From positions 1,481,511-1,521,510 of the forward strand of contig CAWEGO010000002.1 of NCBI GenBank assembly GCA_963808725.1: a stretch of 40,000 nucleotides of DNA, given 5' to 3'. Positions within the stretch are counted from its first letter, which is position 1, and the number at the start of each line of letters is the position of its first letter. The stretch comes from an uncultured Acidobacteriota bacterium (GTDB taxonomy: Bacteria > Acidobacteriota > Terriglobia > Terriglobales > Acidobacteriaceae). Both the position numbers and the translations under genes were made by a program. Of the stretch, positions 1-40,000 are shown in pieces. The notes beneath the pieces were generated by a model. It worked only from the letters and a program-made list of their open reading frames with translations, made no database searches and was not told where the DNA came from.

Positions 1-1
1 C

Positions 2-1207
2 TTTACCACTCCGGAGACGCACCGCATCATCCGCGAGAATGTGCACCGCTCGCCCATGTACTCCGGCCAGATTAAGTCTATCGGTCCGCGATATTGTCCG
101 TCGATCGAGGACAAGATCGTCAAGTTCCCCCACCACGAAAAGCACCAGCTCTTCCTCGAGCCCGAGGGTCTGAACACCTACGAGACCTACCTCAACGGCA
201 TGTCCACCTCGTTGCCCATCGACGTGCAGCTCGCCATGGTGGCGTCCGTCCCAGGTCTCGAGAAGGCGGAGATGCTGCGCCCCGGCTACGCCATCGAGTA
301 CGACTCCATCGATCCGACGGAACTGGAACGCACGCTGGAGACCAAGAAGATCGCCGGCCTGTTTCTCGCCGGACAGATCAACGGCACCTCCGGCTACGAG
401 GAAGCTGCCTGCCAGGGAATCATGGCCGGCATCAACGTGGCGCTCCGGGTGAAGAACGAGCCACCGCTGGTGCTCGACCGCACCGAAGCCTACACCGCTA
501 TCCTGATCGACGATCTCATCTCCAAGGGCACGCTGGAGCCTTACCGCATGTTCACCTCGCGCGCCGAATTCCGCCTGCACCTGCGCATCGACAATGCCGA
601 CCGCCGTCTTACGCCCCACGGCCGCCGCGTCGGGTTGATCGGCGATCAGGCGTGGGCCGACTATCTTGCCAAGCAACAGCGCATGTCTGCATTGAAGGAC
701 TATCTGGAGAACACCCGTGCGGACGGATTGCCGGCCGCGCTCGCCGAAAAGATCGGCAACGCCGGCGGTGCGACGTACGCGCAACTCTTGAAGCGCCCCG
801 AGGTCACGATCGAAGATTTGGTGCCTGTCTTGCGGGATCACGTGGACCCAGCCGCCCTCGGCTGGGCGGCTGAGCGGAGCTCGCCTCTGACATCACAAGT
901 CCGCAACGAGCTCAAGTCCGTCGAGACCGAGATCAAATACGCCGGCTATCTCCAGCAACAGGAGCGCGCCATCGAGCGCCTGAAGAAGTCCGAGCAGCGC
1001 AACATCCCCGACTGGTTCGACTACGCCTCGGTCAGCGGCCTCTCGCGCGAGATGAAGGAAAAGCTGCAGCGCGTGCGTCCGCGTACCATCGCCCAGGCCA
1101 GCCGGATTCCGGGCGTCACACCCGCCGCCGTCTCGCTGGTGAATGTTTATATTGAAATCCAGGCTCGGCGGCACCAAGCGGCATCATCGCTCTCGACCGC
1201 GGACTGA
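2..1207 (+). CDS. mnmG: tRNA uridine 5-carboxymethylaminomethyl modification enzyme MnmG (GidA), C-terminal ~400 aa; 5' end outside window
   Basis: Frame of ORF 41..1207 stays open to the window edge. The translation has GidA motifs [15 protein letters not shown] and [22 protein letters not shown], plus the C-terminal [19 protein letters not shown] region. Confidence 0.95.
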
Positions 1208-1249
1208 GGGCGTAGAATCGGCGTCCCGGCGCGGAAGGAAGAACGCTCG

Positions 1250-1597
1250 ATGAAAAACCTCGTGGTGCTGGTGACGCAAGAAGGCCTCGGCCGCGTGGAC
1301 ACTGCCGACCGCCAGTTCGGCGTGGAAATGTTCGATCGGTTCCTGCATGCGTTCGAAAGCCAGTCCGTCCGGCCGGCATGCATCTGCTTTTACACCAATG
1401 GAGTCAAGCTGGTTTGCCAAGGCTCGCCTGCGTTGCTGGGTCTCGGCTTGCTTCAGGGAATGGGAGTGCGCCTGGTGGCGTGCCGGACCTGCCTGGAATA
1501 CTTTCAGTCGCTGGACAAGGTCGCGGTGGGAGAAGTGGGCGGCATGAACGACATCGTCGCGCTGCTGGCCGGCGCGGATAGCGTGGTCACGGTCTAG
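1250..1597 (+). CDS. DsrE-like (YedF C-terminal-like) sulfur/selenium relay domain protein
   Basis: 115-aa ORF. The pattern VVLVTQEGLGR...ICFYTNGVKL...VRLVACRTCLEYF...VGEVGGMNDIV resembles the DsrE-like half of YedF-type proteins (from memory, not searched). Confidence 0.6.
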   Translation: MKNLVVLVTQEGLGRVDTADRQFGVEMFDRFLHAFESQSVRPACICFYTNGVKLVCQGSPALLGLGLLQGMGVRLVACRTCLEYFQSLDKVAVGEVGGMNDIVALLAGADSVVTV

Positions 1598-1606
1598 GTT
1601 GCTAAG

Positions 1607-2212
1607 CTACTTCCTTGCCGGCACGAAGCCTTCGTCGTGGAAGACCTCGGCGGTGAAGGCCTCGATAACGGCGCCGCGCTCCCAGGCGTCGGGCGGAAGT
1701 CCGGCCTTGTGGCAGGTCTCTTGCAAAAAAGTGGGAGCGTCCCAGCCGAACTCCACCGCTACCTGCGGCAACAGCAGTCCGCGCCGCGAGCCCAGGGTGA
1801 TGACCAGGCCGTGGCGCCCGGCTTCGATATCCTCGGCCGCGATGGGCACCAGCGGCGAGAGGACACTGATCTCCAGCTTCAGCAGCGGCGCTTCTTCCGC
1901 GGTGACCGGGGGAAATCGGGTGTCGTTGAAGGCGGCCGCTGTCGCCGTCTCCGCCACCGTGCGGCAGAGCGGCTTCACCGGATAAACATAGCCGACGCAG
2001 CCGCGCAGGTTTCCCTCCAGATGCAAGGTGGTGAAAGCGCCGCGCGGCTCGAGCAATCGCTCAGAAGCGGGATTGAGTTCGAGCTTGCGTCCGGCCAGGG
2101 TGGCCTCAATCGCCTCGTGGGCCAGGCGCAGCATCTCGGCCCGCTCCTCTGCTGAATACGGCAATGGCTCGGCGGCTTCGGCCGTGCGCGAATTTTCAGG
2201 TTGCGGCGACAT
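1607..2212 (-). CDS. AMMECR1 domain protein
   Basis: 201-aa ORF with AMMECR1 signatures LRGCVGY, AAFNDTRFPP, GLLLPQVAVEFGW and FL.ETC.KAGL. Confidence 0.85.
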   Translation of the reverse strand: MSPQPENSRTAEAAEPLPYSAEERAEMLRLAHEAIEATLAGRKLELNPASERLLEPRGAFTTLHLEGNLRGCVGYVYPVKPLCRTVAETATAAAFNDTRFPPVTAEEAPLLKLEISVLSPLVPIAAEDIEAGRHGLVITLGSRRGLLLPQVAVEFGWDAPTFLQETCHKAGLPPDAWERGAVIEAFTAEVFHDEGFVPARK

Positions 2213-2846
2213 CGTTTTTCCTGCGCCGGCTCAGAACGAAGGCCCGCCGGCGGCGCTTGACCGCGCTGCGGTCGATCCGCGACCAGAAGGCGGCAAAGTA
2301 GTCCACCGCCGAAACCACCGACACCGCCACCATGAACCAGATGGAAAGGTGCGCGATCACGTGGATGGGCAGGATGAAGTTCGGGGTGATGTTCCAGTAC
2401 GTCCATCTGTGATCGAGGATGACGGCGACCACGCTCACCATTTGCACACATGTCTTGAGCTTCCCCAGGTCGCTGGCCTCGATGGTGAAACCCTCATTGG
2501 CGGCGATGGAACGCAAGCCGCTCACCAGGAACTCGCGGCCCACGATGACCACCGCAATCCAAGCGGGCACGACGCGGGGGTTGAACTGCACCAAGGCGAT
2601 GAACGAAGCGGCGATCATCAGCTTGTCGGCGAGGGGATCGAGCAGCATGCCGAGCGTGGTGATCTGCCCGCGGCGCCGCGCCAGGTAGCCGTCGAAGGTA
2701 TCGGTGAGCGAGGCGGCGATAAACAGCAGTGAAGTCAGCAGCTCCCTCTGCCCGTGCGTGCTGGAGAGATGTTGCGTCCGCAACATCCACAGCAGCAGCG
2801 GAATGCTGGCAATGCGGCTGAGCGAAATGTAATTGGGCAGATTCAC
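2196..2846 (-). CDS. pgsA: CDP-diacylglycerol--glycerol-3-phosphate 3-phosphatidyltransferase (CDP-alcohol phosphatidyltransferase family)
   Basis: Motif DTFDGYLARRRGQITTLGMLLDPLADKL (D-G-x2-A-R-x8-G-x3-D-x3-D) and multiple TM helices. The GTG at 2846 (VNLPNYISLSR) gives the usual PgsA N-terminus; the ORF track extends to the ATG at 2930. The 3' end overlaps the AMMECR1 start by 17 nt. Confidence 0.85.
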   Translation of the reverse strand: MNLPNYISLSRIASIPLLLWMLRTQHLSSTHGQRELLTSLLFIAASLTDTFDGYLARRRGQITTLGMLLDPLADKLMIAASFIALVQFNPRVVPAWIAVVIVGREFLVSGLRSIAANEGFTIEASDLGKLKTCVQMVSVVAVILDHRWTYWNITPNFILPIHVIAHLSIWFMVAVSVVSAVDYFAAFWSRIDRSAVKRRRRAFVLSRRRKNDVAAT

Positions 2847-2950
2847 GGGGCATCCGCCGGACACACGAGCGCGCTGTGCCCGACGGGCATCGAAACGGAT
2901 GATTATCCCGCACGGCGGAGGGGAAGGCAACGATGGAAAGGAATGTACGG

Positions 2951-3160
2951 TTACTTGGCGCGAGTTCCGTGAGCCGTAGCCCCCGCATAGAACTTCCGGA
3001 GTTTCCGAGCGCGCTCCGTGGCTGGGAGGCGCGATAAATGGCGATCCAGAACCTCGACCGCACGCTCGGCGGCTTTCTCAAGCGTCAGGCTTTTCTTGAG
3101 TACTTTGCGGCCCCTACGCGTAAATCCCTCGTTGCCGAATGGTGAACGCCACGCGATCAA
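2951..3160 (-). CDS. small hypothetical protein (doubtful)
   Basis: 69-aa ORF fills the pgsA-gdh gap and has a helical-looking sequence ([31 protein letters not shown]). Its only good start (ATG 3160) overlaps the gdh 3' end by 47 nt. Confidence 0.2.
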
Positions 3161-4379
3161 TCGCCAGCATGTAGGCTGCGATGCGGTTGTTCACGCTGTG
3201 GGTGTCGGCGTAGCGGACCACGTCCTCGAACGACGAGCGCATGATGTGCTCGAGCTGCTCGATCACCACCGACTCCTTCCAGAAGTAGCCCTGCCGGTCC
3301 TGCACCCACTCGAAATAGCTGGCGGTAACGCCGCCGGCGTTGGCCAGAATGTCGGGAATGACGAAGACTTTCTTCTCCGCCAGGATGTCGTCGGCCGCGG
3401 CGGTGGTGGGGCCGTTGGCGCCCTCGCACAGGATCCGAGCTTGCACCTTGTAGGCGTTGTGGGTGGTGATGACGTTCTCGGTGGCGGCAGGAATAAGCAC
3501 GTCGCAATCGGTGATCAGCAGATCGGAGGGATCGTGCGCCTCCGCACCCGGGAAGCCGTGGATGGTCCCACTGCGCTGCCGATGCGCCATCAGCGCGTCC
3601 AAGTCCATGCCGTTCTTGTTGTAGAGCCCGCCATCGACCTCGGCGATGCCGATGATCTTGTATCCCTGCTCGTACATCAGGTGCGCGGCATTCGACCCGA
3701 CATTGCCGAACCCTTGCACGACCACGCGCGTCTCGTCGCGGTTCAGGCCGAGCTTCTTCAGCGCCTCGTCGCAGACCACCATCAGCCCGCGCCCGGTGGC
3801 CTCGCGACGGCCGCGCGAGCCGCCCATGTTGAGCGGCTTGCCGGTGACAACAGCCGTCACGGTCTTCCGCATGTGCATGGAGTAGGTGTCCATCATCCAC
3901 GCCATGATCTGCTCGTTGGTGTTCACGTCGGGCGCGGGGACGTCCTTTTCCGGGCCGATGAACTCCATCAGCTCCGCCGTGTAGCGCCGGGTGATGCGCT
4001 CCAGCTCGCCCATGGAGAGCTTGTGCGGATCGCAGACGACTCCGCCCTTGGCGCCGCCAAAGGGGATGTTCACCACGGCGCACTTCCAGGTCATCCAACT
4101 GGCCAGCGCGCGCACCTCGTCGAGTGTGAGATCGGGCGAGTAGCGGACCCCGCCCTTGGAGGGGCCGCGCGCGATCGAGTGCTGCACCCGGTAGCCGGTA
4201 AACACCTCCAGGCTGCCGTTGTCCATGGCCACGGGGATGTGCACGATGATCTCGCGGGTGGGATAGCGCAGGATCTTCCACAGACCCTCGTCGAGGTTCA
4301 GCTTGCGGGCGGCCAGGTCAAAGCGCGCCGATTGCGATTCCCAGGGATTGGACTCCTTCTCGAGCGCGATCGTGCTCAT
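3114..4379 (-). CDS. gdhA: Glu/Leu/Phe/Val-family glutamate dehydrogenase
   Basis: 421 aa. Motifs [28 protein letters not shown] and a Rossmann motif [10 protein letters not shown]. Confidence 0.95.
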
Positions 4380-4590
4380 GGCAGGCTCCGATGAATCAGA
4401 CGTAAAAAAAGGGCCACAGGACGTGCCCTTGCCCCGTTCGGCGAGAGATAAGTATAGGGAGGCGGCAAGGCGGAAGGCAAGCCGGGGATTAGGAGCGCCC
4501 TGCCCAGGTATTTAAGGTTTGGTCCGGTCCTCGGTCTTCAGATGCTTCACGCGCCGGAAGGCCCGATCGCGGGCGACCTGCTTCCGGATC

Positions 4591-4833
4591 TCAGGAGCTC
4601 CTCCAGTCGGTTGTGGCATTAGAGTCCGCCTCGATGATGACATCGACTTGCGCGTGGGGCTTGAGACGGGCCTTTTCGCCATTTTCGTCCGTCACGACGT
4701 TTTCGACACGAATCTCTCGGTATAGATCATCAGCCTCCTCAACACTAATCTGCGCCTTTTCCGGCGCATTGGGAACGACCGACCTGATGATCTTTTCCAC
4801 GATCCCACGCATCTTCCTTTTCTTCTTGCCCAT
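4591..4833 (-). CDS. small hypothetical protein (80 aa, Lys-rich N-terminus)
   Basis: ORF with GAAAGG RBS-like sequence ~8 nt upstream of the ATG. GC is lower than in flanking genes. No family recognised. Confidence 0.55.
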   Translation of the reverse strand: MGKKKRKMRGIVEKIIRSVVPNAPEKAQISVEEADDLYREIRVENVVTDENGEKARLKPHAQVDVIIEADSNATTDWRSS

Positions 4834-5214
4834 ATCCCGACCTTTCGCGGAATAGCCTCTTCCGGAGTGCTTCTAACGTTCGATGCCCTTCACCCAGCCT
4901 TGGTTTCTTGTCGAGTTTTTTCTGTAGGGCTTCCCTCAAAGCACTCTATGCGGGGCAAGACGGGCAGGAGTCCTCAAACTACCAAACGGTACGATAAACA
5001 ACTAATGTCCGATACCGGACAATGTCCGCTATCGTGCAGTGTTCACCCGATTTACTCTTGCCCCCCGAAGAGTACGGTTGAATTGCCCTTCCTCCCGGCC
5101 GTCCGCACTCCTCCCACGGCGAGCGCGACCAGCAGCCTGCCAAGGGCACCCAGGTTCCCGAGATCAATTTTGCGGCTCGAATGTGAGCATGGCGGGGGCC
5201 AAAAGGGGGGCTAC

Positions 5215-5577
5215 TTGGCCTACCGAGTTCTGATTGTCGATGACAACGCTCTCATGCGGCGTACCCTGCGATCGTGTATCGAGCACGACACCGACTGGCG
5301 GGTATGCGGTGAAGCCGATAATGGCCAACTGGCGGTCGACAAAGTCCAGGAACTGAAGCCCGATGTGGTGATCCTGGATTTTCAGATGCCGGTCATGAAC
5401 GGTCTTGACGCCGCCCGGCGGATCGCCTCGTCCGCTCCCAGCACGGCCATGGTGATGCTAACCATCAACAACTCCAGGCAGCTTCGGCAGGACGCTCGAG
5501 CCGCCGGAATCAAAGCCGTTCTCTCCAAATCCGACGCCGATCATCTGCTGGTCTCGCTCAGGAAGCTTCGTGCCTAG
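5215..5577 (+). CDS. single-domain CheY-like response regulator
   Basis: Receiver motifs VLIVDDN, DVVILDFQMPVMNG (acceptor Asp present) and KAVLSKS. TTG at 5215 is preceded by AAAAGGGGGG 4-5 nt upstream. The ATG-initiated 4867 version would add ~115 aa of non-receiver, low-complexity sequence. Confidence 0.8.
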   Translation: MAYRVLIVDDNALMRRTLRSCIEHDTDWRVCGEADNGQLAVDKVQELKPDVVILDFQMPVMNGLDAARRIASSAPSTAMVMLTINNSRQLRQDARAAGIKAVLSKSDADHLLVSLRKLRA

Positions 5578-6398
5578 AGCTGGATCTCCATCCCCTCGGC
5601 GGCGGCGCGCACCTTGGGATAGTGATTGCGCGCGACCTGCACGATGGAATCGATGCAGGCGTCGTCGTGGTCGGGATCGTGGTGGAACAGCACCAACTCC
5701 TTGGCGCCGCTCTCCATCACGATGTTGACGGCTTCGCGCCAGTGGCTGTGTCCCCAGCCGCGCTTTTTGGCCTCGTACTCCTCCGGCAGATACTGGGCGT
5801 CGTAGATGAGCACGTCGGCACCCTGCGCCAGTTCGCGGACGTTCTTGTCGAACTGCGGCGAGCCGGGCTCGTTGTCGGTGGCGTAGACCAGGACCTTGTC
5901 GTTGGTCTCCAGGCGGAAGCCGAGGCAGCCCTGGGGATGGTTCAGCCATTTGGTCTGGATGACGCAGTTGTCGAAGTTGATGCGATCTTCCTCGATGTCA
6001 TAAAAATGTCGGTTAGCGGCCATCTCCGCCATGTCCACCGGGAAGAAGGGATCCGACATCTGGTCCTCGAGGGCATGCTTCAGTCCGCGCGAGCGATTGG
6101 AAGAGTGAAAGTAAAAAAAGCTGTCCCGGTTCTCATAGAGCGGGGCGAAGAACGGGATGCCCTGGATGTGGTCCCAATGGAAGTGCGAGAGGAAGACGTG
6201 GGCGTAGATGGGCCGGTCCGCGAATTCGCGCTGCAGGTGCTTGCCCAGATTGCGGAAGCCGGTGCCGCAGTCGAACACGTAGATGTGTCCGTTGACCCGC
6301 ACCTCGACGCACGAGGTGTTGCCTCCGTAGCGCAGGTTCTCCGCTTGGGGAGTGGGAGTCGAGCCCCGTACACCCCAGAATCTGACCAGCATCGTCAT
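5574..6398 (-). CDS. MBL-fold metallo-hydrolase
   Basis: HFHWDHIQG (HxHxDH) motif and FHHDPDH near the C-terminus. The likely start is MTMLVRFWGVRGS at 6398; the ORF track extends to 6464. Confidence 0.85.
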   Translation of the reverse strand: MTMLVRFWGVRGSTPTPQAENLRYGGNTSCVEVRVNGHIYVFDCGTGFRNLGKHLQREFADRPIYAHVFLSHFHWDHIQGIPFFAPLYENRDSFFYFHSSNRSRGLKHALEDQMSDPFFPVDMAEMAANRHFYDIEEDRINFDNCVIQTKWLNHPQGCLGFRLETNDKVLVYATDNEPGSPQFDKNVRELAQGADVLIYDAQYLPEEYEAKKRGWGHSHWREAVNIVMESGAKELVLFHHDPDHDDACIDSIVQVARNHYPKVRAAAEGMEIQL

Positions 6399-6612
6399 TG
6401 CCGACCCGTGCCGTTCACTGTTCCCAGTGGGGTGATTGTCCCCGGAACCGCCCGCTTCGTGCAATAACCATAGGTGTACTGGACCAGTAGCGCCGGCGTC
6501 CCGCCGGCCCGTTGCGCGGGCAAGACGCCCGCGTGACAGCCGCCGAGACCGGGGTCCCTAGAAGGCCCGATGTTGGCGTTCTGGGGTAGGAGACGGCGGC
6601 GCTACATTCCAG

Positions 6613-8115
6613 ATGGGCCGTATAATCAGCAGACCCGCGATGGTCCGTCCCGATTACAAAGAGTTCTCGCGCCTGGCGCAGGAATCGACGCTGATCCCGC
6701 TGACTAAGTCGGTCACCGCCGACCTGCAGACCCCGGTGTCGGCCTTCCTGGCCATCGCCGGCCAGGAGCGGCGGGCCTTCCTGCTGGAATCCGTGGAAGG
6801 GGGAGAGAAGATCGGCCGCTACACCTTCCTGGGCGCGCGTCCTTATATGGCGGTCACGGCGCGCGGACGCGAGATCACCGTCGAGCGCGGCAAAGAGCGG
6901 AAGAGGCTTACCGGCAGCATCTTCGAGGTGCTGCGCGATCTCCTGGGACAGCACCGGCCCGCGCCCGTGGAGGGCCTGCCGCCATTCACTTCGGGCGCGG
7001 TCGGATTCTTTGCCTACGACGTGGTGCGCCAGTTGGAGAAGCTGCCCTCCACGGCCAGGCTGGACACGCACACGCCGGATTGCGTGATGATGTTCTTCGA
7101 TCGCCTCTTGGCCTTCGACCACCTGCGGCACCAGATCCACCTGATCGCGGCTGCCGACCTGACGCGCGAATCCCCGCGCGCGGCCTATGACCGCGCGGTG
7201 CGCGACCTCGCGGCGCTGGAAAAGCGGCTGGCGGCGGGGATGCGTCCGCGCCATGTGCGCCGTGCGCGCAAGGCCGGCGCGCTCAAAATCAAGCCCGTCA
7301 CCAGCCGGCAGCAGTTTCTGGAGAGCGTCCGCCGGGCCAAGGAGTACATCGCCGCCGGAGACATTTTCCAGGTGGTGCTCTCGCAGCGCTTCGACTTCGA
7401 GCCCGAGGCGGCGCCGTTCAACATCTATCGTGCGCTGCGCACGGTCAATCCCTCGCCCTATCTTTATTTCTTGCGCATCGACGACACCCACATCCTCGGC
7501 TCTTCGCCGGAGATGCTGGTGCGCGTGAACGGACGGCGCCTCGAATACCGGCCCATCGCGGGCACGCGTCCGCGGGGCGCGAACGACGCCGAAGACAAGC
7601 GCCTCGAGGACGAGCTGCGCCAGGACGAGAAAGAGCGCGCCGAGCACGTCATGCTGGTGGACCTGGGACGGAACGACGTCGGCAGGGTGAGCGAGTACGG
7701 CTCGGTGAAAGTACGCGACCTGATGTACGTGGAGCGCTACAGCCACGTCATGCACCTGGTCTCGGCCATCGAGGGCTGCCTGCGTCCGGAACTCGGCGCG
7801 CTGGACGCCTTCGCGGCCTGCTTCCCCGCCGGCACGCTGAGCGGCGCGCCCAAGGTGCGGGCCATGCAGATCATCGAGGAGCTGGAACCGGTCCGCCGCG
7901 GCGTTTATGGCGGCTCGGTGCTGTATGCCGATTTCGCCGGCAATCTCGATTCCTGCATCGCCATTCGGACCATGGTGATGGAAAAGAATCGCGCCTCGGT
8001 GCAGGCCGGAGCGGGGATCGTCGCCGATTCCGATCCGGCCCGCGAGCACGAAGAGTGTGTCAACAAAGCCAAGGCGGCGCTGAAAGCTGTCGAGATCGCT
8101 AGGCGTGGTCTCTAG
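6613..8115 (+). CDS. trpE: anthranilate synthase component I
   Basis: 500-aa ORF. Motifs LLESVEGGEKIGRY, GDIFQVVLSQRF, GTLSGAPKVRAMQIIEELE and RGVYGGSV.Y. The real start may be ATG 6640 (MVRPDYKEF) if the TATAAT at 6620 is the promoter. Confidence 0.95.
   Translation: MGRIISRPAMVRPDYKEFSRLAQESTLIPLTKSVTADLQTPVSAFLAIAGQERRAFLLESVEGGEKIGRYTFLGARPYMAVTARGREITVERGKERKRLTGSIFEVLRDLLGQHRPAPVEGLPPFTSGAVGFFAYDVVRQLEKLPSTARLDTHTPDCVMMFFDRLLAFDHLRHQIHLIAAADLTRESPRAAYDRAVRDLAALEKRLAAGMRPRHVRRARKAGALKIKPVTSRQQFLESVRRAKEYIAAGDIFQVVLSQRFDFEPEAAPFNIYRALRTVNPSPYLYFLRIDDTHILGSSPEMLVRVNGRRLEYRPIAGTRPRGANDAEDKRLEDELRQDEKERAEHVMLVDLGRNDVGRVSEYGSVKVRDLMYVERYSHVMHLVSAIEGCLRPELGALDAFAACFPAGTLSGAPKVRAMQIIEELEPVRRGVYGGSVLYADFAGNLDSCIAIRTMVMEKNRASVQAGAGIVADSDPAREHEECVNKAKAALKAVEIARRGL
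6619..6628 (+). promoter_or_regulatory. candidate -10 element GTATAATCAG upstream of trpE
   Basis: A perfect TATAAT (6620-6625) is rare in this GC-rich sequence. The identical 10-mer recurs at 31550-31559 upstream of the S41 gene. No convincing -35 is seen. Confidence 0.3.
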
Positions 8116-8190
8116 TTTCCAGTTTCGAGTTTCAAGTTTCGAGTTTTACGGCTCTTGAAACTTGAAACTGGAAACTGGAAACTCGAAGCT
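8114..8190. repeat. heptamer-array hairpin (GTTTCNA x4 / TNGAAAC x4)
   Basis: Left arm AGTTTCCAGTTTCGAGTTTCAAGTTTCGAG, right arm CTTGAAACTTGAAACTGGAAACTGGAAACT. The reverse complement matches 28 of 30 positions. The loop is TTTTACGGCT. The element starts on the trpE stop codon. Confidence 0.9.
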
Positions 8191-8216
8191 AGAAGACATG
8201 GTTTTGCGAGCGAGCT

Positions 8217-8747
8217 ATGCGAGGCAAACGAACGCCGAATAGTCCGAGAGCACGTAGTCACCTCAGAGCCGTCGGATCTGGCTTTGCGCGCTCTCTTGCC
8301 CTAGAAATGACGAGGGCCGCAACGATCAGCTATGGCGAAGTGGTCCAGAGCCTCCGCAGGCTGGAAAGAGAGTACGTCCCGCAGCTGGACGGCCATCCCA
8401 AGTTTGCGAGGGAGCTGAAGCGTCGTATCGCCGAGAAACTCTTAGAGCAGGCGATCCTCCACGGTTGCAAGCTTTCGGTCTGCAGGGCACGCCTTAATGC
8501 AGCGGCGCGGCTGGGGTTCACGGATGTAGAGCAAAGCGCCCATTACCGTCTGCTGTACGCGAAGGGTGCGTTTGCTCGTGGACATAAACGGGTTGCATAC
8601 CGAACTGCCGCTGCCATTGCCACCGACCTCGAACAATCCCTTAGGAGGAGGCGGAAGAACTTACTTGGCAAGCATCTTCTGAAACTGACCAGGGAGTACC
8701 TAGAACACATGAGGAATGAGGAAATCGGAGGGCACGGGGAACCCTAG
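8217..8747 (+). CDS. hypothetical all-helical protein inserted between trpE and trpG
   Basis: 176-aa ORF with an alternative start at ATG 8307. GC is visibly lower than in trpE/trpG. No family recognised. Confidence 0.5.
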   Translation: MRGKRTPNSPRARSHLRAVGSGFARSLALEMTRAATISYGEVVQSLRRLEREYVPQLDGHPKFARELKRRIAEKLLEQAILHGCKLSVCRARLNAAARLGFTDVEQSAHYRLLYAKGAFARGHKRVAYRTAAAIATDLEQSLRRRRKNLLGKHLLKLTREYLEHMRNEEIGGHGEP

Positions 8748-8758
8748 GATGTCGGTCC

Positions 8759-8786
8759 TTTGAACGTGAAACTTGAAACGTGAAAC
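8759..8786. repeat. half-element: tandem TTGAAC/GTGAAAC/TTGAAAC/GTGAAAC heptamers
   Basis: Four direct 7-nt units end exactly at the trpG ATG. They match the right arm of the 8114-8190 hairpin. No opposing arm is present. Confidence 0.75.
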
Positions 8787-9362
8787 ATGGTCTTCGTCTT
8801 AGACAATTACGACTCCTTCACCTACAACCTGGTCCAGTATCTGGGCGAGCTGGGCGAGGAAGTCGTGGTGCGGCGCAACGACCAGATGTCGGTCGCTGAG
8901 ATCGAGGCCATGCGTCCTGCCCGTATCGTGCTCTCGCCCGGGCCGTGCACGCCGCAGGAAGCCGGCATCAGCATCGAACTCATTCAGCACTTCGCCGGCA
9001 AGCTGCCGATCCTCGGGGTGTGCCTGGGACATCAGGCGATCGGCGCTGCCTTTGGCGGCAATATCATCCGTGCCAGTAACCTGATGCACGGAAAGACCAG
9101 CCAGGTGGAGCACGATGGCCGCACCATTTTCCACGGCGTGCCTTCTCCGATCACCTGCACACGCTACCATTCTCTGATCGTGGAAGAGAAGACGCTGCCG
9201 CCGGTGCTGGAAATCACGGCGCGCGCCACCGAGCGCGACGGCTCTGCGGTGATCATGGGCCTGCGCCACCGCCATGCTCCCGTCGAGGGAGTGCAGTTCC
9301 ATCCTGAAAGCGTGCTGACCCAGTCCGGCAAACAGATAGTAGGCAACTTTTTGCAGCTATGA
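8787..9362 (+). CDS. trpG: anthranilate synthase component II / glutamine amidotransferase
   Basis: 191 aa. Motifs VLDNYDSFTYNLVQYL, GVCLGHQAIG (catalytic Cys) and GVQFHPES. Confidence 0.95.
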   Translation: MVFVLDNYDSFTYNLVQYLGELGEEVVVRRNDQMSVAEIEAMRPARIVLSPGPCTPQEAGISIELIQHFAGKLPILGVCLGHQAIGAAFGGNIIRASNLMHGKTSQVEHDGRTIFHGVPSPITCTRYHSLIVEEKTLPPVLEITARATERDGSAVIMGLRHRHAPVEGVQFHPESVLTQSGKQIVGNFLQL

Positions 9363-9485
9363 CTGCCGCGCAGCCCGTGGTTACTTAAGGATTACTCGGA
9401 ATTTTAGTCACCTCAAAGTCCTTGACACTTTCGCCGCCTGGGGCGATTCTACGAGCGCTCGAATCGCGGGCGAAGGGGAAGGCCT

Positions 9486-9813
9486 ATGTCCCAACCACAA
9501 CAGGAAAAGCGGGCCACCCGGCGTTTCTCCCTGCGACTGCCCGTATCCATCCGCTTCACCAACGGCGGGGTACACGAGTTCTCCGCCGAGACGCGAGAAC
9601 GTCAGCGCTCGCGGGGTGTTCTTCTACCTCGACCGGAAACTCTCGGAAGGCTCGGCCATCGAATTCACACTCACGCTGCCTCCGGAGATTACGCTGACCG
9701 AAAGCATCCGCGTGCGCTGCAAGGGACGGGTGGTGCGCGTGGAAGAGGCGAAGGAAGAGCGCCTGGGCGTGGGCGCCGTCATCGACCAGTACGATTTCGT
9801 GGCTGAGGTCTAG
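9486..9813 (+). pseudogene. PilZ-domain protein, reading frame broken near 9594
   Basis: The RRFSLRLPV half-motif (RxxxR) lies in the frame of ATG 9486. The ENVSARGVFFYLD half-motif (N-x-S-x-x-G) and the rest of the domain lie in the +1 frame, which ends at 9813. AAGGGGAAGG RBS precedes 9486. Confidence 0.75.
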
Positions 9814-9868
9814 CCGCTCCCGGGAAAGCTCCCGGGATGATAAGATTCCCCCACCCGCAGTTCTTGGC

Positions 9869-10844
9869 ATGGTTTTCTGCCGGTCAGCCCGTGTGCTCTT
9901 GTTCTCTCTTACACTCTCGCTGGGAGTGATCTCAAGCTACGCCCAGGTGCCGTTGGGAGAGGTCTATTCCTCTGACGCGACGGTGAAGGGCGCGGTGGCG
10001 CTCTCGGCGGCGAGCACGCGGCTGATGAGCGGCTCCTCGGTGACGGCGGGATCCCTCGAACGCCAGCGTGCGCCTGCTCCGCGGCGGCGAGTTGCGCGTC
10101 TGCCAAGGCAGCAGCGTTTCGCTCACCAGCTCCGCCAACGGCTCGCAACTTATGGTGGGGATCAGCACGGGCACCATCGAAGCCCATTATCCGCTAGCCA
10201 ATTCCCGCGACAGCGTGATGACGCCGGATTTCCAGATCTCGCTCAACGGGCCCGCGGTCTTCCACCTGGCGATCAGCACGGACGAGGGCGGGAATACCTG
10301 CGTGCAGTCGCTGCATGGCAACACCGGATCGGTGACGGTATCGGAGTTGATGGGCGACGCCAGCTACACGGTGATGCCGGGCGACCAGGTAATCTTCCGC
10401 GCGGGCCACGCCAGAGATCCGGGCCCGGTGGTGGCGAATTGCGGCTGCCCGGCCGAGATTCCCGCGCAGCGTGCCGCCGTGGAGGATCAGCCGAAACCGG
10501 CTCCGGCTCCGACCCCGGCACCCGCGCCCGCGCCGGCAGTGACCACGCTGATTGCATCCGCTCCCAAGAGCATGACGGCGCCGCCGCCCGCCGTGCCGCC
10601 GGGCGGTGTCCACGTGCAGGTGGAAGCTCCGTTCGTGTTCCGCGCTTCAGAACCGCGCCCGCCGCGGGATGCGCCCGCCGATCTGGCGGAGATACACATC
10701 TCAACCCTGCCAGTCCTCGGTTCAGTCTATGGGCAGCCCCCGCCGCAGGAGGTAGCCCAAACCGCCACCCAGGAGACGGAGAAAGCGAAGAAGAAGAAAC
10801 GGCACGGGGTGTGGGGTTTTCTCTCTTCGATCTTTAAAGGATGA
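9869..10844 (+). pseudogene. secreted FecR-like / Pro-Ala-rich protein, reading frame broken near 10048
   Basis: The signal peptide MVFCRSARVLLFSLTLSLGVISSYAQ and ...LMSGSSVTAG lie in one frame. The continuation (D)PSNASVRLLRGGELRVCQGSSVSLTSS...PAPAPTPAPAPAPA...KKKKRHGVWGFLSSIFKG lies in another. One extra G in the run GGCGGG would join them. Confidence 0.6.
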
Positions 10845-10928
10845 GCACGTGCGATTCTCGTTCCGGCGGGCGCCTTTTGCGCGATAATATGGGGCTGCTC
10901 GCGATCGCTTCCAGGACCGGAAACAGCA

Positions 10929-11807
10929 ATGCCTGCCCCTGAGACGGACGGTCATCCAGCACCGGACGGGTCGGCAAGTGTTCTGCCGACGCTGTTTGGC
11001 GTGGGCTACGGCACCTACCAGGTGCGGCGCGAAACCTTCGTCGTGTCATTCCTGCTGCACATCGTGGCAGGCGGGCTGATCGTCGCCTCCAGCAGCTTCC
11101 TTTACACACACCGCGAGGAGATCAAGCAACAGGTCACCGGGATCGTAGTCGACATCAGCCCCTACGTCCTGCCGCCTTCGAGCCGCAAGGCAGGCGGCGG
11201 CGGTGGCGGCGGCGACCGCGACAAGCTGGCCGCTTCCAAGGGCGCTCTGCCCAAACTCTCACGTGAACAGATCACGCCTCCGGCGGTGGTGGTTCGCAAC
11301 CCGGCGCCCAAGCTGGCGGTTGATCCAACGGTAGTGGTGCCGCCCAACATCGCTCTGCCTCATACGGGACAGTTGGGAGACCCGCTTTCGGCGGTGCTGG
11401 GTCCGCCCTCGAATGGCACCGGCTCGGGAGGAGGCATCGGCAGCGGGAGCGGGGGCGGCGTAGGCTCCGGACGCGGACCCGGCGTGGGACCGGGCTGGGG
11501 CGGCGGCATCGGCGGCGGCCCTTATCGCATAGGCGGCGGGGTCAGCGCCCCCAAACCGATTTACACGCCTGAGCCCGAGTACTCCGAAGAAGCCCGCAAG
11601 TCCAAGTACCAGGGCGTGGTGGTGCTGTGGCTGGTGATCGGACCCGACGGGCTGCCGCACGAAGTCAAGGTGGCGCGCCCGCTGGGCATGGGATTGGATG
11701 AAAAGGCCATCGAAGCGGTGCGCACCTGGCGCTTCCAACCGGCCGAGATGAATGGCAAGGCCGTGGCCGTGCAGATGAACGTCGAAGTGAGCTTCCGGCT
11801 GTACTGA
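10929..11807 (+). CDS. tonB: energy transducer TonB family protein
   Basis: N-terminal TM helix FVVSFLLHIVAGGLIV. The C-terminal TonB domain reads YTPEPEYSEEARKSKYQGVVVLWLVIGPDG.P.EVKVARPLGMGLDEKAIEAVRTWRFQPA. The linker is Gly-rich rather than Pro-rich. Confidence 0.85.
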   Translation: MPAPETDGHPAPDGSASVLPTLFGVGYGTYQVRRETFVVSFLLHIVAGGLIVASSSFLYTHREEIKQQVTGIVVDISPYVLPPSSRKAGGGGGGGDRDKLAASKGALPKLSREQITPPAVVVRNPAPKLAVDPTVVVPPNIALPHTGQLGDPLSAVLGPPSNGTGSGGGIGSGSGGGVGSGRGPGVGPGWGGGIGGGPYRIGGGVSAPKPIYTPEPEYSEEARKSKYQGVVVLWLVIGPDGLPHEVKVARPLGMGLDEKAIEAVRTWRFQPAEMNGKAVAVQMNVEVSFRLY

Positions 11808-11820
11808 GTACTCAAGCCCC

Positions 11821-11875
11821 CTGCGGTTATTCTCTCAGGTACGTCTAACCGTAACCTCGTATCTCATTGAGGGCG
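11821..11875 (+). repeat. 55-bp direct repeat, copy A
   Basis: Ungapped alignment with 12539-12593 gives 47 of 55 identical positions. A 23-nt 3'-proximal stretch (TAACCTCGTATCTCATTGAGGGC) is identical. Confidence 0.85.
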
Positions 11876-12131
11876 CCAGACAGGTCCGCTTGTTCGGAGA
11901 CGAGTCTAATCATCTCCATCTTCGGGCCGGTAGAGAACGGGCTCTTCCGAACCCAAGCTATCATTTGCTCGGGATTCTACGCCGTCCCCACGCGGCGTCG
12001 GGATAAAACACGCGCTGGGAGAGGTGGCGAAAATCGCGTTAGGGTATGTTTCGGGCCGGGTTTGGGGCGAAAGTTACGATAAGCCTGTTTACAACAATCA
12101 CATTCAGTTGTTCTTGCTGTATTCTTTGCGC

Positions 12132-12494
12132 ATGAATCCAGACCACCTGTGGCTGACAGGCGCAATGCAGTTGCTTGCCTTCTTTGTCATCGGGCCAGTA
12201 CTTGCCCTTGCCATCGCGTACAGGGCATGGCGAGGGAGGCCGCAGAACCGCAGCGGTTGGCAGTACGAGAAGTTGTGCGTCGCGTCTGGTGTGGCTGCTG
12301 TGCTCCTGTTTGTGTGCGCTAAGCGCATAGATGCCGACGTTAGGGAAACGCGCTATTTCTACCAACTCGCCTGTATGGTGCTCAGTGGCCTCCTTTTCGG
12401 GGCGTGTATGGGGTGTGGCTTCTCTGCGTTTTTGCATTTGTGGCGTTGGCACAAGGCAACACGACTAGGGGACGATAACCAGACAGAACGATAA
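12132..12494 (+). CDS. small integral membrane protein (hypothetical)
   Basis: Start ATG 12132 (MNPDHLWLTGAMQLLAFFVIG...), with 3-4 hydrophobic helices. GC and GC3 are lower than in neighbours. The ORF track starts at 12024. Confidence 0.5.
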   Translation: MNPDHLWLTGAMQLLAFFVIGPVLALAIAYRAWRGRPQNRSGWQYEKLCVASGVAAVLLFVCAKRIDADVRETRYFYQLACMVLSGLLFGACMGCGFSAFLHLWRWHKATRLGDDNQTER

Positions 12495-12538
12495 CTGGCG
12501 TGAAATCGCTTCTCACTAACCGGCCGCGCGGCAGGTGG

Positions 12539-12593
12539 CCGCCGTTACTCTCTCAGGTACCTCTACCGCTAACCTCGTATCTCATTGAGGGCT
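12539..12593 (+). repeat. 55-bp direct repeat, copy B
   Basis: See copy A. It lies 45 nt after the stop of the 12132-12494 gene and ~165 nt before the TPR gene start. Confidence 0.85.
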
Positions 12594-12756
12594 TAGCCGG
12601 TTCGGGTTGGCATCGCCGGTAACGAAAGTCCAATTACGCGTCCCGCAGCGAAGTTTTCATGCTACTTTTACGACAGGTTCCGCAGTTTCCGCCGGAGACA
12701 TCTCCGATCCGCCTGCGTGTGCGCCGGATGGCGGGGGCGGGCACAGCACCTTATTT

Positions 12757-15669
12757 ATGGCACTCGGGTTCGGCTTCAACAAAGCGAAGGTCATGGCGGC
12801 GGCGGAGAAGTTCGTGCAACAGGGCAAGCTGCCCAACGCCATTCTCGAATATCTCAAAGTCGTCAAAGAGGACCCCAAGGACCTGCAGGTGATGAACACG
12901 GTCGGGGACCTCTACGCCCGCCTGGGCCAAAACCCGGAAGCCCTGCAGTATTTCAAGCAGGTGGGCGAAGCCTACGCTGCCGACGGGTTTGTCGTTAAAG
13001 CAATCGCCATCTACAAGAAGCTGACCAAGCTCAATCCCGGTGCCACCGACTGCGTCATCAAGCTGGCCGAGCTGTATTCCCAGCAGGGGCTGTACAACGA
13101 TGCCCGCTCGCAATACCTGAGCGTCGCCGACCGCTGCCTGCGCGCCGGCGATAACCGGGAAGCCGCACGCATCTTCCAGAAGATGCTGGAGCTGGATCCC
13201 GAGAACGCCGCCATGCAGGCCAAGCTGGCCGATCTCTACGTCAAGCTGGGAAACAAGGAGGAAGCGCGCAACATCTTCTTCGGCGCCGCCGAATCGCTGT
13301 TCCGCCGCGGAGCGATGGAAGCGGCGGACGAGGCGCTGGGGCGGGTGCTGGCGCTCGATCCCGGCCACACTCCCTCCATGATGCTGCGCGGCCAGATCGC
13401 CGCCGAAACCGGCAACGCCGAAAAGGCCATCCAGTATCTGGAGAAGGTTCCCGACCTCGATTCGCAGCCGGAGGCGCTGCGCGCCCTGTTGCGCGTCCAC
13501 TTGCAGTTGGGCAACAACTCGGAAGCTTTGCCCATCGCCAGCAAACTGCTGAACGTGCACAACGATCTTTCCGGGATCATCACCTGCGGCGACGGCTTGA
13601 TGGCGGCCGGCCAGCATGAGGCGGCGCTCCGGCTGTACGAGCGCTACGCCGACCGGCTGCTGGCCAATGATCGCGACGGGGCGCTGGCTAAGATAACCTC
13701 CGCCCCGGCGCACCTGAGCAGCAATCCCGCCGCCCTGGAGCTAGTGCTCAAGCTGTGCCGCAGAGCCGGCGATCCCACTCATCTCAACGAGGTCATGGAA
13801 CTGCTGGCCCATGCCCTGGTGCAGGCGGGAGAACTGGTCCGCGCCCGCGACCTCTACAACCAGTTGGCGGCGCTCGAACCGGAAAACCCGGTGCACCTGC
13901 AGAACTACAAGCAGGTTTCCGTCAGGCTGGGCGACGATCCCGCCAACCGCCCGCTCACCGCCGACGAGGGCGCGCAGGCGCTGATGGTGGACGAGCTGGA
14001 GATCGATGCTCCCCCCGTGGACCAGGAATACGCGCCGGAGCTGGTGCGCGCCATCCGCACCGCGCTCACCGACTCCGAGCTGCTGGAGTCTTATAACCTT
14101 CCCAGCAAAGCCATCGCGCCGCTGGAAGTGGTGCTGGCCTCCGCCCCCGGGGATGTTTTGCTCAACCAGCGCCTGGCTTCTCTCTACGTTCGGGCCGAGC
14201 GTTTCAGTGAGGCGGCGCGCTGTTGCGACGCCCTGAACGCGGTTTATCGCAAGGCCGGCCACCGTGAGCTCGCAGCGCAGTACGCGGAGATGTCCGCCAA
14301 GTATCACGAGCGCGCCGGCGAGCCTGTGCCCGAGTACGCCGTCCCCGCGGAGCCCACCCCGGCTGAAGACGAGCCCGCAGCCCACGCCGAGCCGCCTTCC
14401 CCGCCGGCCGAGGCAGCCGAGCCCGCTCAACCCCAGGCCGCTGCCGCTCCTGCCGTGGTCCGCTCGGTCGAGATCGAGGCCTCCAAGCAATGGGAGGAGA
14501 TGACCGCGGTCGAGCCGCCGGAGCAACTCGGCAGTTCCCATTTCGTCGCGAAAAAGTCGGCCACGGCGGCACGCGTCGGGGACCTGGTGGGCGATCTCCT
14601 GGAAGAGATACGGTTCTACATTGCACAGGGGATGTGGGAGGAAGCGCAGGCGGCCACCGAGAAATGCGCTATCTTGGCCCCCGGCATCCCCGAGCTGGAC
14701 GAATTCCGCGAGCAGATCGAGAAATCCAGCAGTACCGCCGTCCCCGCACCCGAGGTCGAAGTGGTGGAAGAAGAGCCGGCGGCGGAATCGACCGTGGCCA
14801 CGCTGGTGTTCGACGCCAGCGCGCTGGGTCTCGAGAAGAGTTCCTTGCCGCCGTCGCCGGTCAATCCACAGGTTGAGCCGCCCGTCCAGGCCCCGGTGCC
14901 GTCCGTTTTCGAACCGACCGCGGTCGCGGCAGCAGCCGACTCGCACCCCACCGGCGATCCCTTGTCGGACATGGTTATCGATCTCGAGGAATCGCTGGGG
15001 GATGGCTTTGCGGTTGCCGCCCCGGCGCCGACGGCATCCGCCACGCCGACGGCAAGCGCGCCGCCGCAGTCGGCGCAGCCCCCGGCTGCCGCCCCGCGAC
15101 CGGCTGTGGTCACTACGCCGCGCCCGGTTCCGCCGGAGCCGGTTTCCATGCCAATTGTGCCGGCGTCTGCCGCCACCATTGTCAGCCCGCAGATGCCCCA
15201 GGGCGCTCAGGAACCGCGTACCGGGCTGGCCGACGTCTTCGAAGAATTCAAAGAGGATATGGAGACCGAGGGGGCTGAGGCCGATGAGCAGGATCCGGAA
15301 ACGCATTACAACCTTGGAGTTGCCTTCAAGGAAATGGGCCTGCTCGACGAGGCCATTGGGGAACTGCAGAAGGTCTGCCACTGCATCGAGCAGGGACACC
15401 CCTTCCCCCGCGTGCTGCAGGTCTACACCTGGCTGGCGGAGTGCCTTTTGAACAAAGGCGCGCCCCAGGCGGCCATCAAGTGGTATCAGCGGGCCTTGCA
15501 ACTGCCTGCCGTCGATGAGGAAACCCGCATGGCGGTGTACTATGAGATGGCGGCCGCCTACGAAGCCGCCGGCAACCGGCAGGCGGCGCTGGACAACTTC
15601 ATGGAAGTCTATGCCAGCAATATCGACTACCGCGACGTGGCCGAGCGCATCAATACCCTGAAAGCGTAG
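12757..15669 (+). CDS. large tetratricopeptide-repeat protein with central Pro/Ala/Glu-rich linker
   Basis: Start ATG 12757 (MALGFGFNKAKVMAAAEKF). There are many TPR-like helices in the N-terminal ~520 aa and the C-terminal ~130 aa (YNLGVAFKEMGLLDEAIGELQKV). Roughly 14330-15200 encodes a low-complexity linker. Confidence 0.85.
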   Translation: MALGFGFNKAKVMAAAEKFVQQGKLPNAILEYLKVVKEDPKDLQVMNTVGDLYARLGQNPEALQYFKQVGEAYAADGFVVKAIAIYKKLTKLNPGATDCVIKLAELYSQQGLYNDARSQYLSVADRCLRAGDNREAARIFQKMLELDPENAAMQAKLADLYVKLGNKEEARNIFFGAAESLFRRGAMEAADEALGRVLALDPGHTPSMMLRGQIAAETGNAEKAIQYLEKVPDLDSQPEALRALLRVHLQLGNNSEALPIASKLLNVHNDLSGIITCGDGLMAAGQHEAALRLYERYADRLLANDRDGALAKITSAPAHLSSNPAALELVLKLCRRAGDPTHLNEVMELLAHALVQAGELVRARDLYNQLAALEPENPVHLQNYKQVSVRLGDDPANRPLTADEGAQALMVDELEIDAPPVDQEYAPELVRAIRTALTDSELLESYNLPSKAIAPLEVVLASAPGDVLLNQRLASLYVRAERFSEAARCCDALNAVYRKAGHRELAAQYAEMSAKYHERAGEPVPEYAVPAEPTPAEDEPAAHAEPPSPPAEAAEPAQPQAAAAPAVVRSVEIEASKQWEEMTAVEPPEQLGSSHFVAKKSATAARVGDLVGDLLEEIRFYIAQGMWEEAQAATEKCAILAPGIPELDEFREQIEKSSSTAVPAPEVEVVEEEPAAESTVATLVFDASALGLEKSSLPPSPVNPQVEPPVQAPVPSVFEPTAVAAAADSHPTGDPLSDMVIDLEESLGDGFAVAAPAPTASATPTASAPPQSAQPPAAAPRPAVVTTPRPVPPEPVSMPIVPASAATIVSPQMPQGAQEPRTGLADVFEEFKEDMETEGAEADEQDPETHYNLGVAFKEMGLLDEAIGELQKVCHCIEQGHPFPRVLQVYTWLAECLLNKGAPQAAIKWYQRALQLPAVDEETRMAVYYEMAAAYEAAGNRQAALDNFMEVYASNIDYRDVAERINTLKA

Positions 15670-15680
15670 TATCCTCTGGG

Positions 15681-16097
15681 ATGGATTCCGCGTCCCAGCA
15701 CGGGAGCCCGAAGGACCGCCAGCTCTACCTCGACCTCCCGAGCGGCTCGGCCACGGTCAAGGCGGACGAAAAAAACAACGGCCCGGAGCCATCACCGTTG
15801 TCCACCACTGGATTCCCCGCAACCCGCAGCTCAGCTACGCCCCTCTGGCTCATGCGCCTCTGGGTGGTGATCCGGGTGGCGTTTTTCATCGAGCTGGGGA
15901 TGGTGCTGGTCGTGCTCCCCTGGACCCGCGGCTGGACCGAGAACAGCCTGCTGGTGGCTTACCCCGAAGTCCGGTTCTTTCTGCAGAAGTATTTCGTGCG
16001 CGGCCTGATTTCGGGCCTGGGCTTCATCGATATCGGCTTTGGCGTCTGGGAAGCCGTGCGCTACAAAGAACCTCCTCGCAACCCGAAAGTGCCCTGA
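15681..16097 (+). CDS. hypothetical membrane protein
   Basis: 138-aa ORF starting 12 nt after the TPR gene. Two hydrophobic helices (LWVVIRVAFFIELGMVLVVL, GLISGLGFIDIGFGVW). Confidence 0.55.
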   Translation: MDSASQHGSPKDRQLYLDLPSGSATVKADEKNNGPEPSPLSTTGFPATRSSATPLWLMRLWVVIRVAFFIELGMVLVVLPWTRGWTENSLLVAYPEVRFFLQKYFVRGLISGLGFIDIGFGVWEAVRYKEPPRNPKVP

Positions 16098-16111
16098 GAA
16101 TCTGAACCACC

Positions 16112-17008
16112 ATGAGCGAAGATGTTGCTAACCCTGAATTGCGTGCAGCGCCGCTGGCCTACGAGAACCGTCCGTTCCTGGCCAGCCCTGACGGGCGCAT
16201 CCTGCGCATTCTCTCCGAGTATGCCGAACCGCTCTCCCGCTTCCGCCGGGAGAAAATCCAGGACACCGTCGTGTTCTTCGGTTCGGCCCGCTTCCACAGC
16301 CGGTCGGATGCGGAGAACGCGCTGGAATTGCTGGAAAAACCCGGATCACGCACGCCCGCCCCGCCCGAGGAGCAGGAGCGCATTCGCCAGGCCCGCAAGG
16401 CGGTGGAGATGGCCCGCTTCTACGAGGATGCCCGCCAGCTCGCCTATATGCTCACCAAGTGGTCAATGGGCATCCAGTCCAAGCGCCACCGCTTTGTGGT
16501 CACCTCCGGCGGTGGGCCGGGGATCATGGAGGCCGCCAATCGCGGCGCCCGCGAAGCCGGCGGCAAGACCATCGGGCTCAACATCCGCCTGCCTTATGAG
16601 CAGGTCCCCAATCCCTACGTCACCCCCGCCCTCAACTTCGAGTTCCATTACTTCTTCATGCGCAAGTACTGGTTCGCTTATCTCTCCAAGGCGCTGGTGA
16701 TCTTCCCCGGCGGCTTCGGCACGCTGGACGAACTGTTCGAGATCCTCACCCTCGCCCAGACCGAGAAGCTGGCCAAGAAGATCCTAGTGCTGATCTATGG
16801 GAAGCACTACTGGGACCGGGCGTTGAACATCGACGCCCTGATCGAGGCGGGAACGGTAGCGCCCGCCGACAAGGAACTGTACTGCATGGCCGATACCCCC
16901 GAGGAAGCGTTCGAGATCCTGCGCAGCGGCCTCACCAAGTTCCACCTGCAGGAGCCGCGCCCGCCGAGCGAACCCTCCGCGCCCGAAATCGCCGAAACGC
17001 GAGGGTGA
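16112..17008 (+). CDS. LOG-family (TIGR00730) nucleotide phosphoribohydrolase
   Basis: Motifs VVTSGGGPGIMEAANRGA and PGGFGTLDELFE. Confidence 0.9.
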   Translation: MSEDVANPELRAAPLAYENRPFLASPDGRILRILSEYAEPLSRFRREKIQDTVVFFGSARFHSRSDAENALELLEKPGSRTPAPPEEQERIRQARKAVEMARFYEDARQLAYMLTKWSMGIQSKRHRFVVTSGGGPGIMEAANRGAREAGGKTIGLNIRLPYEQVPNPYVTPALNFEFHYFFMRKYWFAYLSKALVIFPGGFGTLDELFEILTLAQTEKLAKKILVLIYGKHYWDRALNIDALIEAGTVAPADKELYCMADTPEEAFEILRSGLTKFHLQEPRPPSEPSAPEIAETRG

Positions 17009-17010
17009 AG

Positions 17011-17186
17011 GAGTACCAAGTACCCAGTACCGAGTTACTGCGAACTGAGCAACTGGTTTCTTGCTGCTGACGGCAATCTTACCGCGGATTAACGCAGATT
17101 TGACGCACGCCCTTTGCCTTTACTCGGTACTAGGTACTTGGTACTGTTTTGCTTTTGCTCGGTACTGGTACTCGGTACTTGGTACT
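17011..17186. repeat. composite heptamer-array hairpin (NAGTACC / GGTACTN units) with a GCGGAT-type half-element in the loop
   Basis: Left arm GAGTACCAAGTACCCAGTACCGAGT (17011-17035). Its reverse complement matches ACTCGGTACTAGGTACTTGGTACT (17122-17145) except at one internal position. A second set of right-arm units lies at 17157-17186. The loop holds ACCGCGGATTAACGCAGATTTGACGCACGC. Confidence 0.85.
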
Positions 17187-17196
17187 ATCCTGCTGA

Positions 17197-17856
17197 GTGC
17201 TGCTCTACTACATTACCGACCGCAAACAATTTCCCGGGCCCGAGCCGCGCCGCCGTGAGCTGCTGCTGGCCCGCATTGCGGAAGCCGCGCGAGCCGGTGT
17301 GGATCACATCCAGCTTCGCGAAAAGGACTTGCCTGCCCGCGAACTGGAGTCGCTTGCCCATGAAGCTGTTCGCGTCATCCGTAAAACGCGAAACGCGGAG
17401 CGTGAAACCCGCCTCCTGATCAATTCCCGTTCCGACGTAGCTCTCGCCATCGGCGCCGACGGCGTCCAGCTGCCTTCCAACGACATTCCCGCTTCCGACG
17501 CCCGAGCTTTCTGGTCGTCGGCTTTGGCTCGAAACTCGAAACTCGAAACTCGAAACTTTGTTATCGCCGTTTCCTGCCACACCACCGAGGAAGTCCGCTT
17601 GGCCGAAGCCGAGGGCGCCGATTTCGCCGTCTTCGGACCAGTCTTCGAGAAAGTGGGAACGTCGCGGAGTGTCGGCCTGGGTGCCTTGCACGACGCCTGT
17701 CTCGGCCACATGCCGGTACTGGCCATTGGCGGCATCACGCTGGAGAATGCCCGCGCCTGTGTAGAAGCGGGCGCGGCCGGCATCGCCGCCATCCGCCTTT
17801 TCCAGGAGAATGATATTGCCAGTGTGGTGAAAAAACTTAGGAAAGCCGAAGGCTGA
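17197..17856 (+). CDS. thiE: thiamine-phosphate synthase
   Basis: GTG start. Motifs LLYYITDR, GVDHIQLREKD, GADGVQL, AVSCHT, GADFAVFGPVF and LAIGGI. Confidence 0.9.
   Translation: MLLYYITDRKQFPGPEPRRRELLLARIAEAARAGVDHIQLREKDLPARELESLAHEAVRVIRKTRNAERETRLLINSRSDVALAIGADGVQLPSNDIPASDARAFWSSALARNSKLETRNFVIAVSCHTTEEVRLAEAEGADFAVFGPVFEKVGTSRSVGLGALHDACLGHMPVLAIGGITLENARACVEAGAAGIAAIRLFQENDIASVVKKLRKAEG
17529..17556 (+). repeat. four perfect tandem TCGAAAC heptamers inside thiE
   Basis: TCGAAACTCGAAACTCGAAACTCGAAAC, preceded by GGCTTTGGCTC. Read in frame, the array and its flanks encode ...ALARNSKLETRN... Confidence 0.9.
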
Positions 17857-17868
17857 CTGTAAGCCTGG

Positions 17869-18219
17869 TTACAGTGGCTCGCGCCTCGGCAGCAGGGCCC
17901 GGAACGCCATGTTGATCAGCGCCAGCACAATCGCGCCCCAGAAAGCCGGCGCGAATCCGCGCACGATGAACCCCGGCACGAACGAGGATGCCACCATCAG
18001 CATCATGGCGTTGACCACGAACCAGAACAGCCCCAGCGTGAGGATGATAAACGGGAAGGTCAGCACCTTCAGGAGCAAGCCGAGCGTGGCGTTCACCAGT
18101 CCGATCACCAGCGCAGCGATGAGCGCCGCCTTGAAATTACGGACGTAGAACCCGGGCACCACGTGGGCCACAATCATCAGGGCAACGGCACTCAGAATCC
18201 AGTGGAGGATCAGCCGCAT
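17869..18219 (-). CDS. DUF360 / phage-holin-4-2-like membrane protein
   Basis: 116 aa, four TM helices. The sequence style (LILHWILSAVALMIVAHVVPGF...GFWGAIVLALIN) is typical of YvlD/DUF360 proteins. Confidence 0.75.
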   Translation of the reverse strand: MRLILHWILSAVALMIVAHVVPGFYVRNFKAALIAALVIGLVNATLGLLLKVLTFPFIILTLGLFWFVVNAMMLMVASSFVPGFIVRGFAPAFWGAIVLALINMAFRALLPRREPL

Positions 18220-18336
18220 AGGTCCGAGTATGGTACATCCCCGAGCGGCTTCTGGAGCAGATAATTACCGCAACCGCGGCTCGGACCTTTCCCAGCCCGG
18301 CCAAGCCATCACGGTGGGGCCGGAGGGCAGCGCAGG

Positions 18337-19065
18337 CTAGGGCTGAACGGAGGTGATGATCTGGAACGCGAGTTCGCCGGTGCTCTCCACCGTTCTGCCC
18401 CAGACGGTGACGCGGCGCGGCTTGCCGTCGCGATGCATCATCTGCATTTCCAACCCATTGAAGTCTTTTCCACTCCGCACGTGTTCCAGCAACTGGCGGT
18501 AGTCTTCAATGCGGTGTAGCACGGCGGGCCGCAGGCTCTTCCCGATAGTGCTTCGCAGATCCAGCCCTAGTTGCTCCACAAAGACTTTGTTCACGCGCCG
18601 GATCTCGCCGTCCCGGCCCAGGCAAGCCAAGCCGAACGGAAGGTTGTCGATCATGGTCCGCCATTGCTGGTTGATCATGGAGAGGCGATCTTCTTTTTCC
18701 AGGAATCGCCGGCCCACCTGGACGCGGGCAAGAATCTCGTCACTGCTGACCGGCTTGGCGACGTAATCATCTACGCCCGCCTCAAAAGCCGTCAGCATGC
18801 TGGCCTTGCCGTGCTGCGTGCTGAGCAGAACGACATAGGTGTAATCGCGCGCGTGGGCGCGGCGAATCTTTTGACAAATCGACAGCCCGTCGATTTCCGG
18901 CAAAGCCCAACTGAGGATGACCAAGCGCGGCGGATCGCTCCCCTTCAAGCGCTCCAACGCTTCCTCTCCCTTGCTCGCAGAGAGGAGTTCCGCGCGGGTT
19001 TGCGCCAAAGCGTCCAGGACGGCGTAGCGGCAATTGACGTCTTCGTCCGCAACTAGGATTTTCAC
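18337..19065 (-). CDS. receiver-PAS protein with Ser in place of the phospho-acceptor Asp
   Basis: Receiver fold: KILVADED, VVLLST and YVAKP are conserved. However, LVILSWALPEIDG aligns to CheY FVISDWNMPNMDG with Ser at the D57 position. The C-terminal ~110 aa is PAS-like (LPFGLACLGRDGEIRRVNKVF...). Confidence 0.85.
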   Translation of the reverse strand: MKILVADEDVNCRYAVLDALAQTRAELLSASKGEEALERLKGSDPPRLVILSWALPEIDGLSICQKIRRAHARDYTYVVLLSTQHGKASMLTAFEAGVDDYVAKPVSSDEILARVQVGRRFLEKEDRLSMINQQWRTMIDNLPFGLACLGRDGEIRRVNKVFVEQLGLDLRSTIGKSLRPAVLHRIEDYRQLLEHVRSGKDFNGLEMQMMHRDGKPRRVTVWGRTVESTGELAFQIITSVQP

Positions 19066-19214
19066 GCTCTCCTCAAAAGCGGCGAGGTTCGCCTCCGAGT
19101 TGCCGACGGCCCCTCTCCTCTATCCTTATCGGCCAGTGGTGGCGGTAAGAATAGTTCCCCGGAGAAACGCCGCACCCGCGATGATACTGCCGTCCGCGTA
19201 GCCGCCACACCATA

Positions 19215-19427
19215 ATGTCCACCATGGGATGGCGCCTGACCCTGATCCTGATGGACTTACTCAACCCGAGCGGCTGTCCCCACGAGTTTGGATGGCCTCG
19301 CAAACGCCCCGGTGGAGAGCACTATCAGGTATGCCGACTGTGCGGGGCTGAATATACCTACGATTGGCGCGCGATGCGCCGCTGCCGGCGGACACGGGCC
19401 ATCTCGCAATCGGTACCAGTTTCTTGA
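19215..19427 (+). CDS. small zinc-ribbon-like protein
   Basis: 70 aa. The pattern C-P-H-x4-W-P...Y-x-V-C-x2-C-G-x-E-Y-x-Y-D-W-x2-M is one I recall as a small conserved family; this was not searched. Confidence 0.55.
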   Translation: MSTMGWRLTLILMDLLNPSGCPHEFGWPRKRPGGEHYQVCRLCGAEYTYDWRAMRRCRRTRAISQSVPVS

Positions 19428-19502
19428 AGCTGATCGCTGCTCTGGCGAAACCGCAACCGCCGCCATGTGGGGCCGGTACGTAAGAATTCAAAAGGAGGCT
19501 TC

Positions 19503-21929
19503 ATGATGTCCAAGGCCGCGCAGTTGCTCGGGTTGATGGTGTTGTGGTGCGGAGCCGGGTTGCTGGGGAGTAGCAGCGCGCAAGCGCAAACCAGTCCGGC
19601 TATGGCTCCAAGGGAGGCCACTGCGGCGGTCATCTCCGTTCCGCGGCTGGTGAAGTTCAGTGGCACCGTCCAGGACAGCGCCGGCAATCCGCGCAGCGGC
19701 ATCACCGGCATCACCTTCGCCTTGTACAAAGACCAGTCCGGCGGCGCGGCACTGTGGCTGGAGACGCAGAATGTCACCCTCGACGCGCAGGGCCGCTACA
19801 CGGTACTGCTGGGCGCCAACAGCACCGAAGGCATGGCGCCGGAGCTGTTCAGTTCCAACGAGGCGCAATGGCTTGGGGTGCAACCCGAGGGCCAGGCGGA
19901 GCAGCGGGTGTTGCTGGCGAGTGTGCCCTATGCCCTGAAAGCGGCCGACGCCGAGACTCTGGGCGGCATGCCGGCTTCATCGTTTGTGCTGGCGGCGCCC
20001 CTAGCCGCAGGCGCTACCACCAGCACGGGGCAGACGGGCACGACCCCGACCGCTGCTGGCACATTGGCGCCTTCGCCGGCTATCAGCGGTAGTGGCACTC
20101 CGAACACGCTCGCCGAGTTCGACAGCTCAATGACGAACCTCGTCAGCTCTTCGATCTCGGACACCGGCAAGGCGGTCAGCACCACCGAACCCGTGGGCAT
20201 CGGCACTGCCAGCCCGGGAGCCTTGCTCGACGTGGAGTTCACCACTGCTGCGCCCACCAACGCCCTGCTCTCCAACATCAACTACAACAACAGCACGGCC
20301 GTCACCAACGCCGTGGTTTCAGCCTTTGACATGAACTTCATGGACAACAGTACGGCCGCGAACCTGTCGGAGCAGACGGCGCGCATCGCCTATATCCGTG
20401 AAGCGGGGGCGACGGGAGGGGTGACGGCGTTTGATACGGCGCTGACCACGACCGAGGTGGTGAATGCCAACGCTCCCTTTCCGGTGCGATCGATCAACAT
20501 TGAAGGTCCCAATATGAATACGGGGACCACGCTGTCCAACTTCACCGGTCTCTACATCGGCTCTCCCAGCGGGGCAGGCACGGTGACCAGCAAGTTTGCG
20601 TTAGTCACCGAACCGAACGCCGGCAATGTGGGCATCGGGACCACAGCCCCAACGCAGGCACTGGAATTGGTGGGTAATCTTAAGCTGAGCGCCGCCAACG
20701 GCGCGATCATCTTCCCAGACAGCAGTACGCAATCAAGCGCAGCGACGGGAACCATCACCGGGGTGACGGCGGGATCGGGCCTGAGCGGGGGCGGGACATC
20801 GGGCAACGTGACTCTGAGCCTGCCGACCAGCTGCTTGACGGGACAGATCATGAAGTGGAACGGCTCCGCGTGGACCTGCAGCGCCGATCTGACGACCTCG
20901 GGCACCTTCAATGGACAGCCCACCAACTTCAGCGGTGACACCACCAATCAGATCGTTTATGCCAACCAGACGAGCGCCGGTATCACCAATCCCAGCTCTA
21001 CCAATCTGCCGCCGGCGGCGATCTTTGGCGACGCCACCAACGCCACTGGCCTTACCGTGGGCGTGGTGGGCAGGTCGCAGAGTGCGCCGGGAGCTGGAAT
21101 GATCGGTATCGCAACCGGAGTTGGTAGTTCGAACGACCGCTCCGAAGGAGTGCTTGCGGCGGCGACGGCGACGACCGGCAGGCAGATTGGCATTGATGCG
21201 CAGGTGTATAGCACCCAGGACCAGAACACTTCGAACGATAACGTGATCGCAGGCCGCTTTATAAACTACGGCGGCGGTCTGGTCATCGAAGGGGATGGCC
21301 CTTTCACCGGCACGACCTGCACTCCTCCGCCATGCTCGACGCAGGTCTTCACTGTGGATACCCAGGGCAACACGCGAATCAATGGGAGCCTGACTGCGGG
21401 CAACACGCAAATCAATGGGAGCCTAAACGTGAACGGCACGCTGAGCAAGGCGGGCGGCTCCTTCAAGATCGACCACCCCCTGGATCCGGCGAACAAGTAC
21501 CTTTATCACTCCTTCGTGGAATCGCCGGACATGAAGAACATCTACGACGGGGTAGTGAGGCTGGACGCCCACGGCCAGGCCTGGGTCGATCTGCCGGATT
21601 GGTTTGAGGCTTTGAACCGGGACTTCCGTTACCAGTTGACTGCCATAGGCGGTCCGGGGCCCGGGCTGTACGTTGCCCGGGAGGTAAAGAACAGTCGCTT
21701 CAAGATCGCCGGCGGCCGGGCGAATGGCAAAGTGTCCTGGCAGGTGACGGGCATCCGGCACGATGCCTATGCCGACGCGCATCGCATCCAGGTGGAAGAG
21801 GAAAAGCGCGGCGAAGAGCGCGGCCGATATATGCATCCCGAGTTGTTCGGCCATCCGGAGGGTGACGCCATCGGAACGGCTGCGAACGGCACGGCCGGTA
21901 TCGAGTCCGCAGCGGCAGGACAGCACTAG
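19503..21929 (+). CDS. secreted fibre-like protein, paralogue 1 (808 aa)
   Basis: AAAAGGAGG RBS. Sec signal MMSKAAQLLGLMVLWCGAGLLGSSSAQAQ. Tail-fibre-like repeats NVGIGTTAPTQALELVGNLKL, GTITGVTAGSGLSGGGTSGNVTLS and C..GQIMKWNGSAWTC. Conserved C-terminal module FKIDHPLDPANKYLYHSFVESPDM...ALNRDFRYQLTA...SWQVTGIRHDAYA. Confidence 0.85.
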   Translation: MMSKAAQLLGLMVLWCGAGLLGSSSAQAQTSPAMAPREATAAVISVPRLVKFSGTVQDSAGNPRSGITGITFALYKDQSGGAALWLETQNVTLDAQGRYTVLLGANSTEGMAPELFSSNEAQWLGVQPEGQAEQRVLLASVPYALKAADAETLGGMPASSFVLAAPLAAGATTSTGQTGTTPTAAGTLAPSPAISGSGTPNTLAEFDSSMTNLVSSSISDTGKAVSTTEPVGIGTASPGALLDVEFTTAAPTNALLSNINYNNSTAVTNAVVSAFDMNFMDNSTAANLSEQTARIAYIREAGATGGVTAFDTALTTTEVVNANAPFPVRSINIEGPNMNTGTTLSNFTGLYIGSPSGAGTVTSKFALVTEPNAGNVGIGTTAPTQALELVGNLKLSAANGAIIFPDSSTQSSAATGTITGVTAGSGLSGGGTSGNVTLSLPTSCLTGQIMKWNGSAWTCSADLTTSGTFNGQPTNFSGDTTNQIVYANQTSAGITNPSSTNLPPAAIFGDATNATGLTVGVVGRSQSAPGAGMIGIATGVGSSNDRSEGVLAAATATTGRQIGIDAQVYSTQDQNTSNDNVIAGRFINYGGGLVIEGDGPFTGTTCTPPPCSTQVFTVDTQGNTRINGSLTAGNTQINGSLNVNGTLSKAGGSFKIDHPLDPANKYLYHSFVESPDMKNIYDGVVRLDAHGQAWVDLPDWFEALNRDFRYQLTAIGGPGPGLYVAREVKNSRFKIAGGRANGKVSWQVTGIRHDAYADAHRIQVEEEKRGEERGRYMHPELFGHPEGDAIGTAANGTAGIESAAAGQH

Positions 21930-21978
21930 CTATCAGGTATGCCGATTGTGCAACCGCAAGAATTCAAAAGGAGGCTTC

Positions 21979-24396
21979 ATGATGTCCAAGGCCACGCAGT
22001 TGCTCGGGTTGATGGTGTTGTGGTTCGGAGCCGGGTTACTGGGGAGCAGCAGCGCGACAGCGCAAACCAGTCCCGCGACGGCTCCGAGTGAGGGCACAGC
22101 GACGGTCACATCGGTTCCCAGGCTGGTGAAGTTCAGCGGCACCGTCCAGGACGCCGCCGGCAATCCACGCAGCGGCATCACCGGCATCACCTTCGCCTTG
22201 TACAAAGACCAGTCCGGCGGCGCGGCACTGTGGCTGGAGACGCAGAATGTCACCCTCGACGCGCAGGGCCGCTACACGGTACTGCTGGGCGCCAACAGCA
22301 CCGAAGGCATGGCGCCGGAGCTGTTCAGCTCCAACGAGGCGCAATGGCTTGGGGTGCAACCTGAGGGCCAGGCCGAGCAGCGAATTTTATTGGTGAGCGT
22401 TCCCTATGCGCTGAAAGCGGCCGACGCCGAGACTCTGGGCGGCATGCCGGCTTCATCGTTTGTGCTGGCGGCGCCCCTAGCCGCAGGCGCTACCACCAGC
22501 ACGGGGCAGACGGGCACGACCCCGACCGCTGCTGGCACATTGGCGCCTTCGCCGGCTATCAGCGGTAGTGGCACTCCGAACACGCTCGCCGAGTTCGACA
22601 GCTCAATGACGAACCTCGTCAGCTCTTCGATCTCGGACACCGGCAAGGCGGTCAGCACCCTGGAACCGGTGGGCATCGGCACTGCCAGCCCGGGAGCCTT
22701 GCTCGACGTGGAGTTCACCACTGCTGCGCCCACCAACGCCCTGCTCTCCAACATCAACTACAACAACAGCACGGCCGTCACTAACGCCGTGGTTTCAGCC
22801 TTTGACATGAACTTTATGGACAACAGCACGGCCGCGAACCTGTCGAAGCAGACGGCGCGCATCGCCTATATCCGTGAAGCGGGGGCGACGGGAGGGGTGA
22901 CGGCGTTTGACACGGCGCTGACCACGACCGAGGTGGTGAATGCCAACGCTCCCTTTCCGGTGCGGTCGATCAACATTGAAGGTCCCAATATGAACACGGG
23001 GACCACGCTGTCCAACTTCACCGGTCTCTACATCGGCTCTCCCAGCGGGGCAGGCACGGTGACCAGCAAGTTTGCGTTAGTCACCGAACCGAACGCCGGC
23101 AATGTGGGCATCGGGACCACAGCCCCAACGCAGGCACTGGAATTGGTGGGTAATCTTAAGCTGAGCGCCGCCACCGGCGCGATCATCTTTCCAGACAACA
23201 GTACACAATCAGTCGCAGCGACAGGAACCATCACCGGGGTCACGGCGGGATCGGGCCTGAGCGGAGGCGGCACGAGTGGCAACGTCACTCTTAGCGCCAA
23301 CCTCAGCTCGGTTCAGGCGCGTGTAACCGGAACTTGCTCTTCAGGAACGGCCATGGGTTCCATAGGCGCAACCGGTTTGGTAAGCTGCAACACTGTCAGC
23401 GGCGGGGGAGGATCACTGACCCTCCCATTTTCCGGAACCGGCGCCGACAGCCCGCCGGGCGTGCAGGGAGTGTTTAAGGTTACGGACACCACCAACGGTC
23501 CGGCAAATACCAGCAGTGGTCCGCCGAATCCCACCGCCATACCCTCAGCCGTCGTCGGTTTGACGACAGGAACTGGCATCACCGCTGGTGTGGTCGGCGA
23601 GGCGACTAATATGGACGGCGTGGGGGTAGTAGCCATTAGCACCGCGGCCGTGGGAGATGAGGTGCCGGTGCTCGTGGCCTGGAGTCAGGCTACCTCGGGA
23701 AACGTTTCGTTGATCGATGCCATGGCTTCCGCCCCGAACACCAGGGGCATCGACATGCAATTTGCGGTCACACCCACGCGGGGTATTATCCAGGCCGAAG
23801 TTGGGCCAAACAACAGTTCAACCACCGTATTCGCCGTGGACGGCAGCGGCGATATCACCACCACCGGCACAATCAATGCCAATGGCAACATCAACTCCAA
23901 CACAAGTATCACGGCACCGAGTAAGACCTTCAAGATTGATGACCCGCTTGCTCCGGCCGACAAGTGGTTGTACCACACTTCGATAGAAAGCCCGGACATG
24001 CTGAACTTCTACAACGGCGTGGTGGTGCTCGACGCCCGCGGACAAGCCTGGGTCCATATGCCCGACTGGTTCCAAGCCTTGAACAGGGACTTTCGCTACC
24101 AGCTGACGGCCGTTGGAAAACCGGCGCCCAATCTGTATGTCGCTCGGGAAATCAAAGACAACCGGTTCAAGATCTCGGGCGGCCGTCCCCACGGTAAGAT
24201 TTCGTGGCAGGTTACCGGGATTCGGCACGACGCTTACGCCAACGCGCATCGCAATCCGGTCGAACAAGAAAAGTCGCCGGCGGAGCGCGGCAAATACATG
24301 TTTCCGGAGGGGTTCGGCCATCCGGAGAGTGACGCCATCGGAGCGACTTCCCATGACACGGCCGGTATCATCTCCGCCGCGGCACAACAGCACTAG
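21979..24396 (+). CDS. secreted fibre-like protein, paralogue 2 (805 aa)
   Basis: Same RBS context and signal peptide as paralogue 1, at a constant 2476-bp offset. The proteins are collinear to ...GNVTLS, then a different middle region follows, then the same C-terminal module (FKIDDPLAPADKWLYHTSIESPDM...). The ORF track start at 21763 overlaps paralogue 1 and is not credible. Confidence 0.85.
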   Translation: MMSKATQLLGLMVLWFGAGLLGSSSATAQTSPATAPSEGTATVTSVPRLVKFSGTVQDAAGNPRSGITGITFALYKDQSGGAALWLETQNVTLDAQGRYTVLLGANSTEGMAPELFSSNEAQWLGVQPEGQAEQRILLVSVPYALKAADAETLGGMPASSFVLAAPLAAGATTSTGQTGTTPTAAGTLAPSPAISGSGTPNTLAEFDSSMTNLVSSSISDTGKAVSTLEPVGIGTASPGALLDVEFTTAAPTNALLSNINYNNSTAVTNAVVSAFDMNFMDNSTAANLSKQTARIAYIREAGATGGVTAFDTALTTTEVVNANAPFPVRSINIEGPNMNTGTTLSNFTGLYIGSPSGAGTVTSKFALVTEPNAGNVGIGTTAPTQALELVGNLKLSAATGAIIFPDNSTQSVAATGTITGVTAGSGLSGGGTSGNVTLSANLSSVQARVTGTCSSGTAMGSIGATGLVSCNTVSGGGGSLTLPFSGTGADSPPGVQGVFKVTDTTNGPANTSSGPPNPTAIPSAVVGLTTGTGITAGVVGEATNMDGVGVVAISTAAVGDEVPVLVAWSQATSGNVSLIDAMASAPNTRGIDMQFAVTPTRGIIQAEVGPNNSSTTVFAVDGSGDITTTGTINANGNINSNTSITAPSKTFKIDDPLAPADKWLYHTSIESPDMLNFYNGVVVLDARGQAWVHMPDWFQALNRDFRYQLTAVGKPAPNLYVAREIKDNRFKISGGRPHGKISWQVTGIRHDAYANAHRNPVEQEKSPAERGKYMFPEGFGHPESDAIGATSHDTAGIISAAAQQH

Positions 24397-25029
24397 ACGG
24401 GCTTCACTGCAGGAAACTCGAATGGCGGAGGGTTACCGTCCCCTCCGCCACTTTTTTCGCTGCGTGCAACCCGTGATGGCATTAGCAGGCTCCTCGCCGC
24501 TGGGGTAGCTGTTCGCGCGGGGATCATCGAAACGCCTGCAAGCATCGGGCACTCGCCTCGAGCAAGACACCTCCTGGAACGACTCGGAGTTGCCGAGATC
24601 AAGGCCGATTTTCAGAGGGGCGTGGGTCGTGGGGCCAAGGACGGCCAGGCAACGGAACCGATGGCGGAACTCTGCGGACAGTGCTGGAAGGGTACGCTCT
24701 GCGTCACTCCTTTTGGCAGGGTTTACCCCTGTGTCTTTTCTCGGTTTGCGGATCTGGGATCTGTTCAAGGCGGTGTGCAGCAGATCAGCGAGGGAGAAGC
24801 CTTGCGTGACTTCAGGTTTCGCCTGCGGGAATATTGTCGGGAGCGGGAGGCAGCTGCTCGTCGTGCGCAGCCCTGTAATCCGGATCAATGCAGGCCCACC
24901 TGTGCTCCTGCTGATTGGCGCAGTGAGCAGCCATGCCACCCAGAGTGCGTTCCTTCCACGCAGTGCGTTCCGCAATGCGTTCCTTCCACGCGGCACACTT
25001 TGTCTATCGGCTCCGTGCGAGCGATGTGA
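24397..25029 (+). pseudogene. 5'-truncated radical SAM / SPASM-domain gene remnant
   Basis: The frame is open from the codon right after the fibre-2 stop. It translates to ...VAVRAGIIETPA..HLLERLGVAEIKADFQRGVGRG...LCGQCWKGTLCVTPFGRVYPCVF (a C-x10-G-x4-C SPASM-type motif) and a Cys-rich tail CNPDQCRPTCAP...CHPECVPSTQCVPQCVPS. There is no CxxxCxxC core and no start codon before GTG 24622. Confidence 0.55.
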
Positions 25030-25089
25030 CCGGCTTCGCGGAAGACGGCGATGGTCGCAAGTTTGGAATCATCTCCGAAAGGGACCACC

Positions 25090-25833
25090 ATGTGCAAAGG
25101 GGCGCTGTCGCTGTTGATCTTGATTGCCGTGCTGATGACGCGGCCGCCGCAAACCGGTGCCCAAACGAGTCCCTCTGCCTCCCCAGCGGCGGCACGGAAA
25201 CCCATCTCTCATGCCGTAAAACCGCCAAGTTTTGATTTACGACTTAAGGCGCGGCGGCTCGATCTTGATACAACACGATTTGAGCTGGACAAGCAGATGG
25301 AAGCTCAGAAATTTGAGTTTAACAAGTCGCTTGAGATGCAAAAGCTTCAGTTAGAGCGCGACAAGGGGTGGTGGTCCGCGCTGGGAACCGGTGTTCCTCT
25401 GCTCGCGGCGATTCTGACGGTTCTTGCTGGCATAGCAAGCCAGTATAGGCAGTCCAGGACCCAATTCGAGGTGAAAGCCGCGTCGATTGCGTTTAGCGGC
25501 AAAACACCGGAAGCGATGTTACATCGTGGACAAGCCCTGAAGCGGATGTTCCCCAATCGTCTCCCCGACAGCTTTCTGGATGGTTTTGACCCGCAGAAAT
25601 TTGGAGGCGGTAAAGAACCCGCTGACCTAAAAAGATTCATCCTCCAACTGATCGCGCAAAATCTGGATCGGCGCGCGGAAATCGTGGAACTCGTGGACCA
25701 TCTTTTCCCCGGGGATTCTAAATGGATCGAAAGGCTGAAGGCCATACCGCCGGCGGCGACTAGCAAAACCCCCGCTGCCGCCGCTTCATCCACTTCAGGA
25801 GCACAGCAAGCTGCGCCTCCAACTATACCCTGA
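25090..25833 (+). CDS. hypothetical secreted/membrane protein with coiled-coil segment
   Basis: Start ATG 25090 (MCKGALSLLILIAVLM...). Coiled-coil-like LDKQMEAQKFEFNKSLEMQKLQLERDK, one TM helix (GVPLLAAILTVLAGIA) and a Pro/Ala-rich tail. GC is lower than the window average. Confidence 0.55.
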   Translation: MCKGALSLLILIAVLMTRPPQTGAQTSPSASPAAARKPISHAVKPPSFDLRLKARRLDLDTTRFELDKQMEAQKFEFNKSLEMQKLQLERDKGWWSALGTGVPLLAAILTVLAGIASQYRQSRTQFEVKAASIAFSGKTPEAMLHRGQALKRMFPNRLPDSFLDGFDPQKFGGGKEPADLKRFILQLIAQNLDRRAEIVELVDHLFPGDSKWIERLKAIPPAATSKTPAAAASSTSGAQQAAPPTIP

Positions 25834-25899
25834 ACCAGAAGGACTGGACCGGTTTGCTGTCGCCTGCGTCACTCTTCCGCCTGCCGCGATTTACTGCAA

Positions 25900-26958
<1,059 letters not shown>

Positions 26959-26961
26959 CTA

Positions 26962-27127
26962 TTTTTCGCCGCGGATCAACGCGGACGAACGCGGATTAAA
27001 ACCCAATGAAAACCACAGAGGACGCGGAGGAAGCAGAGTTTTTATCGTTTTTATCCCTCAGCGTCCTCGGCGTCCTCTGCGGTTTTGATTTCCATCCGCG
27101 TTAATCCGCGCAAATCCGCGGCGGAGA
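26962..27127. repeat. nested array hairpin: outer GCGGATNNNN decamer arms, inner GAGGACGC-type arms
   Basis: Outer arms: GCGGATCAAC GCGGACGAAC GCGGATTAAA (26971-27000) face ATCCGCG at 27094-27100, 27104-27110 and 27114-27120. Inner arms: CCACAGAGGACGCGGAGGA (27012-27030) faces TCCTCGGCGTCCTCTGCGG (27064-27082), matching 17 of 19 after reverse complement. The loop has GTTTTTATC x2. Confidence 0.9.
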
Positions 27128-27132
27128 ATTTC

Positions 27133-27696
27133 CTAAACCGAATATGACACGTCTTCGTCGTCCTGGATCTCCAGCGGAATGCCGTTCTCGACGGTTACGC
27201 CGGCCACCGCCGCTGCGTTTTTGGCGCCGCGCGACATGGCCACCCGCCCGGTGCGCACCATCTCCACGATGCCGAAGGGGCGCAGCACTTCCAGCAGTCC
27301 GTCGATCTTCTCCTCAGTCCCGGTGATCTCGACGATCACCGACTCCGGGGCCACGTCCACCACGCGCGCGCGAAAGACGTGCACGAGCTGAAGCAGGTGC
27401 GAGCGCGTCTCCGGATTGGCCGCCACCTTGACCATGGCCAGATCGCGCATGACCGTCGGGCCGCCGGTGACGTTGTTCACCAACAGCACATTCACCAGCT
27501 TGTACAGGTTAGCTTCAACCCGCTTCGCGCCCTGCTCGTCGGTATCGACGACGATGGTCATGCGCGAGACGCCGGGCTTGTCGGTGTGGCCCACCGTCAG
27601 CGATTCGATGTTGAAGGCGCGGCGGCGGAACAGCGAGGCCACACGGTTCAGCACGCCCGGTTTGTTTTCCACGTATACGACAAAAGTATTCAGCAT
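27133..27696 (-). CDS. ilvN: acetolactate synthase small (regulatory) subunit
   Basis: 187 aa. ACT domain VENKPGVLNRV..LF.RR.FNIESL.VG and a conserved C-terminal domain. Confidence 0.95.
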   Translation of the reverse strand: MLNTFVVYVENKPGVLNRVASLFRRRAFNIESLTVGHTDKPGVSRMTIVVDTDEQGAKRVEANLYKLVNVLLVNNVTGGPTVMRDLAMVKVAANPETRSHLLQLVHVFRARVVDVAPESVIVEITGTEEKIDGLLEVLRPFGIVEMVRTGRVAMSRGAKNAAAVAGVTVENGIPLEIQDDEDVSYSV

Positions 27697-27717
27697 AAGG
27701 TTTTCACACGTCTTTTC

Positions 27718-29429
27718 TCACGCGTCTTCGGCCGTCTCCACAAGCGGGCTGGGACGGCGGATCATGTTGTGCAGGTCGGCGCCTGCCGGCACCATCGGGT
27801 ACACCGTGTCCTCCTGCTCCACCTGGAAGTCGATCAGCACCGGGCCGCGGTGCTCGCGCGCGTCGCGGATGGTCGGAACCACATCCGCGCGGTGCTTCAC
27901 GCCGGCGGCCCGGATGCCGAAGGCCTCGGCCAGCTTGACGAAGTCCGGGCTCAGCAGCGGGGTGGCGGCGTAGCGGCGATCGTAGAAGAACTCCTGCCAC
28001 TGCCGCACCATCCCCAGGTAGCCGTTGTTGATGATGGCGATCTTGACGTTGATGTTTTCCTGCACCATGGTGGCCAGTTCGGCCATGGTCATCTGGAAGC
28101 CGCCGTCGCCGACCACCACCCAGACCTCGGCTTCCGGGCGCGCGAACTTGGCGCCGATGGCCGCCGGCAGCGCGAAGCCCATGGTGCCCAGCCCGCCGGA
28201 GGTGATAAGCGAGCGCGGCTGCTCATGGTGGTAATACTGCGCCTCCCACATCTGGTGCTGGCCCACGTCGGTGACCACTAGAGCGCCGCCGTGGGTCTCG
28301 CGCCACAGGTCGTTGATGACGTGCGCGGCGTAGAGGTGGCCGTCATCGGGCAGATTCTGGATGTCGCGCACCGCCGAGTCGCCCTTGAGTTCGTCGATGT
28401 GGTGCCGCCACTCGGAGCGGTCGACGGACTCGACATCGGGCAGCAGGTGCTCCAGCACCTGGCGCAGGTCGCCGACCAGCCCCACATCCACCTTGATGTT
28501 CTTGTTGATCTCGCACAGGATCGATCTCCACGTGGATCTTCTTCGCCGTGGGCGCGTAGGTCTTGGTGTTGCCGGTGACGCGGTCGTCGAAGCGCATGCC
28601 GAAGGCCAGCAGCAGGTCGGCCTCCTGGATGGCCTTGTTGACCCAGGCTTCGCCATGCATGCCCATCATGCCGAGATTCAGCGGATGCGACGCCGGGAAA
28701 CAGCCCAGGCCGAGCAGCGTGGGCGCTACCGGGATGCCGCTCTTCTCGGCAAAGTTCCGCAGCGCGTGCATCGCCCCGGAGATGATTACGCCGTGCCCGG
28801 CCAGGATGATCGGGCGCTGGGCGCTGTTGATCAGCGCGAACGCCTGATCGTAGTCCTCGGGATCGGGCGAAAGGTCGGGACGATATCCCGGCAGTTGCGG
28901 CGCGGCGGCTTCCCAGTCGAACTCGCAGGAACTCTGCTGCGCGTCCTTGGTGATGTCGACCAGCACCGGGCCCGGCCGGCCCGAGGCCGCGATGTAGAAC
29001 GCTTCGCGGATGACGCGCGCCATGCTCCTCGGGGTGCGTCACCAGGTAGTTGTGCTTGGTGATGGGCAGGGTGACGCCGGTGATGTCGGTTTCCTGGAAG
29101 GCGTCGTAGCCGATCAGCTTGCTGCCCACCTGGCCGGTGATGCACACGATGGGCGAGGAATCCATCATGGCGGTGGCGATGCCGGTGACCAGGTTGGTGG
29201 CGCCGGGGCCGGAGGTGGCGATGGCCACGCCCACGCCGCCGCTGGCGCGCGCGTAGCCGTCGGCCATGTGCGCAGCGCCCTGCTCGTGCCGCACCAGAAT
29301 GTGGTGGATGGGATAGCGGGTCATCGCGTCATACGCGGGAAGAATCGCGCCGCCGGGATAGCCGAACACGTATTTCACTCCCTGGCGCACCAGGCATTCC
29401 CAAATGATCTCGCTGCCGGTCTTGGTCAT
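27718..29429 (-). pseudogene. ilvB: acetolactate synthase large subunit, split across three frames (breaks near 29024-29040 and 28511-28523)
   Basis: The N-terminus [27 protein letters not shown]...[12 protein letters not shown] is in one frame. [24 protein letters not shown]...HVEIDP is in a second. ...[15 protein letters not shown]...GDGGFQMT...INNGYLGMVRQWQ runs to stop 27718 in a third. Confidence 0.9.
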
Positions 29430-29461
29430 GGCTGTCACCCTCTCAAGAACTGTCAAACTTC

Positions 29462-29577
29462 TTTTCGCCGCGGATGAACGCGGATGGACGCGGATTGGAA
29501 TCCGGCTTTTGGCTCTTAGCTCTTGGCTCTTGGCCAAACCCGCTCGGCGAAAAGCCAAGAGCCAACAGCCAAGAGCC
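29462..29577. repeat. composite array element: GCGGATNNNN x3 half-element plus TTGGCTC/GAGCCAA heptamer hairpin
   Basis: GCGGAT occurs at 29470, 29480 and 29490 (10-nt period), ending in the palindrome CGGATTGGAATCCG. Then TTGGCTCTTAGCTCTTGGCTCTTGGCC (29509-29535) faces AGCCAAGAGCCAACAGCCAAGAGCC (29553-29577), matching about 22 of 25 after reverse complement. Confidence 0.9.
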
Positions 29578-29580
29578 GCT

Positions 29581-31254
29581 TCATCCCGTCACCGCACCCT
29601 GCGACGCCGACGATACCGTCGCCGCGTACTTGGCGAACACTCCGCTCGGATACCGCGGCGCCGGCGCTTTCCACTTCGCCATCCGCGAGCTGATTTCCTG
29701 GTCGGTAAGCTCCACCCTGAGCTGACGCTTGGGGATGTCGAAGACGATGATATCGCCGTCGCGTATGGCGGCGATGGCTCCGCCGCGGGCCGCTTCTGGC
29801 GCGACGTGTCCGGCCATCAGGCCGTGGGTAGCGCCGGAGAAGCGTCCGTCGGTGAGCAGGGCAACCTTGTCGCCAAGATCCGCGCCCGAGATGGCTCCGG
29901 TGACCGCCAGCATCTCGCGCATCCCCGGGCCTCCGCGCGGTCCTTCATATCGAATCACCACCACGTCGCCGGCGCGGATCCTTCCCTGCTGCACGGCAGC
30001 GAAGGCATCCTCTTCGAGGTCGAACACGCGCGCCGGACCGCGGAAATTCTGCATATCGTGCCCGGCGATCTTCACCACGCAACCCTCAGGCGCGAGATTG
30101 CCCTTCAGGATCACCAACCCGCCGGTGGGCTTGATCGGACGATCGAGCGGGCGCACGACTTCCTGTCCCGGTGTCTCGACGGCGGCGCTGGCTTCCTCGC
30201 CGATGGTCTTGCCGGTAACGGTCATGCACTCGGAATGCAGAATGCCGGCCTGCTTCAGCCGCCCTGCGAGCAGGCGAATGCCGCCGGCGCGGTAAAGATC
30301 GGTGGCGACGAAGCGGCCACCGGGCTTGAGGTCGGCAATGAGCGGGGTGCGCGCGCTGACGCGGTCGAAATCGTCGATCGAGAGTTCGACCCCAGCTTCG
30401 CGGGCGATGGCCAGCAGGTGAAGCACGGCATTGGTCGAGCCACCGCTCGCGGCCACGCTGGCAATGGCGTTCTCTAGCGCGTTGCGCGTGAGGATCGCGC
30501 ACGGATGCAGATCGCGCCGCACCAGCTCCATGATCTGTACGCCCGCCTGAAATCCGACCTCGTCTTTCTTGGGATCGGTCGCCGGGACACTGGCGCTGCC
30601 CATGGGGGAAATGCCCAGGAACTCGGTTGCGGTAGCCATGGTGTTGGCGGTGAACTGTCCGCCACAGGCGCCGGCGCCGGGGCAGGCATGGTTTTCGATG
30701 TCTGCCAGCTCGGCGTCTGTCATGCGCCCGCTGGCGTGCGCGCCCACGGCTTCGAACACGTCCTGAATGGTGACGTCGTGCCCTTGGAACCGACCAGGCT
30801 CGATCGAACCGCCATAGATCATCAGCCCAGGCACGTTGAGCCGGGCCAGTGCCATCACGGTGCCGGGGATGGTCTTGTCGCAGCCGGAGAGCGCCACCAC
30901 GCCGTCGAAGAGGTTGCCGCGCGCCACCAGTTCGATGGAATCGGCAATCACCTCGCGGCTCACCAGCGATGCCCGCATGCCCTCGCTGCCCATGGTGATG
31001 CCGTCAGAGATGGAGACGGTGTTGAACTCCATCGGCGTGCCGCCGGCTTTGCGGATGCCCTGCTTGACGCACTCGGCCAGGTGGCGCAGGTGGTAATTGC
31101 AGGGGCCGATCTCGATCCAGGTATTGGCCACGCCGATGATGGGGCGGCGCAACTCGTCGTCGGTGAAGCCGACTGCCTTCAGCATGGCGCGCGCGGGCGC
31201 GCGGCTTGCGCCCTCGGTGATCGCCGCGCTGGACCGCCGTTTATCCGCCGCCAT
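29581..31254 (-). CDS. ilvD: dihydroxy-acid dehydratase
   Basis: ~557 aa. Motifs [23 protein letters not shown] and [10 protein letters not shown] 31254 (MAADKRRSS) is the likely start; the ORF track uses TTG 31263. Confidence 0.97.
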
Positions 31255-31549
31255 AGACACCAACAGCCATCATTTGAAAATGGCTGATCCCTTCGCCGTT
31301 TCCAGCTGCTTCCCCCACGTTAGGCTACGTTACCACTGGCTGGGCGAGTACTTAGCTTACGTCGTATTGATGATAAGTCCAATTGATACTTATTTGGACA
31401 CCATAATCAAGATTTATAGGATCAGAATTTCCGGGGGCAGTCGGTCCCAGGCCGCCGAAAAATTCCCGCCGGGATGAAACGAAAGCGCCTCCGGTTGCGT
31501 CTTATGTACTTAAGTGAGGCAGAGCCGCTCCGCGAATCCCGGCGAAGAG

Positions 31550-31559
31550 GTATAATCAG
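31550..31559 (+). promoter_or_regulatory. candidate -10 element GTATAATCAG upstream of the S41 gene
   Basis: TATAAT at 31551-31556, 48 nt before ATG 31605, in the same 10-mer context as at 6619-6628. Confidence 0.3.
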
Positions 31560-31604
31560 GGAAATCCTCACAAAAGTGAGCTCACCAGAGAAGACTACTT
31601 ATCT

Positions 31605-32843
31605 ATGTCCAAGGCATTGAAGATCCTGATCGTCACCGTATCCCTGGGAATCGTTCTGTTCGCTGTCGCCGGCGGCCTGGGAGTGAAGGCTTCCAGCGAC
31701 GACGGCGCTTACCGCCAGCTCGGCGTCTACAGCGAAGTGCTCTCCCGCATCCGCAGCGAGTACGTGGAGGAGCCCAACATCGAGACCGTCACCGATGGCT
31801 CGCTGCACGGGTTGCTGGAATCGCTGGACGCCAACTCCAGCTATCTGAGTCCGGGCGAGTACAAGATGTACAAGCAACACAAAGGGGAGGGCAAAGGCGA
31901 GATCGGCGCTACTATTTCCAAGCGCTTCGGCTACGCGGCCGTGATCTCGGTGGTGCCGGGCGGGCCCGCGGACAAGGCCGGCATGGAGAACGCCGACATC
32001 ATCGAGGCCATCGAGGGCAAGAGCACGCACGAAATGTCGCTGGCTGAGATCAACGCCCTGCTCGACGGACAGCCAGGGTCGACCGTGAGCTTCTCCGTGG
32101 TGCGGGCGCGGCGCGCCGAGCCGCAGAAGGTCACCGTCACGCGCGAGCCGATCTCTCTGCCGCAGGTCAGCGACAAGATGCTGGAGGACGGCATCGGCTA
32201 TGTGCGTCCTTATGCGCTCACCAAGGGGCGGGCGCAGGAGATCGCCGCCGACATCAAGGCGCTGCAGAGGCAGGGCGCGCACAAGTTCATCCTCGACCTG
32301 CGGGACTGCTCCATGGGCGAGGAGAATGAGGGCGTCGCCGTCGCCAACCTATTCCTCAACCACGGCATGATCACCTACCTGCAGGGGCAGAAGTTCTCCA
32401 AAGAGACCTTCAACGCCGATCCGCAGAAGGACGTCACCGATATGCCACTGGTGGTGATGGTGAATCGCGGGACCGCCGGGCCGTCCGAGATCGTGGCTGC
32501 CGCGGTGATGGAGAACGCGCGCGCAGACGTGGTCGGCGACAAGACTTTCGGCACCGGCGGAGTGCAGAAGGTGATTGAGATCCCCGACGGCTCGGCCCTG
32601 ATCCTGACCGTCGCCAAGTACTACACCCCGGAAGGCAAGGCCATCCAGGACACCGCCGTTACCCCCAACATCCTGGTGGCAGATGCCGATGACGCCGATC
32701 TTGTGCTGCCGGACGAGGACCAGGACAACGGCGCCGACCAGGAATTCCGTAAAGAGGAACGCCAGAAACAGGACGAGCAGTTGCGGCGCTCCATCCAGGT
32801 GCTCGAGAAGAAGGACCTGAAAGCCACGGCCGCGCCACGGTAA
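31605..32843 (+). CDS. S41 (C-terminal processing peptidase)-family protein lacking the catalytic dyad
   Basis: N-terminal TM anchor, PDZ (VVPGGPADKAGMENADIIEAIEG) and S41 core. VVMVNRGTAGPSEIVAAAVMENARADVVGDKTFGTGGVQ aligns without gaps to E. coli Prc [39 protein letters not shown]. The alignment puts Gly at S430 and Thr at K455. Confidence 0.85.
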   Translation: MSKALKILIVTVSLGIVLFAVAGGLGVKASSDDGAYRQLGVYSEVLSRIRSEYVEEPNIETVTDGSLHGLLESLDANSSYLSPGEYKMYKQHKGEGKGEIGATISKRFGYAAVISVVPGGPADKAGMENADIIEAIEGKSTHEMSLAEINALLDGQPGSTVSFSVVRARRAEPQKVTVTREPISLPQVSDKMLEDGIGYVRPYALTKGRAQEIAADIKALQRQGAHKFILDLRDCSMGEENEGVAVANLFLNHGMITYLQGQKFSKETFNADPQKDVTDMPLVVMVNRGTAGPSEIVAAAVMENARADVVGDKTFGTGGVQKVIEIPDGSALILTVAKYYTPEGKAIQDTAVTPNILVADADDADLVLPDEDQDNGADQEFRKEERQKQDEQLRRSIQVLEKKDLKATAAPR

Positions 32844-32861
32844 GAGCGGGACGTTCCCATG

Positions 32862-32890
32862 ATCGCGCCCTGCGGGGCGCGATTTTTGTT
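32862..32890 (+). terminator. rho-independent terminator after the S41 gene
   Basis: ATCGCGCCC-TGCG-GGGCGCGAT forms a perfect 9-bp GC-rich stem, followed by TTTTTGTT. Confidence 0.8.
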
Positions 32891-32940
32891 GGCGCGCCGG
32901 GCTCCGATCGGACTAAGCTCGCAGACAAAGGAGAACACAA

Positions 32941-33381
32941 ATGGAGCGGCTCGTGCTAACGCTGGCGCTGCTGGCGGTGGGCTCGGCGATGGGGTTGGCG
33001 CAGATGGCGTCCGCTGAGGGAAAGCCGTTCGCCGTCGAGTACTACTACAAGGCCAAGTGGGGACATGCGGACGAGTTTCTGCGGCTGTTCAAGAAGAACC
33101 ACTATCCCATCCTGAAGAAGCAGGTCGAGATGGGACGGATGCTCAAAGTCTGGATGGACCAGCCCCGCTACCACGCCACCGAAGACGGCCGCTGGGACTT
33201 CCGCGTGACCATCGTCTTCAAGAACGCCACCGTCGCCAATGAGCCCTCCGACGAAGACGCGCTGAAGAAGCAGCTCTTCCCCGACCAGGAAACCTACGTG
33301 CGGGAGGAACAGCGGCGCTTCGAAATTCTTGAGGCGCATTGGGACGTGCCGGTGAAGACGGTGGATTTGGAAGCGAAGTAG
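32941..33381 (+). CDS. hypothetical secreted protein (possibly dimeric alpha/beta-barrel-like)
   Basis: AAGGAG RBS and signal peptide MERLVLTLALLAVGSAMGLAQMASA. The fold guess is from sequence style only. Confidence 0.6.
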   Translation: MERLVLTLALLAVGSAMGLAQMASAEGKPFAVEYYYKAKWGHADEFLRLFKKNHYPILKKQVEMGRMLKVWMDQPRYHATEDGRWDFRVTIVFKNATVANEPSDEDALKKQLFPDQETYVREEQRRFEILEAHWDVPVKTVDLEAK

Positions 33382-33514
33382 AGCTTCGCGGGCCGGGGCT
33401 GCAGCTTCGTCGCTACCTTGTCCCGACTTATTGACGCCGCTAAGTCCGTTGAAGTGCCCCCGGTGTCGGTTTCCCCAGGTTACGTTAGTGCCGTCTAATT
33501 CCGGCGGCGGTACA

Positions 33515-33967
33515 ATGCCCTCCATGTCCGGAAGTCTCACACGGCTCGCGCTGCGGGCTATGGATCAAGCTGCCAAGCTGGTGCGGCAGCCTCCCGAGCA
33601 GCCGCCGCATCTCCTGACCGGGCGCCGCGGCGAGGAGGAGGCATACTTCTATCTGCGGCGGATGGGCTATGTGATCGTGGCCCGCAACTACCGCTCGCGA
33701 CGCCGTCCGAGCGAGATTGACCTGGTGGGCTGGGACGGCGAGGTGCTGTGCTTCATCGAGGTCAAGACCCGCACTACCCGTGAGGTCAAGCCAGCCGAGG
33801 CGGCGGTGGATCTCGAAAAGCAGCGCGACCTGCGGGGGATGGCCCGCGAATACCTGCGGCGAGTCGCCGGCAGCCCGGCCCATCGTTTTGACATCTTGAG
33901 CATCTATATACTTGATGGAGCCCATCCGGAATTTACCCTCTTCAAGAATGCCTTCCCGGTATCGTAA
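33515..33967 (+). CDS. yraN: YraN-family (UPF0102) endonuclease-like protein
   Basis: GRRGEEEAYFYLRRMGYVIVARNYR...SEIDLVGWDGEVLCFIEVKTR. The start is ambiguous: ATG 33515, or the ORF-track start at 33431. Confidence 0.8.
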   Translation: MPSMSGSLTRLALRAMDQAAKLVRQPPEQPPHLLTGRRGEEEAYFYLRRMGYVIVARNYRSRRRPSEIDLVGWDGEVLCFIEVKTRTTREVKPAEAAVDLEKQRDLRGMAREYLRRVAGSPAHRFDILSIYILDGAHPEFTLFKNAFPVS

Positions 33968-34008
33968 GATAGACCAGCAGCAGGCTCCCGTCGAAAGGAC
34001 TCCTCAAC

Positions 34009-35058
34009 TTGCCTGAACTGAGAAAAGACCCCATCACCGGCCGGTGGGTCATTATTTCAACCGACCGGGCCAAGCGTCCCAGCGATTTCTCCCGCGACCA
34101 GGTGAAGATGAAGGGCGGCTTCTGCCCGTTCTGCTACGGCAACGAGGCGAAGACGCCGCCCGAGGTGCTGGCTTTCCGTCCCAACAAGAACGGCGGCCCC
34201 TCGCCCGAGCGCGACAGTCCGGGGTGGACCGTCCGCGTAGTGCCCAACAAGTTTCCCGCGCTGGGGATCGAAGGCGGCATGAACCGCCAGGCCCAGGGCA
34301 TGTTCGACAAGATGAACGGGGTAGGCGCGCACGAGGTCATCATCGAGACCCCCGACCACAACGCCACCCTGGCCACGCTGCCCGAGAAGCGTATCGAGGA
34401 CGTGCTGTGGGCTATGCGCGACCGTATCCTCGACCTGCGCCAGGACAAGCGCTTCAAGTACATCCTGTTGTTCAAGAACCACGGCGAGCCGGCGGGCGCG
34501 TCGCTGGAGCACGCCCACTCGCAGCTCATCGCCCTGCCCATTTTGCCCAAGCAGGTGATCGAGGAGCTGGAAGGCGCCAAGCAGTACTACATCTATAAGG
34601 AGCGTTGCGTCTTCTGCGACATCATCCTGCAGGAGCTCTCGGACAACACCCGCGTGGTCTCGGAGAACAAGGATTTCGTGACCATGGGCCCCTACGCGCC
34701 GCGCTTCCCGTTCGAGACCTGGATCCTGCCCAAGCGGCACGAGTCGGCCTTCGAGAACTCGCCGTCGCACGTGTACGAGAGCCTGGCCAAGGCCATCAAG
34801 GACATGCTGGTGCGCGCCGACCGCGTGCTGGAAAACCCCAGCTACAACCTGGTGGTGCACAGCTCGCCCTTGCAGGACCCCATCAACGACCACTACCACT
34901 GGCACATCGAGTTCATGCCCAAGCTCACCAAGACGGCAGGATTCGAGTGGGGCACCGGGTTCTACATCAACCCTACGCCGCCGGAAGAAGCGGCCAAGTT
35001 CATGCGCGAGGTGGACGTCTCCGCCGCCGCACAGGCGGTGGGAGCGCCGGACCACTAG
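34009..35058 (+). CDS. galT: galactose-1-phosphate uridylyltransferase-family (GalT/HIT) nucleotidyltransferase
   Basis: TTG start with GAAAGGA RBS. Motifs DPITGRWVIIS..R..RP, CPFCYGNE and HAHSQLIALP (HxHxQ). Confidence 0.9.
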   Translation: MPELRKDPITGRWVIISTDRAKRPSDFSRDQVKMKGGFCPFCYGNEAKTPPEVLAFRPNKNGGPSPERDSPGWTVRVVPNKFPALGIEGGMNRQAQGMFDKMNGVGAHEVIIETPDHNATLATLPEKRIEDVLWAMRDRILDLRQDKRFKYILLFKNHGEPAGASLEHAHSQLIALPILPKQVIEELEGAKQYYIYKERCVFCDIILQELSDNTRVVSENKDFVTMGPYAPRFPFETWILPKRHESAFENSPSHVYESLAKAIKDMLVRADRVLENPSYNLVVHSSPLQDPINDHYHWHIEFMPKLTKTAGFEWGTGFYINPTPPEEAAKFMREVDVSAAAQAVGAPDH

Positions 35059-35077
35059 GCGAGAAGATGGTCCTGAT

Positions 35078-35111
35078 TCGGCTCCGCCCGGCGCGGAGCC
35101 GATTTGTTTTT
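35078..35111 (+). terminator. rho-independent terminator after galT
   Basis: TCGGCTCCGC-CCGGC-GCGGAGCCGA forms a perfect 10-bp stem, followed by TTTGTTTTT. Confidence 0.85.
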
Positions 35112-35172
35112 CGGGGCGGCGGGGCGCCCGCCCGTAGGCTCTTCCGTCCCGCGACGGTGGTATCATGCCCGT

Positions 35173-35325
35173 ATGGCGAAGAACGTCAGATTTGTTGCCA
35201 TCAAGACCGTGAAAAAGCCGGCGACTGTCAAATTCAAGACGAAGTCGGGTGAGACGGTCTCTTTCAAAGCGCTTAGGACGTTCAGGCGAAAGGAAGTTGT
35301 TCATTTTCGCGCCAAAACGAAATGA
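35173..35325 (+). CDS. very basic 50-aa protein, putative partner/antitoxin of the PIN protein
   Basis: MAKNVRFVAIKTVKKPATVKFKTKSGETVSFKALRTFRRKEVVHFRAKTK has about 17 Lys/Arg in 50 residues. Its stop overlaps the next start (ATGA). The ORF-track start at 35104 lies inside the galT terminator. Confidence 0.55.
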   Translation: MAKNVRFVAIKTVKKPATVKFKTKSGETVSFKALRTFRRKEVVHFRAKTK

Positions 35326-35807
35326 AGCGCATCTATTTGGACAGCAATGTTCTGATAGCCTATCACTCCACGGATAAAGCGGAAGAAAGCAAGAAGAAGA
35401 TGGTCGAGAACGCCCTGGCCGTCTTCGCCGAGCTCAAGGACATTCAGCTTTGCACTTCGATGTGGGCGGTAACCGAGATGGTGAATATCTTGGTTTCTCG
35501 CAAACAGATTGATCGCGGTGCCGTTGCGGAAATGGAAAGTCAGCTAGTGAGTGAGCGGAGGCTGAAAAACCTGAGGGTACACTTCGTCGAGGTCAGTCCC
35601 CAGAAGGACTACGACTTTGCAGAATTCTTCTATCATGTCAAGCAGGGCATTCTCAAGTATCACTCTGGAGTTGGAGACGTGATTCACAGCGTCATCATGA
35701 AGAACAACGATATCGCTAATATTTTGACGTTCGATGAGAAACATGATTTCAAGCAGATCCCCGATTTGACAGTGCTCCACCCTAAAGACATCAAAATCGA
35801 CAAATAG
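35322..35807 (+). CDS. PIN-domain protein (VapC-like ribonuclease)
   Basis: IYLDSNVLI, WAVTEMVN, GVGDVIH and LTFDEKHF supply the PIN acidic quartet. 161 aa. GC is markedly lower than the window average. Confidence 0.85.
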   Translation: MKRIYLDSNVLIAYHSTDKAEESKKKMVENALAVFAELKDIQLCTSMWAVTEMVNILVSRKQIDRGAVAEMESQLVSERRLKNLRVHFVEVSPQKDYDFAEFFYHVKQGILKYHSGVGDVIHSVIMKNNDIANILTFDEKHDFKQIPDLTVLHPKDIKIDK

Positions 35808-35914
35808 CAGGAGTTGCTCTCGGTGGGACTCAACCGCCAGTGGCGGATGAATCTGTCGTTGGAACAAGCCTTGCTAACTGGTCGGCCCTAGCAGCCCGCG
35901 TCTAGAATCGCGCG

Positions 35915-37387
35915 CTACTTCCTCTTCCAGCGCATGCCGTCCTTGGTGTCCTCGAGGATGATGCCTGCTTCGGCGAGCTGAGCGCGGATGGCGTCTGAAG
36001 TTTTGAAATCGCGGGCGCGGCGCGCAGTCTCGCGTTTGGCAATCAAGTCCTGGATTGCCTGATCGCTGAGCCCCGGCGACGCCTCGGCTGTGGCCGCCGC
36101 GGTCTTGCCTTCGCTCTTCGCCCATTCCATGATGTGCTCGATCTTGGGCGCGTCCGTATCGCGCAGCACGTCGAAGATCTCGTCGAACCGCTTGAGCACG
36201 GCAAGCAGCGGAGGGATGTCGTCTTGCTTCACCTCGCCGGCATCGGCAGCGGCGTTAACCTCGCGCACCATGTCGAAGACCGCAGCCAGCGCCTCGGCGG
36301 TGTTCAAGTCGTCGGCCAGCGCGGCGGTGAATCGTTCGCCGCCAGTGTGAGCCAGCGCGGCGATCTTGGGATTGGAGCCCGGCGCGAAGTGTCCAGTCTC
36401 AAGGCGCAGTTTGAAGTTGCGCAGCCGCTCCACCGAACTGGCGGCCTGCTTCAGACCATCGAAGGTGAAGTTGAGCTGCCGGCGATAGGGCACGGAGGTG
36501 AGCAGATAGCGGATCGACGACGGCTTGTGGCCCTTCAGCACCAGGTCGCGCAAAGTGTAGAAGTTGCCCAGGCTTTTCGACATCTTCTCGCCCTCCACCA
36601 GCAGGAAGCGCGCGTGCACCCAGAAGCGCGAGAATGGCTTGCCGGTCAAGGCCTCCGACTGCGCGATCTCGTTCTCGTGGTGGGGGAAGATGAGGTCTTC
36701 GCCGCCCAGGTGCATGTCGAGCGTGTCGCCCAGGAACTTGCGCGCCATCACCGAGCACTCGATGTGCCAGCCCGGCCGCCCGGGCCCGATCTCGGTCTCC
36801 CACCACGCCTCGCCCGGCTTGGGAGCTTTCCACAAGGCGAAGTCGCGGGCGTTGTCCTTGTCGTACTCGTCCACGTCCACGCGCGCGCCTGCCTCCATGC
36901 CCGCGAAGTCTTTCTTGGAGAGCTTGCCGTACTCGGGGAACTTGGCGATGCGGAAGTAGTAAGAGCCGTCGTCGGCGCGGTAGGCGTATCCCTTCTGCAC
37001 CAGGCCGGCGATGAACGCGGCCATCTCGGGGATGTTCTCGGTGGCGCGCACGATCAGCTCGGGCGTCTCCAGGCTCAGCGTCTGCATGTCCTCGCGGAAG
37101 GCCTGCTCGTACTTCTTGGTGTACTCGCCAACCGTGACGCCCTGCTGGGCGGCGTTACGGATGATCTTGTCGTCCACGTCGGTGATGTTCATCACGTGCT
37201 TGAGCTTGTAGCCGCTCTGCCCGAGGAAGCGACGCAGGATGTCCACAAAGACGAAGGTGCGGAAGTTGCCCACGTGGCCGTAGTCGTACACCGTGGGCCC
37301 GCAGGAATACATGCGCACGAGGTGATCTTCCTGCGGCTGGAACTCCTCCACCTTGGCGGAAAGCGTGTTGAACAGGCGCAGCGCCAT
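35915..37387 (-). CDS. cysS: cysteine--tRNA ligase
   Basis: 490 aa. Motifs CGPTVYDYGHVGNFR (HIGH-type) and EKMSKSLGN (KMSKS). Confidence 0.97.
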   Translation of the reverse strand: MALRLFNTLSAKVEEFQPQEDHLVRMYSCGPTVYDYGHVGNFRTFVFVDILRRFLGQSGYKLKHVMNITDVDDKIIRNAAQQGVTVGEYTKKYEQAFREDMQTLSLETPELIVRATENIPEMAAFIAGLVQKGYAYRADDGSYYFRIAKFPEYGKLSKKDFAGMEAGARVDVDEYDKDNARDFALWKAPKPGEAWWETEIGPGRPGWHIECSVMARKFLGDTLDMHLGGEDLIFPHHENEIAQSEALTGKPFSRFWVHARFLLVEGEKMSKSLGNFYTLRDLVLKGHKPSSIRYLLTSVPYRRQLNFTFDGLKQAASSVERLRNFKLRLETGHFAPGSNPKIAALAHTGGERFTAALADDLNTAEALAAVFDMVREVNAAADAGEVKQDDIPPLLAVLKRFDEIFDVLRDTDAPKIEHIMEWAKSEGKTAAATAEASPGLSDQAIQDLIAKRETARRARDFKTSDAIRAQLAEAGIILEDTKDGMRWKRK

Positions 37388-37559
37388 CGAGCGTCAGGGC
37401 TGATGCGAGAACTTTCGATTGTAGGGGCGGGCGCGAAAAACCGTCAATCGGGTAAAAACTCTCTCATCAACGCGCATTCAGTGGGAATATTTGCACCCCG
37501 CTTTCGGGAACCGGCATCACACCCTTTGTCCGATAAGCCCAAGCTTAAGGAGGCTGACG

Positions 37560-38084
37560 ATGGCAAAGACCGCTACCGCTCAACTGGAGAAACGCGAAAA
37601 AAACGTTTTGGAAATACCCACTGACCTCAGCCCCAATGGGGTTGCCGAAATTGCACGCGCCCTGCGGCCACTGTTGGCCGACGTGTTCACGCTGTACGTG
37701 AAGACCAAAAATTTCCACTGGCACATGAGCGGACGCCACTTCCGCGACTACCACCTGCTGCTCGATGAGCACGCCACACAGATCTTCGCCATGACCGACG
37801 ACATCGCCGAGCGCGCGCGCAAGATTGGCGCCCCTACACTGCATTCCATCAGCGACATCTCCCGCAACCAGCGTCTGCAAGACAATAATGAAGAGTTCGT
37901 CACTCCGCAGGACATGATGGCGGAGCTTTGTGATGACAACCAGCTCCTGACGCGATCCTTACGGTCGGCCCACGAAGTCTGTGAGCGGCACAACGATGTG
38001 GCCACCGCCAGCATGATCGAAGTCTGGATCGATGAAACCGAGCGCCGGACCTGGTTCTTGTCCGAGGTGCAACGCGACCTCTGA
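37560..38084 (+). CDS. dps: Dps-family DNA-protection/ferritin-like protein
   Basis: AAGGAGG RBS 8 nt before ATG 37560. Motif LYVKTKNFHWHMSGRHFRDYHLLLDEH. Confidence 0.9.
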   Translation: MAKTATAQLEKREKNVLEIPTDLSPNGVAEIARALRPLLADVFTLYVKTKNFHWHMSGRHFRDYHLLLDEHATQIFAMTDDIAERARKIGAPTLHSISDISRNQRLQDNNEEFVTPQDMMAELCDDNQLLTRSLRSAHEVCERHNDVATASMIEVWIDETERRTWFLSEVQRDL

Positions 38085-38163
38085 GGAACCAACGGCGTTT
38101 ACCGCCCGACCGCCCCGTTAACGACCAGCAACCCTGCAAAGCACTTCCTGAAAGGAGAGTCTC

Positions 38164-39021
38164 ATGCCTCACGTTACGGTCGGAAAGGAAAACTCCGGCA
38201 ACATTGATCTCTACTACGAGGATCACGGCTCGGGCAAGCCGGTGGTCCTCATCCACGGATATCCGCTCAGCGGCGCCTCCTGGGAGAAGCAAGTCGCGGC
38301 GCTCCTGGCCGCAGGCCACCGCGTCATCACGTATGACCGCAGAGGGTTTGGCAAATCCAGCCAGCCAACCAGCGGCTACAACTACGACACCTTCGCCGAG
38401 GACCTGCACAAGCTCGTGACCCGCCTCGAACTGCGTGATTTTGCCCTGGTTGGTTTCTCGATGGGTGGCGGCGAGGTAGCCCGCTACCTGGGCAAATACG
38501 GATCGAAGGGCGTGAGCCACGCGGTGATCGTTTCGGGGGTGCCACCGTTCCTGCTGAAGACGCCGGACAACCCTGAGGGCGTGGACAGCAGCATCTTCGA
38601 GGGGATCCAGAAAGCCGTGGCCGCAGACCGTTACGCGTTCTTCACCGAGTTCTTCAAAAACTTCTACAACACCGACCTATTGCTGGGAAAGCGCGTCAGC
38701 GAACAAGCCGTCCAGGCGAGCTGGAACGTCGCCGCCGGCGCCTCGGCCACGGCCAGCCTCGCGTGCGTGCCAACCTGGCATGAGGACTTCCGCCAGGACC
38801 TGGCCCGCATCGACGTGCCCACGCTGGTCCTCCACGGCGATGCCGATCGGATTCTGCCTATTGCTACCTCAGGAAACCGGACTGCCAAGCTGATCAAGGG
38901 AGCTCGCCTGGTGGTAGTAAAGGATGGGCCGCACTGTATCACCTGGACCCATGCCCAGGAAGTTAACACAGAGCTGGTGAACTTCCTCGGACAGAAACTC
39001 GCGCGGCGCGAAGTAGCCTGA
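38164..39021 (+). CDS. alpha/beta hydrolase, non-haem chloroperoxidase / aryl-esterase type
   Basis: [38 protein letters not shown] (nucleophile elbow) and [14 protein letters not shown]. It closely resembles the Pseudomonas fluorescens esterase/CPO family, from memory. Confidence 0.9.
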
Positions 39022-39053
39022 GCGGCCGTCTCTCCGCGTAAGCTTATTTCATC

Positions 39054-39081
39054 TGGGGTGCCGTCTCAGGCCGGCACCCCA
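39054..39081 (+). terminator. terminator-like hairpin without U-tract
   Basis: TGGGGTGCCG-TCTCAGGC-CGGCACCCCA forms a perfect 10-bp stem 33 nt after the hydrolase stop. No T-run follows. Confidence 0.4.
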
Positions 39082-39160
39082 ACCGTGCATCCACAAGCTC
39101 GGGCTGCCCTCGCGCGCTTCCACTTTGACACGGACGCTAAATAGCTGGGAGGATCGGCAA

Positions 39161-39790
39161 ATGGATCGAGTGAATGATGACGTGCTGGATGTGCTGTTTC
39201 GCAAAGCGCGCACGTACACCGCGTGGCTCCCAAAGCCAGTGCCCGACGAGTTGCTGCGTGAGCTCTACGACATAGCGAAATGGGGCCCTACGAGCGCAAA
39301 TAGCAGTCCGGCCAGGTTCGTGTTCCTGCGTTCAGCGGCTGCGAAGGAGCGGCTCCGCCCGGCCCTCGCCGCTGGCAACGTGGAGAAGACGATGGCCGCG
39401 CCGGTCACCGTGATCGTCGCCTATGATCTGAAGTTCTACGAAAAGTTCCCCAAGCTGTTCCCGCACAACCCCGCCATGCGCGGTCTCTTCGCCAAGAACC
39501 CGCAGCTCGTCGAGGAGACTGCGAAACGGAACTCTTCTCTGCAAGGCGCCTACCTGATGCTTGCCGCACGCGGGCTCGGGCTGGACTGCGGGCCGATGTC
39601 CGGCTTCGATAATGCGAAAGTCGATGAAGAGTTCTTTGCGGCGGGCAAGTGCGAAGACTGCGGCGAGGAATTCTTCCCTATCGGCCACGTGAAGTCGAAT
39701 TTTCTCTGCAACATCGGTTATGGCGACCCAGCGAAGCTGTTCCCGCGCAGCCCGCGCCTCGAATTCAAGGAGGCATGCAGCCTGATGTGA
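39161..39790 (+). CDS. RutE-like nitroreductase-family protein (malonic semialdehyde reductase type)
   Basis: [50 protein letters not shown] and [17 protein letters not shown] are collinear with E. coli RutE as I recall it. An extra [14 protein letters not shown] insert is present. Confidence 0.85.
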
Positions 39791-39841
39791 TGTGCTGGCA
39801 GAAGGCAAAAGCTGAGGATCTAGGCGAGAGATTCTGAATCA

Positions 39842-40000
39842 CTCGTCCTGCATAAATACTCTATGACCGACAAGGAGAGTCCACAGCGCGTTGCCCACAT
39901 CGCCGGAATTTGGGCATGCCGCTGGCTCCGGGGGTAATGATGTCGGCTTGGCCTGTACCGAGTGCGCTCGACTCCAGCACCCAGGCCTTCCCGGTCTTGA
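39842..40000 (-). CDS. 3' end of an unidentified gene running off the window (doubtful frame)
   Basis: The frame ending at stop 39839-39841 reads ...GDVGNALWTLLVGHRVFMQDE*. Upstream of ~39910 the adjacent frame looks more protein-like (KTGKAWVLESSALGTGQADIITPGASGMPKF), so another frame break is possible. It is too short to judge. Confidence 0.25.

Follow-up and report, generated by a model that had tools for sequence, protein, structure and literature searches.

Heptamer-array hairpins between operon genes of an Acidobacteriota bacterium: probable relatives of PF05635 gene cassettes

What is the hairpin that overlaps the stop codon of trpE in this acidobacterial DNA, and why does its construction recur nearby with other sequences? 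The analysis covered the window (the whole 40,000-nt stretch of DNA), the studied genome that contains it (4.9 Mb, from a soil bacterium of the Terriglobales) and related genomes. The features around the hairpin are as follows.

6613–8115, plus strand: trpE (anthranilate synthase component I), with Pfam domains Chorismate_bind and Anth_synt_I_N; from sequence
8111–8146, no strand: left arm, 4.7 tandem AGTTTCN heptamers; from sequence, repeat finder and TRF
8147–8157, no strand: loop, 10–11 nt depending on register; from repeat finder and RNA fold
8158–8193, no strand: right arm, 4.4 tandem NGAAACT heptamers; from repeat finder, TRF and RNA fold
8217–8747, plus strand: conserved hypothetical gene (146–176 aa) of no Pfam or NCBIfam family, located where congeners have a PF05635 gene
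8759–8786, no strand: solitary array of the right-arm type, about 3.4 units of GAAACGT/GAAACTT, with its end on the trpG ATG; from TRF
8787–9362, plus strand: trpG (glutamine amidotransferase class I); annotated by domain search

The hairpin after trpE is real. It occupies window positions 8111–8193 and places four to five AGTTTCN heptamers opposite their own complement. The TAG stop codon of trpE (8113–8115) overlaps the first unit; namely, the array begins within the stop codon. The repeat finder defines arms of 36 nt (8111–8146 and 8158–8193) with 86% complementarity and an 11-nt loop. With the register shifted by one unit, the arms are 33 nt long (8111–8143 and 8154–8186), with 91% complementarity and a 10-nt loop; the four heptamers with 28 of 30 positions paired given in the initial annotation come close to the 30 of 33 measured here. 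Mismatches between the right arm and the left arm fall mostly at the degenerate position. TRF reports AGTTTCG ×4.7 at 8114–8146 and GAAACTG ×4.4 at 8157–8187. The hairpin thereby has the make-up of the paired short-tandem arrays of Geobacter and Xanthomonas, whose arms are three or more tandem 7–9-mers, one or two positions of the unit being degenerate, and whose partner array of complementary units is found close by, at variable distance, on the opposite strand. Its stem consists of terminal inverted repeats built from tandem heptamers, as in the intervening sequences (IVS) of 23S rRNA. The plus-strand RNA folds with −50.4 kcal/mol (z = −8.1; none of 200 shuffles equals it) and the minus-strand RNA with −41.1 kcal/mol (z = −7.5).

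The focal loop, of only 10–11 nt, contains no PF05635 / TIGR02436 gene (hereinafter IVP gene) or remnant of one, and the hairpin is therefore classed as a gene-less relative of the cassettes described below, not as a cassette. The site is flanked by trpE and another protein-coding gene and is not in helix 25 or 45 of 23S rRNA; an Rfam scan of the whole window at the gathering threshold gave no match, rRNA included. The 176-aa open reading frame downstream has 29 homologues. It was rejected as a divergent IVP gene, having no Pfam or NCBIfam family, and as array-flanked cargo, since three homologue contexts have no flanking arrays.

The same construction had been described at 17011–17186, 26962–27127 and 29462–29577, and all three sites proved to be as described. 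Together with an array inside thiE, they are arranged as follows.

17012–17186, no strand: composite separating a LOG-family gene from thiE; left arm of AGTACCN units at 17012–17035, right arms at 17121–17145 and 17158–17186
17528–17557, plus strand: CTCGAAA ×4.3 array, in frame within thiE; from TRF, sequence and congener comparison
26970–27120, no strand: nested double hairpin; outer CGCGGATNAA ×3 arms at 26970–26996 and 27094–27120
29469–29577, no strand: CGCGGAT (CGCGGATNNN) ×3 array at 29469–29495 with a GGCTCTT/AAGAGCC hairpin, arms at 29504–29534 and 29553–29577

The loop of the first composite carries a degenerate CGCGGAT array. The in-frame array adds about ten residues to ThiE; it is common to most congeners and missing in the outgroup family. 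The nested double hairpin has an inner pair of the GAGGACGC type (arms at about 27016–27038 and 27056–27081) and GTTTTTATC ×2 in its loop, and is flanked by minus-strand open reading frames 27133–27696 and 25900–26946, which we take, with the initial annotation, to be putative ilvN and ilvC. The last composite ends 3 nt from the stop codon of a minus-strand gene (29581–31263). Its combination of CGCGGAT ×3 with a GGCTYTT hairpin is found in congeners G001 and G006 at a different locus, the LOG-thiE junction. In one 400-kb contig of G007, six flanking-gene segments of the other window junctions (the 3' end of the LOG gene, thiE, and four next to the two junctions of the ilv region) were unmatched.

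About 100 stems in the genome are made of 7- or 8-base repeats in inverted orientation. Period-7 arrays with three or more copies number 443, compared with 19 in a third-order Markov simulation, and there are 115 inverted pairs of 6–9-mer arrays (107 with loops of at most 150 nt) and only 8 direct pairs; the check on enrichment over shuffled expectation that had been proposed for these repeats thus came out positive. An inverted partner lies within 1500 nt of 265 of 780 arrays, compared with 5 in a reversed-unit control, and the distribution of distances between partners has its main mode below 100 nt, with a further minor maximum at 350–450 nt. Exactly one position is degenerate in 345 of the 780 arrays. 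Consistent with the initial annotation, it is the architecture that recurs, in several unit families, and not one repeated sequence. The units are, on the other hand, less than "completely different". The families intergrade within arrays (AGTTTCG, AGTTGCG and AGTACCG units are mixed in a single one), polarity is fixed in all seven main families checked (66 to 0), and left-arm units share an AG motif (36/46 and 29/42, versus 12/46 and 10/42 for CT). AGTACCN arrays are present in nine of nine congeners, with 0–2 matches in other genera and none in the sister family. A common origin of the array hairpins is likely.

Could each hairpin have arisen in place? In such a model, replication slippage would expand a seed and template switching during quasi-palindrome correction would make the opposite arm, neither mobility nor a protein being involved. 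Copy number does vary between arms and between orthologues, loops are unrelated inside one unit family, and polymerase slippage has been blamed for the over-representation of heptamers (cited in the available text of PMC4692102). However, the same units occur at dozens of loci with the single polarity given above, the same composite occurs at different loci in different genomes, and arm-to-arm homologous copies lie in unrelated contexts (see below). Moreover, slippage should homogenise the degenerate position, whereas at this position adjacent units of an array are unlike and the arms show no correlation (42.5% complementary versus 36.8% for random pairing), for which reason we also rejected the idea that the arms are exact inverted copies. 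An origin by slippage is quite improbable.

The placement of the hairpins is far from random. Of 99 intergenic pairs, 77 lie between co-directional genes. Among 73 co-directional cases, 59 have a left arm that overlaps the upstream stop codon or begins within 12 nt after it, in line with the relation to stop codons that the initial annotation had proposed to check, and the hairpin fills a median of 78% of the spacer. The pairs are, as a set, intergenic, mostly between co-oriented genes and nearer the upstream open reading frame, with arrays in divergent spacers too. Three hairpins are inside the spc ribosomal-protein operon (rplF–rplR, rplR–rpsE and rpsE–rplO). The genome has an rnc gene, encoding RNase III.

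Stable multi-copy intergenic palindromes might be Rho-independent terminators, or REP/REPIN elements moved by a RAYT transposase, and the genome encodes 13 Y1_Tnp-family proteins. Intrinsic termination was rejected, however, as a T-run follows only 5 of 73 hairpins (6 of 73 on the antisense side) and three hairpins lie within the spc operon. At the focal site there is no T-run after 8193, and a terminator consensus scan made no call. The RAYT/REPIN reading was rejected as well: none of 12 inspected Y1_Tnp loci is flanked by arrays, with no heptamer or octamer hairpin within 1.5 kb and a single array at one of them, and Rfam gave no match. These two explanations are largely refuted, and we regard them as extremely improbable.

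The initial annotation missed the key context of the arrays: they form the arms of cassettes that carry a PF05635 gene. The gene enclosed by the arms belongs to PF05635 / TIGR02436, an Avd-like family of four-helix bundles named "23S rRNA intervening-sequence protein". All 10 PF05635 loci of the genome adjoin heptamer or octamer arrays, and every locus has a unit family of its own; AGTACCN and ATCGGGTN are two of the arm families. Inverted arms lie on both sides of 9 of the 10; at two loci TRF missed one arm, which was found by eye at one of the nine and not found at the tenth. Of 80 related PF05635 loci, which come from over 10 phyla, 46 have flanking inverted arrays, almost all of heptamers, a fraction that is overstated as the sample consists of the loci most similar to the armed genes of this genus. 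In two pairs of cassettes (L023/L026 and L029/L030), identity is 77% and spans exactly the stretch bounded by the outer edges of the two arms; the flanks are unrelated.

One gene-less hairpin can be compared directly with a gene-bearing counterpart. The AGCACTC hairpin of the studied genome (C2:1636576-1636697) is orthologous to a cassette of G007 that shares its arms and carries an IVP gene (G007:C6:317982-318296), and aligns with the start of the 5' leader of that cassette. We read the AGCACTC hairpin as a deletion derivative of an IVP cassette. In this genome, loops of gene-less hairpins have no homology to the interiors of IVP cassettes or to each other, except for one 39-nt match between two loops; a deletion origin is therefore documented at two junctions only. 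Most hairpins have no IVP gene nearby, and hairpin density is only loosely related to IVP copy number, with G014 having four IVP matches and no inverted pair in 400 kb. No transposase or recombinase was found and no movement was seen, and PF05635 is not known to be a transposase. MITEs, non-autonomous DNA transposons, have terminal inverted repeats, a target-site duplication and a related autonomous element that encodes a transposase; here there are inverted arms and a gene-bearing relative, and no target-site duplication is evident by eye between filled and empty junctions. A literature search for an association of PF05635 with repeats outside rRNA surfaced only the Coxiella IVS paper (PMC4990558).

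Units of six fixed positions and one free position are also what protein-binding sites in DNA might look like, namely half-sites of a global regulator or sites for a pentameric IVP protein, and the AG bias of left-arm units fits such a role. Avd-like proteins bind nucleic acid. In the available text on Geobacter, similar arrays are read by the authors in this way (PMC2700814). Against this, seven main and many minor families would need as many regulators, the arrays are positioned after stop codons and not at promoters, and most hairpins are remote from any IVP gene. Protein-binding arrays thus have a slim chance of being the explanation.

The trpE-trpG junction displays the turnover of these elements. 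In three genomes of the sister family that have both genes in view (outgroup L018–L020), trpG follows trpE after 0–43 nt with no element in between. In G002, a bare AGTTTCN hairpin fills the 73-nt spacer. G006 and G003 have arms and an intact IVP gene, while G001, G004 and G007 have arms or a single arm with a truncated or frameshifted IVP remnant. The studied genome has the hairpin, the other small gene and a right-arm array against the trpG ATG; this array (8759–8786) is the positional equivalent of the right arm abutting the trpG start in G006, G001 and G004. Among 16 junctions compared with their orthologues in one congener, 8 have a different unit family, 5 have the same one and 2 are empty. 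The LOG-thiE junction stays occupied across eight congeners, with varying unit family.

Persistent occupation of a junction by changing families might indicate that the host selects the RNA structure: a stem after the stop codon would shield the upstream cistron from 3' exonucleases or set differential processing of the operon, as REP/BIME elements do in enterobacteria, and its sequence would be free, so families can replace each other. The position just past stop codons, the filling of the spacers, the occupied junctions, LOG-thiE included, and the high stability of the stems (median −44 kcal/mol) speak for this. However, sense and antisense RNAs are equally stable, the comparison by G-U asymmetry giving 35 versus 40 (P = 0.42), and there is thus no trace of selection on transcript structure. 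The structure is dispensable, since trpE abuts trpG without a hairpin in the three sister-family genomes. Also at odds with host selection, arrays occur in divergent spacers and are translated within thiE, and the same arms surround a selfish-looking gene. We consider host selection rather unlikely as the main explanation.

We therefore favour, with a probability of roughly 0.6, the reading that the hairpin at the trpE stop is a gene-less arm pair of an IVS-like family of PF05635 cassettes, amplified in this lineage and located between cistrons. The stems of this family are two inverted arrays of three to six tandem 7-mers (less often 8- to 10-mers), each unit with six fixed positions and one free, and they serve as terminal arms of small cassettes with the PF05635 / TIGR02436 gene in the loop. 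Bare hairpins would be leftovers of gene truncation and deletion, or arm pairs that spread without the gene. Cassettes and hairpins sit within operons between the stop codon of one gene and the start codon of the next, are copied as arm-to-arm units and turn over fast at the same junctions. The anatomy and number of the elements, where they lie, their tie to PF05635 genes, duplication from arm to arm, an orthologous site with and without the gene, and restriction to the lineage are all observed here, while mobility with its enzyme, cleavage by RNase III and any part played by the protein are inferred. By analogy with the ORF-bearing 23S rRNA IVS, the transcribed stem would most likely be a substrate of RNase III, so that the insert would be processed, or at least tolerated, in the polycistronic mRNA without termination.

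The genus shows heptamer repeats and IVP genes in one system, which ties otherwise unexplained bacterial repeats to a specific gene family. One operon junction occurs empty or filled, in decay or reduced to a bare hairpin, and unit families swap at conserved junctions. Insertion in essential operons (trp and the spc ribosomal-protein operon) may be rendered harmless at the RNA level, and some nucleic-acid motif may be the partner of an Avd-like protein. In practice, genome annotation should avoid labelling array hairpins as terminators or regulator sites. That bacteria have too many heptamer tandem repeats has been documented since 2007, with no accepted cause according to the available text of PMC4692102. 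It is possible, though we hold it tentatively, that PF05635 cassettes belong with heptamer-array hairpins in a single class of intercistronic elements, mobile, intron-like and pan-bacterial. Such elements would home to junctions of stop and start codons or to the tips of hairpins already in place, would be tolerated thanks to removal or resolution of the transcribed stem by RNase III, and would account for much of this excess. The Avd-like protein might then act in propagation or in writing the arrays.

Several known systems resemble these elements in part. Like REP, BIME and REPIN elements, they are abundant intercistronic palindromes within operons, in mosaic and nested combinations and with a possible mRNA-stabilising effect. 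REP, however, is a single imperfect palindrome with one family consensus and depends on the RAYT transposase that it flanks, whereas the elements here have tandem-array stems in many families and no association with RAYT. The STRR heptamers of heterocystous cyanobacteria are specific heptamers, such as CCCCAGT; they were reportedly described by Mazel and colleagues in 1990 and by Vioque in 1997. Among the TAACTGA repeats, there is a single inverted case (MacGregor 2015, PMC4679880). Both resemble the present arrays in that tandem heptamers of several unit families are scattered intergenically, often against start codons, but those are mostly direct arrays, and the units and taxa differ (Acidobacteriota, Terriglobales, here).

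Paired arrays are closer. In Xanthomonas, the available text of Rehm et al. (2015, PMC4692102) describes about 70–75 convergent inverted pairs of GGGAATC heptamer arrays per genome, about 90% of them intergenic, mostly between co-oriented open reading frames and far nearer the upstream one. The arrays have mostly about four units, with degenerate positions, and vary between species. That work concerns one G-rich unit family, studied as a G-quadruplex former, and its available text notes no cargo gene. In Geobacter metallireducens, paired arrays of 7-, 8- and 9-mers fall into several classes per genome, each with three to five tandem units that have a degenerate position, on opposite strands at variable distance, between and even within genes (Aklujkar et al. 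2009, PMC2700814, as far as available). The class TCTCCGTS resembles the octamer family found here, CACGGAGA/TCTCCGTG. Geobacter belongs to a different phylum, its arrays are taken for sites of a global regulator, and the part of that paper at hand mentions neither a PF05635 link nor comparative turnover.

The closest system is the 23S rRNA IVS of Coxiella burnetii and Leptospira (Warrier et al. 2016, PMC4990558), a stem of terminal inverted repeats with tandem heptamers in variable copy number, whose loop carries a decaying PF05635 ("S23p") gene and for which a former mobile element has been proposed. RNase III of both Coxiella and E. coli cleaves the homologous heptamer-bearing IVS stem in vitro, and the same paper lists the "23S rRNA IVS protein" family as one of unknown function (PMC4990558). 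The elements described here share with the IVS the heptamer-array stem and, in gene-bearing relatives, the PF05635 gene family. Unlike the IVS, they lie between protein genes of operons, most copies, the focal one included, are gene-less, and about 100 copies with many unit families occur per genome; RNase III cleavage is assigned to them by analogy. Contrary to the view of the trpE hairpin as the founding example of a design that matches no named element class, the paired-array architecture is thus already in print, without a name, in the available texts on Geobacter (2009) and Xanthomonas (2015) and in the Coxiella IVS paper (2016).

The hairpin that the initial annotation placed at the trpE stop codon was confirmed, at window 8111-8193, by its sequence, by a repeat finder, by TRF and by RNA folding. 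The sequence reads TAG-TTTCCAG-TTTCGAG-TTTCAAG-TTTCGAG-TTT, followed by ~10 nt and the complementary run. The TAG is the stop codon of a 500-aa ORF (6613-8115), which Pfam identifies as anthranilate synthase component I. The repeat finder returns arms of 36 nt with 86% complementarity or, shifted one unit out of register, arms of 33 nt with 91%; TRF counts 4.7 and 4.4 heptamer copies. RNA of the + strand folds with an MFE of -50.4 kcal/mol (z -8.1) and that of the - strand with -41.1 kcal/mol (z -7.5), and in the predicted stem most unit boundaries have an unpaired position. The three other sites reported in the window also match their description.

The genome-wide scan proposed with that annotation shows that such arrays are strongly enriched in the genome of the window (G000; 4.9 Mb, 62% G+C, 5 contigs). 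Specifically, TRF detects 443 arrays of period 7 with three or more copies, versus 19 in a third-order Markov simulation, and 293 versus 0 at scores of at least 40. Neighbouring arrays form 115 pairs with reverse-complementary units (85 heptamer, 28 octamer, one 6-mer and one 9-mer), versus 8 pairs with direct units, and the loop is no longer than 150 nt in 107 of the 115. When degenerate positions are allowed for in the patterns, an inverted partner lies within 1500 nt for 265 of 780 arrays, versus 5 in a reversed-unit control. The array hairpins have a median length of 84 nt and a median MFE of -44 kcal/mol. The main unit families are as follows.

Heptamers: AGTACCN, GCTYTTG, AGCANTC, AGTTTCN/ACGTTTC, GTCAGTT
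Octamers: ATCGGGTN, ATTGAKTC
Decamer: CGCGGATNAA

Comparison of the trpE-trpG junction among relatives links the focal hairpin to a gene. In three sister-family genomes (a fourth locus, mis-oriented and unreadable, is excluded) trpG follows trpE after 0-43 nt without an element, while the junction is occupied in every genome examined of the genus.

Occupants of the trpE-trpG junction in G000 and its congeners G001-G007
G000 (window): hairpin, then a 176-aa gene that matches no known family, and at 8759-8786 a GAAACGT array with its end at the trpG ATG
G006: ACGTTTC hairpin, further array, 120-aa gene, GAAACGT array ending on the trpG ATG
G003: different allele of the same PF05635 gene between AAGTGGN arms
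G001, G004, G007: truncated or frameshifted remnants of the PF05635 gene, one or both arrays kept
G002: 73-nt spacer filled by a bare AGTTTCN hairpin
G005: ACGTTTC-type arrays, then contig end

The junction gene of the congeners belongs to PF05635/TIGR02436 ("four helix bundle protein", or 23S-rRNA-IVS protein, here IVP) and weakly matches DGR Avd as well. Across these junctions the gene decays within arms that are retained. The 176-aa ORF of the window (8217-8747) belongs to a conserved hypothetical family without Pfam assignment (29 homologues, 47-87% identity). One homologue is wedged between two redox genes, overlapping stop and start (L133), one lies beside a Y1 transposase (L132), and one has an RHS-repeat gene before it and an IS after it (L136); flanking arrays are absent around these three.

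The association of arrays with PF05635 is general in G000 and beyond it. The 11 PF05635 matches in G000 represent 10 loci, three of the genes being pseudogenes. A tandem array adjoins the gene at all ten loci, and nine have arms on both sides. The nine include C2:706974, where TRF missed the right arm and inspection by eye revealed it; C2:970152 yielded a right arm and no left one. In the cassettes, the left array is separated from the gene by 20-40 nt that include a Shine-Dalgarno-like stretch, and the complementary array follows the gene. Eight different unit families are represented among the ten loci. Two pairs of cassettes with common arms are 77% homologous over ~450 nt, exactly from outer arm edge to outer arm edge, and have unrelated flanks; this indicates duplication of the whole arm-gene-arm unit as one discrete block. 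The PF05635 genes of G000 form two subfamilies (L022-L028 versus L029, L030 and L031): the "NIAEG" type has mostly heptamer arms, and the three genes of the "ANYRA" type all have octamer arms, ATCGGGTN or ATTGATTC.

A wider survey with an alignment of the G000 PF05635 proteins as query, taking one genome per species, yielded 80 loci in Acidobacteriota, Chloroflexota, Planctomycetota, Bacteroidota, Gemmatimonadota, Patescibacteria, Elusimicrobiota, Proteobacteria, Cyanobacteria, Firmicutes and others. Flanking inverted arrays are present at 46 of the 80 (43 heptamer, 3 octamer), in a sample biased to the query-like subfamily, and their units are nearly all different.

The units had been described as completely different in sequence, yet the families are not unrelated. 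C3:480875 holds one array in which AGTTGCG, AGTACCG and AGTTTCG alternate, and polarity is fixed in each of the seven main families checked (66 hairpins of standard form, 0 "inside-out"). AG occurs in the left-arm units of 29/42 distinct G000 units and of 36/46 cassette arms of other phyla, versus 10/42 and 12/46 for the complementary CT. The commonest pattern is exactly one degenerate position per unit (345/780 arrays). Fixed positions are 93% complementary from arm to arm, and degenerate positions 42.5%, versus 36.8 +/- 2.5% expected from random pairing. Because the degenerate position is near random pairing, the arms are not simple inverted copies of each other. More than half of the unit junctions in stems are mismatched.

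Occupants are also exchanged at orthologous sites. Sixteen G000 hairpin sites were placed by both flanks in 400 kb of one congener, G007: at five the family is the same (two with conserved loops), at eight the hairpin belongs to another family, two sites are empty and the last is complex. The AGCACTC hairpin C2:1636576-1636697 has as its G007 counterpart a cassette (G007:C6:317982-318296) in which the same arms enclose an IVP gene, and the first ~40 nt of the hairpin loop align, with many substitutions, to the 5' leader of that cassette; deletion of the IVP gene is the simplest reading. At the LOG-thiE junction (window 17012-17186), eight congeners have four kinds of occupant.

AGTACCN arms, alone or with a CGCGGAT array nested inside
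nested run of AGCTCTT units
CGCGGAT x3 + GGCTYTT composite, the same as at window 29469-29577
ATTGAKTC octamer arm

The composite (TTTTCGC-CGCGGATNNN x3 + GGCTYTT hairpin) lies at 29469-29577 in the window and at LOG-thiE in G006 and G001 (L141, L142). Since it occupies different junctions in different congeners, this gene-less composite appears to have dispersed as a unit. Judged from sequence, gene-less hairpins and cassettes are connected and their turnover is fast. AGTACCN arrays are abundant in 9/9 congeners; the family's other genera yield 0-2 matches, and 12 sister-family genomes yielded none.

Inverted pairs per 100 kb and IVP hits
G000: 2.3; 11 IVP hits
G007 (400 kb): 5.2; 5 IVP hits
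G020 (400 kb): 1.0; 4 IVP hits
G014, another genus (400 kb): 0; 4 IVP hits
G025 (309 kb): 0 genuine; 0 IVP hits

The G007:C6 orthologue of C2:1212712-1212791 is a chimera whose arms are not complementary: the left one consists of four AGTTTCA units and the right one of GCTGANT-type units, which suggests recombination or half-replacement between families. The loops of C2:1454872-1455109 (AGGGAGT) and C2:614799-615069 (AAGTGGA) have a 39-nt stretch in common (92% identity), which may be another small nested element. Within thiE, a CTCGAAA x4 array (window 17528-17557) is read in frame and adds ~10 residues to the protein. GAAACGT-type units encode this insertion in most congeners; G007 lacks the greater part of it, and none of the four sister-family ThiE sequences has it.

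Positions relative to stop and start codons, which the initial annotation had also suggested tabulating, are far from arbitrary. Genes were called with a crude in-house caller (stops exact, starts approximate), and 99 of the 115 pairs have at most half their length inside called genes. Flanking genes are co-directional at 77, convergent at 10 and divergent at 12. The left arm overlaps the upstream stop or starts within 12 nt past it in 59/73 co-directional cases, where the hairpin takes up a median 78% of the spacer. The spc ribosomal-protein operon holds array hairpins in three consecutive spacers upstream of secY.

G000:C1:32905-34247 (L151:1406-2748): three hairpins, in rplF/rplR, rplR/rpsE and rpsE/rplO

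A GCTCTTG hairpin sits between rpsE and rplO, where rpmD (L30) was not found. The G000 assembly seems to contain indel errors, which probably, rather than pseudogenes, account for two split genes: rplF (L151:871-1407, G000:C1:32370-32906; two frames, Pfam L6 on both pieces) and, upstream of the element at 29469-29577, a large ORF (window 27718-29558, two overlapping frames).

The hairpins are not intrinsic terminators, because a T-run follows in 5/73 cases, no more often than on the antisense side (6/73). The strongest rival explanation, which is not exclusive of the cassette-arm reading, is a stabiliser or processing hairpin selected by the host. It is favoured by junctions that stay occupied despite family replacement, both in the G007 sample and at LOG-thiE, but the sister-family trpE-trpG junctions are empty and arrays also occur in coding sequence. 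Nor is there a strand bias: sense and antisense RNAs are equally stable (35 versus 40 cases, Wilcoxon p = 0.42) and contain G-U pairs in equal numbers, so that this comparison reveals no signature of selection on one strand's RNA.

As to the cassette-arm reading, we infer that the elements are mobile or formerly were. No mobilising enzyme or target duplication was found for them. G000 has 13 Y1_Tnp matches (IS200/IS605- or RAYT-like), and none of the 12 such loci inspected is associated with the arrays. In the literature searched, we found no tie of arrays to PF05635 cassettes outside rRNA, no filled, decayed and bare series at one junction, and no family swapping of array hairpins.

STRR heptamers are related direct arrays. 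So are TAACTGA heptamers (PMC4679880). The 23S rRNA IVS of Coxiella has a 28-bp stem, tandem GACAGAT heptamers in variable number and a decaying PF05635 ORF, and its stem is cut by Coxiella and E. coli RNase III (PMC4990558). By likeness, the transcribed stems of G000, which encodes RNase III, would probably be substrates of that enzyme; a stem processed or merely tolerated would explain the persistence of inserts between translationally adjacent genes of essential operons. The focal hairpin had been taken as the founding example of a design without a known class; the bare architecture is already in print, though no class name was given to it. In Geobacter metallireducens, paired 7-, 8- and 9-mer arrays fall into several classes (PMC2700814), and in Xanthomonas a genome contains 70-75 pairs of convergent GGGAATC arrays, placed as the hairpins of G000 are (PMC4692102).

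Follow-up and report, generated by a model that had tools for sequence, protein, structure and literature searches.

Phage fibres of the Peptidase_S74 type (PF13884), with endosialidase and T5 pb1 as representatives, end in a conserved C-terminal intramolecular chaperone. Receptor-binding tips usually are the most variable part of a fibre, and the GIGT shaft motif is general in phage tail fibres too. Concerted evolution and cassette variation by gene conversion are a general phenomenon, found for example in tail-fibre and adhesin gene families. The closest described cellular system is formed by the mosaic adhesive trimer (MAT) fibres of Bdellovibrio, which are surface-displayed and trimeric, share an invariant N-domain and carry swappable tips in S74 and non-S74 subfamilies (Caulton et al. 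2024, PMC10769870). The adhesive tip of these fibres is the extreme C-terminal domain (PMC10769870).

The window analysed here comprises 40,000 nucleotides of an uncultured Terriglobales acidobacterium and contains two adjacent genes, A and B. As in Bdellovibrio, their products are secreted and phage-tail-fibre-like, a conserved N-domain is followed by a fibre shaft, and many paralogues occur per genome. In contrast to the Bdellovibrio proteins, those encoded by A and B are about 800 aa long instead of about 1000 aa, stem from a host that is not a known predator, and are encoded as a tandem pair with a homogenised front half. Taken as a whole, the locus is probably best explained as a co-transcribed tandem pair of Sec-exported surface fibres of the MAT superfamily that was duplicated and then gene-converted.

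Results and Discussion

Anatomy of the gene pair

The following features of A and B were delineated.

19503..21929, + strand: gene A, ORF for an 808-aa secreted fibre protein with A-type distal half
21979..24396, + strand: gene B, ORF for an 805-aa secreted fibre protein with B-type distal half
19479..20800, + strand: homogenised tract, copy 1 (RBS, signal peptide, N-domain, linker and stalk), partner 21955-23276
19503..19589, + strand: signal peptide of A (residues 1-29, MMSKAAQLLGLMVLWCGAGLLGSSSAQAQ), read directly
19641..19997, + strand: N-terminal beta-sandwich domain with VPYALKAADAETLGG transition motif (residues 47-165), putative cell-surface anchor, from AF2 and homologues
20118..20822, + strand: stalk or shaft with GIGT-type fibre repeats (residues 206-440), from profile A4 against PDB
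20823..21458, + strand: hypervariable middle, A-type (residues 441-652), putative specificity region, from alignments
23299..23925, + strand: hypervariable middle, B-type (residues 441-649), from alignments
21459..21926, + strand: C-terminal module of A (residues 653-808; FKIDHPLDP...SWQVTGIRHDAYA...YMHPELFG), from alignment A1
23926..24393, + strand: C-terminal module of B (residues 650-805), from alignment

Nearly all factual statements that the original prediction made on the gene pair hold. The identical upstream context, AATTCAAAAGGAGGCTTCATGATG, was found exactly twice (19485 and 21961), and the ribosome-binding context before both genes is identical. The offset of 2476 that had been given as constant was also returned by a repeat finder. 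The N-terminus, described as shared without gaps and with about 16 differences, extends over residues 1-439 with exactly 16 differing positions, 9 of them within the first 60, and its core, described as almost base-identical, has 23 differences in 1006 nt (19692-20697; 97.7% identity). Calculated per 50 nt, DNA identity between A and B is 0.76-1.0 at 19500-20800, 0.52 at 20800-20849 and random further on; in the proteins the likeness runs out past ...GVTAGSGLSGGGTSGNVTLS (residue 439), where it had been said to stop.

The Sec signal peptides attributed to both proteins were recognised by reading as MMSK, a hydrophobic core and AQA, and all full-length relatives have a leader of comparable kind, likewise read directly. 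Such a Sec-type leader agrees with the secretion signal of MAT fibres. The N-domain was found in all of the 120 best homologues and its core was modelled by AF2 with a pLDDT of about 90 (all AF2 models of the fibre parts are monomers); a Thr/Ala/Pro linker separates it from the shaft. Foldseek searches against the PDB gave no significant match for the N-domain (best E=0.003, generic beta-sandwiches) or for the C-terminal module (best E=0.0095, TM 0.32), and PDB sequence and profile searches with the C-terminal module, the N-domain and the middle yielded nothing meaningful. Scans of the whole A and B proteins against Pfam, NCBIfam and PHROGs gave no match above threshold, and no Pfam domain matched at E<=1. 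The families phrog_17490 and phrog_11559, which came up in the PHROGs scan, are both of unassigned function. Weak matches to EutS fall on the Gly-rich GIGT stretch and were considered spurious.

Relationship to MAT fibres

The stalk is homologous to solved MAT fibres. Its profile matched 8OND (Bd2133, E=2.8e-13), 8OL4/8ONF (Bd2439, E=1e-4) and 8OJN (Bd3182, E=0.019), the PDB codes of which are confirmed in PMC10769870. For the N-regions of the family, NF053851 (Bdello_MAT_N) was the only consistent family; it was matched by 35 out of 35, all below cut-off (best E=1.2e-10). The curated cut-off lies at 60 bits; A scored 20-25 and B 17, with coverage of model positions 133-160 only, so that the two proteins fall outside the Bdellovibrio subfamily and are not Bdello_MAT_N members by the NCBI definition. 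Proteins from other phyla with the same C-terminal module cover model positions 2-143, and the N-domain profile from the window matches the same residues of these proteins (e.g. E=6.5e-18). Through this transitive and sub-threshold link the N-domain of A and B appears to be a remote homologue of Bdello_MAT_N.

On the same N-domain and stalk, relatives carry PF13884 (four proteins), Kelch (one), a lactonase-type propeller (one) and other tips. Close relatives of A and B hence display a mosaic exchange of distal domains, both S74 and non-S74, as known from Bdellovibrio. Judged by sequence, A and B fall in the broad MAT superfamily. What the original prediction had called a system of unknown function is of a known kind in this respect, and not a new system. 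The two proteins presumably form trimers, would be displayed on the cell surface and may function in adhesion or recognition, with the N-terminal beta-sandwich domain, which is confined to cellular proteins, as presumed anchor to the surface of the producer. No relevant paper on tail-fibre-like proteins secreted by Acidobacteria came up in a literature search.

Several homologues bear a JGI label as trimeric autotransporter adhesins, a class that is likewise fibrous, secreted and trimeric, the last of which A and B probably are as well. That A and B belong to this class is nevertheless hardly credible: they have neither a YadA-type anchor nor any Pfam domain at E<=1, the model of their C-terminus shows a soluble beta-sandwich with helices and no membrane beta-barrel segment, and the same C-terminus occurs in phage proteins.

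Genomic context and cellular origin

The 40-kb window contains housekeeping genes throughout. In relatives the fibre locus is syntenic, lying between a response regulator and ilvCNBD, and its GC content is not deviant. In agreement with the original prediction, the whole window was found to be free of phage structural, baseplate, integrase, lysis and secretion genes; a dedicated secretion gene near A and B was not found, and scans of the window for tRNAs and Rfam families gave no match. Neither 50,697 phage genomes nor IMG/VR contain the N-domain. The proposed cellular, cassette-like nature of the system is supported by this absence, by the syntenic housekeeping locus and by relatives that have only A, only B, or B followed by A.

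We considered that A and B might be leftover tail-fibre genes of a prophage or tailocin. Their C-terminal module is found in phage tail-fibre and minor-tail proteins (Mufasa8 gp19, P-SSM2) and on viral contigs, one relative is named 'tail fiber domain-containing protein' by NCBI, and a gene of the PF04020 'phage holin 4' family is located 1.3 kb upstream of the fibre genes. This holin-family gene, however, is syntenic among the relatives together with the locus, from the response regulator to ilvCNBD, and neither a phage structural gene nor an integrase or lysis cassette accompanies it in the 40-kb window. Sec signal peptides are present in A, B and all full-length relatives but in none of the viral versions. 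Together with the inconspicuous GC content and an N-domain missing from phage collections, this makes a prophage remnant very unlikely and largely refutes it. As contrary evidence the original prediction had named a confident match to some characterised family in an obvious prophage or secretion-system context. None emerged, since no prophage is present at the locus and the domain itself is uncharacterised.

One further feature lies downstream of the pair.

24423..24460, + strand: terminator-like hairpin (10-bp stem, 8 G-C pairs, T-run), 27 nt past gene B, from consensus scan

The same scan detected no terminator-like hairpin between A and B. Thus, A and B are probably transcribed as a single transcript. 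A sigma-70 promoter scan, which is uninformative for this phylum, found no promoter upstream of A. Both genes look expressed since each has its own RBS and an intact ORF.

Probable tandem duplication and gene conversion

Two features around gene A bear on the origin of the pair.

19215..19427, + strand: small conserved Cys-rich ORF (70 aa) directly upstream of the fibre gene, read directly
21930..21978, + strand: A-B spacer, tandem-duplication junction (gene A end and small-ORF fragment, then RBS), from alignment A3

The original prediction had suggested gene conversion or partial duplication, and several lines of evidence bear this out. Between A and B, dS is 0.06-0.10 in codons 61-400 and 1.1-1.4 in the C-terminal module. 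Differences in the homogenised tract (70 in 1330 nt) are clustered, and those of the N-terminal half are bunched, with tracts of 160-250 nt between them in which A and B are identical. For each type of distal half, A and B, orthologues occur in relatives at 85-91% DNA identity, a level similar to the 93% of the flanking ilvC. Stalk likeness is confined to within a genome, and the distal halves are orthologous between genomes: a second adjacent pair, in genome L095, has its own stalk type, which is 95% identical between its two copies. At the same site relatives have A alone, B alone, or B followed by A, and the window has A followed by B.

The small Cys-rich ORF, which has no Pfam match, is also found upstream of the fibre gene in three further loci. 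The spacer (...AGCACTAG followed by CTATCAGGTATGCCGATTGTGC) matches the middle of this ORF at an AGCACTA microhomology, and this junction recurs in L095, where the 3' half of the small ORF is kept in full; the 3' half of the ORF belonged to the duplicated unit. The dS contrast, the relatives with A only, B only or B-A and their own homogenised stalks, and the spacer junction indicate, at sequence level, a tandem duplication followed by concerted evolution. The duplicated unit would have started halfway through the small upstream ORF and run up to the gene end. Since the duplication the 1.3-kb front half has probably been homogenised repeatedly by gene conversion, with the A-type and the B-type distal half persisting as old alleles. 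Strains with A alone, B alone, B-A or A-B would then arise by recombination through the front half that the genes share, and a cell with both genes would combine one common anchor and stalk with two alternative specificities at the distal end. As in gene conversion of surface paralogues in general, conserved flanks recombine, specificity segments are hypervariable, and copy number is polymorphic at a fixed locus. The locus differs from cassette variation in general in that it is devoid of an invertase, a silent-cassette array and a diversity-generating retroelement.

A duplicated or collapsed repeat in the assembly might mimic such a pair. The source contig does contain indel-type errors, with ilvB split over three frames, and exact gene look-ups of A and B had no match. 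Nonetheless, an artefactual second copy is exceedingly improbable in view of 70 differing positions in the shared part and of wholly different distal halves that each have their own orthologues. An adjacent pair with the same junction exists in the independent genome L095, and both distal halves are also present in each of two short-read MAGs, the contigs of which break off within the shared N-terminal half. Proteins identical to the products of A and B are on record from the same 2.47-Mb contig, and gene A is assembled full-length, with a product of ~99% identity, on an independent 56-kb contig.

The variable middle

The middles of A and B had been described as unrelated. This does not hold, since an end-to-end alignment gives about 29% identity and they share Cys, FSG, TGxTxGVxG, GxGV, ATxG and FxVDxxG. 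A BLAST comparison of the two middles gave no match at 1e-5; an A-type orthologue matched the B middle with 31% identity (E=5e-6). From the shared landmarks and the end-to-end alignment it follows that the two middles are, as far as their sequences tell, diverged forms of a single module. Within each type conservation is high: the A middle is 75-76% identical to two A-type orthologues, and the B middle is 86-88% identical to three B-type orthologues and 84% identical to gene 1 of L095. This hypervariable module would be the presumed determinant of ligand specificity.

The A-type middle contains an internal 33-nt tandem duplication (21365-21430).

The conserved C-terminal module

For the shared C-terminus, predicted to comprise about 165 aa at about 70% identity, we found 67% identity over the last 168 aa, with the quoted motifs present. 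Between A and B the module has a dN/dS of about 0.14, and the module of B is 92-93% identical to those of B-type orthologues. AF2 models it with a pLDDT of 85 as mostly beta, a predicted soluble beta-sandwich with helices. Pfam, NCBIfam and the PDB contain no relative. Its description as uncharacterised stands insofar as no curated family covers it, but the module is common to genuine phage tail-fibre proteins.

Searches across genomes revealed a huge unannotated domain family, found in many phyla and in phages. It comprises 16,983 representative clusters (about 17,000 at 50% identity), and in the 150 best listed of these the module is C-terminal without exception. A second protein search yielded 5,681 matches, C-terminal in all those listed, and genomes of many phyla contributed at least 591 matches. 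Identity is 60-72% across many bacterial phyla and archaeal MAGs (best 72% among the 80 genome loci listed); the context of one archaeal locus was not settled by PHROGs. Proteins on viral contigs share 46-63% identity. Similarity to phage tail-fibre and minor-tail proteins was detected by Foldseek (E=1e-9 to 2.6e-8, 27-32% identity) and by tblastn (about 34%). Carriers are Mufasa8 gp19 of an Arthrobacter phage, the Prochlorococcus phages P-SSM2 and P-SSM5 and cyanophage S-TIM54, in which this homologous C-terminal domain is uncharacterised as well. In contrast to A and B, these phage tail proteins are encoded among virion genes and, like the viral versions of the module in general, have no signal peptide; they also do not have the cellular N-domain. 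Virion tail fibres hence share the C-terminal module with A and B, but not the N-domain.

The layout of A and B, in which a shaft is followed by a variable specificity region and a conserved C-terminal module, is that of S74 phage fibres. Sister proteins that share this N-domain and stalk have the S74 intramolecular chaperone exactly where A and B have their module, and both S74 and the module are found in phage and cellular fibres alike. A and B differ from S74 fibres in having no sequence similarity to PF13884 (Pfam, E<=1), in that neither signs of autoproteolysis nor an SDxxxK motif were identified, and in the fold of the module, predicted as a beta-sandwich. Most likely the module acts as a C-terminal folding or trimerisation cap. 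The basis for this proposed role consists of where the module stands, how well it is conserved and the fact that it and S74 exclude each other.

A more far-reaching version is tentative and would rather surprise us if it were true: the ~140-aa FKIDHPLDP...SWQVTGIRHD...YLHPELFG module might represent a very widespread new class of C-terminal folding or trimerisation modules, functionally equivalent to S74, in phage and cell fibres, perhaps removed after assembly, with the gene ends serving as recombination handles. A candidate cleavage point of the fibre chain may lie near the transition from ...GTLSK to AGGSFKIDHPLDP.

Alternatively, the module itself might be the ligand-binding tip for a ubiquitous ligand, and the middle a mere shaft, subject to drift or to immune-like or phage-driven diversification. 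The extreme C-terminal domain is the adhesive tip in Bdellovibrio MAT fibres, the module is terminal in phage proteins as well, and its best structural likenesses, all weak, are to C-terminal domains of tailspikes and tail fibres (7eea, 6ct8, 4mtm). No match was obtained to the six solved MAT tips, and A and B differ from Bdellovibrio fibres in ending in a conserved module with the variable part just before it. However, the identities of 60-72% over many phyla and 46-63% to viral contigs are atypical for receptor-binding tips, and the low dN/dS, the hypervariability of the adjoining middle (29% identity) and the alternation with the S74 chaperone in otherwise similar proteins likewise speak against a tip. 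We therefore regard this alternative as doubtful and prefer the folding or trimerisation cap.

Conclusions

The MAT fibre concept, established in 2024 for the predator Bdellovibrio, is extended to abundant soil Acidobacteriota and, via the shared architecture, to several other phyla. The unannotated family of the C-terminal module forms a link between phage tail fibres and the fibres of cells, and it is well suited as a target for structure determination. If a new class of folding modules were indeed represented, the module would be interchangeable between phage tail fibres and secreted cellular fibres of many bacterial phyla and some archaeal MAGs, and cells and phages could trade hypervariable receptor-binding cassettes via conserved gene ends. 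The locus is a clean natural case of concerted evolution and cassette polymorphism in a surface fibre. It could guide studies of cell-cell and cell-polymer recognition in uncultured soil bacteria, and of how phages and hosts exchange receptor-binding modules.

Two gene copies with a common N-terminal half

Genes A and B are tandem genes for fibre proteins composed of a signal peptide, an N-domain, a linker, a stalk, a hypervariable middle and a conserved C-terminal module (C-module).

Features at the fibre locus (coordinates in the window, strand, description)
17869-18219, minus strand, PF04020 'Phage_holin_4_2' family membrane protein gene
19215-19427, plus strand, conserved Cys-rich ORF of 70 aa (CPHEF...YQVCRLCGAEY), directly upstream of the fibre gene
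19503-21929, plus strand, gene A, ORF of 808 aa
21979-24396, plus strand, gene B, ORF of 805 aa, adjacent to gene A
24423-24450, 3' of gene B, strong terminator-like hairpin (consensus scan only)

The sequence AATTCAAAAGGAGGCTTCATGATG occurs exactly twice in the window, at 19485 and 21961, which gives an offset of 2476. At this offset the DNA identity of A and B was 0.76-1.0 per 50 nt across 19500-20800, 0.52 over the next 50 nt and random thereafter. Residues 1-439 aligned without gaps and with exactly 16 differences, 9 of which fall within the first 60 residues; the shared part ends with ...GNVTLS. The C-terminal 168 residues were 67% identical. The original prediction had described the offset, the 16 differences and the related C-termini accurately, and its interpretation was supported overall, the feature being real. 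Only the claim that the middles are unrelated between the copies has to be revised, since these align end to end with about 29% identity and conserved landmarks and are thus one module in two strongly diverged versions. Just upstream of the C-module, gene A contains an internal 33-nt tandem duplication (21365-21430; GNTRINGSLTA / GNTQINGSLNV, 85% identical), which amounts to one extra 11-residue fibre repeat compared to orthologues with an A-type distal half (middle plus C-module).

The locus comprises two real gene copies. The shared parts differ by 70 nucleotides, and the distal halves differ from each other, each having its own orthologues. A single 2.47-Mb contig record carries both proteins, gene A was also found in full length and with ~99% identity on an independent 56-kb contig, and the independent genome L095 has an adjacent fibre-gene pair. 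In each of two short-read MAGs both distal halves were present on separate contigs whose starts lie within the shared N-half, which is what assembly breakage at a repeat would produce.

Genomic setting and transcription

By gene content the entire 40-kb window is ordinary chromosome, its GC content is not deviant, and tRNA and Rfam scans of the window gave no matches. The fibre genes are preceded by mnmG, trpE/trpG, genes for a TonB-C protein, a TPR protein and a LOG-like protein, thiE, the nearby PF04020 gene and a response regulator gene with a PAS domain. They are followed by ilvC, ilvN, ilvB and ilvD on the other strand and then by a peptidase S41 gene, cysS and others. Relatives carry their fibre gene or genes in the same neighbourhood, downstream of the PF04020 gene and the response regulator gene and upstream of ilvC-N-B-D, which marks a stable chromosomal site rather than a prophage. 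According to the NCBI labels of cluster members, the organism belongs to Terriglobales (Acidobacteriota). The PF04020 gene provides no evidence of a prophage, because it is syntenic in the relatives L092 and L093 and no phage genes lie alongside.

The hairpin 3' of gene B and the lack of a terminator-like hairpin in the 49-nt A-B spacer (consensus scan) suggest that both genes belong to one transcript. The 70-aa Cys-rich ORF is also found directly upstream of the fibre gene in L091, L092 and L094. It has no Pfam match and may encode a small zinc-ribbon protein, or represent a leader or regulator.

In relatives, genes for a B12-binding radical-SAM protein and a DUF2007 protein are located between the fibre gene and ilvC. 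Neither was found in the window by tblastn; region 24397-25899 instead contains unannotated sequence and a 260-aa ORF (25051-25833) without Pfam match. The ilvB gene (27718-29558, minus strand) is split over three reading frames, matching the intact 569-aa orthologue of L092 (93-96% identity) in frames -3, -1 and -2; the frame changes near 29025 and again near 28516. The gene is either a pseudogene or affected by two indel errors of the kind typical of a long-read assembly.

Evolution of the gene pair

Between A and B, dS was 0.06-0.10 in codons 61-400, about 0.3 at both tract edges, and saturated (1.1-1.4) in the C-module. The differences in the N-half are clustered, e.g. 12 within 19898-19934, with identical stretches of 160-250 nt between clusters, a pattern typical of patchy conversion. 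Orthologues of the A-type and B-type distal halves in relatives share 85-91% DNA identity, close to the 93% of the flanking ilvC, implying that A and B diverged before these lineages arose. The window stalk cannot be aligned as DNA with those of the relatives, yet is present in both window copies. In the L095 pair, the stalk is of another type and is 95% identical between the two copies, while the C-modules are only 77% identical. Hence, N-halves cluster with their genome and distal halves with their type, which indicates concerted evolution.

The A-B spacer is a duplication scar. It fuses the 3' end of the upstream gene (...AGCACTAG), via an AGCACTA microhomology, with the middle of the conserved 70-aa ORF, whose normal position is ahead of the fibre gene. 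L095 shares this junction and has kept the rest of the ORF, whereas about 146 nt are missing in the window. Together with the dS contrast and the L095 pair, this scar supports the earlier proposal of gene conversion or partial duplication keeping one stalk with two distal regions. At the same site, L091 has only A, L092-L094 only B, L095 B then A, and the window A then B, arrangements that recombination through the shared 1.3-kb segment would be expected to generate. Elsewhere, tandem arrays whose members share leaders are common, with five copies in L022, at least eight in L029 and three in L034. In other Acidobacteriota such arrays span 1169-13717 (L022) and 510-18666 (L029). Since leaders and N-termini are nearly identical among the L022 paralogues, homogenisation of the N-halves may be general to the family.

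Relationship to MAT fibres

None of the curated families fits A or B at threshold. Homologues are abundant (>4,200 in a word-limited search) and visibly mosaic. All full-length homologues begin with a Sec-type signal peptide and a conserved N-domain, whereas stalk, middle and C-terminus are freely combined. In close relatives with the same N-domain and stalk, the C-terminal end is the Peptidase_S74 intramolecular chaperone (S74) domain in P0012, P0022, P0026 and P0093, a Kelch propeller in P0029, a lactonase-type propeller in P0114, or an unannotated tip. Such tip swapping on a common N-domain is the defining pattern of the Bdellovibrio mosaic adhesive trimer (MAT) fibres, which are surface-displayed trimers with an invariant N-domain, swappable tips, and S74 and non-S74 subfamilies, and which have also been reported from other bacteria, 'predatory and otherwise' (PMC10769870).

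Solved MAT fibres were the only meaningful PDB matches of the stalk profile (8OND/Bd2133, E=2.8e-13; 8OL4/Bd2439, E=1e-4; 8OJN/Bd3182, E=0.019). For 35 out of 35 N-regions, NCBIfam Bdello_MAT_N was the only consistent family (best E=1.2e-10), with scores under the 60-bit cut-off, and the match of the window protein was limited to the last 28 model positions. Proteins of other phyla with the same C-module covered model positions 2-143, and the window N-domain profile matched the same residues of these proteins (e.g. L061, E=6.5e-18). Based on the shaft and on these direct and transitive N-domain tests, we place A and B as probable members in the wider MAT superfamily, outside the Bdellovibrio subfamily. 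Modelling of the N-domain gave a confident beta-sandwich core without a significant PDB neighbour, in agreement with the statement on the MAT N-domain in the MAT study (PMC10769870).

The C-terminal module

In the alignment, the C-module has a core of about 140 aa, bounded by GGSFKIDHPLDP and YLHPELFG, in which many residues are invariant. A word-indexed search resulted in 5,681 matches and an exhaustive search in 16,983 representative clusters at E<=1e-3, 8,370 of them at E<=1e-30; the module was C-terminal in all 150 best matches listed of the 16,983. GTDB species genomes contributed at least 591 matches. Those listed derive from Acidobacteriota, Chloroflexota, Bacteroidota, Verrucomicrobiota, Planctomycetota, Proteobacteria, Calditrichota, Actinomycetota and others, and among them identity across these phyla and two Nitrososphaeraceae MAGs was 60-72%. 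The contigs of these archaeal MAGs (L045 9734-10291; L087 9695-10609; 60-62% identity) encode the module on short proteins without signal peptides. The surroundings in L087 have a GC content of 29-41%, which argues against an acidobacterial contaminant, and one neighbour has a peptidase/endolysin-like domain. The C-terminal ~120 aa of P0023 (650 aa) seem to be a distant variant (LYAVESPENWYEDFG...LYVAKK...FDYRIVARRRGYE) without the FKIDHPLDP start, suggesting that the superfamily extends beyond what the present profile captures.

The AF2 model of the C-module is confident (pLDDT 85), mostly beta, and has no significant neighbour among solved structures; its weak top matches were all tailspike or tail-fibre C-terminal domains, and none was a solved MAT tip. 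Predicted viral structures yielded 23 significant matches, including the minor tail protein of Arthrobacter phage Mufasa8 and a tail-fibre-like protein of Prochlorococcus phage P-SSM2 (27-32% identity). Searches by tblastn confirmed both and added P-SSM5 and S-TIM54. In IMG/VR, ten contigs encode the module (46-63% identity) as the terminal part of proteins that lack signal peptides; one of these proteins matches a PHROG tail-fibre family. The N-domain had no match among 50,697 phage genomes or in IMG/VR. Thus, the fibre combines a front end of cellular invention with a back end that is shared with phages. On contigs binned as a putative giant-virus MAG (L001 5355-8435; L003 156-1355), the C-module is part of a protein of 1026 aa that lacks a signal peptide and has collagen-like GxxGxx repeats.

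Between A and B, dN and dS of the C-module were 0.19 and 1.36, indicative of strong purifying selection. The module adjoins the most variable segment of the fibre, and proteins of otherwise similar make-up carry the S74 chaperone in its place. Based on these three observations, we infer that the module is a putative folding or trimerisation cap rather than a specificity determinant; a conserved binding tip is the less likely alternative.

Proposed function

A and B are best filed as a non-Bdellovibrio member of the known MAT-like fibres, ending in a widespread, uncharacterised C-terminal domain shared with phages. One transcript would give rise to two pre-proteins that are exported via Sec and processed by signal-peptide cleavage, probably after AQA. 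Judging from the homology to MAT shafts solved as trimers, the chains would then form trimeric fibres. The N-domain would hold the fibre on the surface of the producer, and the hypervariable module near the far end would let one common stalk present two distinct binding specificities.
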